DNA of 64,000 nucleotides. Origin: an uncultured Nitrososphaerota archaeon. GTDB taxonomy: Archaea; Thermoproteota; Nitrososphaeria; Nitrososphaerales; Gagatemarchaeaceae. The translations under genes and the position numbers were made by a program. This document shows, piece after piece, positions 1 through 64,000 of this stretch. The DNA lies in NCBI GenBank assembly GCA_963838925.1, contig CAWISW010000003.1:608001-672000 (forward strand), read 5' to 3'. The notes below the pieces were generated by a model. It was given only the letters and a program-made list of their open reading frames with translations, made no database searches and had not been told where the DNA came from. Position 1 is the first letter of the stretch, and every line of letters begins with the position of its first letter.

Positions 1-76
1 GATTGAGCGGGCCGAATCCTCCACCTGAGAGAATCTCCGACTTGGAATCAGAGACGCTCCCATATCGTGACACAAG

Positions 77-301
77 ATGAGTTCCGTCAATCAAGAGTGG
101 GTACTCGAACACGTGAGCAAGCTGGGTGGGCAGGCGCAGGTCAGAGAATTATACTCGGCCGCACAGTCGGAGGGTCTCCAGGAAGAAGAGTCGAGAGCAG
201 GCGGCAACATCTCGAAGAGGCTAAGCCAGCTGGCAAAATGGGGGCTAGTGATTAAGGTCAAGCGCGGGCTCTACCGTCTGCCGAGCTATCGAGGTGTGTG
301 A
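77..301 (+). CDS. small winged helix-turn-helix protein
   Basis: 74 aa; wHTH-like C-terminus ISKRLSQLAKWGLVIKVKRGLYRL. Confidence 0.6.
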   Translation: MSSVNQEWVLEHVSKLGGQAQVRELYSAAQSEGLQEEESRAGGNISKRLSQLAKWGLVIKVKRGLYRLPSYRGV

Positions 302-340
302 GTGCGGCCAGCGACAGAAAACGGAACATCAAATGAATGC

Positions 341-772
341 TCATTCGTGCTTGTGCACATGGTAAAGGAGGGGGAGGCTAGAAAGCGCTATTGCCCTGCC
401 TCTTGTCGTTAGCGAGTACGTGACTCTCACGGGGCCCCTACTCATGACGCTCCTTGTCAGGACTCCGTGCCTCTGAAGCATCCTGAGTTTGTCCGTCAGC
501 GTCCTGGAGCTTATCCCTTGCAGCAGATCCCTCAACTCATTGAACTTGAGGTCCCGCATATAGAGAAGAAATATTATTCCTAGCGACCACCGCTGAGACA
601 GCACATTCAGGATAGCCGACACGCGCCTCATTTCCCCCTCTATCTCCTCGAGGCTCCACTCATTTTTCTCTGTTGTCTGGTGTTTCGAGATTGTGCGAGT
701 GAGGTTTGCGAGGAAATCTTCCGTCAGCCGTGCCACTTCCTTCTCGAATGCTTTATGCGACGTAGACATCAC
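341..772 (-). CDS. HxlR-family transcriptional regulator
   Basis: RWSLGII...KFNELRDLLQGISSRTLTDKLRML...RVTYSLTTRG signature. Confidence 0.9.
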   Translation of the reverse strand: MMSTSHKAFEKEVARLTEDFLANLTRTISKHQTTEKNEWSLEEIEGEMRRVSAILNVLSQRWSLGIIFLLYMRDLKFNELRDLLQGISSRTLTDKLRMLQRHGVLTRSVMSRGPVRVTYSLTTRGRAIALSSLPLLYHVHKHE

Positions 773-894
773 GCACGTGCGGAATGCGCTCTTACTTGCT
801 TAAAAGATTACGACGGCCTGCTATCAAGTGTATATTGCACACCACCTTTAAATAAAGCACTAAGGGAAACCGCCCTAAGCGAGGGAGAGTCGGA

Positions 895-1155
895 TTGCCG
901 GAGCGCAGATTTGCTTTGATTATTGCCGGGTTCTTATTCCTGATTATTGGAACCGTTTTCGCGTTGCAGGGCGCCGACGTCTTGAAGGGGAGCGCGGTCA
1001 TGAGCGGAAATTCTGCGTACATCTATGTCGGAGGCGTGCTTGACGTCGTTGGACTCGTCCTGATAATCGCGGGCGCAACGCGAGGATACAGGCCGGCCTC
1101 TGCCCGGGCTGGTTTAGACCCCACCCAATCCAAGACTTTGAGCTCATCAACCTAG
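895..1155 (+). CDS. small two-TM membrane protein
   Basis: two hydrophobic helices around LQGADVLKGSAVMSG; lies directly upstream of the MFS gene. Confidence 0.65.
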   Translation: MPERRFALIIAGFLFLIIGTVFALQGADVLKGSAVMSGNSAYIYVGGVLDVVGLVLIIAGATRGYRPASARAGLDPTQSKTLSSST

Positions 1156-1165
1156 GCGTAGGTCA

Positions 1166-2623
1166 TTGGCCGCGGAAAAGCCGGTTTTCAATCAGTCTTA
1201 CGCGAACAGGGTGCTCGTACTCTTCTCGCTGCTCGCGGCGTTCGTCCTCTACGTCGACATAATGCTCACGCCGTCGCTTCCCAGGATCGCCTCCGACTAC
1301 AACGTGACCATCGCGGAGGTGAGCCTTGTTATCTCGCTCTACACCGTCTTCGGGACTGCCGTTAACCCCGTGATAGGGAAGCTCGGCGACATCATGGGGA
1401 AGAAGCGGGTCCTGATCTACGTCCTGGTGATCTACTGCGCCATGGTCGCGGTGACATCCTTCGCCTCGAGCTTCACGGTCCTCCTGGTCTCGAGGACCGT
1501 TCAGGGAATCGGGCTCGGGATATTCCCGCTCGCATTCAGCTTGGTCAGGGAGGAGTTCCCGCGCGAGCTGGTCCCTCGTGCCCAGGGGATACTCAGCGCG
1601 ATGTTCGGCGCCGGGGCCGCCTTCGGCCTCCCCATCGGCGCCCTGATCGCGAACTCGTACGGGTGGCAGGCGAACTACCACATCGCCCTCCCATTCATCG
1701 TGGTCCTCACGGTCCTCATCTTCTACACCGTGAAGGAGTCCTCGGTCACGGACCCCAACGCGAAGCTGGACTATGTCGGGGCGACCTGGCTGGGCGCAGC
1801 CCTCGGCGCGATAGTCCTGGGCCTCTCCGAGGGATCGACCTGGGGGTGGACCTCCCTGCCGGTTCTTGGCATGGTCTTCGGCGGCTTCTTCTTCCTGATA
1901 CCGCTCGTCGTCTACGAGAGGAGGGTCGCCGAGCCCATCCTCAACCTCAAACTGCTCGCGATCAGGAACGTCATCGTCGCCAACGTGGTCGGAATCACTT
2001 CCGGAGCAGCGCTCTTCATCGCCTTCCAAGCGATAAGCTTCCAGCTCGAGCTGGCGCCGCCCAGCGGATACGGCTTTGACATCCTGACCACCGGGCTCTA
2101 CCTTCTTCCGCTAGCCGTCGCGATACTGATCGTCGCAATACCTGTGGGCCGCCTGACCCCCAAGTACGGGGTCAAGCCCTTCCTGTACCTCGGCAGCGTC
2201 CTGGGTGCGTTCGGGTTCCTCTTGATCTCCACCGCGACGACCGCAGCCCAGATAGCGGAGTACCTGATCGTCGCGTCTGCAGGCTTGGGGATGCTGCTGG
2301 TCGCGACCCAGAACCTCCTCGTCCTGTCGGTCAAGAAGAGGGAGATGGGGCTCGCCACCTCCCTGAACACGGTCTTCAGGAACATCGGGTCGAGCCTCGG
2401 AGCGCCTATAGCAGGTTCGCTTATGACCACGTTCGTCGTTGCTTACGTCATCGGCGGCCAGACCATCTCCCTCCCGACCCACACCGCCTTTCACTACGCC
2501 TACTACATCGCCGTCGTGGGATTCATGGTATCCCTTGTGATCGCCATCTTCGCCCAAGAGGTTATGGGGAAGAGGGCCGTAGCGCCGGTCGTGGACAAGT
2601 CCGCGGAGGCCCCAGCCGTTTGA
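1166..2623 (+). CDS. MFS transporter (DHA2-like)
   Basis: about 14 TM segments; motif A GKLGDIMGKK; RTVQGIG. Confidence 0.9.
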   Translation: MAAEKPVFNQSYANRVLVLFSLLAAFVLYVDIMLTPSLPRIASDYNVTIAEVSLVISLYTVFGTAVNPVIGKLGDIMGKKRVLIYVLVIYCAMVAVTSFASSFTVLLVSRTVQGIGLGIFPLAFSLVREEFPRELVPRAQGILSAMFGAGAAFGLPIGALIANSYGWQANYHIALPFIVVLTVLIFYTVKESSVTDPNAKLDYVGATWLGAALGAIVLGLSEGSTWGWTSLPVLGMVFGGFFFLIPLVVYERRVAEPILNLKLLAIRNVIVANVVGITSGAALFIAFQAISFQLELAPPSGYGFDILTTGLYLLPLAVAILIVAIPVGRLTPKYGVKPFLYLGSVLGAFGFLLISTATTAAQIAEYLIVASAGLGMLLVATQNLLVLSVKKREMGLATSLNTVFRNIGSSLGAPIAGSLMTTFVVAYVIGGQTISLPTHTAFHYAYYIAVVGFMVSLVIAIFAQEVMGKRAVAPVVDKSAEAPAV

Positions 2624-3015
2624 CCCGGAGCTACGAACGGATCCTCCTGGCCTACGACGGTTCCAAGAACGCGGAGAGCGCGCTTGCGAGGGCGGCTTCC
2701 TTGGCGGAGGCCTGCGGCGCGCGGCTCGCCATAGTCGTGGTGGTCCCTCCTTCAGCCTACGAGGAGACCGTGCAGAGCGGCAGGGAAGTCCTCGGAAAGG
2801 CGGTCGCGAAGGCCAAGCGGACGGTCGGCGACGTCACAGGGGTTCTGAGGGATGGACAGGCCGCGGACGAGATACTCACTGCCTCAGAGGAGCAGGGGGC
2901 CGACCTGGTGGTGATAGGCAGGAGGGGCCTGTCGGCCGCCCAGCGCCTTCTCATGGGAGGCACCTCGTCCGCGGTCGTCGCACACTCGAAGTGCGACGTC
3001 CTCGTCGTGAAGTGA
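2620..3015 (+). CDS. universal stress protein (UspA family)
   Basis: ILLAYDGS...ADLVVIGRRG...LMGGTSSAVVAHSKCDVLVV. Confidence 0.92.
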   Translation: MTRSYERILLAYDGSKNAESALARAASLAEACGARLAIVVVVPPSAYEETVQSGREVLGKAVAKAKRTVGDVTGVLRDGQAADEILTASEEQGADLVVIGRRGLSAAQRLLMGGTSSAVVAHSKCDVLVVK

Positions 3016-3082
3016 GCAGAAGGCCGTCATCTCCAATCAACATAATAATCTCTCCCGGAGACGCTCGCCCGCTTAGCAAAAC

Positions 3083-4669
3083 TTGGTCGACGAGACAAGA
3101 TTCATCCCGAAGACGATGACGACGCAGCATCCCGACAACGCGAACACGCCCCCGTGGACGTCTTCGACAAACGGGGTCATCGAGGGAGAGACGGAGCTGG
3201 ACGAGGCCTTCATCGCGTACAGCAAGCTGGCCTGCAGCGAGGTCATGTGGGACTCGGAGGGGAAGGACGTCGACACCAACGTCGTCAGGAAGCTTCTCAG
3301 CAAGTACCCCGACTATTTCATGGACAACGTCTTCGGCCGAGACATCTTCCTCACCTACCGCATCCCGAACCCGCTGGTGGAGAAGGCCGAGAGGAAGATA
3401 GTCACCCAGACGCTCCAGTCCATCCCGCTCCAATCAGACGTCGCGAGCGCGTTCTACGAGAAGGAGACGGTTCCGGTCTCGTCCGTGATACTCCCATTCA
3501 CCACGAAGGGGGCGGAGCTCCTGTGGCTCGACAGGTGCTACGGCAGGGCGATAGCGGGCATCGAGGACGTCAGCCTGGGCGGCACCATGAAGGTCAAGGA
3601 CTGGGTGGGTCACTTCCTCCCCAAGAAGATCGACGCAATCCCCCTCGTCGAGGACGCCCCGAGCCTGATGACCATGGACAAGATCGTGGGCGAGTACATC
3701 ACGACGGTCAAGCCGAAGATGATGCGCGTCTTCATCGCAAGGTCCGACCCCGCGCTCAACTACGGCCTGATCACGGCGGTCCTCCTCTCGAAGGTGGCCC
3801 TCGGCAAGCTCTCGCAGGTCCAGAAGAAGACCGGAGTGAAGATCAACCCGATACTGGGCGTCGGGACGATGCCCTTCAGGGGGCACCTGAACCCTGACAA
3901 CATCGACAACTTCCTCCTCGAGTACAGGGGGCTCTCGACGGTCACCATCCAGTCGGCCTTCCGCTACGACTATCCCAGCGACGTGGTCGAGAGGGGCATC
4001 GCCTCCCTCAACCAGCAGCTCCCGAACGGGGAGCTCGCCCAGATCGACGAGGACCAGGTGACGCAGGTCGAGAGCGCCATGAAGAAGCTGATACCCGTCT
4101 TCCAGGCACGGGTCGAGATTCTCGCGCCTCTGATCAACTACGTCGCCTCGTTCATCCCCACGAGGAGGGCGCGCAAGCTCCACATCGGGCTCTTCGGCTA
4201 CAGCAGGAGGGTCAAGGGCGTGACCATGCCGAGGGCGATACCCTTCGCGGCCGCGTTCTACTCGCTGGGCATCCCGCCCGAGTTCATCGGAGCGCAGGCC
4301 CTTCGCTCGCTCACCGACAAGGAGCTCGACACCGTGAGGGAGTGCTACAGGGGAATCCAGTTCGACTACCGCTTCGCTGGGGCGCTCGTCTCCTGGGAGA
4401 CAGTCCACCTCCTAGTCGACAAGTACGACGTGATGGCGAAGATCACCCAGATGAACAAGGAGAAGCTGAAGACCGCCCTGAGGTACGTGATGGCGGACCT
4501 CTCCACCATCGAGGAGACCCTCTCGCTTCCTCTCGGCCCGTCCGACAACAGGTCGAAGAAGCACGAGAACTTCGTCAACACGTTCATGATGTCCGCGATG
4601 GACGGCGAAAGGTCCAGCGCCTCAAACGCTTTCATAGAGGCGGCCAAGCTCAGACGATGCCTGGGCTAG
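3083..4669 (+). CDS. ppcA: archaeal-type phosphoenolpyruvate carboxylase
   Basis: IPKTMTTQHPDNA, EVMWDSEGK, RSDPALNYG, PFRGHL, PRAIPF motifs; 528 aa. Confidence 0.95.
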   Translation: MVDETRFIPKTMTTQHPDNANTPPWTSSTNGVIEGETELDEAFIAYSKLACSEVMWDSEGKDVDTNVVRKLLSKYPDYFMDNVFGRDIFLTYRIPNPLVEKAERKIVTQTLQSIPLQSDVASAFYEKETVPVSSVILPFTTKGAELLWLDRCYGRAIAGIEDVSLGGTMKVKDWVGHFLPKKIDAIPLVEDAPSLMTMDKIVGEYITTVKPKMMRVFIARSDPALNYGLITAVLLSKVALGKLSQVQKKTGVKINPILGVGTMPFRGHLNPDNIDNFLLEYRGLSTVTIQSAFRYDYPSDVVERGIASLNQQLPNGELAQIDEDQVTQVESAMKKLIPVFQARVEILAPLINYVASFIPTRRARKLHIGLFGYSRRVKGVTMPRAIPFAAAFYSLGIPPEFIGAQALRSLTDKELDTVRECYRGIQFDYRFAGALVSWETVHLLVDKYDVMAKITQMNKEKLKTALRYVMADLSTIEETLSLPLGPSDNRSKKHENFVNTFMMSAMDGERSSASNAFIEAAKLRRCLG

Positions 4670-4684
4670 GTCAGTGTTGACGGG

Positions 4685-5569
4685 ATGACAAAGGAGAACA
4701 AACGAGCGCGCAGCGGCGGCGACGCCCCGCCCCGGAGGGTGACCCTGGGGCTCGTCCAGATGTCGATGGACGACGACCAGGACGCGAACATCTCCAAGGC
4801 CGTCGCGATGGTAGGGGAGGCCTCGCGCAAGGGCGCCTCGATCGTCTGCCTCCCAGAGCTCTTCGCCTCGCGCTACTTCCCACAGGAGAAGGGGGCCAAG
4901 CCGCGAGCCGAGCCCATCCCGGGCCAGACGACCAAGCGCCTATCCGAGGCCGCCCGCGACTCCAAGGTCGCGCTCGTGGGAGGCTCGCTCTACGAGAAGG
5001 CCACGAAAGGCCGGTACTACAACACCTCCGTGGTCTTCAACGAGAGCGGCAGGCTGCTCGGGAAGTACAGGAAGGTCCAGGTCCCGCAGGACGAGTCCTT
5101 CTACGAGAAGGACTACTTCTCCAGCGGGGACTCGTACAGCGTCTTCAAGACCGCCGCCGCGAGGGTGGGCGTCCTGATCTGCTTCGACCAGTGGTACCCC
5201 GAGCCTGCGAGGGTGAACAAGCTCATGGGCGCCGAGGTGTTGTTCTATCCGACCGCGATCGGCAGGGTCGACGGCATCGACGAGACCGAGGGCGACTGGA
5301 AGGGCGCCTGGGAGGCAGTCCAGCGCGGGCACGCGATATCCAACAGCATCGTGGTGGCCGCCGCCAACCGCGTCGGGAGGGAGGACCGGATGAGCTTCTG
5401 GGGAGGCTCGTTCGTCTGCGACCAGTTCGGGACCGTTCTCGCCCGGGCCGGTGACAAGGAGGAGGTGCTCCTCGCCACCTGCGACCTCGACCTGGGCAGG
5501 CAGGTCGAGGAGGGCTGGGGGTTCTTGAGGAACAGGAAGCCCTCTACCTACCGCAAGATCACGGGCTAG
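4685..5569 (+). CDS. aguB: N-carbamoylputrescine amidase (nitrilase family)
   Basis: LPELF, KYRK, ICFDQWYPE catalytic triad; YPTAIG, QRGHAI; adjacent to agmatine deiminase. Confidence 0.85.
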   Translation: MTKENKRARSGGDAPPRRVTLGLVQMSMDDDQDANISKAVAMVGEASRKGASIVCLPELFASRYFPQEKGAKPRAEPIPGQTTKRLSEAARDSKVALVGGSLYEKATKGRYYNTSVVFNESGRLLGKYRKVQVPQDESFYEKDYFSSGDSYSVFKTAAARVGVLICFDQWYPEPARVNKLMGAEVLFYPTAIGRVDGIDETEGDWKGAWEAVQRGHAISNSIVVAAANRVGREDRMSFWGGSFVCDQFGTVLARAGDKEEVLLATCDLDLGRQVEEGWGFLRNRKPSTYRKITG

Positions 5570-5579
5570 GGAGACCAGC

Positions 5580-6629
5580 GTGTCCAAGAAAGGAGAGACG
5601 CCGTCCGGGTTAGGCTTCTCGATGCCGGCCGAGTGGGCCAAGCACGACTCCACCTGGCTATCCTGGCCCAAGAACCCCCTGACCTTCCCGCCGAAGGTCC
5701 TGCCCAAGGTCGAGGCGGCGTACGTTGAGATGGCTGAGGCCCTCGCGAAGGGCGAGCGCGTGGACATGCTCGTCGACGACGAACGCGCCGAGGAGCACGT
5801 GAGGTCGATGCTGTCCACCAAGAACGTCGCTTATCACAGGATCAGGAGCGCCGACGTCTGGATGCGCGACTACGGGCCGATCTTCGTGAAGAAGGGGACG
5901 GGCCGGGGACAAGTAGCGGCCACCAAGTGGGAGTTCAACGCCTGGGGAGAGAAGTACGACGACCTCCTCATGGACAACGCAACCGGGCTCGAGGTCGCGC
6001 GGTCGACGGGGCTGAGGGTCTTCGAGACGGGAGTGGTGCTCGAAGGGGGCTCGATAGACGTGAACGGCAGGGGCGCCCTGCTCACCAGCGAGCAGTGCCT
6101 CCTCAACAAGAACCGCAACCCGCGCCTCGGGAAGCCCCAGCTCGAGCGACTTCTCAGCGACTACCTGGGCGCAAAGAGCGTCGTGTGGCTGGAGAAGGGG
6201 GTAGCAGGTGACGACACCGACGGCCACGTCGACGACGTCGCGCGATTCGTCGACGAGAACACCGTGGTCTGCATGTCGGAGCCGGACTCCGGAGACGTCA
6301 ACCACGCCGTGCTGGAGAGGAACTTGGAGATCCTTTCCAACCACAAGGACGACGAGGGCCGCCGCCTGGAGGTCGTGCCGATCAGGATGCCCCGGCAGGT
6401 CGAGGTGGACGACGGGCGGCTGCCCGCCAGCTACGCGAACTTCTACATCGGGAACTCCGCGGTCCTTGTCCCGGTCTTCGGAGACGCGAGGAGGGACAGC
6501 GCGGCCCTCGAGACCCTGTCAGAGTACTTCCCGGGCAGAAAGGTCATGCCTGTGAATTGCAAGGAGCTCGTCTACGGCTTCGGGGGCATCCACTGCGTCA
6601 GCCAGCAGCAGCCCGCCTACTCAGCCTAG
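5580..6629 (+). CDS. aguA: agmatine deiminase
   Basis: MPAEW, WMRDYGP, LEGGSI, DDTDGHVD, ASYANFY, GGIHC. Confidence 0.93.
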   Translation: MSKKGETPSGLGFSMPAEWAKHDSTWLSWPKNPLTFPPKVLPKVEAAYVEMAEALAKGERVDMLVDDERAEEHVRSMLSTKNVAYHRIRSADVWMRDYGPIFVKKGTGRGQVAATKWEFNAWGEKYDDLLMDNATGLEVARSTGLRVFETGVVLEGGSIDVNGRGALLTSEQCLLNKNRNPRLGKPQLERLLSDYLGAKSVVWLEKGVAGDDTDGHVDDVARFVDENTVVCMSEPDSGDVNHAVLERNLEILSNHKDDEGRRLEVVPIRMPRQVEVDDGRLPASYANFYIGNSAVLVPVFGDARRDSAALETLSEYFPGRKVMPVNCKELVYGFGGIHCVSQQQPAYSA

Positions 6630-7018
6630 CGGAAGCCCCAACTGCGCTTCACCAGCGGCGTCACCTTCACGTAGGAGCGGCCCCCCTCCTTTCCGACCTC
6701 AGCGACGCCCCTGACCTCGAGCCCGCGCGGCCGCCACGGGCTGACCGTGACTACGTCGTCTATCACCAGAGCCACCCTCTCGTTCTCGAGCAGGTTCCGG
6801 AACTTCAGGCTCTTCTCCAAGTTCCACCCTGTGAAGTAGAAGGCCATCCCGTCGAACTCGTACACGACCGGGACCACGTGAGGCTGGCCCTCCCTCGATG
6901 CCGTCGCCACCCTGGCTAACCGACTCTGGGTAAGGAACGCGACCTCGTCGTCCGTGAAGGAGACAGGCTTGGCGCCGACGCCGTTCTTGCTAGCGAGGCC
7001 CCTGCTCCTCATGGGCAT
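6626..7018 (-). CDS. PPOX-class (pyridoxamine 5'-phosphate oxidase-like, possibly F420-dependent) oxidoreductase
   Basis: LARVATASREGQPHVVPV; KFRNL; VIDD..S..PWRPRGLEVRG. Confidence 0.88.
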   Translation of the reverse strand: MPMRSRGLASKNGVGAKPVSFTDDEVAFLTQSRLARVATASREGQPHVVPVVYEFDGMAFYFTGWNLEKSLKFRNLLENERVALVIDDVVTVSPWRPRGLEVRGVAEVGKEGGRSYVKVTPLVKRSWGFR

Positions 7019-7082
7019 CGCTTGGGCCGCGGCCGGCTAATATGTTGGGCAGTTGCGCGATTGTGAGTAGGTCTCGCCGGCG

Positions 7083-7448
7083 CTACTTGACCTTGGCGTC
7101 TTGAGCGTGCGGCTTTTCCCACTTGACCGCCCACTCGGCAAACTGAGCCAGGATCGCGTGGAGCTCCCATCCCTTCTTGGTGAGCGAGTACTCCACCCTC
7201 GGGGGCGAGTCGGGGAAGACCTTCCTCTCCACGATGCTCTGGCGCTCGAGCTCCGAGAGCCTCTCGGTCAGGCTCGTCGCGCTTATCCCGGATGTCCTTC
7301 TCTTCAGCTCGTTGAACCTCGCCGGCTCCTTGAGCCCGAGGCTGTGGATCACCGGCAGCGTCCAGACCTTGGTAAGCTGGTTCCAAGTGGCGTGGACGAC
7401 CTTGCATCCGTCGAGAACGTCCTGAGCTATCTGATTCGTCTCAATCAA
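7083..7448 (-). CDS. HxlR-family transcriptional regulator
   Basis: RFNELKRRTSGISATSLTERLSELE...PPRVEYSLTKKG. Confidence 0.92.
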   Translation of the reverse strand: MIETNQIAQDVLDGCKVVHATWNQLTKVWTLPVIHSLGLKEPARFNELKRRTSGISATSLTERLSELERQSIVERKVFPDSPPRVEYSLTKKGWELHAILAQFAEWAVKWEKPHAQDAKVK

Positions 7449-7464
7449 CTAACACGCACCTATC

Positions 7465-7493
7465 TAGTAAGTATATGTTACTAAGTATATAAA
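7465..7493 (-). promoter_or_regulatory. TATA box (TTTATATA) with adjacent inverted repeat TAGTAA-N7-TTACTA, candidate HxlR operator
   Basis: palindrome at 7465-7483 lies between the TATA box (7486-7493) and the regulator start. Confidence 0.5.
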
Positions 7494-7652
7494 CGTGATT
7501 GCGCGCACGCTACCCACCACTCTCCACGCAGAATCCTCTCGGAGGCCTTCAAAAGTGAGAATTCTTCTAACTTTACGTCTGACTTCCAAGGAGAATGCTC
7601 AAAACTCCAATTCCACTCTGCGAGGCCTAATATTCTCCTCACACCCATCCAT

Positions 7653-9119
7653 GTGACCAGTGAAAGAGAGATGGACCGAAGAGCGTTCCTCAGGCTCTCC
7701 GCGGCGACGGCCGGCGTGGCCGCCCTCTCGGTCTACGGCTCCGGCCTCCTCAAGGTGGTCAACGCCTCGACGTCCACGGCGACGACACCTTCTCCCGATC
7801 CAACGGCCCCGATGCCCTCCCAGCTCCAGATCCCCCACCTCCTGCGGAGGGCCGGCTTCGGAGGAGGTCCAGCGGAGCAGGCGAAGTACCAGGCGATGGG
7901 CTACGACGCGGCTGTCCAGTACCTCCTGAACTACAGCCAGATCGACAACAGCGCCCTCAACGCGGTGACGCCCAACATCAGGACCTCCTACTCGGGCACA
8001 GTCCCCACCGGGCAGAACGAGGAGAACAACCTCGCGACCTGGTGGCTCAACAGGATGGTCAAGACCCCGAGGCCCCTCGAGGAGAAGATGACGCTCTTCT
8101 GGCACAACCACTTCGCGACGGCGATCTCCAAAGTCCAGAACGGGTACCTGATGTACCAGCAGAACCAGTTCCTCCGCGCCAACGCCCTGGGGAACTTCCA
8201 CGACCTCCTCACGGGAATAACCTGGGACGGCGCCATGCTCGTCTGGCTGGACGGGGTGATGAACCTTGAGAAGAACCCCAACCAGAACTACGCCAGGGAA
8301 GTGATGGAGGTCTTCTCGACAGGGAGAGGCCCCTACACCCAGAACGACGTGATAGAGGGTGCGGCGGCCTTCACAGGCTTCTCGATCAACTCAACCGGGC
8401 AGGGAGTATACAACCCGGCCAAACACGACAACAGCGTCAAGACCTTCCTGGGCCAGACCGGCGCCTTCGGCCCGCAGGACATCATCGACATCCTCGTGGC
8501 GCGCCCCGAGACGGCCGCGAACCTGTCGACCGAGCTCTTCCAGTTCTTCGGCTACCCGAACCCCAGCGCCGACATGATACAGAGGCTGTCCGCGGTCTAC
8601 TTCGACAGCGGCTACGGCATAGGGTCGATGGTCGAGGCGATACTTACATCCCCCGAGTTCGTCTCGAACCAGGCGTACCTCGCGAACGTGAAGAGCCCGA
8701 CGGAGTACATCGTCACGGCCCTCCGCTCGCTCAACGCGACGTCCACCCCTAACGCGCTCATCGGGACGAGCAACAACCAGGGGCAGCTGCTCTTCGATCC
8801 CCCCAGCGTGTTCGGATGGCCCATCGGCATGCTATGGATAAACACCGGCTCGCTGATGGAGCGCTACAACTTTCCCATCAACGTCCAGACCACACCGGAG
8901 AACAGCGCCAGCGGTCTGAACCCCTCGCAGTACTTCGGGAGCGGGAACTCCCTGAGCACGGGCGTCTCATCAATCGCCAACTCCCTCTTCCCCGACGGGC
9001 TGCCGACCAACGTGCTCTCCGAGATCCAATCCGCGACCGGCACATACACCAATGCAATCCTCATGACCAAGGAAACGGTCCGCCTCACGATGGCGAGCCC
9101 GTTCTACAACCTGAATTAA
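7653..9119 (+). CDS. DUF1800 family protein with twin-arginine signal
   Basis: DRRAFL Tat motif; HLLRRAGFG, EKMTLFWHNHFAT, NYAREVME, PPSVFGW. Confidence 0.92.
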   Translation: MTSEREMDRRAFLRLSAATAGVAALSVYGSGLLKVVNASTSTATTPSPDPTAPMPSQLQIPHLLRRAGFGGGPAEQAKYQAMGYDAAVQYLLNYSQIDNSALNAVTPNIRTSYSGTVPTGQNEENNLATWWLNRMVKTPRPLEEKMTLFWHNHFATAISKVQNGYLMYQQNQFLRANALGNFHDLLTGITWDGAMLVWLDGVMNLEKNPNQNYAREVMEVFSTGRGPYTQNDVIEGAAAFTGFSINSTGQGVYNPAKHDNSVKTFLGQTGAFGPQDIIDILVARPETAANLSTELFQFFGYPNPSADMIQRLSAVYFDSGYGIGSMVEAILTSPEFVSNQAYLANVKSPTEYIVTALRSLNATSTPNALIGTSNNQGQLLFDPPSVFGWPIGMLWINTGSLMERYNFPINVQTTPENSASGLNPSQYFGSGNSLSTGVSSIANSLFPDGLPTNVLSEIQSATGTYTNAILMTKETVRLTMASPFYNLN

Positions 9120-9130
9120 GGTGAAATGAA

Positions 9131-10387
9131 ATGAAGAACGCCCGAAGAGACCTGTTGAGGCAGCTGGCCGCGAGAGTGGCCGGCATTCCTTCCGTCACGC
9201 CGCTTAGCCTCGGCCCCACAGTGGTCGAGGCGACGGACGCGAACCAGGCGGCGACGGCGTCGCTGCAGAACGCCTCCAACAAGACCCTCGTCGTGATCCA
9301 GCTGATGGGCGGGAACGACGGGCTCAACACGGTGGTCCCCTACGGCCAGCCGGCCTACCTCCAAAACAGGCCGACCATAGGCCTGACGTCGAGCGAGATC
9401 CTCCCCATCGACGGAGACGTCGCGCTCAACTCGCAGATGTCGGGCCTCATGAACCTCTACAAGAGCAACCGCGTCGCAATCATCCAAGGCGTCAGCTATC
9501 CGAGCCCCAACCTGTCGCACTTCGAGGCCACCGCGATATGGGAGAGCGCGTCGCCCGAGCTCCCGTTCTCGAACGGGTGGCTCGGCAGGTACATGGACGT
9601 AGCCAACCAGCTCGAGTCGCCCGCCACCGCCGTCAACCTGCAGGAGCTCGTCCCCCAGACCCTCCTCGGGGTCACCGCGCAGCCGCTCTCGTTCAACACG
9701 GTCGCGGGCTTCAAGATCGCGCCGCTGACCAAGACCGACATAACGAGCACGGCCTTCATCCAGCAGCTCAACGAGACCGCCTGCAACGCGTGCGGCGAGT
9801 ACAACGCCCTCGTCAACCAGATGATGCAGTCGGGGCTGGACGCCATGTCAGCCTCCGCGGTGATACAGGCCGCCGCGAGCAGCTACAACCCGCAGGTGAC
9901 GTACCCCACAGACGACTTCTCCCAGAGGCTCAAGCTGGCCGCCGGCATCATAGTCTCCAGCCTCAATCCCAAGATAGTGTACGTGACCCTAGGCGGGTTC
10001 GACACTCACGGGAACGAGAGGGCCGTGCAGGACCCACTCCTCAAGCAGCTCTCAGACGGCGTCAGCGCCTTCTACAACGACCTCGCCGCGCAGGGGCGCG
10101 CCAACGACACGCTCATGATGACCTTCTCGGAGTTCGGGAGGCGGGTCATAGAGAACGGGAGCAAAGGGACGGACCACGGCACCGCCCTGCCCCAGTTCAT
10201 GATAGGCGGGTCGGTGAGCCCCGGCCTCTACGGGACATATCCCAGCCTTACCGACCTGGACTCGTCGGGCAACCTGCTCTGGAACATCGACTTTAGGCAG
10301 ACCTACGCCACGGTCCTCCAGGATTGGTTCGGGATCCAGCAGACCGAGGTCCTCGACTCGACCTACGAGACCCTGTCAGTCGTCTAG
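9131..10387 (+). CDS. DUF1501 family protein
   Basis: RRDLL Tat-like start; LVVIQLMGGNDGLNTVVP, SHF, GGFDTH, FSEFGRR, GTDHG, DFRQTYA. Confidence 0.92.
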   Translation: MKNARRDLLRQLAARVAGIPSVTPLSLGPTVVEATDANQAATASLQNASNKTLVVIQLMGGNDGLNTVVPYGQPAYLQNRPTIGLTSSEILPIDGDVALNSQMSGLMNLYKSNRVAIIQGVSYPSPNLSHFEATAIWESASPELPFSNGWLGRYMDVANQLESPATAVNLQELVPQTLLGVTAQPLSFNTVAGFKIAPLTKTDITSTAFIQQLNETACNACGEYNALVNQMMQSGLDAMSASAVIQAAASSYNPQVTYPTDDFSQRLKLAAGIIVSSLNPKIVYVTLGGFDTHGNERAVQDPLLKQLSDGVSAFYNDLAAQGRANDTLMMTFSEFGRRVIENGSKGTDHGTALPQFMIGGSVSPGLYGTYPSLTDLDSSGNLLWNIDFRQTYATVLQDWFGIQQTEVLDSTYETLSVV

Positions 10388-10414
10388 CCGAAGCAGGTAA
10401 GGCTCGCAGCGACC

Positions 10415-11179
10415 ATGAGTCACAAGATGCTCGCAAGAAAGTCGCCCGGGGTCGCCGGGCGGCTCTCCACCGTCGCCCTGATAGCCGGGCTCGTCCTTCT
10501 CCTCCTCGCAGGCGCATTCGCCGCGGACCTGATCCTCCAGCCGACCTCGGAGGCGTCAACGACCAGCAGCACGCGGTCGGCGTCATCCACGCAGGTCACC
10601 ACTCCCACCTCCTCGTCCGAGGGAGAGAGCACGTCAATCAGCACCAGTCTCGCGACCTCCTCTAGCACCCAGGCGACGTCCGCCTCGACGACCAACTCCC
10701 TCACATCAACGACCTCCTCGACCCCCTCGGAGACGAGCACTTCGGCCGTCACCACGTCGACAGCGACGCCAACCAGCAGCACGACGTCGACGAGCACGAC
10801 CTCGAGCAGCTCCACGAGCTCGGCCACCACTTCCTCGACGAGCACCATCTCCACCACCACGACGACGACCTCCACCCAGCCCGGCACGGTCCAGATCGTC
10901 CTGCCCGTCGACGTCGGGAACAACGAGTCGCTCAACTTCACTCCGGCGAAGGTCACCGTAGTAATCGGTGTGAACAACACCATCGTCTGGAACGACCTGG
11001 ACTACGTCCAGCACACGGTCCAGTCCGTGGTAGTGCCGACCGGGGCGACTCCCTGGAAGTCCGGGATCCTCAACGAAGGCCAGCTATTCACCGTAACCCT
11101 CACCGTCCCGGGGAACTACAAGTACGACTGCTCCATCCACCCGGACTGGATGGTCGGGACCATCAAGGTAGTCCAGTGA
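10415..11179 (+). CDS. membrane-anchored blue copper (cupredoxin) protein with Ser/Thr-rich stalk
   Basis: N-terminal TM, long S/T tract, type-1 Cu ligands HTV...CSIHPDWM. Confidence 0.88.
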   Translation: MSHKMLARKSPGVAGRLSTVALIAGLVLLLLAGAFAADLILQPTSEASTTSSTRSASSTQVTTPTSSSEGESTSISTSLATSSSTQATSASTTNSLTSTTSSTPSETSTSAVTTSTATPTSSTTSTSTTSSSSTSSATTSSTSTISTTTTTTSTQPGTVQIVLPVDVGNNESLNFTPAKVTVVIGVNNTIVWNDLDYVQHTVQSVVVPTGATPWKSGILNEGQLFTVTLTVPGNYKYDCSIHPDWMVGTIKVVQ

Positions 11180-11233
11180 CCATCCGCATCGACCCGAGGA
11201 ACCGATTTTAAGGGGCCGGCACCGCTCCCGACC

Positions 11234-11878
11234 ATGCCCGCACCCCGCGGCCAGACGCGCCCTCCTCGGGTGAATCTGGAAGCGAAACAAGCCCTCATCG
11301 TCGTCGACATACAAAGGGACTTCTGCCCTGGCGGAGCTCTACCTGTCGCCGACGGGGACAAGATAATCCCTGCCGTCAACGAGCTGGCCCACGCGTTCGA
11401 GAGGGCGGGCCTGCCCGTCTTCTTCACGCGAGACTGGCATCCGAGGAACCACGTCTCGTTCAAGGCCTACGGAGGGCCGTGGCCGCCCCACTGCATCCAG
11501 AACACTCAGGGAGCTAGGTTCCACCAGTCGCTCGCGGTTCCCAAAGAAGCGGAAGTGATAGACAAGGGAACCCTGCAAGCCGAGGACGCCTACTCGGGAT
11601 TTCAGGGGACCGACCTGGCGCAAAGACTTCGCGAGCTTCGCGTGAAACAGATCTATGTCGCTGGGCTCGCGACAGACTACTGCGTCAAGAACACGGTGCT
11701 CGACGGGGCAGCGGAGGGCTTCGAGACCTACGTCATAGCCGACTGCGTAAAGGGAGTCAACGTCAAGCGCACCGACTCTGCAACCGCCCTGCGTGTCATG
11801 CTCTCGCGGGGGGCCATCCGCACGACGAGCGGCCGAGTTTTGAAAAGCCTGGGAATGCGAGTGGCGGTTTCGGCCTAG
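11234..11878 (+). CDS. pncA: nicotinamidase/pyrazinamidase
   Basis: VDIQRDFCPGGAL, DWHP..H, WPPHC, GLATDYCV; TATA TTTTAA 22 nt upstream. Confidence 0.9.
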   Translation: MPAPRGQTRPPRVNLEAKQALIVVDIQRDFCPGGALPVADGDKIIPAVNELAHAFERAGLPVFFTRDWHPRNHVSFKAYGGPWPPHCIQNTQGARFHQSLAVPKEAEVIDKGTLQAEDAYSGFQGTDLAQRLRELRVKQIYVAGLATDYCVKNTVLDGAAEGFETYVIADCVKGVNVKRTDSATALRVMLSRGAIRTTSGRVLKSLGMRVAVSA

Positions 11879-11901
11879 TCCTCAGGAACCCAGACTCACG
11901 A

Positions 11902-13272
11902 CTAGCGGACTATCGCCCGCATCGCGAGGTCTCCGGCCCGCAGAACCATCGCGTCCTCGCCTAGCCCGCCCGCGAGCTGGATCGCAGTGGGGAGTTCCGA
12001 CCTCCCAGGGTTCGAAGGGATGCTGAGCGCTGGGAAGCCGTTGAGGTTGAAGACCTCGGTGTTCTGCAGGAGCAGGCGCCTGAGCCTCCCCGCCTCGTTG
12101 CCAACCACGTCCGAGAGCTTCGGAGCGACCACCCTGGTCGTGGGCGTAGCCAGCACGTCGAGACCCTTCAGGAGCTGCCCGAAGACCTTGATGCACTCCA
12201 GCCTCACCAGGTTCCCACCGAGATAGCGGAGCTGCCCGAGCCTCATCCCGCGCCTAAGCAGGGTGAGGACGTCCTGGTTCATGTGCGAGGCGACCCTCTC
12301 AGACTTCACGAGCTCCCCGTAGAACCAGGCGGCCTCCTTTAGCTGGATGTACCCCCTCGCCTTTGTGAACCTCTCGTAGCCAGAGTCTGTCGGGACCTCC
12401 ACGGCGACGAAGTCCCCCGACGCCTCCATCAGGTCGATGGCCTTCCAGAAGCTCTTCGCGACCTTCTCCTCCGTCTCCTCGAGGAAGTGCTGGGTCAGGA
12501 CGCCGACCCTGACCTTCCCGCCCTGGCGGCCCGGCTTGCGCGGCCCGGGCGCCCCCCCAAGCTGCTCGAAGGCCCTGACCATGTCTGGCATCGTCTTCGT
12601 CAGCAGCCCCGTGTGGTCCAGGGTCGCGCTCAGCGGGAGTATCCCCTCGAGGCTAAGCGACCCGAGCGTGGGCTTGAAGCCCATAATCCCGCAGAGGGCG
12701 GCGGGGATCCTGATCGACCCGCCGGTGTCCGTCCCGAAGCCCAGGACCGCCCCCTTGGAGAGCGCGACCGCGACCGCCGAGCCGCCGCTCGACCCGCCCG
12801 CCACCCTCTCCACGTCGTGCGGGTTCCTCACCGGCCCGAAGTAAGACGCAGCGGAGGTCCCTCCTAGGGCGAGCTCGTGCAGGTTCGTCTTGCCGAGGGG
12901 GATGCAGCCGAGCCCCATCGCGTCGTCGACGACCTGGGCGTTGAGGCTCGGGACGAAGTCCTTGAAGTAGTACGTCGCGCCCGTGGTTGGGAACCCGCCG
13001 AAGAACATGTTGTCCTTTATCGCCAGCGGTATCCCGAAGAGCCCGGAGGCGCCTTTCCCCTTCCCCGGGCGGAGCCTCCCGTCGAGCGCGCGCCCCCGCG
13101 AGAGCGCCATCCCGCTGTGTCCACCGAAGACCGTGATGAAGGCGTTGAGCCGCTCGTTGTATCGCCCAATGTTGTCAAGCTCCTCGCCGACCCGCTTCTC
13201 GCACGTCGTCCTTCCTTCGTTGAGGGCATCGTGATACGCCGAGAACTCAGACTCGAGGATGCCGGATTTCGT
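11902..13272 (-). CDS. amidase-signature family enzyme (5' end extended to a putative ACG start)
   Basis: AIKDN, GKTNLHE, GGSSGGS, GTDTGGSIRIPA; frame is open upstream of ATG 13110 and encodes YNERLNAFIT; start position uncertain. Confidence 0.85.
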   Translation of the reverse strand, partial: TKSGILESEFSAYHDALNEGRTTCEKRVGEELDNIGRYNERLNAFITVFGGHSGMALSRGRALDGRLRPGKGKGASGLFGIPLAIKDNMFFGGFPTTGATYYFKDFVPSLNAQVVDDAMGLGCIPLGKTNLHELALGGTSAASYFGPVRNPHDVERVAGGSSGGSAVAVALSKGAVLGFGTDTGGSIRIPAALCGIMGFKPTLGSLSLEGILPLSATLDHTGLLTKTMPDMVRAFEQLGGAPGPRKPGRQGGKVRVGVLTQHFLEETEEKVAKSFWKAIDLMEASGDFVAVEVPTDSGYERFTKARGYIQLKEAAWFYGELVKSERVASHMNQDVLTLLRRGMRLGQLRYLGGNLVRLECIKVFGQLLKGLDVLATPTTRVVAPKLSDVVGNEAGRLRRLLLQNTEVFNLNGFPALSIPSNPGRSELPTAIQLAGGLGEDAMVLRAGDLAMRAIVR

Positions 13273-13316
13273 AGCCCTCGAACCTCTGCCGGCCTATTAA
13301 TCCGTATTCGATTAAG

Positions 13317-13353
13317 AAAAAAGGGTAGGAGGCAAGGCCGAAATCTCGGCCTT
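13317..13353 (-). terminator. stem-loop plus T-run downstream of the 13368-14105 gene
   Basis: AAGGCCGA-AATC-TCGGCCTT 8-bp stem followed on the minus strand by TTTTTT. Confidence 0.45.
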
Positions 13354-13367
13354 CCCCCGGTGGATGC

Positions 13368-14105
13368 CTATCGCTTCTGTCCAGAGTGACCCTGGTCGCC
13401 CTGGTTAGACTGCGGATTGCTGGTGCTCGGGGTTGGGAACGGAGGAGAGACTATCGTGCCCTGCCCGGTCTGGAGCACCAAGGTGCTCTGGCCTGGAGTT
13501 GACGATGTGTCGAAGATCTGGAGAGATACGACGTATGTCCCCGTCTTGAGGAGGACCTGGTTCTGTATCTGGCCAGCGCCGTCCTGCCCTGTCACCATGC
13601 TTCCCAGCGCGTAGTTCGTCCCGTTAGCGACGAGCACGACGTTGTACTGGGTCACCGGCTTCGCATACCGCAGAATGACTTGGACGTTGAAGACGCCCCC
13701 GACCGAAGTTATCGATGCGACGCACCCTCTGCTGTCCGAGAAGGAGATGCTTCCCTTGACGGGCTGGGTGGTGGGCGTGATCGGGAGGACTAGCCTACCG
13801 ACCGTTGCCGCTGTCGTTGGGGGAGTGCATAGCGTGTAGTTCGCGGTTGTCGTGGTCGAAGTCGCCGTGGTCGTGGCGGTCACCGTACTCGTGACCGTCG
13901 TGGTGCTGCCAGTCGAAGACGTCGATGACGTGGAAGTCGTGGACGTCGAGTCCGTGCTGTCTGCCAGCGCGATTGGCGACGCGCCGGCTGGTGCGATGGA
14001 TGAAGATGCTGGTTGGTTTTGCGCGTACGCGGCGATCCCGCCTGAGAGCAGGACGAGCATCGCTGCGACCGTCAGAATCTGGAGTTTGCCTGTGCTTACT
14101 TGCAT
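13368..14105 (-). CDS. secreted Ser/Thr-rich protein
   Basis: signal peptide ending AYA, S/T linker, beta-rich domain. Confidence 0.75.
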   Translation of the reverse strand: MQVSTGKLQILTVAAMLVLLSGGIAAYAQNQPASSSIAPAGASPIALADSTDSTSTTSTSSTSSTGSTTTVTSTVTATTTATSTTTTANYTLCTPPTTAATVGRLVLPITPTTQPVKGSISFSDSRGCVASITSVGGVFNVQVILRYAKPVTQYNVVLVANGTNYALGSMVTGQDGAGQIQNQVLLKTGTYVVSLQIFDTSSTPGQSTLVLQTGQGTIVSPPFPTPSTSNPQSNQGDQGHSGQKR

Positions 14106-14222
14106 GTTACATCGGAGATGTACTGTCCGGGACGCGATATAATGAGCCGCATCCTGGAAGTGGAATTCCACAATAGTTGCATGTCTTAACAGGAAATCGT
14201 CTGGATTATGGCCGTAGCCCGG

Positions 14223-14759
14223 CTAACAGCACTGGGCAGGCTCGCCGCCCTGCGCCTCGAACCTGAATTCCACGTACGAGTTGGGGGGCAGCCCGAAGAT
14301 CGACGGGCTTACCTGACCCCGGAGCTCGTAGGTGGGCGCCGTGGGCCCCCAGGACGCGATGTAGTTGCTGTCGTATTGGTGCGCCCACACCGTGTCGTTG
14401 TCCTCCCATGGGAGGATGGCGGAGTGCCCGCTAATCGTCATCGAGATCTGGTTGGTGGATATCGTATAGTTGGTTATCGATATGAGGTCGCTCTGGATGA
14501 CGTTCTTGCCCGAGAGGAAGGTGAAGAGTATCGAGCCGTTCCCGCTCTTCGCGGTCAGCGTCGCGTTGTAGGAGGCCGTGACGCTCGCGGTGGCGTTCGA
14601 GTAGCCGCCTTCGTTGACGAAGAGAGTCCCGAAGAGCGTCCCGTTGGACGACGGGGACAGGGCCTCGTAGGCGACCCCGATGAAGGCGAGGGAGATTATT
14701 ATCGCTCCGACCGAGAGAACGAGGAGCCACCTCCCGCTCACCTTGCGCGCTGGGACCAA
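14223..14759 (-). CDS. membrane-anchored hypothetical protein
   Basis: N-terminal TM, N-x-S/T sequons, ends QCC. Confidence 0.7.
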   Translation of the reverse strand: MVPARKVSGRWLLVLSVGAIIISLAFIGVAYEALSPSSNGTLFGTLFVNEGGYSNATASVTASYNATLTAKSGNGSILFTFLSGKNVIQSDLISITNYTISTNQISMTISGHSAILPWEDNDTVWAHQYDSNYIASWGPTAPTYELRGQVSPSIFGLPPNSYVEFRFEAQGGEPAQCC

Positions 14760-14823
14760 CGGAATCTCCTTGGCGCCAAATTGCCTAGCACATTAATATT
14801 CCTGAGGCTGCGGTTCCGGCTTC

Positions 14824-14958
14824 ATGCCGGGTCAGGCCAAGCGGGCCGGGCGCAAGGCGGCTGGCGGGTCGGCCCGGTCGAGGACGTGGGAGAGGAGTCG
14901 AGACCATCAAGGCTACGTGAGGGAGGCCGTCGCCTCGGCCAAGGCGCCTCCCAGGTGA
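14824..14958 (+). pseudogene. 44-codon ORF, probably an internally deleted gene remnant
   Basis: TTAATA 25 nt upstream of ATG; protein-like tail GYVREAVASAKAPPR* with a frame break just before it. Confidence 0.3.
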
Positions 14959-15035
14959 ATCGACCAGAACTTCGCCCTCTTGTTGAGGAAACCTGACTCA
15001 GATGGCTATCGGCATATCGGCGACTACCTAATGTA

Positions 15036-15434
15036 ATGCCAGAGGCACACCCGGCTCCGAAGCAGCCACAACCCCAGACGGCCCAGGTCTCCAAGTTCAA
15101 GAAGATCGAGTGGTACGCCACCCACCTCGTCAACGAGGCGGTCTCTAAGGAGAAGGCGGGGAGGTACGGCGACGCGATAGTGGACTACCTTCAGGCCGCG
15201 GACCTGCTCCTACTTCTGGCGAAGGGCACCCAGGACTACACCCCGTGGAAGGCGTTCAGCGACAGGGCGATTGCCTGCCAGCAGAGGGTAAGGATCTTGA
15301 TAGCGAAGCGGAAGCTCGCCGAGGAGGCCGCAGAGGCCGCGCCCAGAGCCCCGGCACCCGCACCGGCTCCAGCTCCGACCGTCGTCGCCCCCAGCACGAC
15401 TGCGATAGTCCCGGCAGCCCAAGTCAAGGTTTAG
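15036..15434 (+). CDS. stand-alone MIT-domain protein
   Basis: ATHLVNEAVSKEKAGRYGDAIVDYLQAADLL...RAIACQQRVRIL three-helix pattern like the Vps4/CdvC N-terminus; Pro/Ala tail, no AAA domain. Confidence 0.7.
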   Translation: MPEAHPAPKQPQPQTAQVSKFKKIEWYATHLVNEAVSKEKAGRYGDAIVDYLQAADLLLLLAKGTQDYTPWKAFSDRAIACQQRVRILIAKRKLAEEAAEAAPRAPAPAPAPAPTVVAPSTTAIVPAAQVKV

Positions 15435-15460
15435 ATTAAGCCGGAGAGGGCCGAGGCCCG

Positions 15461-15730
15461 ATGCCCCTCGCCGTGACGGTGGTCTCGAGGAAGGGCTGCC
15501 ACCTCTGCGAAAGGGTCGTCGACGCCCTGAGCTCCATGTCCCCCAGATACGACCTGGAGGTGCGTGTGCTCGACATCAGCCACGACGCGAAGCTCATGAA
15601 CAAGTACTTCCTCATCATCCCGGTCGTCCAGGTCGGCGGGAAGGACGTCTTCGACGGGAGGGACATGACGGTGGACGCGGGCTTCGTGAGCAAGCTCGAG
15701 AAGGTCCTAGAGTCGCAGGGCCAGCCTTAG
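15461..15730 (+). CDS. glutaredoxin-like protein (DUF836)
   Basis: SRKGCHLCE; IPVV. Confidence 0.85.
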   Translation: MPLAVTVVSRKGCHLCERVVDALSSMSPRYDLEVRVLDISHDAKLMNKYFLIIPVVQVGGKDVFDGRDMTVDAGFVSKLEKVLESQGQP

Positions 15731-15735
15731 CCCGG

Positions 15736-16116
15736 TCAGCCTGAGAGGAGCTCTATCCAGATCCCGTCCGGGTCCTTGACGTACACCTCGGTCCCGTTCG
15801 ACTCCTTGGGGGAGACCGCCGAGGTCGCGCCGTTCGCGATGAGCGCCTTGTATGCCTTGGCGGCGTCCTTCACGACGAATGCGAGGTGGTCCATCTCCTC
15901 CCCGGGGGCGTATTCGATGTAGAACCTGGTCCCGCGCGGGTACCAGTTCAGTTCGAGCGTCTGGTCTGACCCCTTCCCCCTGAGCTGGACGAACTTGCCC
16001 CCGTGAGGCATCGTCCCTTTGTTCACGACCTTCATCCCCAAAGCGTCCGTGTAGAACTCGAGAGACTTCTTCAGGTCCCTGACCCTTATTCCGGCGTAGT
16101 AAAATCGGAACTTCAT
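15736..16116 (-). CDS. VOC/glyoxalase family protein
   Basis: IRVRDLKKSLEFY, LELNWY, DHLAFVV, DPDGIWIEL. Confidence 0.9.
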   Translation of the reverse strand: MKFRFYYAGIRVRDLKKSLEFYTDALGMKVVNKGTMPHGGKFVQLRGKGSDQTLELNWYPRGTRFYIEYAPGEEMDHLAFVVKDAAKAYKALIANGATSAVSPKESNGTEVYVKDPDGIWIELLSG

Positions 16117-16169
16117 CAGGCCCGAGAAGACAGGACGTTCGAATAAAGGAGTTTGGGGGCTAGGTGATC

Positions 16170-17189
16170 TCAGAGCTTCGTCGTGGCCGGCTGACCATAG
16201 TTCTTGGCGACGCTCCTTCTCCACATAACCAGCCCGACCGCCGCCAGAATTACTATGACGGCTGCCACGATGACGTAGGTCAGCGAGCCCAGCCCTCCGC
16301 CCGACGAAGATGAGCTGCTCGTCGTGGTCGACGTGCTGCTCGAGGTCGGCGACGAAACAACCACGGTCTGAGTGACCGTGGTTACAGTCGTGCTGCTCGA
16401 GGTCGTCGACGATGTCGATGACGTCGTAGAGCTTGTGCTCGTCGTCGTGCTCGATGTGCTGCTCGTCGACGACGAGGACGTGGTCGTAGTCGCCGTCACG
16501 GTGACGCTGCCCGTGCCCGAGCTCGCCGCGTTGTTCGAGTCACCCGGATAGGACGCCTTTACCGTCGCGCTTCCCGCTGTCGCTCCAGTGACGTTGAGTG
16601 AGCAACTCGCTGCTGAGGAGATGCTGCACGTGGGCGTTGACGGAAGAGTAACAGACCCGGAGCCGCCCGGCTGATTGGAGAATGTTATCGTCTCACCAGC
16701 GACCGAGCCCTGGGCGCCAATCACCGTCGCCGTGCACGCCGAGGTAGCACCCACCGCGATGGGTGAAGCGCAAGACAACGAGGTCGTAGTGTTGACCAAA
16801 GGCTTCACGTAAGCGAAAGTGGTGGTCATGGTAGCAGATCCACCAGGCCCGCCCCAAGTGGCGTTGACGTTGTAGGTGCCCGTCGTCCAGTTTCCTGTGC
16901 CTCCAGGGCGGGTCACGCTGCTGTATGCTCCCGTGTTAGGATCTGCCGGCACGCTATTGATGTCGACTACTGCTCCGCTTGGACCCTTCACCACGATCAC
17001 GACACCCGTGCTGGGCCCAGGCGCGGGCGACACGACTCCGCTGACTGTGATAGGCTGGGTGCCGGAGTAGCTGGCGGCGTCGGTCTGGACGGTGATGGTA
17101 TAGGTCACAGCGACGGCAGGCACGACGAAGAATACAAGCGCAAAGGCAACGAACGCCAATAGAGGTGCCTTTCGAAGATGTTTGCTCAA
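16170..17189 (-). CDS. cell-surface protein with Ig-like domains, S/T stalk and C-terminal TM anchor
   Basis: signal peptide, TVQTDAASY...ITVSGVV, ASYPGDSNN, poly-S/T, TM followed by basic tail; GGAGG before TTG. Confidence 0.8.
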   Translation of the reverse strand: MSKHLRKAPLLAFVAFALVFFVVPAVAVTYTITVQTDAASYSGTQPITVSGVVSPAPGPSTGVVIVVKGPSGAVVDINSVPADPNTGAYSSVTRPGGTGNWTTGTYNVNATWGGPGGSATMTTTFAYVKPLVNTTTSLSCASPIAVGATSACTATVIGAQGSVAGETITFSNQPGGSGSVTLPSTPTCSISSAASCSLNVTGATAGSATVKASYPGDSNNAASSGTGSVTVTATTTTSSSSTSSTSSTTTSTSSTTSSTSSTTSSSTTVTTVTQTVVVSSPTSSSTSTTTSSSSSSGGGLGSLTYVIVAAVIVILAAVGLVMWRRSVAKNYGQPATTKL

Positions 17190-17302
17190 GGCGCTAGTTC
17201 CTCCTAGGCCTGACAAGCAGACGACATAGGGTATAAGTTTATGGATAGAGTGTTCCACTTTCCGGGCATTCTTTTAAGACAGGAGAGTGCAAATAATCGG
17301 TC

Positions 17303-20149
17303 TTGCTACGGCCAGCGAGCCATCGCATTCAGCCTTTGCTCCTGCTCGCCCTCCTTGTGGCGTCGCCGCTAGCCTCGCTTGCCCTCGTTTCGCAAGCGGA
17401 TGCGTCGCCTCAATCTTCCGCCCTCCCGTCTGAGCATGGAATCTCCGTGGTCGGCGACGAGATAGTCGTCCAGACCTCGACCGTATCAATGGTCTTGAGC
17501 ATCCCGGAGAAGGGGGCCATCATCAACGTCACGGACGCCCTCACAGGCCAGTACCTCAGGCTCAACCAGAGCATCACGAACTTCCTCTGGGGAGTGGACA
17601 ACTTCGACACCATCACGACGAGCTCGATGGCTGACCAGTTCAACTACACGATCGTGCAGGAGTCGAACTCCACCGATCTCCTCCTGGACTGGCACGTGCC
17701 GGCCCTCTACGAGGTGCACGCGCTGGTGGAGGCCAGGTCTGACGGCTACATCGGGATGAAGCTCAACGTCACGAACCTGAACTCCGCAACGGAGATCAGG
17801 CGCGTCATCTTCCCGTACATCGGCGGGATACAGAGCATGGGCGCCAGCTCGGGCGACGACCTCCTCTCCATCCCCGAGAGGGAGGGCTACGTCATCCAGA
17901 ACGTCACGCAGTCGGTCGTCGCCGACCCGACCACGCTCGAGTACCCCGGCACCCTGAGCATGCAGTACGTCTACTTCTACGAGCAGGGAAGGGGCGGGAT
18001 TTACCTCGGCATGCAGGACAGCCAGAGCAACTACAAGGGGCTCGAGCTCCTGAAGGCCGCCCCGGACGCGTACAGCTTCGACTGGTACCAGTACGCCGCC
18101 AACATCACGCTGGGCAACAGCTACCAGATGGGGTACTTCGCCATGTTCAAGGGGGTCGCGGGGGCGGACTGGTCCGCCGGCGCGCAGGTCTACAAGGAGT
18201 GGGCGCTGAAGCAGTGGTACGTCTCCGCGGGGCCCATCGCGCAGAGGTCGGACATCCCGACCTGGGTGAAGGACCTCGACCTCGTCTGGGGGACAGAGGA
18301 GTACGCGACCAACCAGACCAACGACCAGGTCTATCTCGAGGGGACCAACTCGTCGCAGATGGGCGCCTTCATGGGCCAGGTGAGGAGCATGCTCCCCAAC
18401 GCCAACATGATGCTCTACTGGTTCGGCTGGAACCAGGGCGGCTTCGACAGGGGATACCCGGACTTCTTCCCCCCGCGCGACGGGTCCCAGGCGTTCCAGC
18501 AGGCGATCAACGCCACGCACGCCCTCGGCATCAAGGTCATGCTCTACTTCAACGGCAGGCTGGTCGACGTCTCGACTCCCGCATACCAGCAGAGCCTGCC
18601 GTACTTGACCGTCGACCAGAGCGGCGCCCCCTACATCGTCAGCTACGACAACGGGACCCTCACCGGGGCCATCCCCTCCCCTACGACCTCGTGGTGGATC
18701 GACCAAGTGGAGAACTTCACCACCACCGCGGTGAAGGACTACGGGGTCGACGGCGTCTACCTCGACCAGAACACCGTGGCCGGCCCCGTGCTCGACATGT
18801 CGACGACCAACGGCCACTTGCCGGGGGGCGGCTCGTGGTGGTGGCAGGCGGAGAGCAGCCTCCTCGAGGGAGTCCGGACCTCCATCAGGCAGTACAACCC
18901 TCAGGCGATAGTCTCCTCGGAGAACGTGAACGAGGTCTACCTCAAGGACGTCGACGTCTTCCAGAGCTACGACTATGAGTACGACTTTGAGAACCTCTAC
19001 CCTCAGGGGTTCAGCGCTCCGCTCTTCGCCTACGTCTACCACGGATACGAGCTCCAGTTCACCGGCTACCTCCTCCCATTCGGGGTCTCGGACTACGCCG
19101 AGGGTTCGTACCTGCACGGCATCTCCCAGTCCATCGCGAACGGCTACATCCCGGGCGTCAACACGGGGCTGGCTCCCTCCGACGTCTGGTGGTTCACCAG
19201 GACGACGAAGAGCGTCCTCGAGACCATCGTCAACACGAGGGAGGCCTACAGGCAGTTCCTGACCTACGGGACGACGTCCCAGCTTCCCCCGTTCCAGACG
19301 AGCTCCTCCTTCTTCTTGGGCGCCCCCGTCTTCGCCAGAAACCTCACCGCCCCCTCGATCACGAGCGGGGCCTATGCCCTCCCGGACGGTCGGGAGGCGA
19401 TCGTCCTGGCAAACATGGCGGGAGGACGCCAGACCGAGTCGGGCACATTCCCGGACGGCTTGGCTCAGGGCAGCGAGAGCTACCTCGTGACTGAGGCCCT
19501 GGACAACAAGACGACCTCCGTGTTCGTGATGAAGGGGTCTGCCCCATTTAGCGTGACGATTCCGCCGCTATCAGTGGAAACCCTCACGCTGGAGCCAGAG
19601 CCCACCACGACGATCCTGACCCCGGCGGCGCAGAGGGGCTCGAGCGCCGCGCCCCTCTACCCTCTGTTGTTCTCTTCCTCTTCTGTAGTTCAGAGCATAG
19701 GGCTCGACTCCACCGAGAGCCCCTCGTCCGCCACCAGCGTCGTCTCCGGCCCGTTGAGCATCTCCATCGACCAGCCTTCGGGCCACGGGTTCGTCCACCT
19801 CGTCCTCCCCAACGCCCTCCTCGGGCTATCGACCTCGGAGGCGGGCGCCCCCGGCGCGTTCCTCGACGGGACCCTCGCGAACGCGACCGTCTTCCAGAAC
19901 TCGACCACGACCTCCGTCCTGATGACCTATGGGAGCGGAGACCACGAGATCACGATCGACGGGCCCGTCCCCCAGGCGCCGGTCCCTGCCACGGCGGTCA
20001 AGCAGTCTTTCTTCTCCAGCCTGACGCAGCAGCTTCACCAGAACGCGACGACGGCGCTGGGAGTGGGTGGCCTCCTGGTCGCGATTGGCGTCGCAGCCGT
20101 GGGCTCCTTCACCGTCACGCGGCAGGACAGGCGAAGACTGGGCGCGTGA
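17303..20149 (+). CDS. secreted glycoside-hydrolase-like (DUF6259-type) protein with C-terminal anchor
   Basis: YPGTLSMQ, FDRGYPDFFPP, MLYFNGRL, DGVYLDQ, PLFAYVYH; signal peptide and C-terminal TM. Confidence 0.75.
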   Translation: MLRPASHRIQPLLLLALLVASPLASLALVSQADASPQSSALPSEHGISVVGDEIVVQTSTVSMVLSIPEKGAIINVTDALTGQYLRLNQSITNFLWGVDNFDTITTSSMADQFNYTIVQESNSTDLLLDWHVPALYEVHALVEARSDGYIGMKLNVTNLNSATEIRRVIFPYIGGIQSMGASSGDDLLSIPEREGYVIQNVTQSVVADPTTLEYPGTLSMQYVYFYEQGRGGIYLGMQDSQSNYKGLELLKAAPDAYSFDWYQYAANITLGNSYQMGYFAMFKGVAGADWSAGAQVYKEWALKQWYVSAGPIAQRSDIPTWVKDLDLVWGTEEYATNQTNDQVYLEGTNSSQMGAFMGQVRSMLPNANMMLYWFGWNQGGFDRGYPDFFPPRDGSQAFQQAINATHALGIKVMLYFNGRLVDVSTPAYQQSLPYLTVDQSGAPYIVSYDNGTLTGAIPSPTTSWWIDQVENFTTTAVKDYGVDGVYLDQNTVAGPVLDMSTTNGHLPGGGSWWWQAESSLLEGVRTSIRQYNPQAIVSSENVNEVYLKDVDVFQSYDYEYDFENLYPQGFSAPLFAYVYHGYELQFTGYLLPFGVSDYAEGSYLHGISQSIANGYIPGVNTGLAPSDVWWFTRTTKSVLETIVNTREAYRQFLTYGTTSQLPPFQTSSSFFLGAPVFARNLTAPSITSGAYALPDGREAIVLANMAGGRQTESGTFPDGLAQGSESYLVTEALDNKTTSVFVMKGSAPFSVTIPPLSVETLTLEPEPTTTILTPAAQRGSSAAPLYPLLFSSSSVVQSIGLDSTESPSSATSVVSGPLSISIDQPSGHGFVHLVLPNALLGLSTSEAGAPGAFLDGTLANATVFQNSTTTSVLMTYGSGDHEITIDGPVPQAPVPATAVKQSFFSSLTQQLHQNATTALGVGGLLVAIGVAAVGSFTVTRQDRRRLGA

Positions 20150-20217
20150 GACCGTATTCAAGCGCGAATATTCCAATCAGTGTCTCTAATATAGTAGGAA
20201 TATACCCCAAGAGAATA

Positions 20218-20415
20218 ATGCGAAGCCTGGTCGTAGTAGCCACAACGTCTGCGGGAGCGGTCAACAAGTTCCCGAAGAGCTCACTTACCGAGGCGCGGAA
20301 CCTGAAGGACTTCTTGGAGCAGACCGGGGAGTATGCGAGCGTGGACCTCTACGAGCTCGAGAAATCCCTCGGGCCCATGTCGCAGTGGGCGAAGCTCGAA
20401 GAAGTCGTCGAATAA
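20218..20415 (+). CDS. small hypothetical protein
   Basis: 65 aa, TATA-like upstream, typical codon usage. Confidence 0.5.
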   Translation: MRSLVVVATTSAGAVNKFPKSSLTEARNLKDFLEQTGEYASVDLYELEKSLGPMSQWAKLEEVVE

Positions 20416-20428
20416 GACGGCGCCGACG

Positions 20429-20815
20429 TCACCCGACTATCCGGGTGATCCTGCTTGCTATCTGTCCCTCGACGTGAAGAGTCCAGAGCGCCTCCGGGAC
20501 GTCGACCGCTATGAAGAGCCACGATAGGAGTATCACCTCGACGGCGACCACCGCGAGGCCCTGTATCCACTTGCCGATGCCCAGGTGGACCGAAAAGTCG
20601 TTCGAATCTCCTGTGAGCATGATTGTGAAACACCTGTCTGCCACGATTATGTCGCGCAGGAAACCGGCCTTCTGCGCCTGGATGACGCGGCCGAGCGGAG
20701 GGCTCGCATACTGGGTCTTGTACCCGTCTGCCTGAAGCTGCTGCTGGATCTGCGACGCCAGCTGGTCCAGGTCCTTGTTCTTGTTCTGAAAACGCATGAC
20801 TTTCTCTGAAACCAA
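20429..20815 (-). CDS. hypothetical protein
   Basis: 128 aa alpha/beta N-terminus plus hydrophobic hairpin. Confidence 0.7.
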   Translation of the reverse strand: MVSEKVMRFQNKNKDLDQLASQIQQQLQADGYKTQYASPPLGRVIQAQKAGFLRDIIVADRCFTIMLTGDSNDFSVHLGIGKWIQGLAVVAVEVILLSWLFIAVDVPEALWTLHVEGQIASRITRIVG

Positions 20816-20949
20816 GGTCTATCCTTTGCCGCGGGCACCGTGTGACCTTATACAGGTTTCCTAAGATTCATCGACGAAGTCGCCTGAGAAGGACGAACCG
20901 AAGCGAGACTTCAGCTAAAATACCAAAGCGGCGGTTCATCTGCCGAAGG

Positions 20950-22239
20950 ATGAGCTCGGAGAAAGACCGGCAGCCGGATGGAGGGCCCTCGTCGAGCTCG
21001 CCCGCGGGGCTTTGGCGCCACTACGACTTTTTGAAGCTGTGGTCGGGCGAGACGGTGTCTCTGGTCGGGGACCAGTTCACGGCCCTCGCCTTCCCCCTCA
21101 CGGCAGTCCTCATCCTGCATGCGTCTGCCGGCCAGATGGGCATCTTGCAGGCCCTGGGCACCCTCCCGTTCCTCATCCTCGGTCTCGTCGCCGGCGTCTG
21201 GGCTGACCGGTACCGGAGGCGGAGGCTCATGATAGTGAGCGACGTGTCCCGCGCCCTCCTCCTGCTCAGCATCCCCGCCGCATACCTCCTGGGAGGGCTG
21301 AGCGTCTACCTGCTCTACGTCGTCAGCTTCGGGACGGGGATGTTCACCGTCGTCTTCGACGTGACCTACCAGTCCTACCTCCCCGCTCTCGTCGAGAGAG
21401 ACCAGCTCATCGACGCCAACGGCAAGCTCCAAGCCAGTGCGTCGGTGGCGTCCGTCGTAGGTCCGAGCCTGGCTGGCGGCCTGATCAATTTCGTCGTCGC
21501 ACCCTTCGCCATCCTGATTGACTCCTTCTCGTTCGTCTGGTCGGCGGTCTCTCTCAGCTGGATCAGGAAGAAGGAAGTGCCGGTCGCAAGGGACTCGCGG
21601 AGGCCAATGGTGGAGGAGATCAAGGAAGGCCTCGCGGTCGTACTGCACAGTCGCGAGCTCCGGGCGATTGCGGGCTGCACGGCCACCTTCAACTTCTTCT
21701 CGAGCATGATAAGCGCGATCTTGATCCTCTACGCGGTCGACCGGCTCGGGCTGACCCCCTTCCTGATTGGCGTGACGATCGCCCTCGCGAGCCTTGGCTC
21801 GCTGCTTGGAGCCCTCATCACGGCGAGGCTCGGCAAGCTCGTCAGGGTGGGCTGGCTGATCATACTGTCGGTCGCAATCTCCTCGGCGGGATGGCTCCTC
21901 GTGATCCCCGCCGTCCCGCCATACGGCATCTACTACTTGGTGCCCGCTTATTTCATCGTCGCCTTCGGAGGGGTTGTCTACAACATCAACCAGCTAAGCT
22001 ACCGACAGGCCCTCGTCCCGATAAGGCTGCAAGGGAGGCTTAACGCGACGATGCGCTTCATCGTCTGGGGCACCCTCCCCGTCGGCGCGCTCATGGGGGG
22101 TGCAATCGGGCAGGTCTACGGCCTCTACCCTGCCCTCGTCGTGGGTGCTGTGGGCGGGTCGCTCTCGTTCCTGTGGGTCCTATTTTCTCCCGTTCGTCGT
22201 GTCAAGAGCATCCCGACCGCAGAGGAGATGGTGAAGTGA
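20950..22239 (+). CDS. MFS transporter (DHA3/macrolide-efflux-like)
   Basis: DFLKLWSGETVS, GVWADRYRRRRLM, LQGRLNA. Confidence 0.9.
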   Translation: MSSEKDRQPDGGPSSSSPAGLWRHYDFLKLWSGETVSLVGDQFTALAFPLTAVLILHASAGQMGILQALGTLPFLILGLVAGVWADRYRRRRLMIVSDVSRALLLLSIPAAYLLGGLSVYLLYVVSFGTGMFTVVFDVTYQSYLPALVERDQLIDANGKLQASASVASVVGPSLAGGLINFVVAPFAILIDSFSFVWSAVSLSWIRKKEVPVARDSRRPMVEEIKEGLAVVLHSRELRAIAGCTATFNFFSSMISAILILYAVDRLGLTPFLIGVTIALASLGSLLGALITARLGKLVRVGWLIILSVAISSAGWLLVIPAVPPYGIYYLVPAYFIVAFGGVVYNINQLSYRQALVPIRLQGRLNATMRFIVWGTLPVGALMGGAIGQVYGLYPALVVGAVGGSLSFLWVLFSPVRRVKSIPTAEEMVK

Positions 22240-22511
22240 GATGAGAGGGCCAACGCAGCCACCCAGAGGATGGCAGAGACGAGCACGGGCAGCCAGAACC
22301 CCGGCTTCGAGGTCTTGTGGTGGAAGACCCATCCGCCCACAAAGATCCCGACGAACCCCCCGAAGAGCGCTATCAGCCACAACGTCCTTTCCCTGACTCT
22401 GCTCCACCCTCCCACCGCGAGAAGCTTGTCGACGCCCATAGCGGCGAAGCCGAAGATGCTGACCAATCCAACCCACTCAATCAGCAGCGACGAACCTGGA
22501 CCCAGAGGCAT
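22125..22511 (-). CDS. DUF1294 family membrane protein
   Basis: AMGVDK...RVRERTLW...GG...FHHKTSK; 3' end overlaps the convergent MFS gene. Confidence 0.8.
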   Translation of the reverse strand: MPLGPGSSLLIEWVGLVSIFGFAAMGVDKLLAVGGWSRVRERTLWLIALFGGFVGIFVGGWVFHHKTSKPGFWLPVLVSAILWVAALALSSHFTISSAVGMLLTRRTGENRTHRNESDPPTAPTTRAG

Positions 22512-22590
22512 CCCAAGACGTCGAAAGCCCGCGGGCGATAATAACCCCACCTTGGCCGGAGGCTAGAGATATAGAGAAGGCAAGCGTTCG

Positions 22591-23670
22591 GTGAATCTGG
22601 GCTCTGACTTGCGATTTGGAACCAGCCGAAGCCTGTCCACGGTCGTGGCCGTCGTCGGGTTGGCACTCATAGGGCTCGTCCTCGTGGCGGCCATCCGCGG
22701 TGGCTCAACTGTGAGCGCCACCACCACCGTGAGCAGCTACACGGCCTCCGGCTCGACGGCGATGAGCTTCGCGGTGCTGGACCAGAGCGCGAGCTACGGG
22801 ATCCCGTCCTACGACGACCAGGCGGTCCAGCAGGCGGACCTCTCGATGCTGCTCTCGACCGGCGCCCAGTGCGTCAGGGTCGACATCGGCTACGGCCCGT
22901 GGCTCTCCAACGACCAGGCCACGATATCCCTGATCACCTCGGTGGTCAACTCGATAAGGAGCGCGGGGAGGTGCCTGATCATCGCGGACGCGAGCTCGGA
23001 GAGCTATCGCAACGGCGGGGGGCTGCCGTGGAGCCAGTTCAAGGTGGCCTGGGTCTCAAGGGTGCAGACGCTGGCTGCCCTCTACCACCCTGACTACTAC
23101 ATCGTGGTCAAGGAGCCGGGGTGGTACGTGCCCATGGTCAGCGACTCGTCGACGAACCCAGAGTTCCAGAACATGAGCGACTGGGTGGCCCTGACCCAGA
23201 ACCTGACGTCGGCGGTCCTCTCCTCCTCGCCGGGGACGAAGGTGGGAGTGGCGATAGCGGCGGACAGCCTGAACTCCGACCAGGCGTCCTACACCGCCTA
23301 CCTCAACCAGGTGCAGGCCATCCCGGGGCTCTCCTTCATCGGCTTCGACGTCTACACGTCGACCGGGCAGACCGCGGCCGAGACCTACCTCTCCCAGAAC
23401 CCTCCCACGAAGGACGTCTGGATCTCGGAGGCGTGGCGCGCAGACGGCGCGCAGATCTACTACCCGGTCAACGCCCAGCCCGACGCGCAGTGGATGAAGT
23501 CGATCTACCAGTTCGCCCAGTCCATAGGCGCGAAGATGCTCATCCCCTTCTACACGGACCTCTTCTCGGGCTACACGGTCCCCACCGACTCCAGCTCGAT
23601 GGTCGCGTTCTACCAGGGGAGGACGCCGGCCTACACGGAGTTCAAGAACGTGGTGTCCGGAAATCCCTAG
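22591..23670 (+). CDS. membrane-anchored glycoside-hydrolase-like TIM-barrel protein
   Basis: VRVDI, VVKEP (acid/base-like), IGFDVY, VWISEAW (nucleophile-like), clan GH-A pattern. Confidence 0.65.
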   Translation: MNLGSDLRFGTSRSLSTVVAVVGLALIGLVLVAAIRGGSTVSATTTVSSYTASGSTAMSFAVLDQSASYGIPSYDDQAVQQADLSMLLSTGAQCVRVDIGYGPWLSNDQATISLITSVVNSIRSAGRCLIIADASSESYRNGGGLPWSQFKVAWVSRVQTLAALYHPDYYIVVKEPGWYVPMVSDSSTNPEFQNMSDWVALTQNLTSAVLSSSPGTKVGVAIAADSLNSDQASYTAYLNQVQAIPGLSFIGFDVYTSTGQTAAETYLSQNPPTKDVWISEAWRADGAQIYYPVNAQPDAQWMKSIYQFAQSIGAKMLIPFYTDLFSGYTVPTDSSSMVAFYQGRTPAYTEFKNVVSGNP

Positions 23671-23736
23671 CCTGCCGTCTGGTTGCTCCACGTCTCGACG
23701 TTGAGGCTTTAATACGCGCGCCCCAGTCCCTTTGCA

Positions 23737-23874
23737 TTGTCTTTTTCTGAAGAAACCGAATACGATGACCAGATTGTGATTGTCGACGGCATAGGGATAA
23801 CCCACTTCATACCGAGGCGCTCCCCCGCCCAGAAGGAGGCGCCCGCGAAGAAGCCGAAGAAAAAGAGCCGGTAG
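23737..23874 (+). CDS. 45-aa small protein (below ORF-track cutoff)
   Basis: TTTAATA 22 nt upstream of TTG; MSFSEETEYDDQIVIVDGIGITHFIPRRSPAQKEAPAKKPKKKSR. Confidence 0.55.
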   Translation: MSFSEETEYDDQIVIVDGIGITHFIPRRSPAQKEAPAKKPKKKSR

Positions 23875-23882
23875 AGCCCGGG

Positions 23883-24224
23883 CTAAGGGCTCCCTGCCAT
23901 TATCCAGACGAGGTTGCCGTCTGGGTCCTTGAACTGCGAAATCTCGCCCCAGGCCTTCTTGGTGTAGTCGATGGCGAACTTCACGCCCTTCTTCTTGAGG
24001 TCAGCGACCGTGCTCTTCAGGTCTGCGCTGTAGAACGCGGCGCCGGTGTTCCCCGGCTCGAGCTCTCCCTCGCATAGATGGAGCTTCCACTTCGCCCCCT
24101 TTGGCGAGACCGTCACCCAGTGTTCCTCGATCTCGGCCACGAAGCCGAGCTTCTCCTTGTACCAAGCCGCGGACTTTTTGGCGTCTGAAACCATTATCGC
24201 CAAGCTGAAGTCTTTTGAAATCAT
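23883..24224 (-). CDS. VOC/glyoxalase family protein
   Basis: VSDAKKSAAWYKEKLGF; WGEISQFKDPDGN. Confidence 0.88.
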   Translation of the reverse strand: MISKDFSLAIMVSDAKKSAAWYKEKLGFVAEIEEHWVTVSPKGAKWKLHLCEGELEPGNTGAAFYSADLKSTVADLKKKGVKFAIDYTKKAWGEISQFKDPDGNLVWIMAGSP

Positions 24225-24271
24225 AGCCGCCCCATGACGGGGTGCCTAATCCCCTTTTCGATTGGGGAGAG

Positions 24272-24793
24272 TCAGGAGAGGTCTGAGGCCTTCAGCCTCT
24301 CGCCGTATCTCTCGCGGAAGGCCAGCTCCTCCAGGGGCTTCCTGTTCTTCTTCCCAAGGATCTTCCTCTTCGAGTAGCCGAACCCGAGGACGGCCGCGGG
24401 CTTGAGCTCCTCGGGAATCGCGTAGTCCTTGCGCAGCGCGACCTCTCCGACCCCCGTGTAGATGCCGGAGGCGACGCCGAAGTTCCACGCGGCGAGCTCC
24501 ATGTCCTGGACGACCCGCCCCGCGTCTATGGAGCTCCCCGGAACCTTGGGGTCGATCAGGATGACGACCGCGAAGTCCGCTCCCTCCACCCACTTGCCCG
24601 TCGTGCTGTCAGCCGCGAGCCTCCTGAGATTCGCGCGGTCTTGGATGACGACGAAGCGCCAGTGCTGCGTGTTCATCGAGGACGCCGTCAGCCTCGCCGC
24701 CTCGAGGATCTTACTCTTGGTCTCGCCCGGGACGCGCTTGGATTGGAACTCTCTCACGTCCAGCTTGGTGGAGATCGCGTCGAAAGTGTCCAT
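24272..24793 (-). CDS. nitroreductase family protein
   Basis: ILEAARLTASSMNTQHWRFVVI; DAGRVVQDMELAAW. Confidence 0.9.
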   Translation of the reverse strand: MDTFDAISTKLDVREFQSKRVPGETKSKILEAARLTASSMNTQHWRFVVIQDRANLRRLAADSTTGKWVEGADFAVVILIDPKVPGSSIDAGRVVQDMELAAWNFGVASGIYTGVGEVALRKDYAIPEELKPAAVLGFGYSKRKILGKKNRKPLEELAFRERYGERLKASDLS

Positions 24794-24879
24794 TGAGACA
24801 GAAAGAACGCCCGCCCTTAGTTAGGCGTTCCGGTCGGCCTTCGCTAGATATTTAACGAGTGAAACCCGTCGGAGTCGCA

Positions 24880-25260
24880 ATGGCCTCCACCCCCGGGCAG
24901 CCACCGTCATCGCCGAGCCGGACACGGAGGCTGTTCTACGCGATCTCAGGCATCGTCGCGGTGATGGTGGTCGGCACGATAGGCTTCCACCAGATAGAGG
25001 GCATGAGTTGGGTGAACTCCGTCTACTTCGAGAGCATGCTCGCCACCGGCCAGGGACCTCCCATCCAGCTCATGACCGACTCGGGCAAGATCTTCGCGTC
25101 GGTGATGGCCTTCGTCTCCGTAGGCTCGGTGATCACCGCGTTGGTCGTCACCCTCGCCCCCATAATCTCGCAGCTCTGGCGGGAGGGATGGGAGAGGGCA
25201 GAGAAGGACGCGAAGACCCTGGAGCGAGACCTCTCGGGAAAGAAGAAGGCCGACGAGTAG
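24880..25260 (+). CDS. two-TM potassium-channel-like pore protein
   Basis: GTIGFHQIEGMSWVNSVYF..MLATGQGP...GKIF. Confidence 0.75.
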   Translation: MASTPGQPPSSPSRTRRLFYAISGIVAVMVVGTIGFHQIEGMSWVNSVYFESMLATGQGPPIQLMTDSGKIFASVMAFVSVGSVITALVVTLAPIISQLWREGWERAEKDAKTLERDLSGKKKADE

Positions 25261-25275
25261 CCGCGAGCTCGGCGC

Positions 25276-26679
25276 CTAGTCCTCGAGCCGAGCGAGGAAC
25301 ACGGTCTCCGAGTAAGGCCTCTTGTCCCTCTCGGTCCTGTCCTCCACCGGCCTCTCGAAAGACCTCTCGATGCGCATCCCCGCCTCCTCGAAGATGGACG
25401 GGTAGAGGCCGAGCCGGTCGTTAGCGACGAGGAGGACGGCCGCCCTTGGGGCGAGTCCCTCCCTGACGTTGAGGAGGGACTCCGCCATCCCCTTGGAGTA
25501 CTCTGCCTGCGCCCGCTCTCCCTTCCCTCTGGTCTTCGGCCCTATCTCGAGCTCGTCCCTCCTCTCTATCCCGAAGAGCTCGTACGCGTATCTGTGCTGC
25601 TCGTGGTAGTCTATCTGCCCCACGTACGGGGGCGAGGTGAACACGGCCTCGGCCCGCCTGCCGCCGAGCTCGTCCCCGAGCCTGACCATCCTCGAGTCGC
25701 CCTCGATCACGAGCGAGGTCGCGGGCTTCCTCGCCCTCTGAAACTCCCCGACCCGGCGCAGCGTGTCGACCGAGTACGACCTCAGCCTTGGGACGATCGT
25801 CGTGACCGGCTCGCACGTCTTTCCCATGTGCTTGTAGCAGACGTAGGGAGCCCTGACGGGCTTCTTGGGGGTCGCGAGGTCGTAGTGGTGGACGAGCCTG
25901 CACGAGCGGGCCGTCCTGCTCAGGAGGACCTTCAGGAGGTCCTGGTGCTCGTACTCGGGTATGACGTCGCGGAAGAAGAGCATCTCGCGAAGGCTCCTGG
26001 GCGCGAACCAGGTCGCGAGATAGTCGCCGTCGTCTGCGCTCGCCCTTGCCAGCCTCGCCCCCTTGCCGTCCGGGTACTCCTTCGCGCTGAACTCCGCGGT
26101 CCGCCTCGTGATGTCGGAGACCTCCCTATCCAACTTCGGGACGTCGTACTCAGCGAGCTTCACCCTCGAGATCATCACGTTGAACTCCGAGACCTCGACG
26201 CCGACGGAGTCGATCCCCCTCTCGCTCGCCTCGACCAGCGTCGTCGCCGAGCCGCTGAAGGGGTCCACCACCAACTGCCCCCGCTCGAGGTACCTCTCCA
26301 GGAAGTAGCCCACCAGCTGGGGTATGAACTTCCCGAGGTACGGGTGGAGCCTGTGGACGTGCTTCGTCCTGTCCCTCTCGGGGACGTCTAGGAACGCTAT
26401 CGAGGTGTCGCCAATCTTCAGCGCCTCCATCCTCGACCTGACCCTCTCGTTCCAGCTCTCGACGTAGCCGAGCAGCTCCCTCCTCGAGACCCTGAGCCCT
26501 CCGCTCCCCGCCCGGCTGACGACCCTCCCGCTCGCGTCGTACCTCCTGAGGCGGTTGTACTGGACGAGGTAGGAGATGTTGCTCGGCGTCTTGCCGACTA
26601 GGAGCGCCGCGTCGTCCAGGGTGAGCAGGTCCTCGACCAGCGCGCCCCTCTGCGCTCCCGGGGCAGGTCTCTTCGCCAA
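25276..26679 (-). CDS. orphan N4-cytosine DNA methyltransferase with N-terminal HTH
   Basis: HPYLGKFIPQL, DPFSGSATT, FTSPPY; N-terminal LLTLDDAA...NISYLVQYNRL. Confidence 0.88.
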   Translation of the reverse strand: MAKRPAPGAQRGALVEDLLTLDDAALLVGKTPSNISYLVQYNRLRRYDASGRVVSRAGSGGLRVSRRELLGYVESWNERVRSRMEALKIGDTSIAFLDVPERDRTKHVHRLHPYLGKFIPQLVGYFLERYLERGQLVVDPFSGSATTLVEASERGIDSVGVEVSEFNVMISRVKLAEYDVPKLDREVSDITRRTAEFSAKEYPDGKGARLARASADDGDYLATWFAPRSLREMLFFRDVIPEYEHQDLLKVLLSRTARSCRLVHHYDLATPKKPVRAPYVCYKHMGKTCEPVTTIVPRLRSYSVDTLRRVGEFQRARKPATSLVIEGDSRMVRLGDELGGRRAEAVFTSPPYVGQIDYHEQHRYAYELFGIERRDELEIGPKTRGKGERAQAEYSKGMAESLLNVREGLAPRAAVLLVANDRLGLYPSIFEEAGMRIERSFERPVEDRTERDKRPYSETVFLARLED

Positions 26680-26721
26680 TGGCTTCCGAGCCCAAAGGCC
26701 GTGTTTTCTATTAATGCCTTC

Positions 26722-26792
26722 CGCGGCGCGGTTCTGACGCGTCTTAGGGAGAAGAGGCCTTCAGGCCTTCATGTGGTGCAACTTGGGAGATG
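26722..26792. repeat. left arm of ~72-bp imperfect inverted repeat
   Basis: shares GCGTCTTAGGGAGA and GTGGTGCAACT..GGAGATG with the reverse complement of 27546-27617. Confidence 0.8.
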
Positions 26793-26874
26793 ACGCCTCA
26801 TCGTAGGATAATTGAACAGGAAGGCCGTTCGGGCAAACATATTTCCGGATGGACACGCCAAGGACCGATACGAA

Positions 26875-27534
26875 ATGAGAACTCGAAGGTCTGCAATCGG
26901 AAAGGGGGTCATTACCATGATTGCAGTCGCAGTCATAGTCGGAGCGGTGGGGGTCATCTCGCTTTCGCCGCGGTCGAATGTCTCCACTTCTTCCAATACT
27001 CCTTCTCCTGCTTTGTCCGGCATAGCGCCGTATATCGGGGGGCTATCTGCACAGAATGTCTCTTGTTCCCTCGCAAGCGGCGTTTGCGCCTTCACGATAG
27101 TGAACAACAGCACCACGCCACTGGAACTGGAAGACTTTTGCCAAATGACGGTGATAGCAGCCGTCAACGTGACCTCCACAACGACCTACACTGCCGGCAG
27201 CGAATCGGCGACCACGACCTACATCAGCTTCGGAAATGGGTCGACCTCGACAGTGATTTCCACACCCAACAGCTCTGCCACCGCGTCCACGGCCATCGTG
27301 ACCCTAACGGAATATCTCAACATCAACGGCACGATTAGCGGTCCCGCCGCAACTGGTATCCCCGCTGATTCTCAGGCCGCCGCCACTTGCACAATGCCCA
27401 CCACGCAGCTCGGCCACGAGACGGAAGGGTCGGTTGCCGATGGAGGCCTCCAGGTGAAGATCATCGATTCTGTTGACTCCTACCCGGCTGGAACGGAGAT
27501 ACGCTTTGGCTTCGAAGGCACGTGGAGCCACTGA
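26875..27534 (+). CDS. pilin-like surface protein (class III signal-like)
   Basis: MRTRRSA|IGKGVITMIAVAVIV; four Cys; ends FEGTWSH; AT-richer than flanks. Confidence 0.65.
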   Translation: MRTRRSAIGKGVITMIAVAVIVGAVGVISLSPRSNVSTSSNTPSPALSGIAPYIGGLSAQNVSCSLASGVCAFTIVNNSTTPLELEDFCQMTVIAAVNVTSTTTYTAGSESATTTYISFGNGSTSTVISTPNSSATASTAIVTLTEYLNINGTISGPAATGIPADSQAAATCTMPTTQLGHETEGSVADGGLQVKIIDSVDSYPAGTEIRFGFEGTWSH

Positions 27535-27545
27535 AGCGGTCTTTC

Positions 27546-27617
27546 CATCTCCGGAGTTGCACCACCAAAAATCCTCACGGGCCTATCTCCCTAAGACGCA
27601 CCAGAACCCGCGGCGCG
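27546..27617. repeat. right arm of ~72-bp imperfect inverted repeat
   Basis: reverse complement aligns with 26722-26792. Confidence 0.8.
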
Positions 27618-27660
27618 CTCAAGGTCAGCCCCCACCCAATGCATATACTCCGACCGGTGA

Positions 27661-29079
27661 GTGGGGACTGGCAGCTTGGGCCTGCGACGGGACCTCTCCT
27701 ACTTCGACCTGATGAACATCGTCATCGGGGCCATCGTCGGCAGCGACATCTACGTGATCCCCGGGATCACCGCAGGGCTAATCGGACCCTTCGCCATCGT
27801 GATCTGGATAATAGGCGGGGCCACCGCCATGGTGCTTGCTATGGTCTTCGGCTACTGCGCGTACTACGTCCCCAACGTCGGGGGCTCGTACGCCTACGTG
27901 TCCACCGCCTTCAACAGGTTCTACGGCTTCATAGCCGGGTGGAGCATGTGCATCGCCGAGATAGTCGCGCTCCCCGTGTACGCGATCGTGTTCATTACCT
28001 ACCTCCAGTACTTCGTCCCCGTCAACGCGGAGGAGCAGCTTGTCATCAAATCCCTCTTCGTCCTCGCCTTCGTCGCGATAAACGTCCGAGGCGTGAAGGC
28101 CGCCGGCAGGCTGAACGACGTCCTCACCCTCGCCAAGCTCGCCCCTCTGCTCCTCATAATCGTGCTCGGCTTGGGCTCGCTAGCCCTCCACCCCAAGCTC
28201 GTCGGCAACTACACGCCGTTCGCCCCCTTCGGGCTCAACAACTTCGGGACGGTCATGGTCCTGGTCTTCTGGGCGTACGCGGGGTTCGAGCTGGGGAGCC
28301 TGCCGTCGAGCGAAGTCGTCGACCCGAAGAGGAACGTCCCCCGGGCGCTCATCGTGGGGATGGCCATCGTGGTGCTCTTCTACGTGCTGACGAACGTCGC
28401 GGTCTTCGGGCTGGTCGGCTCGGCCAACCTCGCGAAGAGCGCGGTTCCGCTCATACTGGTGAGCACGGTCCTCCTCGGCACCTTGGGATCCGTGATAACG
28501 GGAGTCGGCGCCCTCGCCTCCGTCTCCGGGACTGACGAGACCGAGGTCATGGGGACCGCCCGCCTGATCTACGCGATGTCGGCGGACGGGTTGCTGCCCA
28601 AGGCGCTCGCGAAGGTCCACGCGCGCTTCAAGACCCCGCACGTCGCGATCCTCCTCGAGGGCGGGATAGCGCTCGTGCTCTCGCTCTTCACAGGCATAGC
28701 CCAGCTCATCTCGTTCGCCGTCTTCAACCTCGGAGTGTGCTACCTCCTCGTATGCCTCGCCCTGGTCGTGCTGAAGAGGAAGCGCGAAAAGGGCCTGCCA
28801 GGGCAGGGTGTGATCCCCTGGCTCGGCGCGGCAATCAGCATCTACCTGCTCTACTCCACTTCCCTCCTCGACAAGGTGCTCGGGTCGGCCTTCGTGCTCC
28901 TCGGCATCCCCATCTACCTCTTCTTCTCAAAGGCGAAGGTCCGGGAAGTCGAAGCCGAGCTCATCTCCGATGAAGCGATCCTCCAGGCGGAGCTCGAGAA
29001 GCAGCACGGCTTCCTGGCGAACCTCGTCAGGCTGACGAGGGCCGCCTATCGGCGCCTCAGTCGCAGGCCGAAGAAGTGA
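27661..29079 (+). CDS. APC-family amino acid permease
   Basis: IGAIVGSDIY, GGSYAYV, FWAYAGFE, FKTPHVAI. Confidence 0.92.
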   Translation: MGTGSLGLRRDLSYFDLMNIVIGAIVGSDIYVIPGITAGLIGPFAIVIWIIGGATAMVLAMVFGYCAYYVPNVGGSYAYVSTAFNRFYGFIAGWSMCIAEIVALPVYAIVFITYLQYFVPVNAEEQLVIKSLFVLAFVAINVRGVKAAGRLNDVLTLAKLAPLLLIIVLGLGSLALHPKLVGNYTPFAPFGLNNFGTVMVLVFWAYAGFELGSLPSSEVVDPKRNVPRALIVGMAIVVLFYVLTNVAVFGLVGSANLAKSAVPLILVSTVLLGTLGSVITGVGALASVSGTDETEVMGTARLIYAMSADGLLPKALAKVHARFKTPHVAILLEGGIALVLSLFTGIAQLISFAVFNLGVCYLLVCLALVVLKRKREKGLPGQGVIPWLGAAISIYLLYSTSLLDKVLGSAFVLLGIPIYLFFSKAKVREVEAELISDEAILQAELEKQHGFLANLVRLTRAAYRRLSRRPKK

Positions 29080-29138
29080 CTTCTCATGGAGGGGAGATGC
29101 AGAGGGTTTTTCTCGCCGCTTCATCGTGTCCGTCTCAC

Positions 29139-30017
29139 ATGCTCAGCTCGAGGGCGAGGCTAGCCGTCGCCATCCTAGCGGTAGTCGGGATCGCCCTGGC
29201 GGCCGTCGCCTTCCTCTCGCTCCCCGGGACCCAGCAATCAGGACAGCCGAGCGGCTCCGCGGTCACCGCCGTGGTGACCGCCTCCGGCGGAAACGTCACG
29301 TTCACGCAAGGCCCCGGCACCGCCGTCTCCTCGCCCTCGTGCGCCGGGTCGACCGAGACCTACGGGAACCTGACGTGGAGCGTCAGTCCCTGCGTCTCCT
29401 ACGGCTTCCCCTCGGCGCCCCTCAAGAACGCGACCCTCGACTCGCAGCAGGTCCTCGCCTTCATCAAGGGGGCCTACGAGTACCACCTCGTCTACTTCGC
29501 GTTCAGCAAGGCCTACGCGAACGTGATGTACGCCATCCTGAACGTCACCGGGAGCCAGGTCGTGACCGGAAACTGGACGACAGGGTACCAAGTGTCATAC
29601 GTCGGGGACAAGCTGCTCAACGTAACCGTCATCCAGGTGATCCCATCCCACTACCAGGTGACGCACCTCTCGTCGTACTCTCTCCCGGACAGGAACTCGA
29701 CGGTGACCTACACGCCGCAGCAGCGGGACGCAATCCAGGTGGCGCTCTCCGATCCCAAGTCGAAGTCGCTCATGGTGGCGGCTCCCTACTACGTCGAGTT
29801 CGTGGGGTCGTCTGGCAACGGGACGCTCGTCGGCACCTACTTCATCCAGCTCTACCAGGTCGACGGCACAGGCGTCGTGGGCGCATTCGTCAACCCGTCC
29901 ACCGACTCGGTGGTCAGCACTTACTCCGAGCAGAGGATCTCTGGCGAGTGCTGGCCCGGAGGCATAGTCATCACGGACCCGTGGGACGCGACGGGCTACA
30001 GCGGCTGCAGCGGATAG
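29139..30017 (+). CDS. membrane-anchored surface protein
   Basis: N-terminal TM, multiple N-glycosylation sequons, Cys pairs. Confidence 0.7.
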   Translation: MLSSRARLAVAILAVVGIALAAVAFLSLPGTQQSGQPSGSAVTAVVTASGGNVTFTQGPGTAVSSPSCAGSTETYGNLTWSVSPCVSYGFPSAPLKNATLDSQQVLAFIKGAYEYHLVYFAFSKAYANVMYAILNVTGSQVVTGNWTTGYQVSYVGDKLLNVTVIQVIPSHYQVTHLSSYSLPDRNSTVTYTPQQRDAIQVALSDPKSKSLMVAAPYYVEFVGSSGNGTLVGTYFIQLYQVDGTGVVGAFVNPSTDSVVSTYSEQRISGECWPGGIVITDPWDATGYSGCSG

Positions 30018-30099
30018 TCGCTGCGATAGGCCTCGTTATCACGGTTGAGAATCGCACTCATTCTTTAAAGCCCAGGGGCGCACTGGAACACCCGCTATA

Positions 30100-31293
30100 A
30101 TGGCGTCAACGGACGACTCCGGAGAAAGGAAGCTCTCCAGGCGTCGCTTCATCAAGTGGGCCGGAGGCTCGGTGGTCGCGGGGACTGCCGCGGTGGCACT
30201 CGGGGGTGCCGTGGGCGGTCTTCTGAAGGAGAAGGCTCCCTCGTCCTCGCCTGCGCATCAAGCCTTGTCAGGCCTGGCTCCGAGACCGCCTGCCGGGTCC
30301 GGTCTGCTCCCCGACAACACGTTCTCGATATTCTGGATCACGGACACCCAGTTCCTGTCAGAGTCGAACCCGGCCCTGTACAAGATGTTGTGCAACTGGA
30401 TCGTCAGCAACTGGGCCGCGTTCAACGGGAAGATGGTGATCCATACCGGAGACATCGTCCAGACCGGGGCAGTCCAACAAGAGTGGGTGAACGCCAACGA
30501 CGCGATGTCCATACTGATGGCGAATGCCATACCTTACTCCTGGTGTGCGGGGAACCACGATGACCTGGTCCAGGACGACGCGACCTCGGGCTGGATGGGG
30601 AACCAGTGGGCCTCAGCCCTCAACCCCTCGGTCGTCAGCAGCCTTGTGAACGGGCTGCCATACACCCACTGGGTCGGAGACTACCACGATGGGATGAACA
30701 CGGCGGTCAGGTTCTCGGCAAACGGGTTGGACTTCCTCGTCGTGAACGTAGAGTGGAACGCGCAGCCTGACGTGCTGAAGTGGGTCGGCGGGATCTTGGA
30801 CGATCCCGCATACGCAAGCCACCGCGTCATAATCGCGCCGCATGCCTACATAGACGCGTACGGGAGCACCGAAGACCCGAGGTGGGGGCCCACCTTGAAC
30901 GACTTTGTGAGCGGGCTGGGCCCGCTGATGGACAAGCACTCCTCCAACGTGTTCCTGACCCTAAACGGTCACTTTGCCACGGACTGCGGCTACAACACGC
31001 CCGCCCCCGTCAACAACCGAAACCAACTGATGTTCGACAGGCAGGATTGCACGGACAACCCTGGCGACCCCACGGGACGGGGCGTCGACGCATCGACTGC
31101 AACGACGAGCGACACGGACAAGGTAGGGGGCGCGACGGTCACGGTCCTCACCTTCGACACAGACAACAACCGGATCAGGGCAAGCACGTACGACATCTAC
31201 CCGGGCAAGTGGAGGGCAGGTCCCAGTGAGGAGTACTCCGTCGTCATGTTCCCGAACGACACTGCAGTGAAGAGACCGGTCATAGCCGTGTGA
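30100..31293 (+). CDS. Tat-exported metallophosphoesterase (calcineurin-like)
   Basis: SRRRFIK; DTQ, HTGDIV, AGNHD, PHAY, NGHF. Confidence 0.88.
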   Translation: MASTDDSGERKLSRRRFIKWAGGSVVAGTAAVALGGAVGGLLKEKAPSSSPAHQALSGLAPRPPAGSGLLPDNTFSIFWITDTQFLSESNPALYKMLCNWIVSNWAAFNGKMVIHTGDIVQTGAVQQEWVNANDAMSILMANAIPYSWCAGNHDDLVQDDATSGWMGNQWASALNPSVVSSLVNGLPYTHWVGDYHDGMNTAVRFSANGLDFLVVNVEWNAQPDVLKWVGGILDDPAYASHRVIIAPHAYIDAYGSTEDPRWGPTLNDFVSGLGPLMDKHSSNVFLTLNGHFATDCGYNTPAPVNNRNQLMFDRQDCTDNPGDPTGRGVDASTATTSDTDKVGGATVTVLTFDTDNNRIRASTYDIYPGKWRAGPSEEYSVVMFPNDTAVKRPVIAV

Positions 31294-31404
31294 CGGCCAG
31301 TCGTCCGTCAGATGACAACGAACGCAAGCGCTCGCCTCTGAGCACAGCCGCTGCGGACCTCGTCGCCGACCTCGTGGAAGAATTCTAGAGTCCGGGTCGC
31401 CGTC

Positions 31405-32331
31405 TCAAGAGGTCGTCAGCGTCAGGTCGAGGGAGCCGACGGTGAGGCTGAGGTTGGGAAGCGTCACGTAGAGCATGAAGTCCACTTCGTTCCCGTTGTT
31501 CGCGACGGTCACCGGGAAGGGCGGGCTGACGCTCGAGATCGAGAAGCCGATCGTCGAGACGAACGCGGAGGTCACGGTCAGGTCTGGGACCACCTCCAGG
31601 ACGATGTCGTCCGTGTTGTAGGGGGTTATCTCCACCTTCACGGGTATGATGTCGGTCGAGTAGTACAGCTCAGAGCTGTTGTTCTGGATGACGGCGGCGA
31701 CGAAATAGTTGCTGTTCGTCGAGTCGGCCTTCCACGTCGCCTTCACCGCGGCTATGCTCGAGACCCAGCGCGAGGGAGAGGGCAGGTCGGTCACGACCAC
31801 GTCGACCCCCTGGCCTGGTATCTTGTACTCGAGCTTGGCGGGATTGTCGCTGTTGGGGACTTGGAACGCGACCTGACCCGCCGCCTGCGTGCCCGTCGCC
31901 AGCGTGGCGTTGGGCAGCGGCGTCCTCACCGCCTTGTCAGGCGTCGCTTGGTAGGAGGCGCCGCCGCTCCCGACCAACGTGAAGTATGATCCTGCAACGG
32001 GGTGGCTCGCGCTGTCGCTCCCCGTCAAGGCCACGTCGTAGATGTAGACGGTCGAGCCGGTCTGCGCATCCACGGTCGTGTTGTCGACCGTCGTCCTGGT
32101 GACCGAGACGCTCACAGGTCCGCTCGCGGACGCAGTGAGGAGCCGAGTGCTCACGGCCTGCGTCGAGGTCCCCAGTGTCTGCACCTGGGACGTGGCTCCG
32201 GACGAGGTGGTCGCGTTGGGGCTACCCTTCAGGACGTAAGCCCCGATGAGGCTGGCCCCTATGACGACTACGATGATTATGACCGCCGACATCAGGCCGT
32301 GGCTCTTGGGCTTCTGACTCTCGCTACCCAT
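31405..32331 (-). CDS. membrane-anchored DUF4352-like Ig-fold protein
   Basis: TM; FTLVGSGGASY; LATGTQAAGQVAFQVP. Confidence 0.7.
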   Translation of the reverse strand: MGSESQKPKSHGLMSAVIIIVVVIGASLIGAYVLKGSPNATTSSGATSQVQTLGTSTQAVSTRLLTASASGPVSVSVTRTTVDNTTVDAQTGSTVYIYDVALTGSDSASHPVAGSYFTLVGSGGASYQATPDKAVRTPLPNATLATGTQAAGQVAFQVPNSDNPAKLEYKIPGQGVDVVVTDLPSPSRWVSSIAAVKATWKADSTNSNYFVAAVIQNNSSELYYSTDIIPVKVEITPYNTDDIVLEVVPDLTVTSAFVSTIGFSISSVSPPFPVTVANNGNEVDFMLYVTLPNLSLTVGSLDLTLTTS

Positions 32332-32497
32332 TACGGACGAACCCTCTCCTTCTCTCCTGACCAGCCGGTTGGCGAACTGCCTAGAAGGGGGGCTTCTTCT
32401 TCTTTGGTACCAGCGCAAGTGGCGACGGCGGCATGCTATCTCGGTTAGCCGCAGTAACGTCTGGAGTCTAGATAAACGTTAGATTGGAGGACGGGAC

Positions 32498-32608
32498 CTA
32501 GTCGCAGTTCTTGCACCTTATCGGAGGGTAGAAAGGCATCACTCCCATGGGGATGCTGTAGACCTCATAGAGCTCTGGCGGTATTTCTTTCGGGATCTCT
32601 TTCGGCAT
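32498..32608 (-). CDS. 36-aa small peptide with C-terminal CxxC
   Basis: TTTATC 20 nt upstream of ATG; MPKEIPKEIPPELYEVYSIPMGVMPFYPPIRCKNCD. Confidence 0.4.
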   Translation of the reverse strand: MPKEIPKEIPPELYEVYSIPMGVMPFYPPIRCKNCD

Positions 32609-32642
32609 GACTCTAGATGCGTAGATTGGATAAAGGCGCCAC

Positions 32643-33080
32643 TCAAAGCGGAGAGGTCTGGGGACGCCGGCGGCGGTAGACCTGCAAGCACAGCACCAAA
32701 GCTCCGATTACCACGAACGGCGAGAAGATCAGCGGATTGGTGGTGACCCCGCCCCGGGTATTCAAGGACGCGGAGGTCATTGTGGCCAACCCCCACTCGA
32801 GCGCCACGAAACCGACGACTGAGACGGGGCTCACGACGAAGCCCTTGCCAAACAGCCCGAAGAGGAGCAAGACCGCCCCTGCGATCGACAGGACGAAGAC
32901 GACCGGATAGGCGAAGTTCAGGCTGGTAAAGCACGGCGTTCCTCCAGATTGCAGCGAAGGGTTGGGAGGGCAGTTGAGGAGCTGGAAAGGCGTGAACCGC
33001 GGCATGGCCGCAAAGAGGGCGAAGTAGCTCGCGCAGATCACAGCCGCCCCGGCCATCGTGAGATTGAGAGACCGGACCAA
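32643..33080 (-). CDS. four-TM membrane protein
   Basis: hydrophobic helices; starts immediately after the CAP gene stop. Confidence 0.6.
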   Translation of the reverse strand: MVRSLNLTMAGAAVICASYFALFAAMPRFTPFQLLNCPPNPSLQSGGTPCFTSLNFAYPVVFVLSIAGAVLLLFGLFGKGFVVSPVSVVGFVALEWGLATMTSASLNTRGGVTTNPLIFSPFVVIGALVLCLQVYRRRRPQTSPL

Positions 33081-33082
33081 TG

Positions 33083-34273
33083 CTATGATCCCGTGACGAA
33101 GACGCTCAGGCTCGTGATTGGGGCGGTGTCGTCCCCGTTGGGCCATAGGTAGAAGGTGTAGACCCCGCTCCCGTTCGCGGCCTCGAGCTGGGCAATCGAG
33201 AAGACGATCTCAAAGTTCCCCGAGCTCTGCTGCCACGTCTGCGCGTACGTGAAGTTGCCCACCTCGCAGATGAACCCGGTGGGGCATGGGGCGAGCACGG
33301 CGGCGACCATCGTCCCCTCGTCGTAGGCCCCCTGGTACTGGCACGACGCCGGCTCGTTGACCTCGTTGTACTGGAGGCACGAGGCCTTGGGGACGAGTTC
33401 GCCCACCGGGATGCTGGCGGGCGTGGCGTCGTAGTAGACCGTCATCTCGGCCCCCGACCCGCCTCCCGTCCATCCGGTCAGGTCCTGCTGCGTCGTTCCC
33501 TGGAACGTCACCGTGCTCCCCGAGAGCTGGAGCGAGGACGACGTGAGGTAGTTGTCCTCGAAGTCCTCCACGAGGTACGCGACCTGAGACGTGGAGTTGA
33601 CGGCCACGCCGATCGAGACCATGTTGTGCAGGGGGTCGAGGATGTTCTCCCGGTGGCCGTTGCTGCAGCATATCGAGTCGTTGTTCATCATCTGCCACTC
33701 AGAGTCGTTGATGGAGTTCTCGATGGTCTGGAGGGTGCAGGGGAGGGTCCTCTGCCACGAGGAGTTGCTGCACGACGCGTACGCTATGTTCTCCGCGACG
33801 CCCCCGGTCCCCCCGAGCAGGGTGTAGCGCATGTAGGGCTTGTATCCCTGAGGGTCCCAGTGGCTGAAGTACCCGTAGTAGTCCATCGAGTCGGCGTGCT
33901 GCTGCCCCGAAGGGACTGCGCTCAGGTCCACGGGACCAAGCCCGTTCGAAGCCCTGTCGTCGTTGATCAGCCCCAGCGTGAAGTTCGCGAGGACGCCGTA
34001 GTTTGACGGGTACCCGATGGTAGAGGAGTTCCCCACCAGGAGGGGGCTGGCCGGTGGCGAGCCTCCAGAGAGGGAGGTCTGCGAGCTCCCCTGGCTCGTC
34101 GAGCTCGCGCCTTCTGAGGAGAGGCTGGAGGATGGGGAGGCCGCGACAGACGACGTCGTCGACGTGCCGCCAAGGTTCACGGTAAAGTCGTTCTGATAGT
34201 ACAAGGTGGCTGCCAATCCCACGACGATGACGAGCATTATCGCCACGATCGCGCCGGTCGTGACTTTGCTCAT
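33083..34273 (-). CDS. CAP (SCP/PR-1) domain surface protein
   Basis: LINDDRASNGL, QQHADSM, GVAENIA, GHRENIL, VSIGV. Confidence 0.88.
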   Translation of the reverse strand: MSKVTTGAIVAIMLVIVVGLAATLYYQNDFTVNLGGTSTTSSVAASPSSSLSSEGASSTSQGSSQTSLSGGSPPASPLLVGNSSTIGYPSNYGVLANFTLGLINDDRASNGLGPVDLSAVPSGQQHADSMDYYGYFSHWDPQGYKPYMRYTLLGGTGGVAENIAYASCSNSSWQRTLPCTLQTIENSINDSEWQMMNNDSICCSNGHRENILDPLHNMVSIGVAVNSTSQVAYLVEDFEDNYLTSSSLQLSGSTVTFQGTTQQDLTGWTGGGSGAEMTVYYDATPASIPVGELVPKASCLQYNEVNEPASCQYQGAYDEGTMVAAVLAPCPTGFICEVGNFTYAQTWQQSSGNFEIVFSIAQLEAANGSGVYTFYLWPNGDDTAPITSLSVFVTGS

Positions 34274-34572
34274 GGGCGGCCACCCTTGCCCGCAGACCCG
34301 CGAGCCAGCAGGACGGTCACGCAGAGAGACACCACCAGCGGGATCAACGACCAGAACACGACGTCGAGGATCAACTTCAGCCAGTCCACGCTCCACGGGT
34401 TGTATTGCGGCCCCACGATGAGCCTGTAGAGCCACGGGAGCGGGAACCCGTACCATACGGCGCCGACAAGCCCCGCCGGCGTGACCTCAACGAGCCCTGT
34501 CAGCAGCGCGACGACGACCCCCACGGCAATCGAGACGACGATCATCAGGGCACTAGACCGCATCTTGGGCAA
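34270..34572 (-). CDS. small membrane protein
   Basis: TM-WYGFPLPWL-TM; ATGA overlap with the CAP gene. Confidence 0.7.
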   Translation of the reverse strand: MPKMRSSALMIVVSIAVGVVVALLTGLVEVTPAGLVGAVWYGFPLPWLYRLIVGPQYNPWSVDWLKLILDVVFWSLIPLVVSLCVTVLLARGSAGKGGRP

Positions 34573-34614
34573 CGCCTCGGCGGCCGTGCCGATTCTGGCT
34601 GTTAAACTTGCGCG

Positions 34615-35346
34615 TCAGCTCGCCCGGTTTGACCCCGAGACCGCGTAGGCCACCGCGTTGTACATCATGCTCGCGAACCCGCCGACCGCCCCGAGGACCA
34701 GGAACAGCTTCCCGACGGGGTCGGTGACCCAGAGAACGGCTGGCCTGACGAACGCGGGCAGGAGGTCGGGGAAGTGGGCGAAGTCGAGCGGGAAGACCTT
34801 CAGGAACCAGAGGGAGGTCACGAGTATCAGCGCCCCCTGGACCGCGTCGAGCGGCCTCACCGGGTTCCTCCTACCCACCGCCGCCCTGGACAGCGAGACC
34901 AGCGCGCCCACGACCCACGTCCCGTAGAAGAGGGTCTGCTCCAGGGTGCCGAAGCCCGACGTGAAGAACCCCGTGCCCTTCACCTGGTTCTCGATGAAGA
35001 AGAGCAGGACCAGGAAGGAGATGAGCACCGAGACAAGCTCGCCGAACCTCTGCCCGGGGTTCAGCCTGTCCCTGTCCGCGACCGACCCGTACCTGCCCCA
35101 CCTGATGTTCGACTGGTGCCACCAGCCCGAGACTCCCGCGAGCATTATCAGGGCCCCGAGCCCCATCAGGACGAGCGAGGCGAGCAGGAGGTCGAGCGCG
35201 ACGTAGAAGATCCCGCCGAGCCCCGGGATGAAGAACGCGAAGAACGAGACGAACACGAGCAGAAGCCAGAGGACGAAGCACGCTACGCCGATGAGCAGGA
35301 TGACCAGGCCGGGAAAGATTCGGCCAAAGTCGATCCTGATGGTCAT
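34615..35346 (-). CDS. integral membrane protein
   Basis: about six TM; VFPLDFAHFPDLLP. Confidence 0.75.
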   Translation of the reverse strand: MTIRIDFGRIFPGLVILLIGVACFVLWLLLVFVSFFAFFIPGLGGIFYVALDLLLASLVLMGLGALIMLAGVSGWWHQSNIRWGRYGSVADRDRLNPGQRFGELVSVLISFLVLLFFIENQVKGTGFFTSGFGTLEQTLFYGTWVVGALVSLSRAAVGRRNPVRPLDAVQGALILVTSLWFLKVFPLDFAHFPDLLPAFVRPAVLWVTDPVGKLFLVLGAVGGFASMMYNAVAYAVSGSNRAS

Positions 35347-35352
35347 GGCCGG

Positions 35353-35634
35353 CTACCTTTCGAGCAAGACCTTTACTCTCGAGTCCTTCATCTTGACGTC
35401 CATCAGCTCGGTGACGCCCGATGCGGGCATCTCGTTGAGCATCTTCTCGAGGTCGGCGAACATGGAGAAGTCTACGTCCGCGCCCCACGTCTCCTCCCTG
35501 TTCTTCTTCGGGATGAGGGTCATCATCCTGGGGACCCACTTCGCCAAGGCCGCGGGTATCTTCACCTCGGCGTCGGGGACCGCCCCCTCGGCGGGCTCTC
35601 GCGCCTTCCAGACTAGAATCTTGATGTCGGCCAT
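35353..35634 (-). CDS. small hypothetical protein
   Basis: 93 aa; EVKIPAALAKW; co-oriented with the membrane gene. Confidence 0.65.
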   Translation of the reverse strand: MADIKILVWKAREPAEGAVPDAEVKIPAALAKWVPRMMTLIPKKNREETWGADVDFSMFADLEKMLNEMPASGVTELMDVKMKDSRVKVLLER

Positions 35635-35730
35635 TGCTATCGAGATATTGGGCGCCCGAGGATACTTAAGGACGGGCTACGATTATCAGGCGAGAGAATG
35701 GCAACGTGACCTGAGCGTGCTAGCGTGGGC

Positions 35731-36558
35731 CTAGGCAGGGCTCAGGACCGACCTGACGAATTCGTCGTACTCGCGGTCCCGCTCCCTGACCCAAGCTCTG
35801 AGGAGGCCGCCTGTGCCCGAAACGCCAGCCTCCTTGAGGAAGGCCGTCGCGACGTCCCAGTCGTGGATTGCGCCCAGGGCGTCCTGCCACTCCTGGAGCC
35901 TTGCGACCTCCGGCGAGCCCGCCTCTGCCGTAAGCTCGAGGGTGTAGCGCAGCTTCTTGGAGTCTATCCTCATCTTGTGCAGCTCCTTTAGCCTGGCCGG
36001 GTCCATTATCACCAAGGGCAGCAGCGCGTCGATGTCGCTCGAGAGCCTGCCCGTCACCCTCCCGTGCCTCTTCTGGAGCCACTTCTGCGTCACGCCCTTC
36101 GACCTCACCGCAGGCAGGGGCAGCCTGCGCGCCGAGGCGACCGCCTCCAGCATGTCCTCCGCGAGCTTGGGCCGCTTCCTGTCGATCTTCGCCAGGAGCT
36201 GGGCGCCCCCGGGGCCCTTGTGGCGCGACACCTTGCCTCTCGTCACGTCGAGGTCGCGGACCTTCGCGCTGCGCTTCATCAACTTCCTGTGGCTCTTGAG
36301 CAGCTCCCTCATCTCGGGGCTCTTGCGGATGCTCTTCGGCAGGACGTCCACCCAGGCTTCGTATCTCCTCATCGCCGTGCGCGCGTCATGGACGGCCTCC
36401 TCGTCGGGGTCCTTGGCGAGCAGATCCAGCTTTTGCGAGAGGGACTCGCCGGCCTTCTCGTACCCCTTCAGGAACGCGCCCTTCTCCATCACGGTCCCCT
36501 TGATGCGGGGCGCGAGCCTGGCCCTGGCGTGCGAGAGAACCGCCGACCTGCCGCTCAA
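35731..36558 (-). CDS. CHAD domain protein (polyphosphate-binding)
   Basis: VHDARTAMRR, VRDLDV, LHKMRIDSKKLRY, QDALGAIHD. Confidence 0.9.
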   Translation of the reverse strand: MSGRSAVLSHARARLAPRIKGTVMEKGAFLKGYEKAGESLSQKLDLLAKDPDEEAVHDARTAMRRYEAWVDVLPKSIRKSPEMRELLKSHRKLMKRSAKVRDLDVTRGKVSRHKGPGGAQLLAKIDRKRPKLAEDMLEAVASARRLPLPAVRSKGVTQKWLQKRHGRVTGRLSSDIDALLPLVIMDPARLKELHKMRIDSKKLRYTLELTAEAGSPEVARLQEWQDALGAIHDWDVATAFLKEAGVSGTGGLLRAWVRERDREYDEFVRSVLSPA

Positions 36559-36639
36559 CGTCCGCAAAGGCGACGGCGGTGGTATAAGAAAGGGACAGCG
36601 GCTCACGTTTATCTTGCCCGGCGACGCCTCGGGGCCGCC

Positions 36640-37287
36640 TTGTCGGACGACGAGCTCGTGGATGTCTACGGCGACGACCTGAAGAAGGTCGGGGTCGCGA
36701 CGCGCTACGAGGCACACAGGAAGGGCCTCTGGCACTTCAACTTCCACTGCTGGGTGGTGACCCGCAGGCAGAGGGGTGCGCTGCTCTTCCAGGTGCGGAG
36801 CGAGTCGAAGCCCTCCTTCCCCGGCCTCCTCGACAGCACCGTGGGCGGGCACTACAGGGCGGGCGAGCGGTCGGCTGACGTCGTCCGCGAGATCGAGGAG
36901 GAGCTGGGGGTTAGGGCGGAGCTGAAGGAGCTCGTCCCCATCGGAAGGAGGGTCGACGTCGCCTCCTATGGCGGGGTCCCGAAGAGAGAAGTCGCGGAGG
37001 TCTTCCTCCTCGATAGCGAACGGCCGCTTGGGGAGTACAGCATCGACCCCGCAGAGGTCGCGGGGCTCGTGGAGGTCCCGATAGACGCCGGCCTGAGGCT
37101 CTTCTCGGGCCGCGTGAGGAGGATCTCGGCCAAAGGCATGATGACGGACCCGACTTCAGGGCGGTTGAAGGACGTCAGGCTCAACCTCGAGCTGAGGAGC
37201 TTCGTCCCCAAGATGGACTCTTACTACATGAGCTTGTTCATCGCGGCGAAGAGGCACTTGTCAGGCGAGAAGTACCTCTCGATATGA
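36640..37287 (+). CDS. NUDIX hydrolase (IDI type 1-like)
   Basis: AHRKGLWHFNFHCW, FPGLLDSTVGGHYRAGE...REIEEELG; TTG start after TTTATC. Confidence 0.85.
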   Translation: MSDDELVDVYGDDLKKVGVATRYEAHRKGLWHFNFHCWVVTRRQRGALLFQVRSESKPSFPGLLDSTVGGHYRAGERSADVVREIEEELGVRAELKELVPIGRRVDVASYGGVPKREVAEVFLLDSERPLGEYSIDPAEVAGLVEVPIDAGLRLFSGRVRRISAKGMMTDPTSGRLKDVRLNLELRSFVPKMDSYYMSLFIAAKRHLSGEKYLSI

Positions 37288-37395
37288 CTCTCGACCCCGG
37301 CGGAAGCCGATACCGGCCGCCTCCCGGGGGACTTCAATATTGGACGCCCGATGTGCTTTTAACCACTGAAAAAATGCCGGGAGACTAGGCAGCCT

Positions 37396-39066
37396 TTGAC
37401 AAGCCCCGCGGAATCTGCTGAAGTTCAGTCGGACGTCGACGGCGTCATCGGGCCTGCGGTCGCTCCGAAGCTCGAGTACGAGCTTCTGATAATCATCGGC
37501 ATACTTCTCGCCCTCCTCATGGGCGCGCTCGACAACTTCGTCGCCCTCACGGCGCTGCCCACGATCCTCCTCCAGTTCGGCACCCCGAACAGCGGGACGT
37601 TCGTCATCAGCGCGTACGTCATCACCTCGACGGCGGGCATCCCGATATTCGCCAAGCTCTCGGACATCACGAGCAGGCGGAACGTCTTCCTGGGGGCGCT
37701 CATCATCTTCATGGTCGGCTCGGCCCTCTCGGGGCTCAGCCAGAACCTCAGCGAGCTCATCGTCTTCCGCGCCGTCCAGGGGCTCGGGAGCGGCGGCTTC
37801 TTCCCCGTCGGCATCGCCATCGCGGCCGTCGTCTTCCCCCCGAAGACGCGCGCCAGGGTCATCGGGGCCCTCTCAGGTGTCTTCGGCATCGCGGTGGTCG
37901 CAGGCCCGCTCATAGGCAGCGCCATCGTCCAGTACACCTCCTGGCGCTGGGTCTTCTACGTGAACATCCCCGTCGGCATCGCGGGCTTCGCCCTGGTCCT
38001 CGCGACGCTCGACCCCCTCCGCCCAGAGATCGTCCGGAAGTTCGACGTCGTCGGGGCCGGGCTCCTCGTCGGATGGGTGGCCGCGGTGATGTTCCCGCTC
38101 TACCAGATAGTCGACAGCGGGTGGGCGTGGACCGACGTCAGGACGGTCGGCCTGCTCGGGCTCGGGGCGGCGCTCGTCATCGCCTTTTCGCTCTGGGAGC
38201 TCCGCGCAGAGAACCCCCTCGTCCCCCTGAAGCTCTTCAGGCACCGCGTCATGTCGGCTGGAGGCGGGGGGACGTACTTCATCGGCACGGTCTTCTTCCC
38301 GGTCGCGACGTTCCTCTCGCTCGTGGTCGGCGTCGTCCTCGCGCCGGGCTCGGGCTCCTCGGAGACGGTCAGGGACATCCTCTACTTCCTGGTCCTGCCG
38401 CTCGTCGTGGGCGCCGCCCTCGGCGGGCAGCTCCTGACCCGCCTCTCCTACCGGACGGTCGCCGCGGTAGGCCTCGTCATCGGGATGGTGGGGATGGCGG
38501 GCCTGGCGGGGCTCTCGACCACCACGCCCCTGTGGAAGTTCGTGTTCGGCTTCATCCCAGTGGGCGGGATCATCCTGCCGCTTATCCCCATGGGCTTCGG
38601 TGTCGGCCTCACCTTCCCGGTCTTCCTCCTCGCAGCGCAGAACCAGGTGAAGATGGCCGACGTCGGAGAGGCAGGGGGACTGATACAGTTCCTCCAGTCC
38701 CTAGGGGGAGCCGTCGGCCTGTCGGTCTTGGCCTCCTTCCAGGCGACCCAGTTCGCCTCTCTCGACCCGTCGCCCAGCCCCGCCTGCCTCTCCACAAGCC
38801 CGCCGATGCCGACGTGCGCGAGCTACCTCGGCGCGCTTGAAACTTCGCTGATCAAGTCCTACGACCAGACCTTCCTCGTCATGCTGGGCCTGCTCGCTGT
38901 CGCGTTCGTCTTCGTGCTCTTCCTTAGGGGACGCCTGCCGAAGGGGCCTGCCAAGGACGCGGCCGCCGCGGCCGGCCCCACCGCAGAGCATGCGCCAAGA
39001 ACCCCGGCACCAGCTCCAATATCGCAGGCCGGAGTGACGGTCAAGGTCCTGCCCTCGGCAGGCTGA
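37396..39066 (+). CDS. MFS drug/H+ antiporter (DHA2)
   Basis: LMGALDNFV, AKLSDITSRR, RAVQGLG, SWRWVFYVNIPVG. Confidence 0.92.
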   Translation: MTSPAESAEVQSDVDGVIGPAVAPKLEYELLIIIGILLALLMGALDNFVALTALPTILLQFGTPNSGTFVISAYVITSTAGIPIFAKLSDITSRRNVFLGALIIFMVGSALSGLSQNLSELIVFRAVQGLGSGGFFPVGIAIAAVVFPPKTRARVIGALSGVFGIAVVAGPLIGSAIVQYTSWRWVFYVNIPVGIAGFALVLATLDPLRPEIVRKFDVVGAGLLVGWVAAVMFPLYQIVDSGWAWTDVRTVGLLGLGAALVIAFSLWELRAENPLVPLKLFRHRVMSAGGGGTYFIGTVFFPVATFLSLVVGVVLAPGSGSSETVRDILYFLVLPLVVGAALGGQLLTRLSYRTVAAVGLVIGMVGMAGLAGLSTTTPLWKFVFGFIPVGGIILPLIPMGFGVGLTFPVFLLAAQNQVKMADVGEAGGLIQFLQSLGGAVGLSVLASFQATQFASLDPSPSPACLSTSPPMPTCASYLGALETSLIKSYDQTFLVMLGLLAVAFVFVLFLRGRLPKGPAKDAAAAAGPTAEHAPRTPAPAPISQAGVTVKVLPSAG

Positions 39067-39103
39067 CCGGGCCAGGTCGGCCCGCGACCCGCGCGAAGAT
39101 GGG

Positions 39104-39385
39104 TCACAGAAGCGAAAGGCCGTAGAGGAGGAAGAAGACGACCAGGGTTCCGATCAGCAGGAATATGACGAAGCCTGCGACGGCCAGCTTCTTCCAGTCC
39201 GTCTTCCCATGATCCCTGCCCGGAGGACCGTAGGTGATCCCCCTCTCAGGGCTCTCGACCTGCGCGGTGGCCGAGGGGACGTAGAGGGACTGGGTCTCGT
39301 GCTTGTGGGTGGTGCCGCAGCGCCGGAGGTGCCTCTCGTAGTGGCTTTCGCTGATGAACTTCCCGCACTTTGGGCACGTCGGCAA
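39104..39385 (-). CDS. C2H2/C2HC zinc-finger protein with C-terminal TM
   Basis: CPKCGKFISESHYERHLRRC; hydrophobic C-terminus. Confidence 0.7.
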   Translation of the reverse strand: MPTCPKCGKFISESHYERHLRRCGTTHKHETQSLYVPSATAQVESPERGITYGPPGRDHGKTDWKKLAVAGFVIFLLIGTLVVFFLLYGLSLL

Positions 39386-39521
39386 GGCGAACTCACGAGC
39401 GGGCGGAGGCGTATACGTGTTTCCAAGGCGCCAGCCGAAGTCAGGAGCTCGCCGGACCCGATCCCCTGCAGAAAGCGGTCGCTTGGAAAGGCGTAAAATC
39501 CATGGAGACCACCCGAGGGAC

Positions 39522-40610
39522 ATGGAAAAGCCGCCTGTGCCTCGTCGAGCGATCAGGCAGAGAGGCAGGCGCCATTCGAGGACCGTCGGATTCGTGCTCT
39601 ACCAGTCCCTCTACGCGCCCATGATCCTGCTCAGGACGATATCCAAGCAGCTTGTCGTCCTCGGCGGAATGTTCGCCACTGGCGCGGCGGTGTTCTCGTA
39701 CTACGAGCACCTCCCGCTGTTGGACGCGCTCCTCGCGTCGGTCTCGACAATCACGACGATAGGGCTGTACGTCCCCAACGGCGGCAACTTCCTGACGCTC
39801 AACAGGACGGAGGCGGGGCTCCTGATAATCATGATAATAGTCTCGGTCGGCGCCGCAGCCTCGATCCTACAGGGGACAGTGAACACAGTCGTTAATGGGG
39901 ACCTCGCCAGGGGAGAGGCGGAGCGGAGCCTGATCAAGAGGATGAAGGACCACGTGATCGTCTTTGGATATGCGCACCTCGGCCGCTACGTCGCGGACAA
40001 GTTGGGGGAGCTCGGGCTGGACTACGTCGTGGTGACGCACGACCCGGCGATCTACGAGAGCCTGACCAAGAGGAAGGTGCTCGTCGTGCTCGAGCACGAG
40101 AACAGGCCAATCGTGGCCCTGAAGGAGGCAGGCATCGAGAGCGCTTCGACCATCATAGCCGCCCACGAGAAAGACCCTGACAACATGCTCATCATACTGA
40201 GCGCGAGGCGCCTCAAGCCCGACATCAGGATCATCTCGGTTGTGCACGACGAGCAGCTGATAGAGACCGCTAAGAACGCCGGCGCCGACGTGACGATACC
40301 GTCGTCCGTCTCCGTGGGACACCTCCTGGCCCTCTCAGCGACGACCAAAGACCTCGTGGGAATGGTCTTCTCGGAGAGCGTGGGCACCAAGGAGATCGCC
40401 CAGTTCTCGGTCTTCAAGTCTTCGAAGCTGATAGGCCAGACACTGCAGGACATCACCGGGCTCGCCCATGTCATGGGCATCGTAAGGAAAGGCGACCTCA
40501 TTCAAAACGTCTTCGATCTCAACCTCCGGATCCAAGAGGACGACACGCTCCTTGTGTTCGGGGACCCGGCGGGGCTCTACGAGCTCGAGAAAGAAGCAGA
40601 GGCCACATAA
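39522..40610 (+). CDS. potassium channel protein with TrkA-N/C (RCK) domains
   Basis: two TM plus pore STITTIGLY; HVIVFGYAHLG; EDDTLLVFG. Confidence 0.88.
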   Translation: MEKPPVPRRAIRQRGRRHSRTVGFVLYQSLYAPMILLRTISKQLVVLGGMFATGAAVFSYYEHLPLLDALLASVSTITTIGLYVPNGGNFLTLNRTEAGLLIIMIIVSVGAAASILQGTVNTVVNGDLARGEAERSLIKRMKDHVIVFGYAHLGRYVADKLGELGLDYVVVTHDPAIYESLTKRKVLVVLEHENRPIVALKEAGIESASTIIAAHEKDPDNMLIILSARRLKPDIRIISVVHDEQLIETAKNAGADVTIPSSVSVGHLLALSATTKDLVGMVFSESVGTKEIAQFSVFKSSKLIGQTLQDITGLAHVMGIVRKGDLIQNVFDLNLRIQEDDTLLVFGDPAGLYELEKEAEAT

Positions 40611-40784
40611 CGAACTTCGGCCTACCCTGGTCGGCTTCGTCCTCGCGGACGAAGGACGGCGATTTGCTGTTGTGACTCTCAGCGACGCGGCCCGGAATTC
40701 CGCGGACGTCAACCAGGCGCAGAACTGCCCCCGTCGCTATGGATCCTTGCGGAATCACCGCCGCACAGGAAAGTTCGCCGGCCG

Positions 40785-41171
40785 CTACTCCGCGCCGACG
40801 AATCCCTTGCCCCCGTTGGCCTTCTGCCACCCGTCGACGGCGAGAAGTATCGCGATCACAAAGCCCGCGAGTCCGGCTGTGAGGATCCCGAGGATGATGT
40901 CTAGGACAAGGACCAACAAGACGAACAAGACCGTCGACATCCCCAGTACCTTCCTCTTTCCCAGGTACACGTAGCCCAGGCCGAAGATCAGGTTGAGGAA
41001 CGCCGCTATCCACGGGTTCTTGTGCGTGCTCTGGCTGGAAGGAGGCGTGCTCCGGCTCCAGGGAGTAGGTTCCGCCGAGGTCTGTTGGCGGGCCGCCGAG
41101 AGATTGGCCCCACAGCTAGAGCAGAACGCTGCACCGTCTGCGTTCTGTGCTCCGCACTTGGCGCAAAACAC
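40785..41171 (-). CDS. zinc-ribbon membrane protein
   Basis: FCAKCG...FCSSCG; KNPWIAAFLNLIFGLGYVYLG. Confidence 0.85.
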   Translation of the reverse strand: MFCAKCGAQNADGAAFCSSCGANLSAARQQTSAEPTPWSRSTPPSSQSTHKNPWIAAFLNLIFGLGYVYLGKRKVLGMSTVLFVLLVLVLDIILGILTAGLAGFVIAILLAVDGWQKANGGKGFVGAE

Positions 41172-41407
41172 AGGAAGCTGCACACTCGTCCGGATATAAA
41201 AGCAAGAGCGGTTCCCTAACGGCGTTCTTTGCGACTGGGGCTGGCCTCCTCGCCAGCCTGCGTCAGTCCACACGACTCGCAAGACACACAAGCGGACATC
41301 CGGCCCACCGCGGTGCTCGGATCGCCCAGATTCGTCTCGAGCTGGTCGTGAGACGGATTCTGCCTTCACAACCGATAAATGCGCTCGGCGCCTCTTTGGA
41401 CCTAGTA

Positions 41408-42370
41408 TTGGCCAGCAGCCTCCGCTTCACCAGACGCCCGGGCATCGCAAGGAACCTCGCCATGGTCGCGGTAGCGGTGCTGGCGGCCTCGGTCGTCGCA
41501 GGGGCCGCCGTATTCTCCATGTCGCAGACGCCCTCCCCGAGCGGAAGCGCGCCTTCCTCAGTCTCCGCGACGACGTCCTCCTCGGCGTCGACTGCCGCCA
41601 CCTCGACGAGTTCGCGCGTCAACTTGTTCTCGACCACGACCAGCTCGGGGTCGACGTCGTCCAGCTCCATTCCCTGCCTGCTCAACAGCACGGGCACGTC
41701 CAGCATGGCCCAGCTCAACGCCACCGTCCTCGCGCTGGTGGGGAACCTTACCGGCCTCTTCAACCAGGGTCAAGGGAACGTGACGGTGGCCCAGCTCTTC
41801 GGGAACTTCTCCCAGATGGCCGTGTCCTCTGAAATCACCGGGAACCTCAGCTTGGCGACCAGCTCGTCCTACCAGGTGGTGGCTCGTCCCATGATAGGCT
41901 CCCTCGAGTACTACGAGGTGAACTTCACTCTCAGCACGGCAGGTTTCAACGACTCCCAGGTGATCATGTTCGCCCCCAACGGGACGGCCACGAGCGTCAG
42001 CTCGCCGCTCCTGGGCAGCTTCACGGGGGCCTCGGCGGCAGCGATGGGCGAGGGCGACGTCTCGTCCTTCCTGATCCAGCTCCACTCGAGCTCCTACGCG
42101 GGCGCCATCCAGTCTGACCCGAGCGTCGCGGTGCTCAACTCGACGACGGTCTCCATCGGGCCGACGCAGGTCAAGATGACCTACTACACGCTAAAGTCGC
42201 TCCCCCTGACCTATTGCGGGACCACCCTGAGCAGGCTCGTCGAGGGCCTGGGGACGGTCCAGAAGACCGGCCTCACCTTCTTGATGTACGGCCAGGCGCA
42301 GGTCACGGAGCAGGGGACCACGATGGGGGTGACGACGAGCGTGGAATCGCTTACGCTCGCGGGACCCTAG
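41408..42370 (+). CDS. Ser/Thr-rich surface protein (class III signal-like)
   Basis: FTRRPG|IARNLAMVAVAVL; S/T stalk; sequons. Confidence 0.7.
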   Translation: MASSLRFTRRPGIARNLAMVAVAVLAASVVAGAAVFSMSQTPSPSGSAPSSVSATTSSSASTAATSTSSRVNLFSTTTSSGSTSSSSIPCLLNSTGTSSMAQLNATVLALVGNLTGLFNQGQGNVTVAQLFGNFSQMAVSSEITGNLSLATSSSYQVVARPMIGSLEYYEVNFTLSTAGFNDSQVIMFAPNGTATSVSSPLLGSFTGASAAAMGEGDVSSFLIQLHSSSYAGAIQSDPSVAVLNSTTVSIGPTQVKMTYYTLKSLPLTYCGTTLSRLVEGLGTVQKTGLTFLMYGQAQVTEQGTTMGVTTSVESLTLAGP

Positions 42371-42390
42371 GTCTTCACGCAATCCTACTG

Positions 42391-42432
42391 TCACAGCAGC
42401 GAAAGGCCGTAAAGGAGGAAGGAGACCACCAG
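42391..42432 (-). pseudogene. 3'-end remnant of an allele of the 39104-39385 gene
   Basis: 38/42 nt match to 39104-39145; LVVSFLLYGLSLL* versus LVVFFLLYGLSLL*. Confidence 0.85.
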
Positions 42433-42559
42433 AAAGCGCAGGTGCCCGGCACAGCCTCCGCGGCCAGCATGATTGACGGCCCGAACCGCAGCCAGGGCCA
42501 CACAGATTCCAAATCCACACGGGATTAATACTTCCCGGGCGCATTCTGGGCGAGACCAC

Positions 42560-43111
42560 TTGGTTTGCTGCAACCGGAGGCGGGGCGCAGCTAGGGGCGC
42601 GTGGGCGTTCATGTTGGCCGCCGTGCTGGTCGCCACAGCGGTCAGCGGCGCGGCAGTCTACTACACCTTTGGGCACTCTTCCTCAGCCATCGGCATAGGC
42701 ACCCCTTCCGACGCCGGGGTGACCGGCGCCCCTCCCGATTCTGCGCCCGGAAACTTCACCGCGCTCGCAGGGCAGGTGGCGGTGACCGTTGCCGGACTTG
42801 CTGCCGACGACTTCATGGCCAACGGCACGACCTCGAGTTTCACGTGCGGGTCGTCACCGTCCGGGGCCTACCTAGTCCTCACCGACACGAACACGGGGAG
42901 CGACGCCGTGGCCTCCGTCTCCATCTCCTCGGTGGGAGCGGTCACGGCCTTCACCCCATCAGGCATGTGCGACATAAGCGCCGCGACCACCTACATCGTC
43001 TTCCCCGCGACCTCTCAGATCAGCCCGGGCCCGGAGTCGGGCCAAAGCTACGAGGGGTTCGTGAGCATGGCGGACGGCGTGCCGATAACGTTCGAAGGCA
43101 CCTGGCAATAA
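42560..43111 (+). CDS. pilin-like surface protein (class III signal peptide)
   Basis: NRRRG|AARGAWAFMLAAVLV; ends FEGTWQ like the 26875 gene. Confidence 0.65.
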   Translation: MVCCNRRRGAARGAWAFMLAAVLVATAVSGAAVYYTFGHSSSAIGIGTPSDAGVTGAPPDSAPGNFTALAGQVAVTVAGLAADDFMANGTTSSFTCGSSPSGAYLVLTDTNTGSDAVASVSISSVGAVTAFTPSGMCDISAATTYIVFPATSQISPGPESGQSYEGFVSMADGVPITFEGTWQ

Positions 43112-43120
43112 TCCAGTCAG

Positions 43121-43260
43121 TCAAGTCGGCCTGAAAGAGGCCCTTCGGGCAGACCGCATTGTACTCGCAGGCCTTGCACTTGCCCACCCCCGTGCTCGAG
43201 ATGGCCTGCCGCTCCCCCCAGGGGGTATCCATGCTTCTGGATTATGCTGGCGTGCGCCGC
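43121..43260 (-). pseudogene. 3'-end remnant of a Cas4-like nuclease allele
   Basis: AAHASIIQKHGY.LG/ERQAISSTGVGKCKACEYNAVCPKGLF aligns with the C-terminus of 46288-47085; two 1-nt insertions. Confidence 0.88.
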
Positions 43261-43363
43261 GTGACCTCAAACACTCAACACTAGCCCGAACGCTCTTGAA
43301 GCGGTGGTCCGCGCACATTCTCGGGTGCGCCTTATAGCCCGGCCTCGCCTCCCTCCCCGCGCA

Positions 43364-44323
43364 TTGAAGGGCGTGATGGCGTGGCTCACCGAGGAGGACC
43401 AGCCGGCCGTCAGGTACCTCGCGATGCGCGACCTGCAGGACGGCAGCGGGGGAGACCTCACGGAGGCCCGCGCGGCGATACCGACTAGGGGCTGGGTCAA
43501 GCAGATCCACGAGAAGCGCCTCCCCGGAGCGTACTGGGTCCACCGCGAGGACCTCTACAGGCCCAAGTACTTCTCGACCAACTGGATGCTCCTGGCGCTC
43601 TCAGACCTCGGGGTGACGAGGGAGGTTCCGTGGGTGGCCGAGTCGGCGGAGATGTGGAGGGACACTTTCGCCCGGCCCGACGGGGGCTTCGACACGCCCG
43701 GCTCGGACACGAGCGAGCTCTGCCTCGTTGGGAACACGGCCAGGGCCCTCGTGAAGTTCGGCTACGAGGACGACCCCAAGGTGAAGGGGGCCTTCGAATG
43801 GCTGGTCAAGAACCAGAAGCCCAACGGGGGCTGGGACTGCTTCGGGAGGGACGGCGTGATCGACGGGTGGGAGGGGATGAGCGCGTTCGCGGCCCTGCCC
43901 CGGGGGAAGTGGACGCGCGGGATGAAGGAGGCCGCGGACAGGGGCCTCGAGTTCTACCTGGAGCGCCGTCTCCTCAACGAGGGCGGCCGGTACGACCCAT
44001 GGCGCAGGCTCCACTTCCCCTACCACTACTACTACGACGTCCTGGTGGGGCTCGAGTTCGTCACAGCCCTCGGCAAAGGGGACGACCCGCGGGCGGAGCA
44101 AGCCCTCCGGCTGCTCAAGAGGAAGAGGCGGTCAGACGGCCGCTGGCTGATGGAATCGGTTCACCCTGACGTCCTCAACTCGGGGAGGCTGCCGAAGTAC
44201 TATCTGAAGCGCAAGAAGGACCTGAGGCCCTTCTCGCTTGAGCGAGCGGGCAAGCCGAGCAAGATGATAACGCTGAGGGCGCTGCGGGTCCTGAAGCGCG
44301 TGGGCGAGCCGGTTCCTAGCTGA
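43364..44323 (+). CDS. alpha/alpha-barrel (prenyltransferase/squalene-cyclase-like repeat) protein
   Basis: LYRPKYFST.W.L..L..LG; WLVKNQKPNGGW; FPYHYYYDVL; PSKMITLRAL. Confidence 0.8.
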   Translation: MKGVMAWLTEEDQPAVRYLAMRDLQDGSGGDLTEARAAIPTRGWVKQIHEKRLPGAYWVHREDLYRPKYFSTNWMLLALSDLGVTREVPWVAESAEMWRDTFARPDGGFDTPGSDTSELCLVGNTARALVKFGYEDDPKVKGAFEWLVKNQKPNGGWDCFGRDGVIDGWEGMSAFAALPRGKWTRGMKEAADRGLEFYLERRLLNEGGRYDPWRRLHFPYHYYYDVLVGLEFVTALGKGDDPRAEQALRLLKRKRRSDGRWLMESVHPDVLNSGRLPKYYLKRKKDLRPFSLERAGKPSKMITLRALRVLKRVGEPVPS

Positions 44324-44337
44324 GGCCCCGCTTAGCC

Positions 44338-44514
44338 CTACGCGTGGCTCGTCCCCTCACAGTGGTCGAGAATCGTCAGTAGGTTTGCCAGGATCGCCAG
44401 CTCGGACTCGACATCCTCTCTGGAGTGCTCGATTGCCTGCATGACGCGCCTTGTTACGGCAGGGACCAACCGGTCCGCCAGCTCGCAGACTCGAGCGTCG
44501 TCCTCAGCGGTCAT
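44338..44514 (-). CDS. micro-module gene B1 (58 aa)
   Basis: MTAEDDARVCELADRLVPAVTRRVMQAIEHSREDVESELAILANLLTILDHCEGTSHA; ATGA-coupled to A1; similar to B2 and B3. Confidence 0.7.
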   Translation of the reverse strand: MTAEDDARVCELADRLVPAVTRRVMQAIEHSREDVESELAILANLLTILDHCEGTSHA

Positions 44515-44651
44515 CGTCTCCGCATTCTAGACACGTCAAGGGTTTCGTTCGCCCACTTCTCGAACGCCTTAGGGTCCTTTAGAAGCCGGTCGATGAAGCG
44601 CCTCGCGCTCTCCAAATCCTCTTCCGGCTGCGCCCGCCTTGCCTTGACCAT
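44511..44651 (-). CDS. micro-module gene A1 (46 aa)
   Basis: MVKARRAQPEEDLESARRFIDRLLKDPKAFEKWANETLDVSRMRRR; TTATTA 24 nt upstream. Confidence 0.7.
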   Translation of the reverse strand: MVKARRAQPEEDLESARRFIDRLLKDPKAFEKWANETLDVSRMRRR

Positions 44652-44793
44652 GTCCTGCTAAGATGGTAGGGTGGCTAATAAGCGTCGACGAGGACTGTGG
44701 TCGCGGCGAGCTCATCTTTCCAGGCAGGACATCGTTCAGGCAGACCGTGGATGCTTATTAGGCTCCGGCGATTGCAATGCCGACGGCCTAGAG

Positions 44794-44949
44794 GTGCAGT
44801 CCCTGGACAAGCCGCTGACCAAGAAGGAGCTCCAGAACTTGGACAAGCTTCTCCACGATGACGCGGCGTTCGAAAGGATGGTCGAGCGGGCCGTCAGGGG
44901 TAGAATGCAATCGGGACGAAACGCAAGAAAGTCTGCCCGAGAATCTTGA
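44794..44949 (+). CDS. micro-module gene A2 (51 aa)
   Basis: ...ELQNLDKLLHDDAAFERMVERAV...; TTATTA at 44755-44760. Confidence 0.6.
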   Translation: MQSLDKPLTKKELQNLDKLLHDDAAFERMVERAVRGRMQSGRNARKSARES

Positions 44950-45082
44950 CAGGCTTGAGAGAGTCCTTCGAAGGCGGGTCATCCGCGCGCCCGTGCGAGA
45001 TCCCGAGCGGCTGTTTGACGAGCTCGACGACCTCAACTTGGTCCTTGAATTGAAGGACAGAATCAAGAGCAACTTACCTTGA
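44858..45082 (+). CDS. micro-module gene B2 (start uncertain, possibly frameshifted)
   Basis: DRLERVLRRRVIRAPVRDPERLFDELDDLNLVL aligns without gaps to B1 and B3. Confidence 0.55.
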   Translation: MTRRSKGWSSGPSGVECNRDETQESLPENLDRLERVLRRRVIRAPVRDPERLFDELDDLNLVLELKDRIKSNLP

Positions 45083-45139
45083 ACGTTCTAGGGGATCCCA
45101 CTCGGGCAAGCTCCCGACTTCGAGCAGTCTTTGGAGAGG

Positions 45140-45208
45140 CCGAGCAAGATGATTACCCTGAGGGCGTTGCGAGTCCTGAAGCACCTCTGCGAGCCGATGC
45201 TAGATTGA
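45140..45208 (+). pseudogene. 3'-end remnant of an allele of the 43364-44323 gene
   Basis: PSKMITLRALRVLKHLCEPMLD* versus PSKMITLRALRVLKRVGEPVPS* (44255-44323); same stop position. Confidence 0.9.
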
Positions 45209-45299
45209 GGTTGGGAGGCCCCCTTCCCTCATGCAGGCGCTCTGTCAAGGATCACTTTTCTTTGAAATAGCGTCGACACGGTAACAATCACTTCTTGGG

Positions 45300-45470
45300 G
45301 ACGAGACCCCACCCGCCTCCGGCTCCGGCGACTCGACGCCCCCTGCTCAGTCCGACGACAATTCCGACACGACGAGCCCTCCGCCGTCGAATGGCGGCTC
45401 GAGCCCGCCGAGCAGCGACTCGACCTCGGCGACCACCTCGCCCCGCCTATCCATTTCCCCAGTTCCTTAG
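45300..45470 (+). pseudogene. start-less Pro/Ser/Thr-rich coding remnant
   Basis: DETPPASGSGDSTPPAQSDDNSDTTSPPPSNGGSSPPSS...*. Confidence 0.4.
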
Positions 45471-45532
45471 ATTGGAACTGTAGCGGCCGGTGGGCGCTTT
45501 TTGGAGAGGCGACCTTATATCGAAGACAGAGT

Positions 45533-45685
45533 ATGGAAAACCGAACTTCAGTGCCAGACCAGACTCCCGAGTCTGACGACGAAGCCATCCGCAGGATCGA
45601 CGAGCTGCTGAAGGACCCCAAGAGACTGAGAGAGGCCATCGAGTCTCGCATCGACAGGGTGGTCAAGAATTGGCCGAAGCATTGA
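45533..45685 (+). CDS. micro-module gene A3 (50 aa)
   Basis: MENRTSVPDQTPESDDEAIRRIDELLKDPKRLREAIESRIDRVVKNWPKH; TTATAT upstream. Confidence 0.7.
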   Translation: MENRTSVPDQTPESDDEAIRRIDELLKDPKRLREAIESRIDRVVKNWPKH

Positions 45686-45867
45686 ACGACGACATCCAGC
45701 GTCTCTGCCGGCTCCTAATCGACCACAAGAAAGTGCTCGCCCACAGAGCCCTCATAGCTTGGGAGCGAAGCCCCGAGACTTTTGGTGAAGAGATTATCGC
45801 CCTCAACAGCATCGATGAGACCTTGCGCAACAACCCGCTTCTCAGACCGGAGTCGAACAACCCGTGA
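45682..45867 (+). CDS. micro-module gene B3 (61 aa)
   Basis: TTGA overlap with A3; MNDDIQRLCRLLIDHKKVLAHRALIAWERSPETFGEEIIALNSI... Confidence 0.7.
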   Translation: MNDDIQRLCRLLIDHKKVLAHRALIAWERSPETFGEEIIALNSIDETLRNNPLLRPESNNP

Positions 45868-45907
45868 ATCCATGTTTACCAGCAGCGGCCCCACGCAGTG
45901 ACACGAC

Positions 45908-45985
45908 TTGGAGCTCCCCGACGACGAGCTGGTGGATGTCTACGACGACGCCCTCCTCCAAGGCACGCGGTCGTTATGAGAGACG
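45908..45985 (+). pseudogene. 5'-end remnant of a NUDIX hydrolase allele
   Basis: TTG..DDELVDVYDDAL...RYE versus TTG.DDELVDVYGDDL...RYE at 36640; GTTTA box retained upstream. Confidence 0.75.
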
Positions 45986-46287
45986 TAGATGAGCACGGCA
46001 CGCCACACTGCCTGCTAGACTTATGCTGATCAATGCCCTACGTGGGCGCTTTAGTCCGTACACGGCCTGAACGCGAGGAGTCTGTTGAGGTGGTTGAGGG
46101 GCCGCGATGAAGGATTAGCAATCGGACCATCATCCCACATGGAATGACGGGAACACGATGTGGTCTGAGCCCCTCGATCCTTGACCCTCAGGCTCTCATA
46201 AGAGCGTTCTGAGGGTGGGCGCATCGGTCTCCGCGCGCGACCACGACGGGCAGGCAGAACTGGCCGCCTCAACAGCGATTCAGTTGG

Positions 46288-47085
46288 TCAAGTGGGCTTG
46301 AAGAGGCTCTTTGGGCAGACCGAGCAGTACTCGCAGGCCTTGCACTTGCCCACGCTCGTGCTCGACGTCGCCTCCCTCTCGCCCAGCCAGTACCCCCGCT
46401 TCTCCATCACGCTCGCCTCCGCCGCGGCCCTGTCGTGGGAGAGGAGGTGCACCTTCATCGCGTTCCGGTACTTGGCCTCGAGCTCGGCCAGCTTCCCCGA
46501 CTCCAGGTGGGTCGAGACCCTCTCCATCCAGAGCCCGCGCTCCTCCTCCGTGAGCTCCCCCGCCCTCAGCCTCACCAGGGCGAGCCTCAGGCGGGAGCAG
46601 TCGAACCCCATCAGCTCCAGGAGGAGGCCGTAGATCCGGACCTGGTTCATCTGGTCGGGCCAAAGGGAGGTCGGGTCGCCCCTCGTGGTCTTCAGCTCGA
46701 CGAGCCAGAGCGGCCTCCCCTCAGACCACACGATGTGGTCGGGCTCGCCGACTATCCGAAGGCCGCCGACGGTCGCCCAGACCCTCAGCACCGCGTAGCT
46801 CGGCTCCTTCCTGCTCACGAGCTCGGCGAACTGCCTCTCCGTGATGGGCTCCTGCGGGATGAGCTCGTCGTGCAGGTCCGTCCCCGCGTCCTTCGCCTCG
46901 GTGGGGACCTCCCCGAACGCGAACTCGTTCTCGACCTTGTACTCGCAGTAGAACTGGCCGGCTATCGTGGAGACCGCGACGAAGCTCGCGTCGTGGCGGA
47001 AGTTCTTCTCGCCCGATAGCATGAATTCCTTTTCGCGTCTCCACAAGGAATCCCAAAATGCAGCCCGTCGAGCGGCGTCAGTCAA
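46288..47085 (-). CDS. solo Cas4-like PD-(D/E)XK exonuclease with Fe-S cysteines
   Basis: QFYCEYK, GTDLH, GEPD, VELKT, QVRIY, CKACEYCSVC. Confidence 0.85.
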   Translation of the reverse strand: MTDAARRAAFWDSLWRREKEFMLSGEKNFRHDASFVAVSTIAGQFYCEYKVENEFAFGEVPTEAKDAGTDLHDELIPQEPITERQFAELVSRKEPSYAVLRVWATVGGLRIVGEPDHIVWSEGRPLWLVELKTTRGDPTSLWPDQMNQVRIYGLLLELMGFDCSRLRLALVRLRAGELTEEERGLWMERVSTHLESGKLAELEAKYRNAMKVHLLSHDRAAAEASVMEKRGYWLGEREATSSTSVGKCKACEYCSVCPKSLFKPT

Positions 47086-47203
47086 TCTTCTTCTTTAAGG
47101 ATAGAGTTGCGTCAACCGTCCCCTAATACAGATATCTTACTAGCAGGGTTGAGGAGGATTGCTACCGCCGCGGCGGCCCTCGCGCGGTCTGCAGAATTAG
47201 ACA

Positions 47204-47716
47204 TCAGACCCCCAGCACGGCCTGGAGGATGCCTGCAACCGAGGTCGAAGCGACCAGCGAGATGACAAGTTGGTTGGTCTGTGGGTCGACGATCACGTAC
47301 CCAGAAAGTTTCAGCGACGAAAACGCCCCTGTGAAGCTTGGGGACTTTATGTTCACTCCGGTAAGGTTGAGCGTCATGTTCAGGTCGGTGCTCCCCTGGG
47401 CGGCCGGGTTCATGGTTATCTGAATGCTGCCCGAGGTCGCGTTGAGCTTCGTCGAGCCGTCGGGACTGCTGTAGTTGAAGTTCTGCAAAGTGAGTCCGAT
47501 GTTCCCCGTCGTGTTTGTAGCGACGGCCGCGAAAACGGGATTGGTCATCAGTCCCGCAGGAATCGCGGTCCGCTCGTTGATGTGGTCGACGGGGACCTGC
47601 CAAGTGAAGCCCAGGAATATCAGCAGTATCGCGACGACGGCGACCGCCAAGCCGACAGTCTTGCGCCGAGTGAGATGCAGACCACGCGGGTTCGATGGCG
47701 CCGCAGTTGTTGACAA
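47204..47716 (-). CDS. membrane-anchored hypothetical protein
   Basis: TM followed by a beta-rich domain. Confidence 0.65.
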   Translation of the reverse strand: MSTTAAPSNPRGLHLTRRKTVGLAVAVVAILLIFLGFTWQVPVDHINERTAIPAGLMTNPVFAAVATNTTGNIGLTLQNFNYSSPDGSTKLNATSGSIQITMNPAAQGSTDLNMTLNLTGVNIKSPSFTGAFSSLKLSGYVIVDPQTNQLVISLVASTSVAGILQAVLGV

Positions 47717-47832
47717 GATGGCCGCTCTCGCAAAAAGAGACCTTCCCTATTGAAGATTTCCATCCATTAGCACGGAGACCCAGGAGGAGGGGACGCGGCG
47801 TCTTGACTTGGCCTTCGGGTGACCGTCGTCTC

Positions 47833-48663
47833 TCAGGCCGCGGCCTGAGGCTTGACCGATGATGACGCCGCAGAGATTAGCGCAGGGAACGCCTTCGCCA
47901 CGGCGGCGATACCCAGTGACAACACTCCGGCAGCCGACGCGGCTGCAGAAGTCGACGTGCCGGGATAAGACGCTGCAATCGACCCTGATGCGAAGGCTAG
48001 GACGACCGCAATCGCGCCTAGAGCGCCCAGAAGCAGATCTTCAGTTGTCCGGGAGTTCTGAGAGGAAAGCCCTGCGTCAGCTGGACTTTTCTTCACCTTG
48101 TCCAACATCGCGCTTACCTTCGCGGTCAAGGACAAATCCGCCAGAGCTTTCACCACGAAGGCAGACCCCGTAAAGATGAGAAACCACTCAACGTCGTTGC
48201 CTACTACCGCTGTGGAGGGAGTAGACTTCCCGAGGAAGACGGTGAGAAGGGTGGGTATGATTCCCGCCAAGGTCAAGCCGAGGAGGGACAAGTCCCCCAG
48301 AAGCTCGTACGTGTCGATCTTCGGCGTTTGGTCACCCGGCTTGCCCTTTCGTACGAGGCTCGGATACTTTTCCTCGAGTTTGTCAATGGGGCCTCTGACT
48401 CTGTAGTGCACCGTGGCTATCAGAGACGGGATGGCCTTGCCAAGAGCCGCAACCACAAGGGCTCCCTCACCAAGATACACAGCCGTCGGAGTGGCGGCAG
48501 TAAGAAACGAACTGAAGCTCCCGGTCAGGAGCGAGCTCATCGTACCGACGAACCCTCCCACCGCCAGGAAACCGTCCTCACATGAGGTTAGGAACGCAAC
48601 TCTGTTGTCGGTGGATTCCGACCTCTTGCCAGTATGCTCCTTCGTCTCGAGAGCGGAAGCCAT
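47833..48663 (-). CDS. six-TM membrane protein with three internal two-TM repeats
   Basis: repeat ends AALGKAIPSL / AFVVKALADL / AAVAKAFPAL. Confidence 0.65.
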   Translation of the reverse strand: MASALETKEHTGKRSESTDNRVAFLTSCEDGFLAVGGFVGTMSSLLTGSFSSFLTAATPTAVYLGEGALVVAALGKAIPSLIATVHYRVRGPIDKLEEKYPSLVRKGKPGDQTPKIDTYELLGDLSLLGLTLAGIIPTLLTVFLGKSTPSTAVVGNDVEWFLIFTGSAFVVKALADLSLTAKVSAMLDKVKKSPADAGLSSQNSRTTEDLLLGALGAIAVVLAFASGSIAASYPGTSTSAAASAAGVLSLGIAAVAKAFPALISAASSSVKPQAAA

Positions 48664-48822
48664 CTGCTCACGGATTTAGGTGGCGGAACGAATGTAAGGT
48701 TTTCGAGTTTGGGGCAGCGACGGCCGGGACGCAGAGAGGCAATCCTTCCTCTACAATACCTAGATTGGAGATTCTGGTTCCATAAATATTCGGATAATCA
48801 AGAAGATTCAATTTAGTGACTC

Positions 48823-51316
48823 GTGTTGACAGCTTCTGCTCATCCCACCTCTGCATTTCTGGGACTCCGCCTAAAGCCAATCCTAATCGAGCTTGAGAAG
48901 GAGATCCAAAACCTCGAAGAGAAGACGTCTCCCTACAAGACATACGCAGCATATATTCAGCGAAAGGACAGAGCGGAATGTCTGAATGAAGTCAAGTCAC
49001 TTTTGAGAAGGATTCACGGTTTGCGCTCTCGGACATTCTTTGCAACTTGGAGGAATCGCACGGTGCTTCACTCTCTGCAGTCTAGGACATACGCTCTCAA
49101 GAATTTCCTCGAAGGTTATTGTTCAGAGTATGCGAGCGCCGAGGTCAATCGGAGGAAGGCGTTCTTCGACGAAGCTAGATTGGACGAAGAACAAAAAACC
49201 GCTGTAGTGAAGGACGAGTCCCACCATCTGGTCATTGCGGCGGCAGGTTCAGGCAAGACCCGAACTCTAACAGCGAGGATTGCCCTTCTGATTGAACGAG
49301 GAGTACCGCAAGAAAGAATCCTTGCTCTCACATACACCAACGCGGCTGTGGCCGAAATGACGTCCAGACTCAACTCCCAATACGGCATCAAGGCTAACGT
49401 GAACACGTTTCACTCCTTTTGTCATGACTTAGCCAAGGAATCACAGGACTTCAGAAGCGGGGTAGCGGGAGCAAAAGAGCACCAGTTCATTCGTCAAGCC
49501 GCTGAAAGGCTAGCGTCCAATAACAAAGATTTCGCGCTGAAGATGCTCAACTTTGCCGAGGAGTTCAAAAGAGCCGAGGAGAAGAAACAGCAAGAATTTC
49601 CGACCGCAGAAGAGTACTACAAGTACCTACGCCATCAGGAATACCAGACACTGAACCTAGTGCCTGTGAAGTCGATAGCTGAATGCGAGATAGGTAATTT
49701 TCTCTTCTTGCACGGTGTGCGGTTCGAGTACGAGGCTTCTGCGAAGTGGGCCGACAGAAGTCCTGCGTTCCGAGACTACCAACCCGATTTCTTTCTGCCC
49801 GACTACGGTCTCTATCTGGAGCATTGGGCCAGCGATAGAAAGGGGAGAGTTCCGGATTGGTTCTCGGACGGTGGCTCGGGAGACCCCTCGGAGCGATACC
49901 GGGAGGGGATGGAGTGGAAGAGAGACCAGTTCAAGAAGCAGAATCGACGACTGGTTGAGACCTTCCACTATCAAGTCGCAGAAGGTGATCTTCTACGCAA
50001 CCTTAGGATGCAGCTGGAGGCGAATGGTGTCATGCTCGCCGACCTCCCTATGGACGAGGTCATCAGACGAATCGACGGGGAAATTCGGCGCGATCCGCTT
50101 CATGAGATTGTCTTGTCCTTCATCAAGCGGGGGAAGACCAACGGGCTAGTGCCGTCCGACATTCAAGCCCGGCTTGAATCCGGCAACTGGACGAAGAAGC
50201 AGCGGGATTTCGCTTCCCTGATGGTGCTCATCTGGATAGAGTACGAGAACCTCCTCAGGGAGAGCAACATGCTTGATTTCAATGACATGGTGACTCTCGC
50301 CCTGCAGGTGGCTCGGAAGAAGGGGTCTGATCTGGCGAAGCAATATCCTCACATCCTTGTCGACGAGTTCCAAGACATCACCGACCCTCAACTCGAACTG
50401 ATACGATGCATCTCATCTGGGTCCGGGAACGGCGGAACCTTGTTCTGCGTGGGGGACCACAGACAAAACATCTTTTCTTTCGCCGGGTCAAACGTCAAGA
50501 ACATCCTCGAGTTCGATGAAAGCTTCCCAGACTCGGAGAGGACGCTGTTATCCACCAACTATCGATGCCCAAGCAACGTGGTCAGAGCTTCGAACCAGCT
50601 GATGGTCAGCCACCCAGGTGAAACGCCGGCAGTCCCAATGTCAACCGAGGTTCGTCCTATCCGTCTGATTCAGAAGAGCGACAATCTTCAGTACGACAAA
50701 TGGGAGGCGCAATCGGCAAGAACGCTGCTGAACGAGCTTCTCGAGACGAAGAAAGACGATGAGGACATCTTGGTCCTGGCTCGATACAATTTCCGCTATC
50801 AAGACTTAGATGTCTTTTGGCGAAGACGCTAAGCGCGGATTGGCGTTCGCGTCCATTCACGGAGCGAAGGGGATGGAGGCAGACTACGTTGTGCTTCTGG
50901 GGTGTGTTGGAGGCTTGTTCGGATTTCCCTCGGCAATCTTGGATGACGAACTCCTGGACATCGTGAGCAATCACAAGCAGGACACGAACGAGAAGCTGGA
51001 GGAGGAGAGGAGGCTGTTCTACGTCGCGCTGACTAGGTGTAGGAAGCAACTGTATATCTTCACCTCAGAGGTAGACAGGTCGCCGTTTCTTGCCGAGATT
51101 GACGAGCTTCGACACCGCGACGACGGCTATTGCATCAGGTCAGGTCATAGAATCCCGTTCAACAAAAGGGATCCGCTGTGCCCTAGCTGCCGTCGCACGT
51201 GGGATCGGTACAAGAGGAAGAACTATCCCGAGAAATGGTGTCACTCTTGCGGGGAGCCCGCTGAGACTTCTTTTGCCAGACCGTTGTGCATAAGATGTTG
51301 GCGGAAATCCAGATAG
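48823..51316 (+). pseudogene. UvrD/helicase IV-like SF1 helicase with nuclease-like insert and C-terminal Cys-rich domain, split by a +1 frameshift at TTTT 50815-50818
   Basis: AAAGSGKT, LVDEFQD, VGDHRQNIFSF, TNYRC in ORF 48823-50832; SIHGAKGMEAD and EERRLFYVALTR in ORF 50810-51316. Confidence 0.85.
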
Positions 51317-51365
51317 AACCGAAGTCGGTGACAAATAAATATCGGTGGATCCCTAAAAATGGTCA

Positions 51366-51812
51366 TTGGCCCATTTCGAGGGAATCACGGATGAGAAGGG
51401 AAGGGTCAGGTTCGACGACATGCCTCCTGGCATTTACACCGTGACGGTCGAGGCCGAAGGCTCCGAGCCTGTCGAAAGGAAGATCCAAGTGAAGTCTCCT
51501 GAGGACGACGTATCACTCAACATAAACCTGAAGCCAATAACCACTGGTTTCTTGGCTCTTCAGAACAAACGGCTCAGGGCGCTAATTCTGTCCTCCACGG
51601 ACATGCTAAGAGTGGGCGCGTACGTCAGCGAGAGCGAACGGCTGATCAAACTTTCGTCGCCCGGTCTCAGGAAGTACGCCACAAGTCAATTCGAAAAGAC
51701 GAGTGAGTCGGCCAGAAGGAGAATCGAAGAGCTGCGAAAGCTCGAGTCTTCCGTCTCGGTCGGAATTGGCCCAACTGGACTGAAGTTCTCTAAGAGAGTG
51801 AAGAAGCGGTAG
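51366..51812 (+). CDS. carboxypeptidase-regulatory-like beta-sandwich domain protein
   Basis: TDEKGRVRFDDMPPGIYTVTVEAEG. Confidence 0.65.
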   Translation: MAHFEGITDEKGRVRFDDMPPGIYTVTVEAEGSEPVERKIQVKSPEDDVSLNINLKPITTGFLALQNKRLRALILSSTDMLRVGAYVSESERLIKLSSPGLRKYATSQFEKTSESARRRIEELRKLESSVSVGIGPTGLKFSKRVKKR

Positions 51813-51876
51813 GGCATTCGGTCGCATCGAGCCGAGGCGGAAGCTGGTTGTCTTCTCAGAGGCCTGACGGAAGGTT

Positions 51877-53670
51877 CTAACGTTTGGTCTTGGGCGCAGG
51901 TTGAGCTGGGCCTGCCAGCTCTGATAGCTCTATTTTTGCCAGTATCTCTGCGGCCTTCCGAGCCAAGGCGGGGTTCTTGCTGCCATGGTGCCGGCTCAAT
52001 GCCCTTTGGAATCTTTTCACCTCATTACGGTGGAGCTTTCCTCTAAGTGCCGTATACTGATACCCTTCCTTGATGCTGGCCCAAGTACCCAGCTGAGATT
52101 CCAGCCTCGTCAGCCACTCAAACAGATCAGCGGCGGCTTCAAGCCTCGATTCTAGCACGATGGACTTCAATTGGCCGACCCGTTTGATTGCCCCCGCGTT
52201 CTGCTGCAACACTTCCGCCGCAGATGCCCATTTCAGCGTTGGCGTACTGAACCCAATGGTGAGGGTCCCCTGTGCACCCCCTTCTTCAATCTTGACCGAC
52301 AGCCGGGCGAGTGTGGCTTCAAGTCTCTCCTTCCATATCTTGCATCGCGAGGAATCTGCATAGGCCGAGTAGGTTGTCAGGGCACGGAGGCAAATCCCAA
52401 TCGCATCTGACGGTTTTTCGCTGAGCATGGAGTCTAGGTTGATTTGCTGGTCTATTTCTTCGACCTTGTCGATGTGGCTGCAGTCGAGGAAGTATTGCAG
52501 TTCGCTAATCCAGTAGTCTGGGACCTCTTGGCCCTCCATTTGCCTGTCTAGCCGATTTCTCTCCACTTGATAACCGAGTCTGACATATGGGAAGAATAGG
52601 GTCTTCAGATAGGGCAGGACTTTCTCGAATTCGTAGGGCAGGCAGATGGTCCGTCCGGCAAGCTCGGAATCTACCGGAAGCGAGAGGCCTAGTTGGTTGG
52701 GGCTCTCGTCAAGCACAACTCTCCGCTTGTCGTAATATCTCAGGCGAGTTTGGTAGACGTCGCGGCAATCGGGGCCCACCAGAATAAGAATGAACTGTCG
52801 ATTGCGGCGAGCCGCGTCCCAGAACACGCGTCTTATGTGGTCATCCCTGAACGAGTATCCTGCAACGGTAACGTTGCCGACGGACTCGAGCCGATTCTTG
52901 AGCTCCATCAAGAGTTCCTGCAGGGGTTCTTCATATTCCCACTTTCTCATGGGGTAAAGGATCAGGGTCTCTGCAGTCTCTCCGGTGATTAGCTCAGTTC
53001 TGGCGTTGAGGCTCGTGACCGGAATCTTCACGTAACTGCCCGTGTCGGTTCGATACCACATTATCGACCCATGGAGCTTGTAGAGTCTCACGTCCACATC
53101 GGTCCGCTCGAAGTTCTTTCTGTTCCACTCGAAGTCGAACCCGTCCACGTACCTCTTCTTGTTGACATTGCAGAGCTGCTCGACCGCGATGTCGTAGTTG
53201 ACGGAAAAGACATCTAACGGTTTGCCTCCTTTCTTGAAGCCGAAAAGAGGCTGCAGATAGGCGACTTTGCCAGGCGCTACCTCGCCTTTCTTCCGGATAA
53301 AGTTCCTCAGTTTCCCGCTCAGAATGCCCACTTCGACGGGGTCTAATGACTTTGATTCGGGGAGCCTGAGGAACCTAGCGAGGACGTCTTGGTCCAAGTT
53401 CGCTAGTCGCTCCATCGTCTCCAGGAGGAGCTCAACGTCCGCCCCGCCACTGATGCCTTCTTGCATGCCTCTCCAATCGCGGAGTACTCGAAGAATGTCC
53501 TCAAGGACACGCGTCTCGTGTTCATCGCTGAGAGTCGACTTGAACGCCTCTACGAAACCGAAGGTGGTTGGCACGCCTGCGGCAACCGATGCGCCCGCAC
53601 CCAAGAAGAAGATCTCGTCGTCTGTGTTTTGGCCGGACAAATGACCACTGCTTCTGCCCAAGGTTTCCAT
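51877..53670 (-). CDS. SIR2-family (SIR2_2) NADase-like defence protein
   Basis: FFLGAGAS..AGVP, FSVNYD, LYKLHGS, GYSFRDDHI; long helical C-terminus. Confidence 0.9.
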   Translation of the reverse strand: METLGRSSGHLSGQNTDDEIFFLGAGASVAAGVPTTFGFVEAFKSTLSDEHETRVLEDILRVLRDWRGMQEGISGGADVELLLETMERLANLDQDVLARFLRLPESKSLDPVEVGILSGKLRNFIRKKGEVAPGKVAYLQPLFGFKKGGKPLDVFSVNYDIAVEQLCNVNKKRYVDGFDFEWNRKNFERTDVDVRLYKLHGSIMWYRTDTGSYVKIPVTSLNARTELITGETAETLILYPMRKWEYEEPLQELLMELKNRLESVGNVTVAGYSFRDDHIRRVFWDAARRNRQFILILVGPDCRDVYQTRLRYYDKRRVVLDESPNQLGLSLPVDSELAGRTICLPYEFEKVLPYLKTLFFPYVRLGYQVERNRLDRQMEGQEVPDYWISELQYFLDCSHIDKVEEIDQQINLDSMLSEKPSDAIGICLRALTTYSAYADSSRCKIWKERLEATLARLSVKIEEGGAQGTLTIGFSTPTLKWASAAEVLQQNAGAIKRVGQLKSIVLESRLEAAADLFEWLTRLESQLGTWASIKEGYQYTALRGKLHRNEVKRFQRALSRHHGSKNPALARKAAEILAKIELSELAGPAQPAPKTKR

Positions 53671-53743
53671 CCTTATTATAGCAAATGCGCTAGGCGCTAT
53701 GGCGTCTAATTGCGCGAGCCGTGTGATTGCAGCGAGGCCGACA

Positions 53744-53920
53744 CTATGCAGTCCTGGATTCGTCTGTCCTCCTGCCTAGCTCACTGAGCACCTTCGAGAG
53801 GTCTAGGTCTTTGGACTTTGACGACTCGATGGTCGAGATGAGTTCATCCATGGGGGATTCGCCTTCAGAATCTTCCACAGGGCTAGCGTTCAACCCCAGT
53901 ATATGCGCCATATGGCCCAT
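53744..53920 (-). CDS. short hypothetical protein or gene fragment
   Basis: amphipathic MDELISTIESSKSKDLDLSKVLSEL; upstream of SIR2. Confidence 0.3.
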   Translation of the reverse strand: MGHMAHILGLNASPVEDSEGESPMDELISTIESSKSKDLDLSKVLSELGRRTDESRTA

Positions 53921-54047
53921 GGCCTCAGCTCGAGGTGCTTGACAAGCGGCAGATGGAACTTCCTTGTGGTCCCGGATTGCAGGTCTGCATAGAGCGGAAC
54001 GGGGTTCGTCAGGGAAACCACGCACTCGCCGAGGAGTTCCATCGGGC

Positions 54048-54341
54048 ATGCCTCTAGGCGGCCGGGTCTATGCCGCTCTTCACCAGATATCTGATCAAAA
54101 GAAACTCAAGGCCCACGTCATCTTCATAGTTGACAAGAATGGGAAGCTTGAAGGCGAAATAGCCGGGCCGGTAACGATTGGTGCTTGGTATTTGCCAAGA
54201 ATGAGGAAGAAGGAAGCTGCTCAGATAGTTCAGGATTACCTCAAAGAAGAATATCCCCACAAGAAGATTCAAGTTGAAGACATCAAGCTGTATTCTAGCA
54301 AGAAGGCAAATGAGCTATTGTTCAAGCTCGAGAACAAGTGA
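54048..54341 (+). CDS. hypothetical protein
   Basis: 97 aa, Lys/Glu-rich, directly upstream of the R-M gene. Confidence 0.55.
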   Translation: MPLGGRVYAALHQISDQKKLKAHVIFIVDKNGKLEGEIAGPVTIGAWYLPRMRKKEAAQIVQDYLKEEYPHKKIQVEDIKLYSSKKANELLFKLENK

Positions 54342-54383
54342 CCTCATGGGGGCATAAATTGTCGTTACGAAGATGTTATCAGC

Positions 54384-57300
54384 GTGACGTTTCCATTGCT
54401 GGAGGGCAGCCTATTGAATCCGGTGGAGAAGTACTTCCAAGATCTCCGAGATATTAGGTCAACCGGCGCAGCAGTGCCAGAAACATCGTACTACGGTGCT
54501 CTTGAATCTCTTCTAAACGAGATTGGACGGACAATGAACCCGAAAGTAAGGTGCGTCATTAACATTGCGAACAGAGGAGTCGGGATTCCCGATGGGGGGC
54601 TGTTTACTGAAAGTCAGTTTCAACGACTAGACTTGGGGAAACCGATGGGTGGACAGCTTCCTGAAAGAGGAGTTGTCGAAGTGAAACCGACTGGCGACGA
54701 TGCTTGGGTGACGAGTTCCGGAGAGCAGGTCACCAGATATTGGGGTGAATATGGCCTCGTTTTGGTTACCAACTACAGGGACTTCGTTTTGGTTGGTAGA
54801 GACTCCCAAGGCAGAGCAGAGCGACTCGAAACTTACCGCTTGGCGGACACCGAATCGGATTTCTGGGGAATGGTCGCACATCCAAAGAGAGCGGACAAAC
54901 AGCAAGGTGAGCGCTTAACCGAATACCTGAAACGAGTCCTATTGCATGCCGCTCCTATCACTTCTCCCGAGGATGTAGCATGGTTCCTTGCCTCCTATGC
55001 CAGAGATTCGAGGGCGAGAATCGAAGGGGCAGAACTACCATCACTCAACACAGTGCGTCAGGCTTTGGAGGATGCGCTTGGGCTCAAGTTTGAAGGCGAA
55101 AAGGGAGAACACTTCTTCAGGTCAACTTTGATACAGACTTTGTTCTACGGTGTCTTTTCTGCCTGGGTCTTATGGAGCAAAGACCTTTCACCCAATGACA
55201 ACTCATCGAGGTTTGATTGGCGAATAGCGGCGTGGTCTCTGCGAATACCAATGATAAGGGTCCTCTTCGAGCAGATTGCAACACCGCAGCTTGGCTCCTT
55301 GGGTTTGGTGGAGCCTTTGGATTGGGCTTCTGCGGTTCTTAACAGGGTAGATCGGCCGAGGTTCTTCAGCACTTTTGATCAAGGCTATGCCGTCCAATAC
55401 TTTTACGAGCCATTTCTAGAGCAGTTGGATCCAGAACTCAGAAAAACATTGGGAGTGTGGTACACTCCTCCAGAGATTGTAAAGTACATGGTTGCAAGGG
55501 TAGATACAGTTCTCCGACAAGAGCTCGACATTCCCGATGGCTTGGCGGACCCGAGAGTGGTGGTCCTTGATCCATGTTGCGGGACAGGCACTTATCTGAT
55601 TGAGGCAATACGACTAATCGCGCGTACTATCAAAGAGAAGCATGGAGACGCTCTAGCGCCTCAGGAAATCAAGAAAGCCGCAATGGAAAGAATCTATGGT
55701 TTTGAGATTCTTCCGGCGCCATTCATTGTAGCGCATTTGCAAATGGATCTCCTCCTTCAGCAGCTTCAAGCACCGTTCCTGCAAGAAAAGTCTGAGCGCG
55801 CGTCAATCTACCTGACGAATGCGTTGACGGGTTGGACGTCCCAAGAGGAAGCCTCGCACCAAGCGTTCTTCCCCGAACTTGAGAAGGAGAGATCCGCCTC
55901 AGAAGGCGTAAAGCGCGCGAGACCTATTCTGGTCGTGCTAGGAAACCCGCCATACGATGCGTTCGCTGGGGTGAGTTCCGCTGAGGAAGACCACGTAGTT
56001 GATTTGTACAAGGAAGGTCTGAACGAACCAGTAAGCAGAGGTGGATGGGGAATCAAGAAGTTCAACCTCGATGACTTGTACATCCGTTTTTTCAGAATCG
56101 CAGAGCGGCGCATCGTTGACGGAGAGCCGGGCTACGGGATAGTCTGCTTCATCTCAAATTTCTCCTTCCTCAGAAGAGACTCTTATGTCGTTATGCGTCA
56201 AAGATTTGCGAAGGAGTTCGACTCAGTTTGGCTTGACTGCATGAATGGTGACAGCAGAGAGACTGGGAAACTTACTCCGGACGGCGGCTCTGACCCATCG
56301 GTTTTCTCAACGGATTATCATCCTGTCGGTATTCGTGTGGGTACAGTCATCTCCTTGTTCGCTCGGAAACCTCAAAGGAGCGAGAAGATGTCCATTCGGT
56401 ATCGAGACTTTTGGGGAGTCGCGAAGAGAGCAGACTTGCTGAAGAGTCTTCAGGTTGCAGACTTTGATAAGCAGTACGAGCAGATTCAGCCCTCGAAACA
56501 GAATCGTTACTTGTTCCACCCGACGGCCGAAGGGGGAAGATACGAACACTGGCCCAAGCTCACAGACTTGAGCAGAGAAGCACCGATTAACGGGCTAATG
56601 GAGAAACGAGGAGGAGGGCTTATAGACATTGATCGGACCAAGATTGAGGAAAGAATGCAGAGATACTTCGACAAGAATGTCGATTGGGACACATTCGTGT
56701 TAGGGAACTCCAAGCTCACCGAAAATGCAGCCGGATTCACAGCAAAAGAGGTCCGTCAGAAGCTGCTCAATTCCGAGCAATATCAGGCCGAACGAGTGGT
56801 GCCATACGCTCTCCGACCGTATGATACAAGATGGTGCTACTATAGCAGCGTGAATCCCTTGTGGAATAGGTCGAGACCCAAGCTTTGGGGCCAATATCGG
56901 AAAAAGAATGGATTTGTAATGTCACGTCCAACGGGGGTGGCTAGTCCTGAAGGGATTCCTTTCTTTTTTACGCGGCTACTTGGCGATAACGATTTCCTAC
57001 GAGGCCATGCCTACTACATCCCGATTAAGCTCTTTCAAGATGAGGGCGATGGCTCCACACTCTTTCCCAAGGCTCAATCTGGGCTGGATTGGGAGGCCAA
57101 TCTCTCGCCCAAGGCAATCAGCTACCTTATGGATTTGGGAATAGCAAGCCTCGAAGATGAAGACTCCGCAAGTCTTGTTTGGATGCACGTACTTGCGATT
57201 GGTTTCTCACCTAGTTACTTGCTAGAAAACGAAGACGGCATCCGTAGAGATTGGCCAAGAATTCCTATGCCTCAATCAAAGGAGCTACTTGCGTCCTCTG

Positions 57301-57932
57301 CTCTCATGGGCAAGAGGATAGCTGACCTTCTGGATTCCAAATCGGTCGATGGTGTGAATTCAGGCCAAATCAAGCAGGAGTTGAGTATCATCGGTTCTGT
57401 TTCGAGAAAGGATGAAGGGGCAATCGATTTGAACGCCGGAGACCTTGATGTCACCGCGCATTGGGGAAGTATCGGAAAGGATGGTGCTGTCATGCCGGGA
57501 CCTGGGATTGTCGTCTGGCGAAACTACGCTGAGGATGAACTCAAACAACTGGCGAATGGCGCCATCCTTCTTGGAATGTCATTGAGAGAGATTACAGATC
57601 TCCTCGGGCCGAGAGTGCTAGATGTCTATCTCAATGAGAATGTCTTTTGGAGCGGGATTCCTGAAAAAGTGTGGGGCTTCACCATTGGTGGCTATCAAGT
57701 GCTAAAGAAGTGGCTTAGCTATCGAGAAAAGAGAGTCCTTGGCCGAGGACTCAGCGTAGATGAGGCACGCGAGGTTACAGTGATCGCACGCCGCATTGCG
57801 TCACTCGTATTGATGCATCCGTCGCTGAATGAGAATTACACGCTGAGCAAGAACTCTGCCGTCGACTGGCTAAATACTTCTGAGAGCATTGGCGCGAGAG
57901 ACTTGCCTTCATCACTTGGGGCTATCTCCTAA
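54384..57932 (+). CDS. single-chain restriction-modification enzyme (type IIG / type ISP-like, no helicase)
   Basis: PD..EVK nuclease; GVWYTP, LDPCCGTG, GNPPY; ISP-like C-terminus YALRPYD, IGGYQVLKKWLSYR. Confidence 0.9.
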   Translation: MTFPLLEGSLLNPVEKYFQDLRDIRSTGAAVPETSYYGALESLLNEIGRTMNPKVRCVINIANRGVGIPDGGLFTESQFQRLDLGKPMGGQLPERGVVEVKPTGDDAWVTSSGEQVTRYWGEYGLVLVTNYRDFVLVGRDSQGRAERLETYRLADTESDFWGMVAHPKRADKQQGERLTEYLKRVLLHAAPITSPEDVAWFLASYARDSRARIEGAELPSLNTVRQALEDALGLKFEGEKGEHFFRSTLIQTLFYGVFSAWVLWSKDLSPNDNSSRFDWRIAAWSLRIPMIRVLFEQIATPQLGSLGLVEPLDWASAVLNRVDRPRFFSTFDQGYAVQYFYEPFLEQLDPELRKTLGVWYTPPEIVKYMVARVDTVLRQELDIPDGLADPRVVVLDPCCGTGTYLIEAIRLIARTIKEKHGDALAPQEIKKAAMERIYGFEILPAPFIVAHLQMDLLLQQLQAPFLQEKSERASIYLTNALTGWTSQEEASHQAFFPELEKERSASEGVKRARPILVVLGNPPYDAFAGVSSAEEDHVVDLYKEGLNEPVSRGGWGIKKFNLDDLYIRFFRIAERRIVDGEPGYGIVCFISNFSFLRRDSYVVMRQRFAKEFDSVWLDCMNGDSRETGKLTPDGGSDPSVFSTDYHPVGIRVGTVISLFARKPQRSEKMSIRYRDFWGVAKRADLLKSLQVADFDKQYEQIQPSKQNRYLFHPTAEGGRYEHWPKLTDLSREAPINGLMEKRGGGLIDIDRTKIEERMQRYFDKNVDWDTFVLGNSKLTENAAGFTAKEVRQKLLNSEQYQAERVVPYALRPYDTRWCYYSSVNPLWNRSRPKLWGQYRKKNGFVMSRPTGVASPEGIPFFFTRLLGDNDFLRGHAYYIPIKLFQDEGDGSTLFPKAQSGLDWEANLSPKAISYLMDLGIASLEDEDSASLVWMHVLAIGFSPSYLLENEDGIRRDWPRIPMPQSKELLASSALMGKRIADLLDSKSVDGVNSGQIKQELSIIGSVSRKDEGAIDLNAGDLDVTAHWGSIGKDGAVMPGPGIVVWRNYAEDELKQLANGAILLGMSLREITDLLGPRVLDVYLNENVFWSGIPEKVWGFTIGGYQVLKKWLSYREKRVLGRGLSVDEAREVTVIARRIASLVLMHPSLNENYTLSKNSAVDWLNTSESIGARDLPSSLGAIS

Positions 57933-58038
57933 TCCGCGCTCAACATCGCCGTGTAATGGATTCGACCTCTGTGTCGAAAAAATGTATTCTCTCTCCATTT
58001 ACCACCGCTGGGTTGTATCATGTTTAGGTAATCCAATT

Positions 58039-58245
58039 ATGGGACGAAGAATGGTGCTGTTCGGATTCTGGTTGGTCGGCTATGCTCTGGGCTTCTTCGC
58101 TTGGCTTGTGAGGGCGCCAGTCATCACTTGGGTCATGACCCTCGGTATCAGCGCGGACGTGGCAGGCGCGATGATCACGGGGTTCGCGAGTTCCGTCGTG
58201 ATGCTGGTCGGAGTTATGCTCTGGAGCTTTCTGTCTAAACAGTAG
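58039..58245 (+). CDS. small two-TM membrane protein
   Basis: 68 aa, two hydrophobic helices. Confidence 0.6.
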   Translation: MGRRMVLFGFWLVGYALGFFAWLVRAPVITWVMTLGISADVAGAMITGFASSVVMLVGVMLWSFLSKQ

Positions 58246-58424
58246 CTCCGCCATTATCCACTAAGCAATTCGCCAGCTTCAGAATCGCATCGAGCATCCA
58301 TGGAGATGCTCTAATCCAGTTTGCTTCATCTATTGCCAGGATGTCGCAGGAAATGGCAACCCCATCGCACGTAAAACATTATAACTATACGGAGGAGGGA
58401 GCGTTTTGAAAGCAGGAATAGGCC

Positions 58425-60617
58425 ATGCCGAAGTTCAAGTCCACGTCTGAAGCGCTGAAGATCGTCCACAACCGTGAGCAGTTGAGGAACATGGGCATCA
58501 TCGCCCACGTGGACCACGGTAAGACCACCACAGCTGACTCTCTGCTCGCGGCCTGCGGAATGCTCTCCCCCTCGGTGGCCGGCCAGGCGCTCGCCCTCGA
58601 CTACATGGAGCTCGAGCAGCAGAGGCAGATGACCATCAAGGCGGCAAATGTCACGCTTTACTACGAAAAGGACGGGACGCCCTACGTCATCAACCTCATC
58701 GACACTCCGGGGCACATTGACTTCACTGGGAAGGTCACAAGGTCGTTACGGGCCGTAGACGGCGCAATCGTCGTGATTGACTCTGTCGAGGGAATCATGA
58801 CTCAGACCGAGACTGTAACCCGTCAGGCGCTCGAGGAGCGCGTCCGGCCGGTCATGTACATCAACAAGATCGACCGCCTCATCAAGGAGCTCCGCCTCAA
58901 CCCGGAGCAGATGCAAAAATGGCTCTTCAACATCGTCGCCGACTTCAACCGCCTCGTCGAGACCCACGCGGAGCCCCAGTACAGGGAGCTCTGGAAGGTC
59001 AAGATACAGGACTCGATGGTCGCGTTCGGCTCGAGCAAAGACAAGTGGGGCTTCAACTCCGACATCGCGAAGGCCACCGGGATGGGCTTCAAGGACATCT
59101 ACGAGGCCTACACGACCGGCGACCCCAAGACGCTGGGCGAGAGGATGCCCCTCCACGAGGCGCTCCTCGGGATGGTCGTCAAGCACCACCCGCCGCCGCA
59201 CGTGGCGCAGGCCTACCGCATCCCCAAGATCTGGTCGGGCGGCGACCTCAACAGCGACGTCGGCAAGGCCCTGCTGGCCTGCGACGAGAACGGCCCCATG
59301 GTCATGATGGTCACCAACGTCGTCGTCGACCCGGCCGCCGGCCTGGTCGGCGTGGGCAGGCTCTTCTCTGGTCAGGTGAGCAACGGCGACGAGGTCTACC
59401 TCCTCAACTCGAAGCGCGAGGGGAAGATCCAGTCCGTCCAGATATTCATGGGCTTCCAGCGCGAGATAGTCGACACGCTCCCCGCGGGCAACATCCCGGC
59501 CATACTCGGGCTCGACATTCGCTCCGGCGAGACGATCTCCACGCGGAAGGACGTCCAGCCCTTCGAGAGCATCCACTACGTCTCCGAGCCGGTGGTCACC
59601 CAGGCCGTCGAGGCGAAGCACCCGCGCGACCTCCCCAAGCTCGTCGAGGCCATGCGCCGCCTGAACATTGAGGACCCCAACCTCATCATCACCATCAACC
59701 AGGAGAGCGGGGAGACCCTGATGGCGGGCATGGGCGTCCTCCACTTGGAGATTGCCACCACCATGCTCCAGCGGCAGGGGCTGGAGATAATCACCTCGGA
59801 GCCGATCACCAACTACCGCGAGACCATCAGGCAGCCGGCGGGGCCGATAATGAGCAAGTCGCCCAACCGCCACAACAAGATATTCATGAAGGTCGAGCCG
59901 CTCGCCCCGGACATCGTCGAGATGATCCGAAAGGGGGAGCTGAGCGACAACACCGACAAGAAGACGGTGGTCAAGCTCCTCCGCGACCACGGCTGGGACT
60001 CGGACACGTCGCGGACGGTCGTGGAGATAGACAACAAGGGCAACATGCTCTGCGAGGAGACGAAGGGAGTCCAGTTCCTGGCGGAGTCGATGGACACCAT
60101 GCGCTCCGGCTTCGAGGACGTCATGACGAACGGCCCCCTCGCCTACGAGCTCTGCAGGGGGGTCAAGGCGACGCTCACCCACTACGTGCCGCACGAAGAC
60201 GCGGCCCACAGGACCTACGCCCAGCTCATGCCGGCGACCAGGCGCGCCGTCCTCGGCGCGATGCTCCTGGGCAACCCCACCCTCCTCGAGCCCGTCCTGG
60301 GCATAGAGGTCAAGGGCCCCTCCGACCAGATTGGCGCGATCACGGGGGTCATCAGCGGGAAGAGGGGCAAGCTCATCAACATCGAGCAGCGCGAGGCGCT
60401 CACGATCGTGGAGGGAGAGATCCCGGCCGCGGAGACCATGGACCTCAGCCAGGAGATGAGGGGAGCGACGGCGGGGAGGGCGGTCTGGAACACCTACTTC
60501 AAGCTCTGGCAGGCGGTCCCGACCAACCTGCTCCCGGTGCTCGTCGCACAGATCAGGAAGCGCAAGGGCCTGCCCGAGGAAGCCCCGAAGGCCTCCGAGT
60601 TCATCGACAACGAGTAG
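58425..60617 (+). CDS. fusA: archaeal translation elongation factor EF-2
   Basis: AHVDHGKTT, DTPGH, NKID, KSPNRHN, IRKRKGL; 730 aa. Confidence 0.98.
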   Translation: MPKFKSTSEALKIVHNREQLRNMGIIAHVDHGKTTTADSLLAACGMLSPSVAGQALALDYMELEQQRQMTIKAANVTLYYEKDGTPYVINLIDTPGHIDFTGKVTRSLRAVDGAIVVIDSVEGIMTQTETVTRQALEERVRPVMYINKIDRLIKELRLNPEQMQKWLFNIVADFNRLVETHAEPQYRELWKVKIQDSMVAFGSSKDKWGFNSDIAKATGMGFKDIYEAYTTGDPKTLGERMPLHEALLGMVVKHHPPPHVAQAYRIPKIWSGGDLNSDVGKALLACDENGPMVMMVTNVVVDPAAGLVGVGRLFSGQVSNGDEVYLLNSKREGKIQSVQIFMGFQREIVDTLPAGNIPAILGLDIRSGETISTRKDVQPFESIHYVSEPVVTQAVEAKHPRDLPKLVEAMRRLNIEDPNLIITINQESGETLMAGMGVLHLEIATTMLQRQGLEIITSEPITNYRETIRQPAGPIMSKSPNRHNKIFMKVEPLAPDIVEMIRKGELSDNTDKKTVVKLLRDHGWDSDTSRTVVEIDNKGNMLCEETKGVQFLAESMDTMRSGFEDVMTNGPLAYELCRGVKATLTHYVPHEDAAHRTYAQLMPATRRAVLGAMLLGNPTLLEPVLGIEVKGPSDQIGAITGVISGKRGKLINIEQREALTIVEGEIPAAETMDLSQEMRGATAGRAVWNTYFKLWQAVPTNLLPVLVAQIRKRKGLPEEAPKASEFIDNE

Positions 60618-60691
60618 CAATCAGAGGGGGTTCAAGGTTCCTTCCCGTCTATCATATAGATTTATATGATACCGAAGCTCGTCCGGAGTCC

Positions 60692-60976
60692 GTGACTACG
60701 CAGTCGGCAGGCTCCCTACAGGAAGGCCACTGGCCGAACCTTCAGACGCTACTGATGATTGAGAAGGCCATAAAGGAGGCCGACATTCCGCCGAAGAGAA
60801 CTGCGCTCTGGAGGTCGCTGCCGAGAAGACCGATGTACCAGACCTTCAAGAAGGCTATCGATTACCTTGATGCTTCCGGGAAGATCATGATCGACAGAAA
60901 TGACAGAGTTGTCTGGGTGGCAGCCGAGAGCCCCAAGCTTCGAGCGCTCTTCGACAAGGCCGTCCCGCTTCGCTGA
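60692..60976 (+). CDS. small winged-helix DNA-binding protein (candidate antitoxin/regulator)
   Basis: PNLQTLLMIE...LWRSLPRRPMYQTFKKAIDYL..SGKI. Confidence 0.7.
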   Translation: MTTQSAGSLQEGHWPNLQTLLMIEKAIKEADIPPKRTALWRSLPRRPMYQTFKKAIDYLDASGKIMIDRNDRVVWVAAESPKLRALFDKAVPLR

Positions 60977-60987
60977 AGCACTCATGA

Positions 60988-61320
60988 TCAATAGTGAAAC
61001 CTTCGCTCGTAGCTCTTGTGGTCAGGAAATATCTCAATCACTCTGATGACGTATCTGTCTCCCTCTCGTCTGATGGTGTAGGAAGCTCGCATTGCCCGGT
61101 CGATTTCATATCTGAAGAGATTCACGATGTCTTCGTAGGCCGGATGCTTTGGCCAAAGGCCTCTAGGAATGTAATCGCCTGCATCAACCCTTTCTTTCAA
61201 CGTCTCCAACATGCCTTTGACCTTCTTTCTCGTTTCGCCCTCGGGAAGGGAGCCTAGCCAATCGAGGCATCCCTGATCTAGGCGTACCTCGATGTTCCGA
61301 GGCTTAGGCTTCGAAGGCAA
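60988..61320 (-). CDS. RelE/ParE-like toxin
   Basis: LETLKE...NLFRYEI..AMRASYTI...DHKSYERRFHY. Confidence 0.65.
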   Translation of the reverse strand: MPSKPKPRNIEVRLDQGCLDWLGSLPEGETRKKVKGMLETLKERVDAGDYIPRGLWPKHPAYEDIVNLFRYEIDRAMRASYTIRREGDRYVIRVIEIFPDHKSYERRFHY

Positions 61321-61378
61321 TCAATTACAAGAAATTGAATTCTAAACATAAGCATAACCGAACGTTCGGCTCAGAACT

Positions 61379-61402
61379 TCCGAGTTCATCGACAACGAAT
61401 GA
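61379..61402 (+). repeat. duplicated fusA 3' end (attR-like scar)
   Basis: TCCGAGTTCATCGACAACGA identical to 60594-60613, then A-TGA instead of G-TAG (SEFIDNE* in both). Confidence 0.88.
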
Positions 61403-61488
61403 TGTTGTGAGTTGGTCCCTGGTTTTCCTTGTTCTCGGGCCGTAATTCCTGCTGAACCCTTATTACTCCAGCGTGGACCAAGGGGCTC

Positions 61489-61785
61489 ATGCGTTTCCTT
61501 GTCATGGAGAAAGTTCGTGCCGGAGTCCAGATTGACATGAAGGACTTTGCGAAGTTGGCGGTAGACGACCTTCAGTACAAGCGGAAGCTCGAGAAGGAGG
61601 GCAAGATAATCGGCGGGCCATTCCTTGATGTCCTCGGGGTGGGCTACGTCTTGGAGACCAAGAGCATCGAAGAATTGGGCGAGATCTTCTTTGGTTCTCC
61701 CTCCAACCTGATGATGGACAGGGAAGTCCATCCCCTGGGTTCCTTCAAGGACAGTCTTGAAGGAATGAAAGAGATGCGGAAGTAA
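61489..61785 (+). CDS. dimeric alpha/beta barrel protein (muconolactone isomerase/YCII-like)
   Basis: MRFLV...LEKEGKIIGG...ETKSIEEL...EVHPL. Confidence 0.65.
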   Translation: MRFLVMEKVRAGVQIDMKDFAKLAVDDLQYKRKLEKEGKIIGGPFLDVLGVGYVLETKSIEELGEIFFGSPSNLMMDREVHPLGSFKDSLEGMKEMRK

Positions 61786-61789
61786 GTTC

Positions 61790-62137
61790 TCAGTAGCTCG
61801 TCGCGCCTACGTCCAGCTTCGAGATCTTCCCTTTCTCCACGACGAACCGCCAGAACGTCTTGAAGTCTCCCCACTTGTCGGAGTGGTACCTCGCGTAGAA
61901 GGTCAGCCCGCCGTCCTCAACCTTGTCTATCGCGATGAGGTAGGCGAGCGAGCGGCCGAAGAGCTCCTCCTCGCACCACTTTGCGAGGTCGCGGGGGACG
62001 CCGTCGTCGGAGAACCTGGCCTTCTCGGAGAAGAGCGCGAACCAGCGCCTCTTGTCCCTCTCGTGGAGGGCCGCTATGGCTGAGAGGACGACGGGGTCGC
62101 TAATCGAGCTGAGGCCTTTCGGGGGTGCTGGCTTCAT
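61790..62137 (-). CDS. NTF2/SnoaL-like protein
   Basis: WFALFSEKARFSDDG; WGDFKTFWRFVVEKGKISKL. Confidence 0.75.
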   Translation of the reverse strand: MKPAPPKGLSSISDPVVLSAIAALHERDKRRWFALFSEKARFSDDGVPRDLAKWCEEELFGRSLAYLIAIDKVEDGGLTFYARYHSDKWGDFKTFWRFVVEKGKISKLDVGATSY

Positions 62138-62142
62138 CTAGG

Positions 62143-62586
62143 TCACTGGACGCAGAACTCGTTGCCCTCAGGGTCGAGCATCACCACGCAGTACTCCCCC
62201 GGCTCGTCCACTACGCGCTCCTTCGTAGCCCCCAGGGCGAGTACGCGGTCGACTTCTCTGTCCACTTCCTCCTTGCGCAGTTGGATGGACACCCGTGAGC
62301 CACTGGAGGCGTTCACATCGATGTGCAACCGGTTCTTCCCGAACTTGGGGGTGTCCATCTGCTGGAAATAAATGCGCGGCCCCTTCCCCATCGGGTCGAC
62401 GATAGAGCTGGCGGAGTTCCAGTCCTCCTCCGGGACGCCGTTCGCCTTGAGCCACTCCTCCCACGTGCCGAACCCCTTGGGAGGTTCCTGCTCCTTGTAG
62501 TGGAGCACCTTGGCGTAGAAGCCCGCGAGGGCTGCGGGATCTCTGCAGTCGAAGACGACCTGCACTCCGTGCGCCACGTTGGGCAA
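62143..62586 (-). CDS. VOC family protein
   Basis: VFDCRDPAALAGFY; KNRLHIDV; DPEGNEFCV. Confidence 0.9.
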   Translation of the reverse strand: MPNVAHGVQVVFDCRDPAALAGFYAKVLHYKEQEPPKGFGTWEEWLKANGVPEEDWNSASSIVDPMGKGPRIYFQQMDTPKFGKNRLHIDVNASSGSRVSIQLRKEEVDREVDRVLALGATKERVVDEPGEYCVVMLDPEGNEFCVQ

Positions 62587-62672
62587 TAGTGCGAGTCTCG
62601 CTAATATGATTTTTCAGGCTCTCCTCGCTCATCGGTGCGCTTATACGCGCCCCTAGGTGACCAGCGGTCGTC

Positions 62673-63140
62673 TTGGCCGCAGCTAGCAACCGTAACCCAT
62701 ACGACACCTACAACTTCATGGTGGAGGTAGCGGGCGTCACTCAGCCGACCACGGGGCTGTTCACGGAGTGCATCCTCCCGGTCGCATCCATCGACGTCGT
62801 CGAGTACAGGGAGGGAGCGGACCCCATGAACAACGTCCACAAGCTTCCCGGCCTCGTTCGGTACGGCAACCTCGTGCTCAAGCGCGGCCTCGCCGACTCG
62901 ATGGCCCTGTGGACCTGGTTCACCTCCTTCGTCAACGGGACGGGGACCCCGACGCCGATCACCGTGACGCTCTTCGACAGGGCGAAGACTCCCGTCATCA
63001 AGTGGAGCTTCAACAACGCCTGGCCCTCGAAGTACGAGTCGCCGCCACTCAACGCCAAGACGAGCGCGCTGGCGATAGAGACCCTGGAGATCGCCGTGGA
63101 CAGCGTCGTCGTCTCGGGCGCGACCTCCCAAGAGACCTAG
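62673..63140 (+). CDS. T4 gp19-like contractile tail tube protein (eCIS Afp1/Afp5 type)
   Basis: PYDTYNFMVEV, EYREG, KLPGLVRYGNLVLKRG, LWTW, NAWPSKY, LAIETLEI. Confidence 0.92.
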   Translation: MAAASNRNPYDTYNFMVEVAGVTQPTTGLFTECILPVASIDVVEYREGADPMNNVHKLPGLVRYGNLVLKRGLADSMALWTWFTSFVNGTGTPTPITVTLFDRAKTPVIKWSFNNAWPSKYESPPLNAKTSALAIETLEIAVDSVVVSGATSQET

Positions 63141-63155
63141 TCGAAGGGAACTGGC

Positions 63156-63557
63156 ACGGACCGAGGACCTTCTAGCGCGGGAGTCCCGAACCAGGCGAGG
63201 CCGAGGGTCATCCTCGACGTGGACTTCGACAGGGGGTTCTTCTTCTTCGTCCTCAAGAACATAGGGGACGAGCCAGCAACCAAGGTCGTGACCAAGATAG
63301 GCGGGAAGATAATCGGGCCCGACGGCAAGAAGGTCCTCAACGACCTGGCCATCTTCCGCAGCCTCGAGTTCATCCCGCCGGGCAAGGAGTTCCGCATCCT
63401 CGTGGGCTCCGCTGCGACCTACTTGGCGACCAAGCAGCCAACGAAGTTCGTCGCCGCGATGACCTACTCAGACTCTAGCAACAACAAGTACGAGGAGACC
63501 ATCAACCACGACCTCTCGATATACTCGGACCTGCCGCACTCCGTCGAGCGCGAGTGA
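63156..63557 (+). CDS. hypothetical protein downstream of the tube gene (start uncertain)
   Basis: RPRVILDVDFD...LKNIGDEPA...EFIPPGKE...HDLSIY; same frame as the tube gene; first canonical start GTG 63219. Confidence 0.7.
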   Translation, partial: TDRGPSSAGVPNQARPRVILDVDFDRGFFFFVLKNIGDEPATKVVTKIGGKIIGPDGKKVLNDLAIFRSLEFIPPGKEFRILVGSAATYLATKQPTKFVAAMTYSDSSNNKYEETINHDLSIYSDLPHSVERE

Positions 63558-63579
63558 ACGCCGCCCTCTCCTAGAGCCG

Positions 63580-64000
63580 CTAGTGCTTCAGGGGCTCTAG
63601 GGCGGATATCGCGACAGGGGGAGTCTTCTTGAAATCGTCCCACTGCTGCTTCGTGAGCTTGAAGAAGTCCGCGCCGAAGACCAGGGTGAGGCTCTGCCCA
63701 ATGTCGGGGCGCCCCTTCGGGAACTCGACGATGAGGTGGAAGCTCAGCCCGGGGTCCTCGTGGAAAACCACGACCGAGCTGATCTCCTTGACGAGCTTCT
63801 CCGCCGAGTAGGGGGTGCTCAGGAGCTCGTTCTCCAGCGTGTCTATGAGCACCTTGTACCCGCCCCTCGCGTGGTGCGTGGAGCCCCTCAGCTGGGTGCC
63901 CAGAGGCGGGAGCTCGTAGCTCAGCCCGTATGTCTTCGCGAGCCGGTCGAGCTCGGTGGTCTTGAGGAAGTCGACCAGCCCGGGATGGTCCCCGGTGGTC
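63580..64000 (-). CDS. hypothetical protein, 5' part outside the window
   Basis: frame open to the window edge. Confidence 0.6.
   Translation of the reverse strand, partial: TTGDHPGLVDFLKTTELDRLAKTYGLSYELPPLGTQLRGSTHHARGGYKVLIDTLENELLSTPYSAEKLVKEISSVVVFHEDPGLSFHLIVEFPKGRPDIGQSLTLVFGADFFKLTKQQWDDFKKTPPVAISALEPLKH

Follow-up and report, generated by a model that had tools for sequence, protein, structure and literature searches.

Results

The window, that is, the whole 64-kb stretch of archaeal DNA analysed here, contains three pairs of small genes that we call A and B, the first pair (A1/B1) on the minus strand and the other two (A2/B2 and A3/B3) on the plus strand (Table 1). Positions for all six genes had been given in a preliminary description of the sequence and proved correct, including that of A2, which lies hidden within a longer open reading frame. 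The region between the divergent pairs 1 and 2 is marked by short inverted repeats (44640-44658/44724-44742 and 44670-44690/44746-44766) and holds the only two copies of the motif GCTTATTAG in the 64 kb, one at 44675-44683 on the minus strand and one at 44753-44761 on the plus strand. With one copy in each direction, and with two matches in none of 100 shuffled sequences, the shared promoter motif proposed for these two pairs stands. Likewise, each pair had been said to lie behind its own TATA-like box, and an AT-rich TATA-like element can be seen by eye about 18-41 nt before the start codon of all eight A genes of the genome. An Rfam search of positions 43000-47500 gave no match at E<=0.1 and thus no known small RNA or type I or type III toxin-antitoxin RNA.

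Table 1. Features of the A-B locus and its flanks, in window coordinates.
Feature	Position	Strand	Description
Gene X	43304-44323	+	339 aa; weak prenyltransferase/squalene-hopene-cyclase-repeat match
Left direct repeat of pairs 1 and 2	44254-44311		within the last ~60-70 nt of gene X
B1	44338-44514	-	58 aa, acidic, pI 4.6; type-1 B; ATG overlaps the A1 stop as ATGA
A1	44511-44651	-	46 aa, basic, pI 10.4; type-1 A; Arg-rich C-terminal tail
Divergent promoter region of pairs 1 and 2	44652-44793		contains both GCTTATTAG copies
A2	44794-44949	+	51 aa from GTG; type-2 A; basic tail; within a 92-aa ORF (44671-44949)
B2 reading frame	44858-45082	+	+1 relative to A2; conserved core ~44909-45079
Orphan copy of the X 3' end	45133-45208	+	own stop codon; right direct repeat (45139-45196)
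A3	45533-45685	+	50 aa; type-3 A; G017, the nearest relative, has a syntenic orthologue
B3	45670-45867	+	65 aa from TTG 45670; alternative TTG 45682; type-3 B
NUDIX gene remnant	45914-45955	+	5' part, 42 nt; gene intact in G017
Cas4-like PD-(D/E)XK nuclease	46288-47085	-	3' end copied at 43118-43261

The reading frames of A and B overlap in all 35 distinct pairs compared. Thirty of these have a canonical B start and five have none, and the overlap to the nearest usable start is 4 nt in four pairs, 16 nt in eight and 41-92 nt in eighteen. The ATGA and TTGA overlaps described for pairs 1 and 3 were recovered, the latter as one of two options, since B3 has two possible TTG starts, one lying 16 nt ahead of the A3 stop and the other overlapping that stop as TTGA. 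Pair 2 had been suspected of a frameshift at its A/B junction, and the junction is indeed odd. The GTG start of A2 is supported by homologues that begin at the same position; the only canonical start codon of B2 is the ATG at 44858, 92 nt inside A2, with no ATG, GTG or TTG near the junction and a CTG directly upstream of the conserved core. What did not hold is a lesion specific to this genome: a B start near the junction is missing in all three type-2 loci examined (pair 2, L036 and L040), and since the three genomic loci have this trait in common, a simple frameshift pseudogene is the less likely reading. One metagenomic type-2 relative, P0086, has a B ATG of its own.

A profile of the three window B proteins alone retrieved five further copies from the same genome (E 2e-11 to 9e-7); the A profile placed a partner directly upstream of four of them, and the fifth A was found by inspection. 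In other genomes A stands immediately upstream of B, on the same strand, at 25 of 29 loci, and two or more B copies lie within 6 kb of each other in 9 of the 30 genomes with hits (counted by hand), so that the profile search suggested in the preliminary description bears out both the obligate linkage of A to B and the recurrence of arrays. Among the other genomes of the same family, 27 of 36 carry B; in the rest of the order it was found in 2 of 24 genomes, and elsewhere in the phylum in none of the 400 searched. Copy number is 1-12 where B is present and 0-12 among the genomes of one genus. The best profile matches reach E 1e-30, and order and frame are conserved across dozens of genomes and metagenomes. 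The neighbours of the pairs are heterogeneous, with no conserved third gene; PIN/MazE-type pairs lie near three loci. Within the window, similarity measured against 2000 shuffled sequences is uneven, both for A (z 7.9 for A1-A3, 3.6 for A1-A2 and 2.2 for A2-A3) and for B (3.7 for B1-B2, 3.9 for B2-B3 and 2.5 for B1-B3). The alignments first reported among the window copies are therefore of mixed significance in themselves (z 2.2-7.9), and the reality of the A and B families is settled by the homologues outside the window, which indicate that the three pairs are true copies of one undescribed two-gene module.

Comparison among homologues argues that both A and B are under selection as proteins. 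In all seven computable comparisons (24-42 codons each) dN/dS was between 0.05 and 0.82, dS being saturated in an eighth, and the frames stay open among homologues at 20-30% identity. At least eight diverged subtypes coexist. A and B subtypes co-vary, with A clusters mapping nearly one-to-one onto B clusters, and the correlation of A and B distances (Mantel r 0.68, reached by none of 2000 permutations) supports the view that the pairs are diverged cognate variants.

The A proteins are basic (median pI 10.0, n=48) and the B proteins acidic (median pI 5.0, n=85). AlphaFold2 models B3 as a helical hairpin (residues 2-33 and 35-54, mean pLDDT 88.7), and the model of A has an N-terminus of pLDDT <50 followed by helices at 15-27 and 29-45, in keeping with the all-helical character foreseen for both proteins. 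The prediction of an A3+B3 complex scored 0.01 (mark 0.32), which counts neither for nor against binding. The 16 A and B proteins of the genome had no match above cut-off in Pfam, NCBIfam, PHROGs or PADLOC, and sequence and profile searches of the PDB returned nothing significant, as would be expected of the undescribed family that had been proposed. Foldseek with the B model found nothing in the PDB at E<=0.001, and a wide VIA-align search yielded generic helical hairpins alone, with Z values of 7-8.3 that lie within the noise of a tool that states Z below ~13 to be common for helical models. One of these look-alikes is SSV1 D-63 (PDB 1skv), a 64-residue hairpin from an archaeal virus (Z 8.0, rmsd 2.9 Å over 61 residues). 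B as modelled shares with such Rop-like proteins an antiparallel two-helix hairpin of ~60 residues; identity to D-63 is however 8%, and the resemblance carries no sign of common descent or shared function. In the protein atlas the best score of B3 (0.79) was below the threshold of the tool, and A1 had no usable match. That A and B might be fragments of a known larger protein is ruled against by the 95 B clusters, all of 27-119 aa, and by the search for longer relatives of A, which found none, an absence that the tool grades as weak evidence. An apparent homology of A to B (profile-profile probability 95.7%) was rejected as an artefact, since the aligned B columns are filled by a fused A+B sequence, P0042, within the B alignment. 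An EF-2-like C-terminal tail was seen in 1 of 85 B proteins and is no general feature.

The surroundings of the pairs were compared with those in G017, where the 3' end of X is single-copy with no pair directly behind it and an intact NUDIX gene stands between X and the type-3 pair. In the window the left and right repeats around pairs 1 and 2 are 86% identical, and X and the three pairs together are flanked by direct repeats of the 3' end of the Cas4-like gene. Pair 3 is syntenic with its counterpart in G017 and pairs 1 and 2 are an insertion. Neither one plain tandem duplication nor one inversion was found to lead in a single step from the order in G017 to the present arrangement of X, the pairs, the NUDIX remnant, the Cas4-like gene and its 3' fragment. 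Identity between the window genome (G000) and G017 is 54% for the type-3 A and 68% for the type-3 B, as against ~80-85% for X, 84% for the Cas4-like gene and 95% for EF-2; being less conserved than these flanking genes, the pair diverges faster than its neighbours. A defence island of lower G+C follows at ~48.8-57.9 kb, with a UvrD-type helicase, a SIR2-like protein and a Type ISP restriction-modification enzyme, and its genes, together with the comparison with G017, support the earlier view of the place as a rearranged hotspot beside a defence island.

The insertion in the window has parallels elsewhere: the pairs often reside on units of 0.4-0.9 kb, flanked by direct repeats in which the 3' terminus of an adjacent gene is duplicated, and the pair is often their only cargo. 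Flanking direct repeats (17-63 nt, 80-100% identical) were found around 11 of the 35 pairs at a level reached in none of 200 shuffles, and around one more at 1 in 200. For the remaining 23 no flanking repeat could be detected in the span examined, which counts against a cassette reading, one of them (L032) having a 24-nt repeat pair outside that span. In 6 of the 11 repeat-flanked pairs the repeat reproduces the 3' end of a gene close by, stop codon included: that of gene X for window pairs 1 and 2, which share one repeat pair, that of EF-2 at L023 and L025, and that of a multicopy 122-aa ORF for two pairs on contig C2 of G000 and at L042. Repeats enclosing nothing else than the pair delimit ~370-430 bp at L023 and L041 and 404-560 bp on contig C2, and the same repeat sequence accompanies the same pair subtype across genomes at L018/L032 and at L041/L043. 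Neither the window ORFs nor those of the 29 foreign loci (3 kb each) include a tyrosine integrase, Cas1 casposase or transposase, and no tRNA genes were found there as targets. The whole genome (87% complete) has a single PF00589 tyrosine recombinase match, ~590 kb away, and no PF01867 (Cas1) match. A search of viral contigs with the type-3 B alignment found no B there.

Discussion

Our tentative proposal, which we hold to be possible but somewhat short of probable, is that A-B would be a toxin-antitoxin-like addiction module carried on non-autonomous micro-cassettes. Each pair would form one bicistronic unit with its own archaeal promoter. A, a small, basic protein with a disordered N-terminus, two short helices and an Arg/Lys/Ser-rich tail, would be translated first, and translation of B, a small acidic helical hairpin, would be coupled to it via the overlapping frames. 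The two proteins may form a cognate complex and act as a toxin-antitoxin-like addiction or abortive-defence module, the persistence of which would be independent of any benefit to the host. Such selfish addiction would explain the many diverged copies, their scattered and variable positions, their clustering, and a divergence faster than that of neighbouring genes. The units themselves would owe their insertion to an integrase supplied in trans or to an excised circle that carries one copy of the repeat as its address and recombines by a single (Campbell-type) crossover, and arrays such as that of the window could accumulate by repeated insertion at one site.

Type II toxin-antitoxin modules, such as VapBC, RelBE or HigBA, are like A-B in having two small co-oriented genes with a stop/start overlap, a promoter for each pair and no conserved third gene. 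They are likewise multicopy, patchy and variable in position, lie in islands or near other toxin-antitoxin pairs, and occur as diverged cognate variants. The differences, however, count against an addiction module. A and B have no sequence or profile similarity to toxin or antitoxin families and resemble no known toxin, antitoxin or DNA-binding antitoxin domain. At only 45-65 aa and predicted to be all-helical, they offer no recognisable DNA-binding antitoxin or enzymatic toxin fold, and B, as modelled, appears too small and generic a hairpin to suggest an enzymatic toxin. The order of charges is also the reverse of that common in type II modules, the upstream protein being basic and the downstream one acidic. 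Finally, some pairs keep stable syntenic positions among housekeeping genes, type 7 adjoining TiaS in G000 and G009 and type 3 lying near EF-2 in G000 and G017, which would also fit a host function.

Mobility of the cassettes has precedents on a larger scale, although the lack of a recombinase in or adjoining them speaks against it. Thaumarchaeal integrated elements and casposons, as reported by Krupovic et al. 2019 (PMC6563490), likewise have flanking direct repeats in which the 3' end of the target recurs with a replacement stop codon, ef-2 is among their targets, and they can build up in tandem at one site. These elements span many kb, whereas the A-B units have 0.4-0.9 kb, contain no integrase, casposase or replication gene, and have repeats that vary in length and identity (17-63 nt, 80-100%). 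Integron gene-cassette arrays, reported also in Archaea (Ghaly et al. 2022), are similar as arrays of small, often single-operon units between repeated recombination sites. By eye, however, the A-B repeats are direct copies of gene termini, unlike the imperfect palindromes of the attC type; no integron integrase adjoins A-B, and each A-B unit has a promoter-like element.

A bolder version of the proposal, which we consider rather unlikely as a whole, would see in the pair all that is carried by a novel, minimal kind of archaeal mobile element, a recombinase-less cassette of 0.4-0.9 kb with a copy of the 3' terminus of a host gene as its address. The cassette would insert there through the recombination machinery of the host or a trans-acting recombinase, rebuild the gene end, and stack into arrays. 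It would be kept by the addiction function of two ~50-aa proteins without known relatives, the type-2 B being produced through non-AUG initiation or +1 recoding. Neither the small proteins nor the mobile elements of non-cultivated soil Thaumarchaeota are well charted; A and B are two new families of ~50 and ~60 residues, always paired and in up to 12 copies per genome, often on repeat-bounded units too small to encode a recombinase of their own. If the addiction or defence role is true, the toxin-antitoxin repertoire would gain an all-helical type of exceptionally small size. If mobile, the cassettes would represent a route by which archaea gain small genes at gene ends without integrases, and would bear on how hotspots beside defence islands and ef-2 are built.

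The pair could instead serve integrative elements in an accessory role, regulatory or DNA-handling (for example as an excision/directionality factor with its partner, or a small transcription regulator), and stay as a scar beside the attachment site once the remainder of the element has gone. The small, basic, helical A with its Arg-rich tail would suit such a role, and the pairs abut attachment-site-like direct repeats at gene 3' ends, including that of ef-2. Thaumarchaeal integrated elements are reported to use gene 3' ends of this kind, ef-2 among them, as targets (PMC6563490). SSV1 D-63 is also among the best whole-chain look-alikes of B, at a Z of 8.0 that lies within the range of helical noise. 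Against this, the repeats enclose the pair only at several loci, and repeated deletion to that exact remnant is unlikely; integrase, casposase and other element genes are absent nearby, both in the window and at the 29 foreign loci; A and B match no known excisionase or HTH family; and the type-3 query found no match in viral contigs. On balance we regard this origin as unlikely.

The addiction module on cassettes must also be weighed against a lineage-specific host complex, possibly in translation or RNA metabolism, that would have expanded by ordinary duplication, with repeats and arrays as by-products of regions prone to recombination. The stable synteny beside TiaS and near EF-2 would agree with this, as would the pairs that adjoin AlaRS/P0/P1, ArgRS or an IF-2B-family gene, the purifying selection, and the presence in 27 of the 36 other genomes of the family. 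A copy number that ranges from 0 to 12 within one genus, at least eight diverged subtypes side by side, and a pair that diverges faster than its flanking genes all argue the other way, and repeat-bounded units and an insertion beside a target that is single-copy in the nearest relative are unexpected for a core complex. A host complex is, in our view, distinctly unlikely.

Still less probable, to a degree that we would call slight, is a single protein of which A and B would be the two halves, produced through programmed frameshifting or read-through, in type 2 at least. The three type-2 loci, with B in the +1 frame and no ATG, GTG or TTG near the junction, invite this idea; their A stop falls exactly at the beginning of the conserved B core, and P0202, from the metagenome set, is a 94-aa single-ORF A2-B2 fusion, P0042 and P0194 being other fused ORFs. 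However, fused ORFs make up about 3 of the 11 longest sequences inspected, from 95 and 88 listed, and P0042 resembles a frame switch that loses the A end. Two separate proteins are indicated by the canonical B start of 30 of the 35 pairs and by the ATGA and TTGA overlaps, classic for two-gene coupling. Inspection by eye shows no slippery sequence at any of the three type-2 junctions, each of which has a CTG just ahead of the B core, and P0086 begins B with an ATG. The type-2 junction, without a start codon in three genomes, is a candidate for unusual archaeal translation initiation or recoding.

That the A and B frames are chance, noncoding openings would seem natural at a G+C of ~62%, which yields many spurious ORFs, and with four of the six window genes shorter than 60 aa, but it has practically no probability in the face of profile matches as low as E 1e-30 that extend over dozens of genomes and metagenomes with conserved order and frame, dN/dS below 1, and confident helical models.

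Gene pairs and their relatives

All six genes of the three A-B pairs reported in the preliminary description were located when the window was read from 43800 to 46400 and its ORFs were listed, A being the small basic protein of the upstream gene and B the small acidic one of the downstream gene. A2 was delimited as in the table because its homologues start at the residue matching its GTG, and B3 has two candidate starts, both TTG, one of which precedes the A3 stop by 16 nt while the other overlaps it as TTGA. The 64 kb contain just two copies of GCTTATTAG, one in front of pair 1 and one in front of pair 2, which are divergent (0/100 shuffles reached two matches). A TATA-like AT-rich element was recognised by eye 18-41 nt ahead of the start codon of every one of the eight A genes in the source genome (G000).

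Features of the window that bear on the A-B pairs
Feature	Position	Strand	Remarks
Cas4-like PD-(D/E)XK gene, 3'-end copies	43118-43261 and 46287-46430		81% identity, 3.2 kb apart
Gene X	43304-44323	plus	339 aa
X last ~60 nt, copies	44254-44311 and 45139-45196		86% identical
B1	44338-44514	minus	58 aa; ATGA overlap with A1
A1	44511-44651	minus	46 aa
A2	44794-44949	plus	GTG start at 44794, inside 92-aa ORF
B2	within ORF 44858-45082	plus	+1 frame; no canonical start close to the junction
A3	45533-45685	plus	50 aa
B3	45670-45867	plus	65 aa; downstream of A3
Lower-G+C island	47800-58300		G+C 0.49-0.55 vs ~0.63
UvrD-type helicase, two ORFs	48823-50832 and 50810-51316		in island
SIR2-like protein	51877-53670		in island
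Type ISP restriction-modification enzyme	54384-57932		in island
EF-2	58425-60617

Comparison of the window copies alone (2000 shuffles) gave z = 7.9 for A1-A3, 2.2-3.9 for the remaining same-family comparisons and mostly ≤1.4 across families, with B2-A3 (3.0) and A3-B3 (2.4) as exceptions. Within-window similarity by itself is therefore mixed, and the decisive test lay in matches beyond it. Built from nothing but the three B proteins of the window, a profile recovered five further B genes in the 1.84-Mb genome (E 2e-11 to 9e-7); a profile of the three window A proteins placed A immediately upstream of four of them, and the fifth also has an A, recognised on inspection, so that the genome holds eight pairs, two of which lie divergently 0.9 kb apart on contig C2. 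An eight-member profile detected B in 27/36 further genomes of the family to which the source genome belongs, in 2/24 from other families of the order and in 0/400 from the rest of the phylum, although many of these assemblies are incomplete and absence here means not found in those searched. There are up to 12 matches per genome, and at least two B genes lie within 6 kb in 9 of the 30 genomes with matches (hand count). A is directly upstream on the same strand at 25 of 29 foreign B loci; the other four hold the most distant B matches, or their A may be too diverged for detection. Linked homologues, proposed earlier as a check, thus exist both in the same genome and in others. Six related loci come from metagenome-assembled Thaumarchaeota or Nitrososphaerales, some with isolate labels that suggest soil depth, palsa or groundwater.

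The preliminary description had recognised no known family, and for the 16 proteins of the source genome Pfam, NCBIfam, PHROGs and PADLOC gave none above cut-off, nor did profile search of PDB sequences give anything significant. In a collection of 5.8 billion proteins, relatives of B (88) and of A (47) are all short, and those named are "hypothetical". All 95 B clusters from an exhaustive search of 1.84 billion representatives measure 27-119 aa, and a search for longer relatives of A, which counts as weak evidence, returned none. Neither A nor B is therefore a fragment of some larger known protein, a case that had been raised against them. As had been expected of them, the AlphaFold2 models (family alignments) are helical: for B they show, with confidence, a hairpin of two helices (pLDDT 88.7) with its best conserved motif at the turn, and for A a disordered N-terminus followed by two short helices (pLDDT 77.9). 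Structure searches returned generic hairpins only. A, whose tail is rich in Arg/Lys/Ser, has a basic median pI of 10.0, and B an acidic one of 5.0. These two small helical proteins make up a new family that is restricted to one lineage and obligately paired, and their coupled genes are multicopy and clustered.

History of the locus

Gene order in the window runs from X through the three pairs, a Cas4-like nuclease and the lower-G+C island to EF-2. The contents of this island bear out the neighbouring defence island described earlier; the nearest relative (G017) lacks it at the syntenic position. There the order is Cas4-like, two VapBC-like ORFs (so labelled by eye; Pfam has no match), X, NUDIX, a type-3 pair, a 202-aa unknown ORF and EF-2. 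Because the type-3 pair lies between NUDIX and EF-2 in that genome, pair 3 is ancestral and syntenic. Pairs 1 and 2 are an insertion immediately behind X, flanked by copies of the X end, which is single in the relative; 42 nt of NUDIX and an orphan Cas4-like 3' fragment remain in the window. X and all three pairs stand between copies of the Cas4-like 3' end, duplicated on either side. The region was rearranged more than once, in keeping with the recombination hotspot first suggested, and we could find no single event that explains the difference in order. Directly behind ef-2, a known integration hotspot, the window has no A-B pair; what follows at 60690-60977 is a promoter-like, AT-rich sequence and a small ORF (~90 aa) of unassigned family.

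Repeat-bounded units

When 600 nt upstream of each A were aligned with the 245 nt that span and follow the stop codon of its B, flanking direct repeats not reached in 200 shuffles were found for 11 of 35 pairs, with one further pair at 1/200; one repeat pair is common to pairs 1 and 2. A-B pairs frequently reside on repeat-bounded micro-units at gene ends, 0.4-0.9 kb in size. At two loci (L023, L025) the repeat is the extreme ef-2 end including its stop, and B extends into the second copy; the 715-bp insertion of L025 also has, at 1122-1300, a small charged, helical-looking ORF without family. At L042, which belongs to another genome, and on contig C2 the repeat corresponds to the terminus of a 122-aa ORF. 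This ORF is multicopy and has no Pfam match, with a full copy at L017:87-455 and about six copies or fragments in the source genome. Across 9 kb of contig C2 (L017, 1-9000) there are at least six repeats of its last ~55-80 nt, separating units of 0.4-1.4 kb that carry different small genes (two A-B pairs, a gene for endonuclease V and one for a membrane protein), which looks like a cassette array built upon one gene terminus. Around pair 8 (L018 6160-7140, contig C1 252161-253138) there are three occurrences of a 14-22-nt motif, spaced ~440-520 nt apart and close downstream of a PIN/MazE-type pair; they delimit pair 8 and another unit, which has an unrelated, coiled-coil-like 86-aa ORF. Repeat sequence tracks subtype across genomes (L018/L032, L041/L043). 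The units would move via recombination at the copied gene terminus.

Possible roles of the pairs

Both proteins are under purifying selection, with dN/dS below 1 in each of the seven comparisons, between orthologues or paralogues, for which it could be computed (0.05-0.82, few codons). A and B distances are correlated (Mantel r 0.68, reached in 0/2000 permutations) and their clusters correspond almost one-to-one, so the diverged variants noted earlier are cognate sets; such co-variation is expected of linked genes anyway and is no proof of contact. The preliminary interpretation, a partner system of toxin-antitoxin, immunity or self-recognition type collected as variants at a hotspot, holds for its architecture and setting; that A and B bind one another, and that they form an addiction or defence module, we infer. 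Toxin-antitoxin-like cassettes are our favoured reading, tentatively held.

It is rather unlikely that the pairs are accessory regulators of integrative elements. In Thaumarchaeota, the part of the literature consulted describes integration at the 3'-distal part of protein genes, including ef-2, and tandem arrays (PMC6563490); the integrated elements described there are large and encode an integrase or casposase of their own, whereas the A-B units are small and no recombinase was found inside them. The source genome has one tyrosine recombinase, far from the pairs, and no Cas1. A host complex is more doubtful still. Genes near the pairs are heterogeneous (EF-2, TiaS, AlaRS, P0/P1, PCNA, KARI, TFIIB, PIN/MazE pairs and many unknowns), and among the neighbourhoods compared there is no conserved third gene.

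That A and B are a single recoded protein is very improbable for the family as a whole and gains weight for type 2. The frames overlap in all 35 distinct pairs compared, B lying in -1 relative to A in 28 and in +1 in seven; the overlap to the nearest canonical B start is 4 nt in four pairs, 16 nt in eight and 41-92 nt in 18, and such a start is absent in five. Three fused ORFs were seen among the sequences inspected, one of them (P0202, metagenomic) a clean in-frame type-2 fusion. All three genomic type-2 loci examined (window pair 2, with its junction within 44900-44960, L036, L040) are without a nearby ATG, GTG or TTG, and in each the A stop (TGA) falls exactly where the conserved B core begins, with a CTG a few codons upstream. 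Since they share this junction, the oddity of pair 2, first taken as a possible frameshift, is not damage specific to the source genome; non-AUG initiation, reinitiation or +1 recoding are candidates for type-2 B. The type-2 metagenomic relative P0086 has a B with its own ATG.
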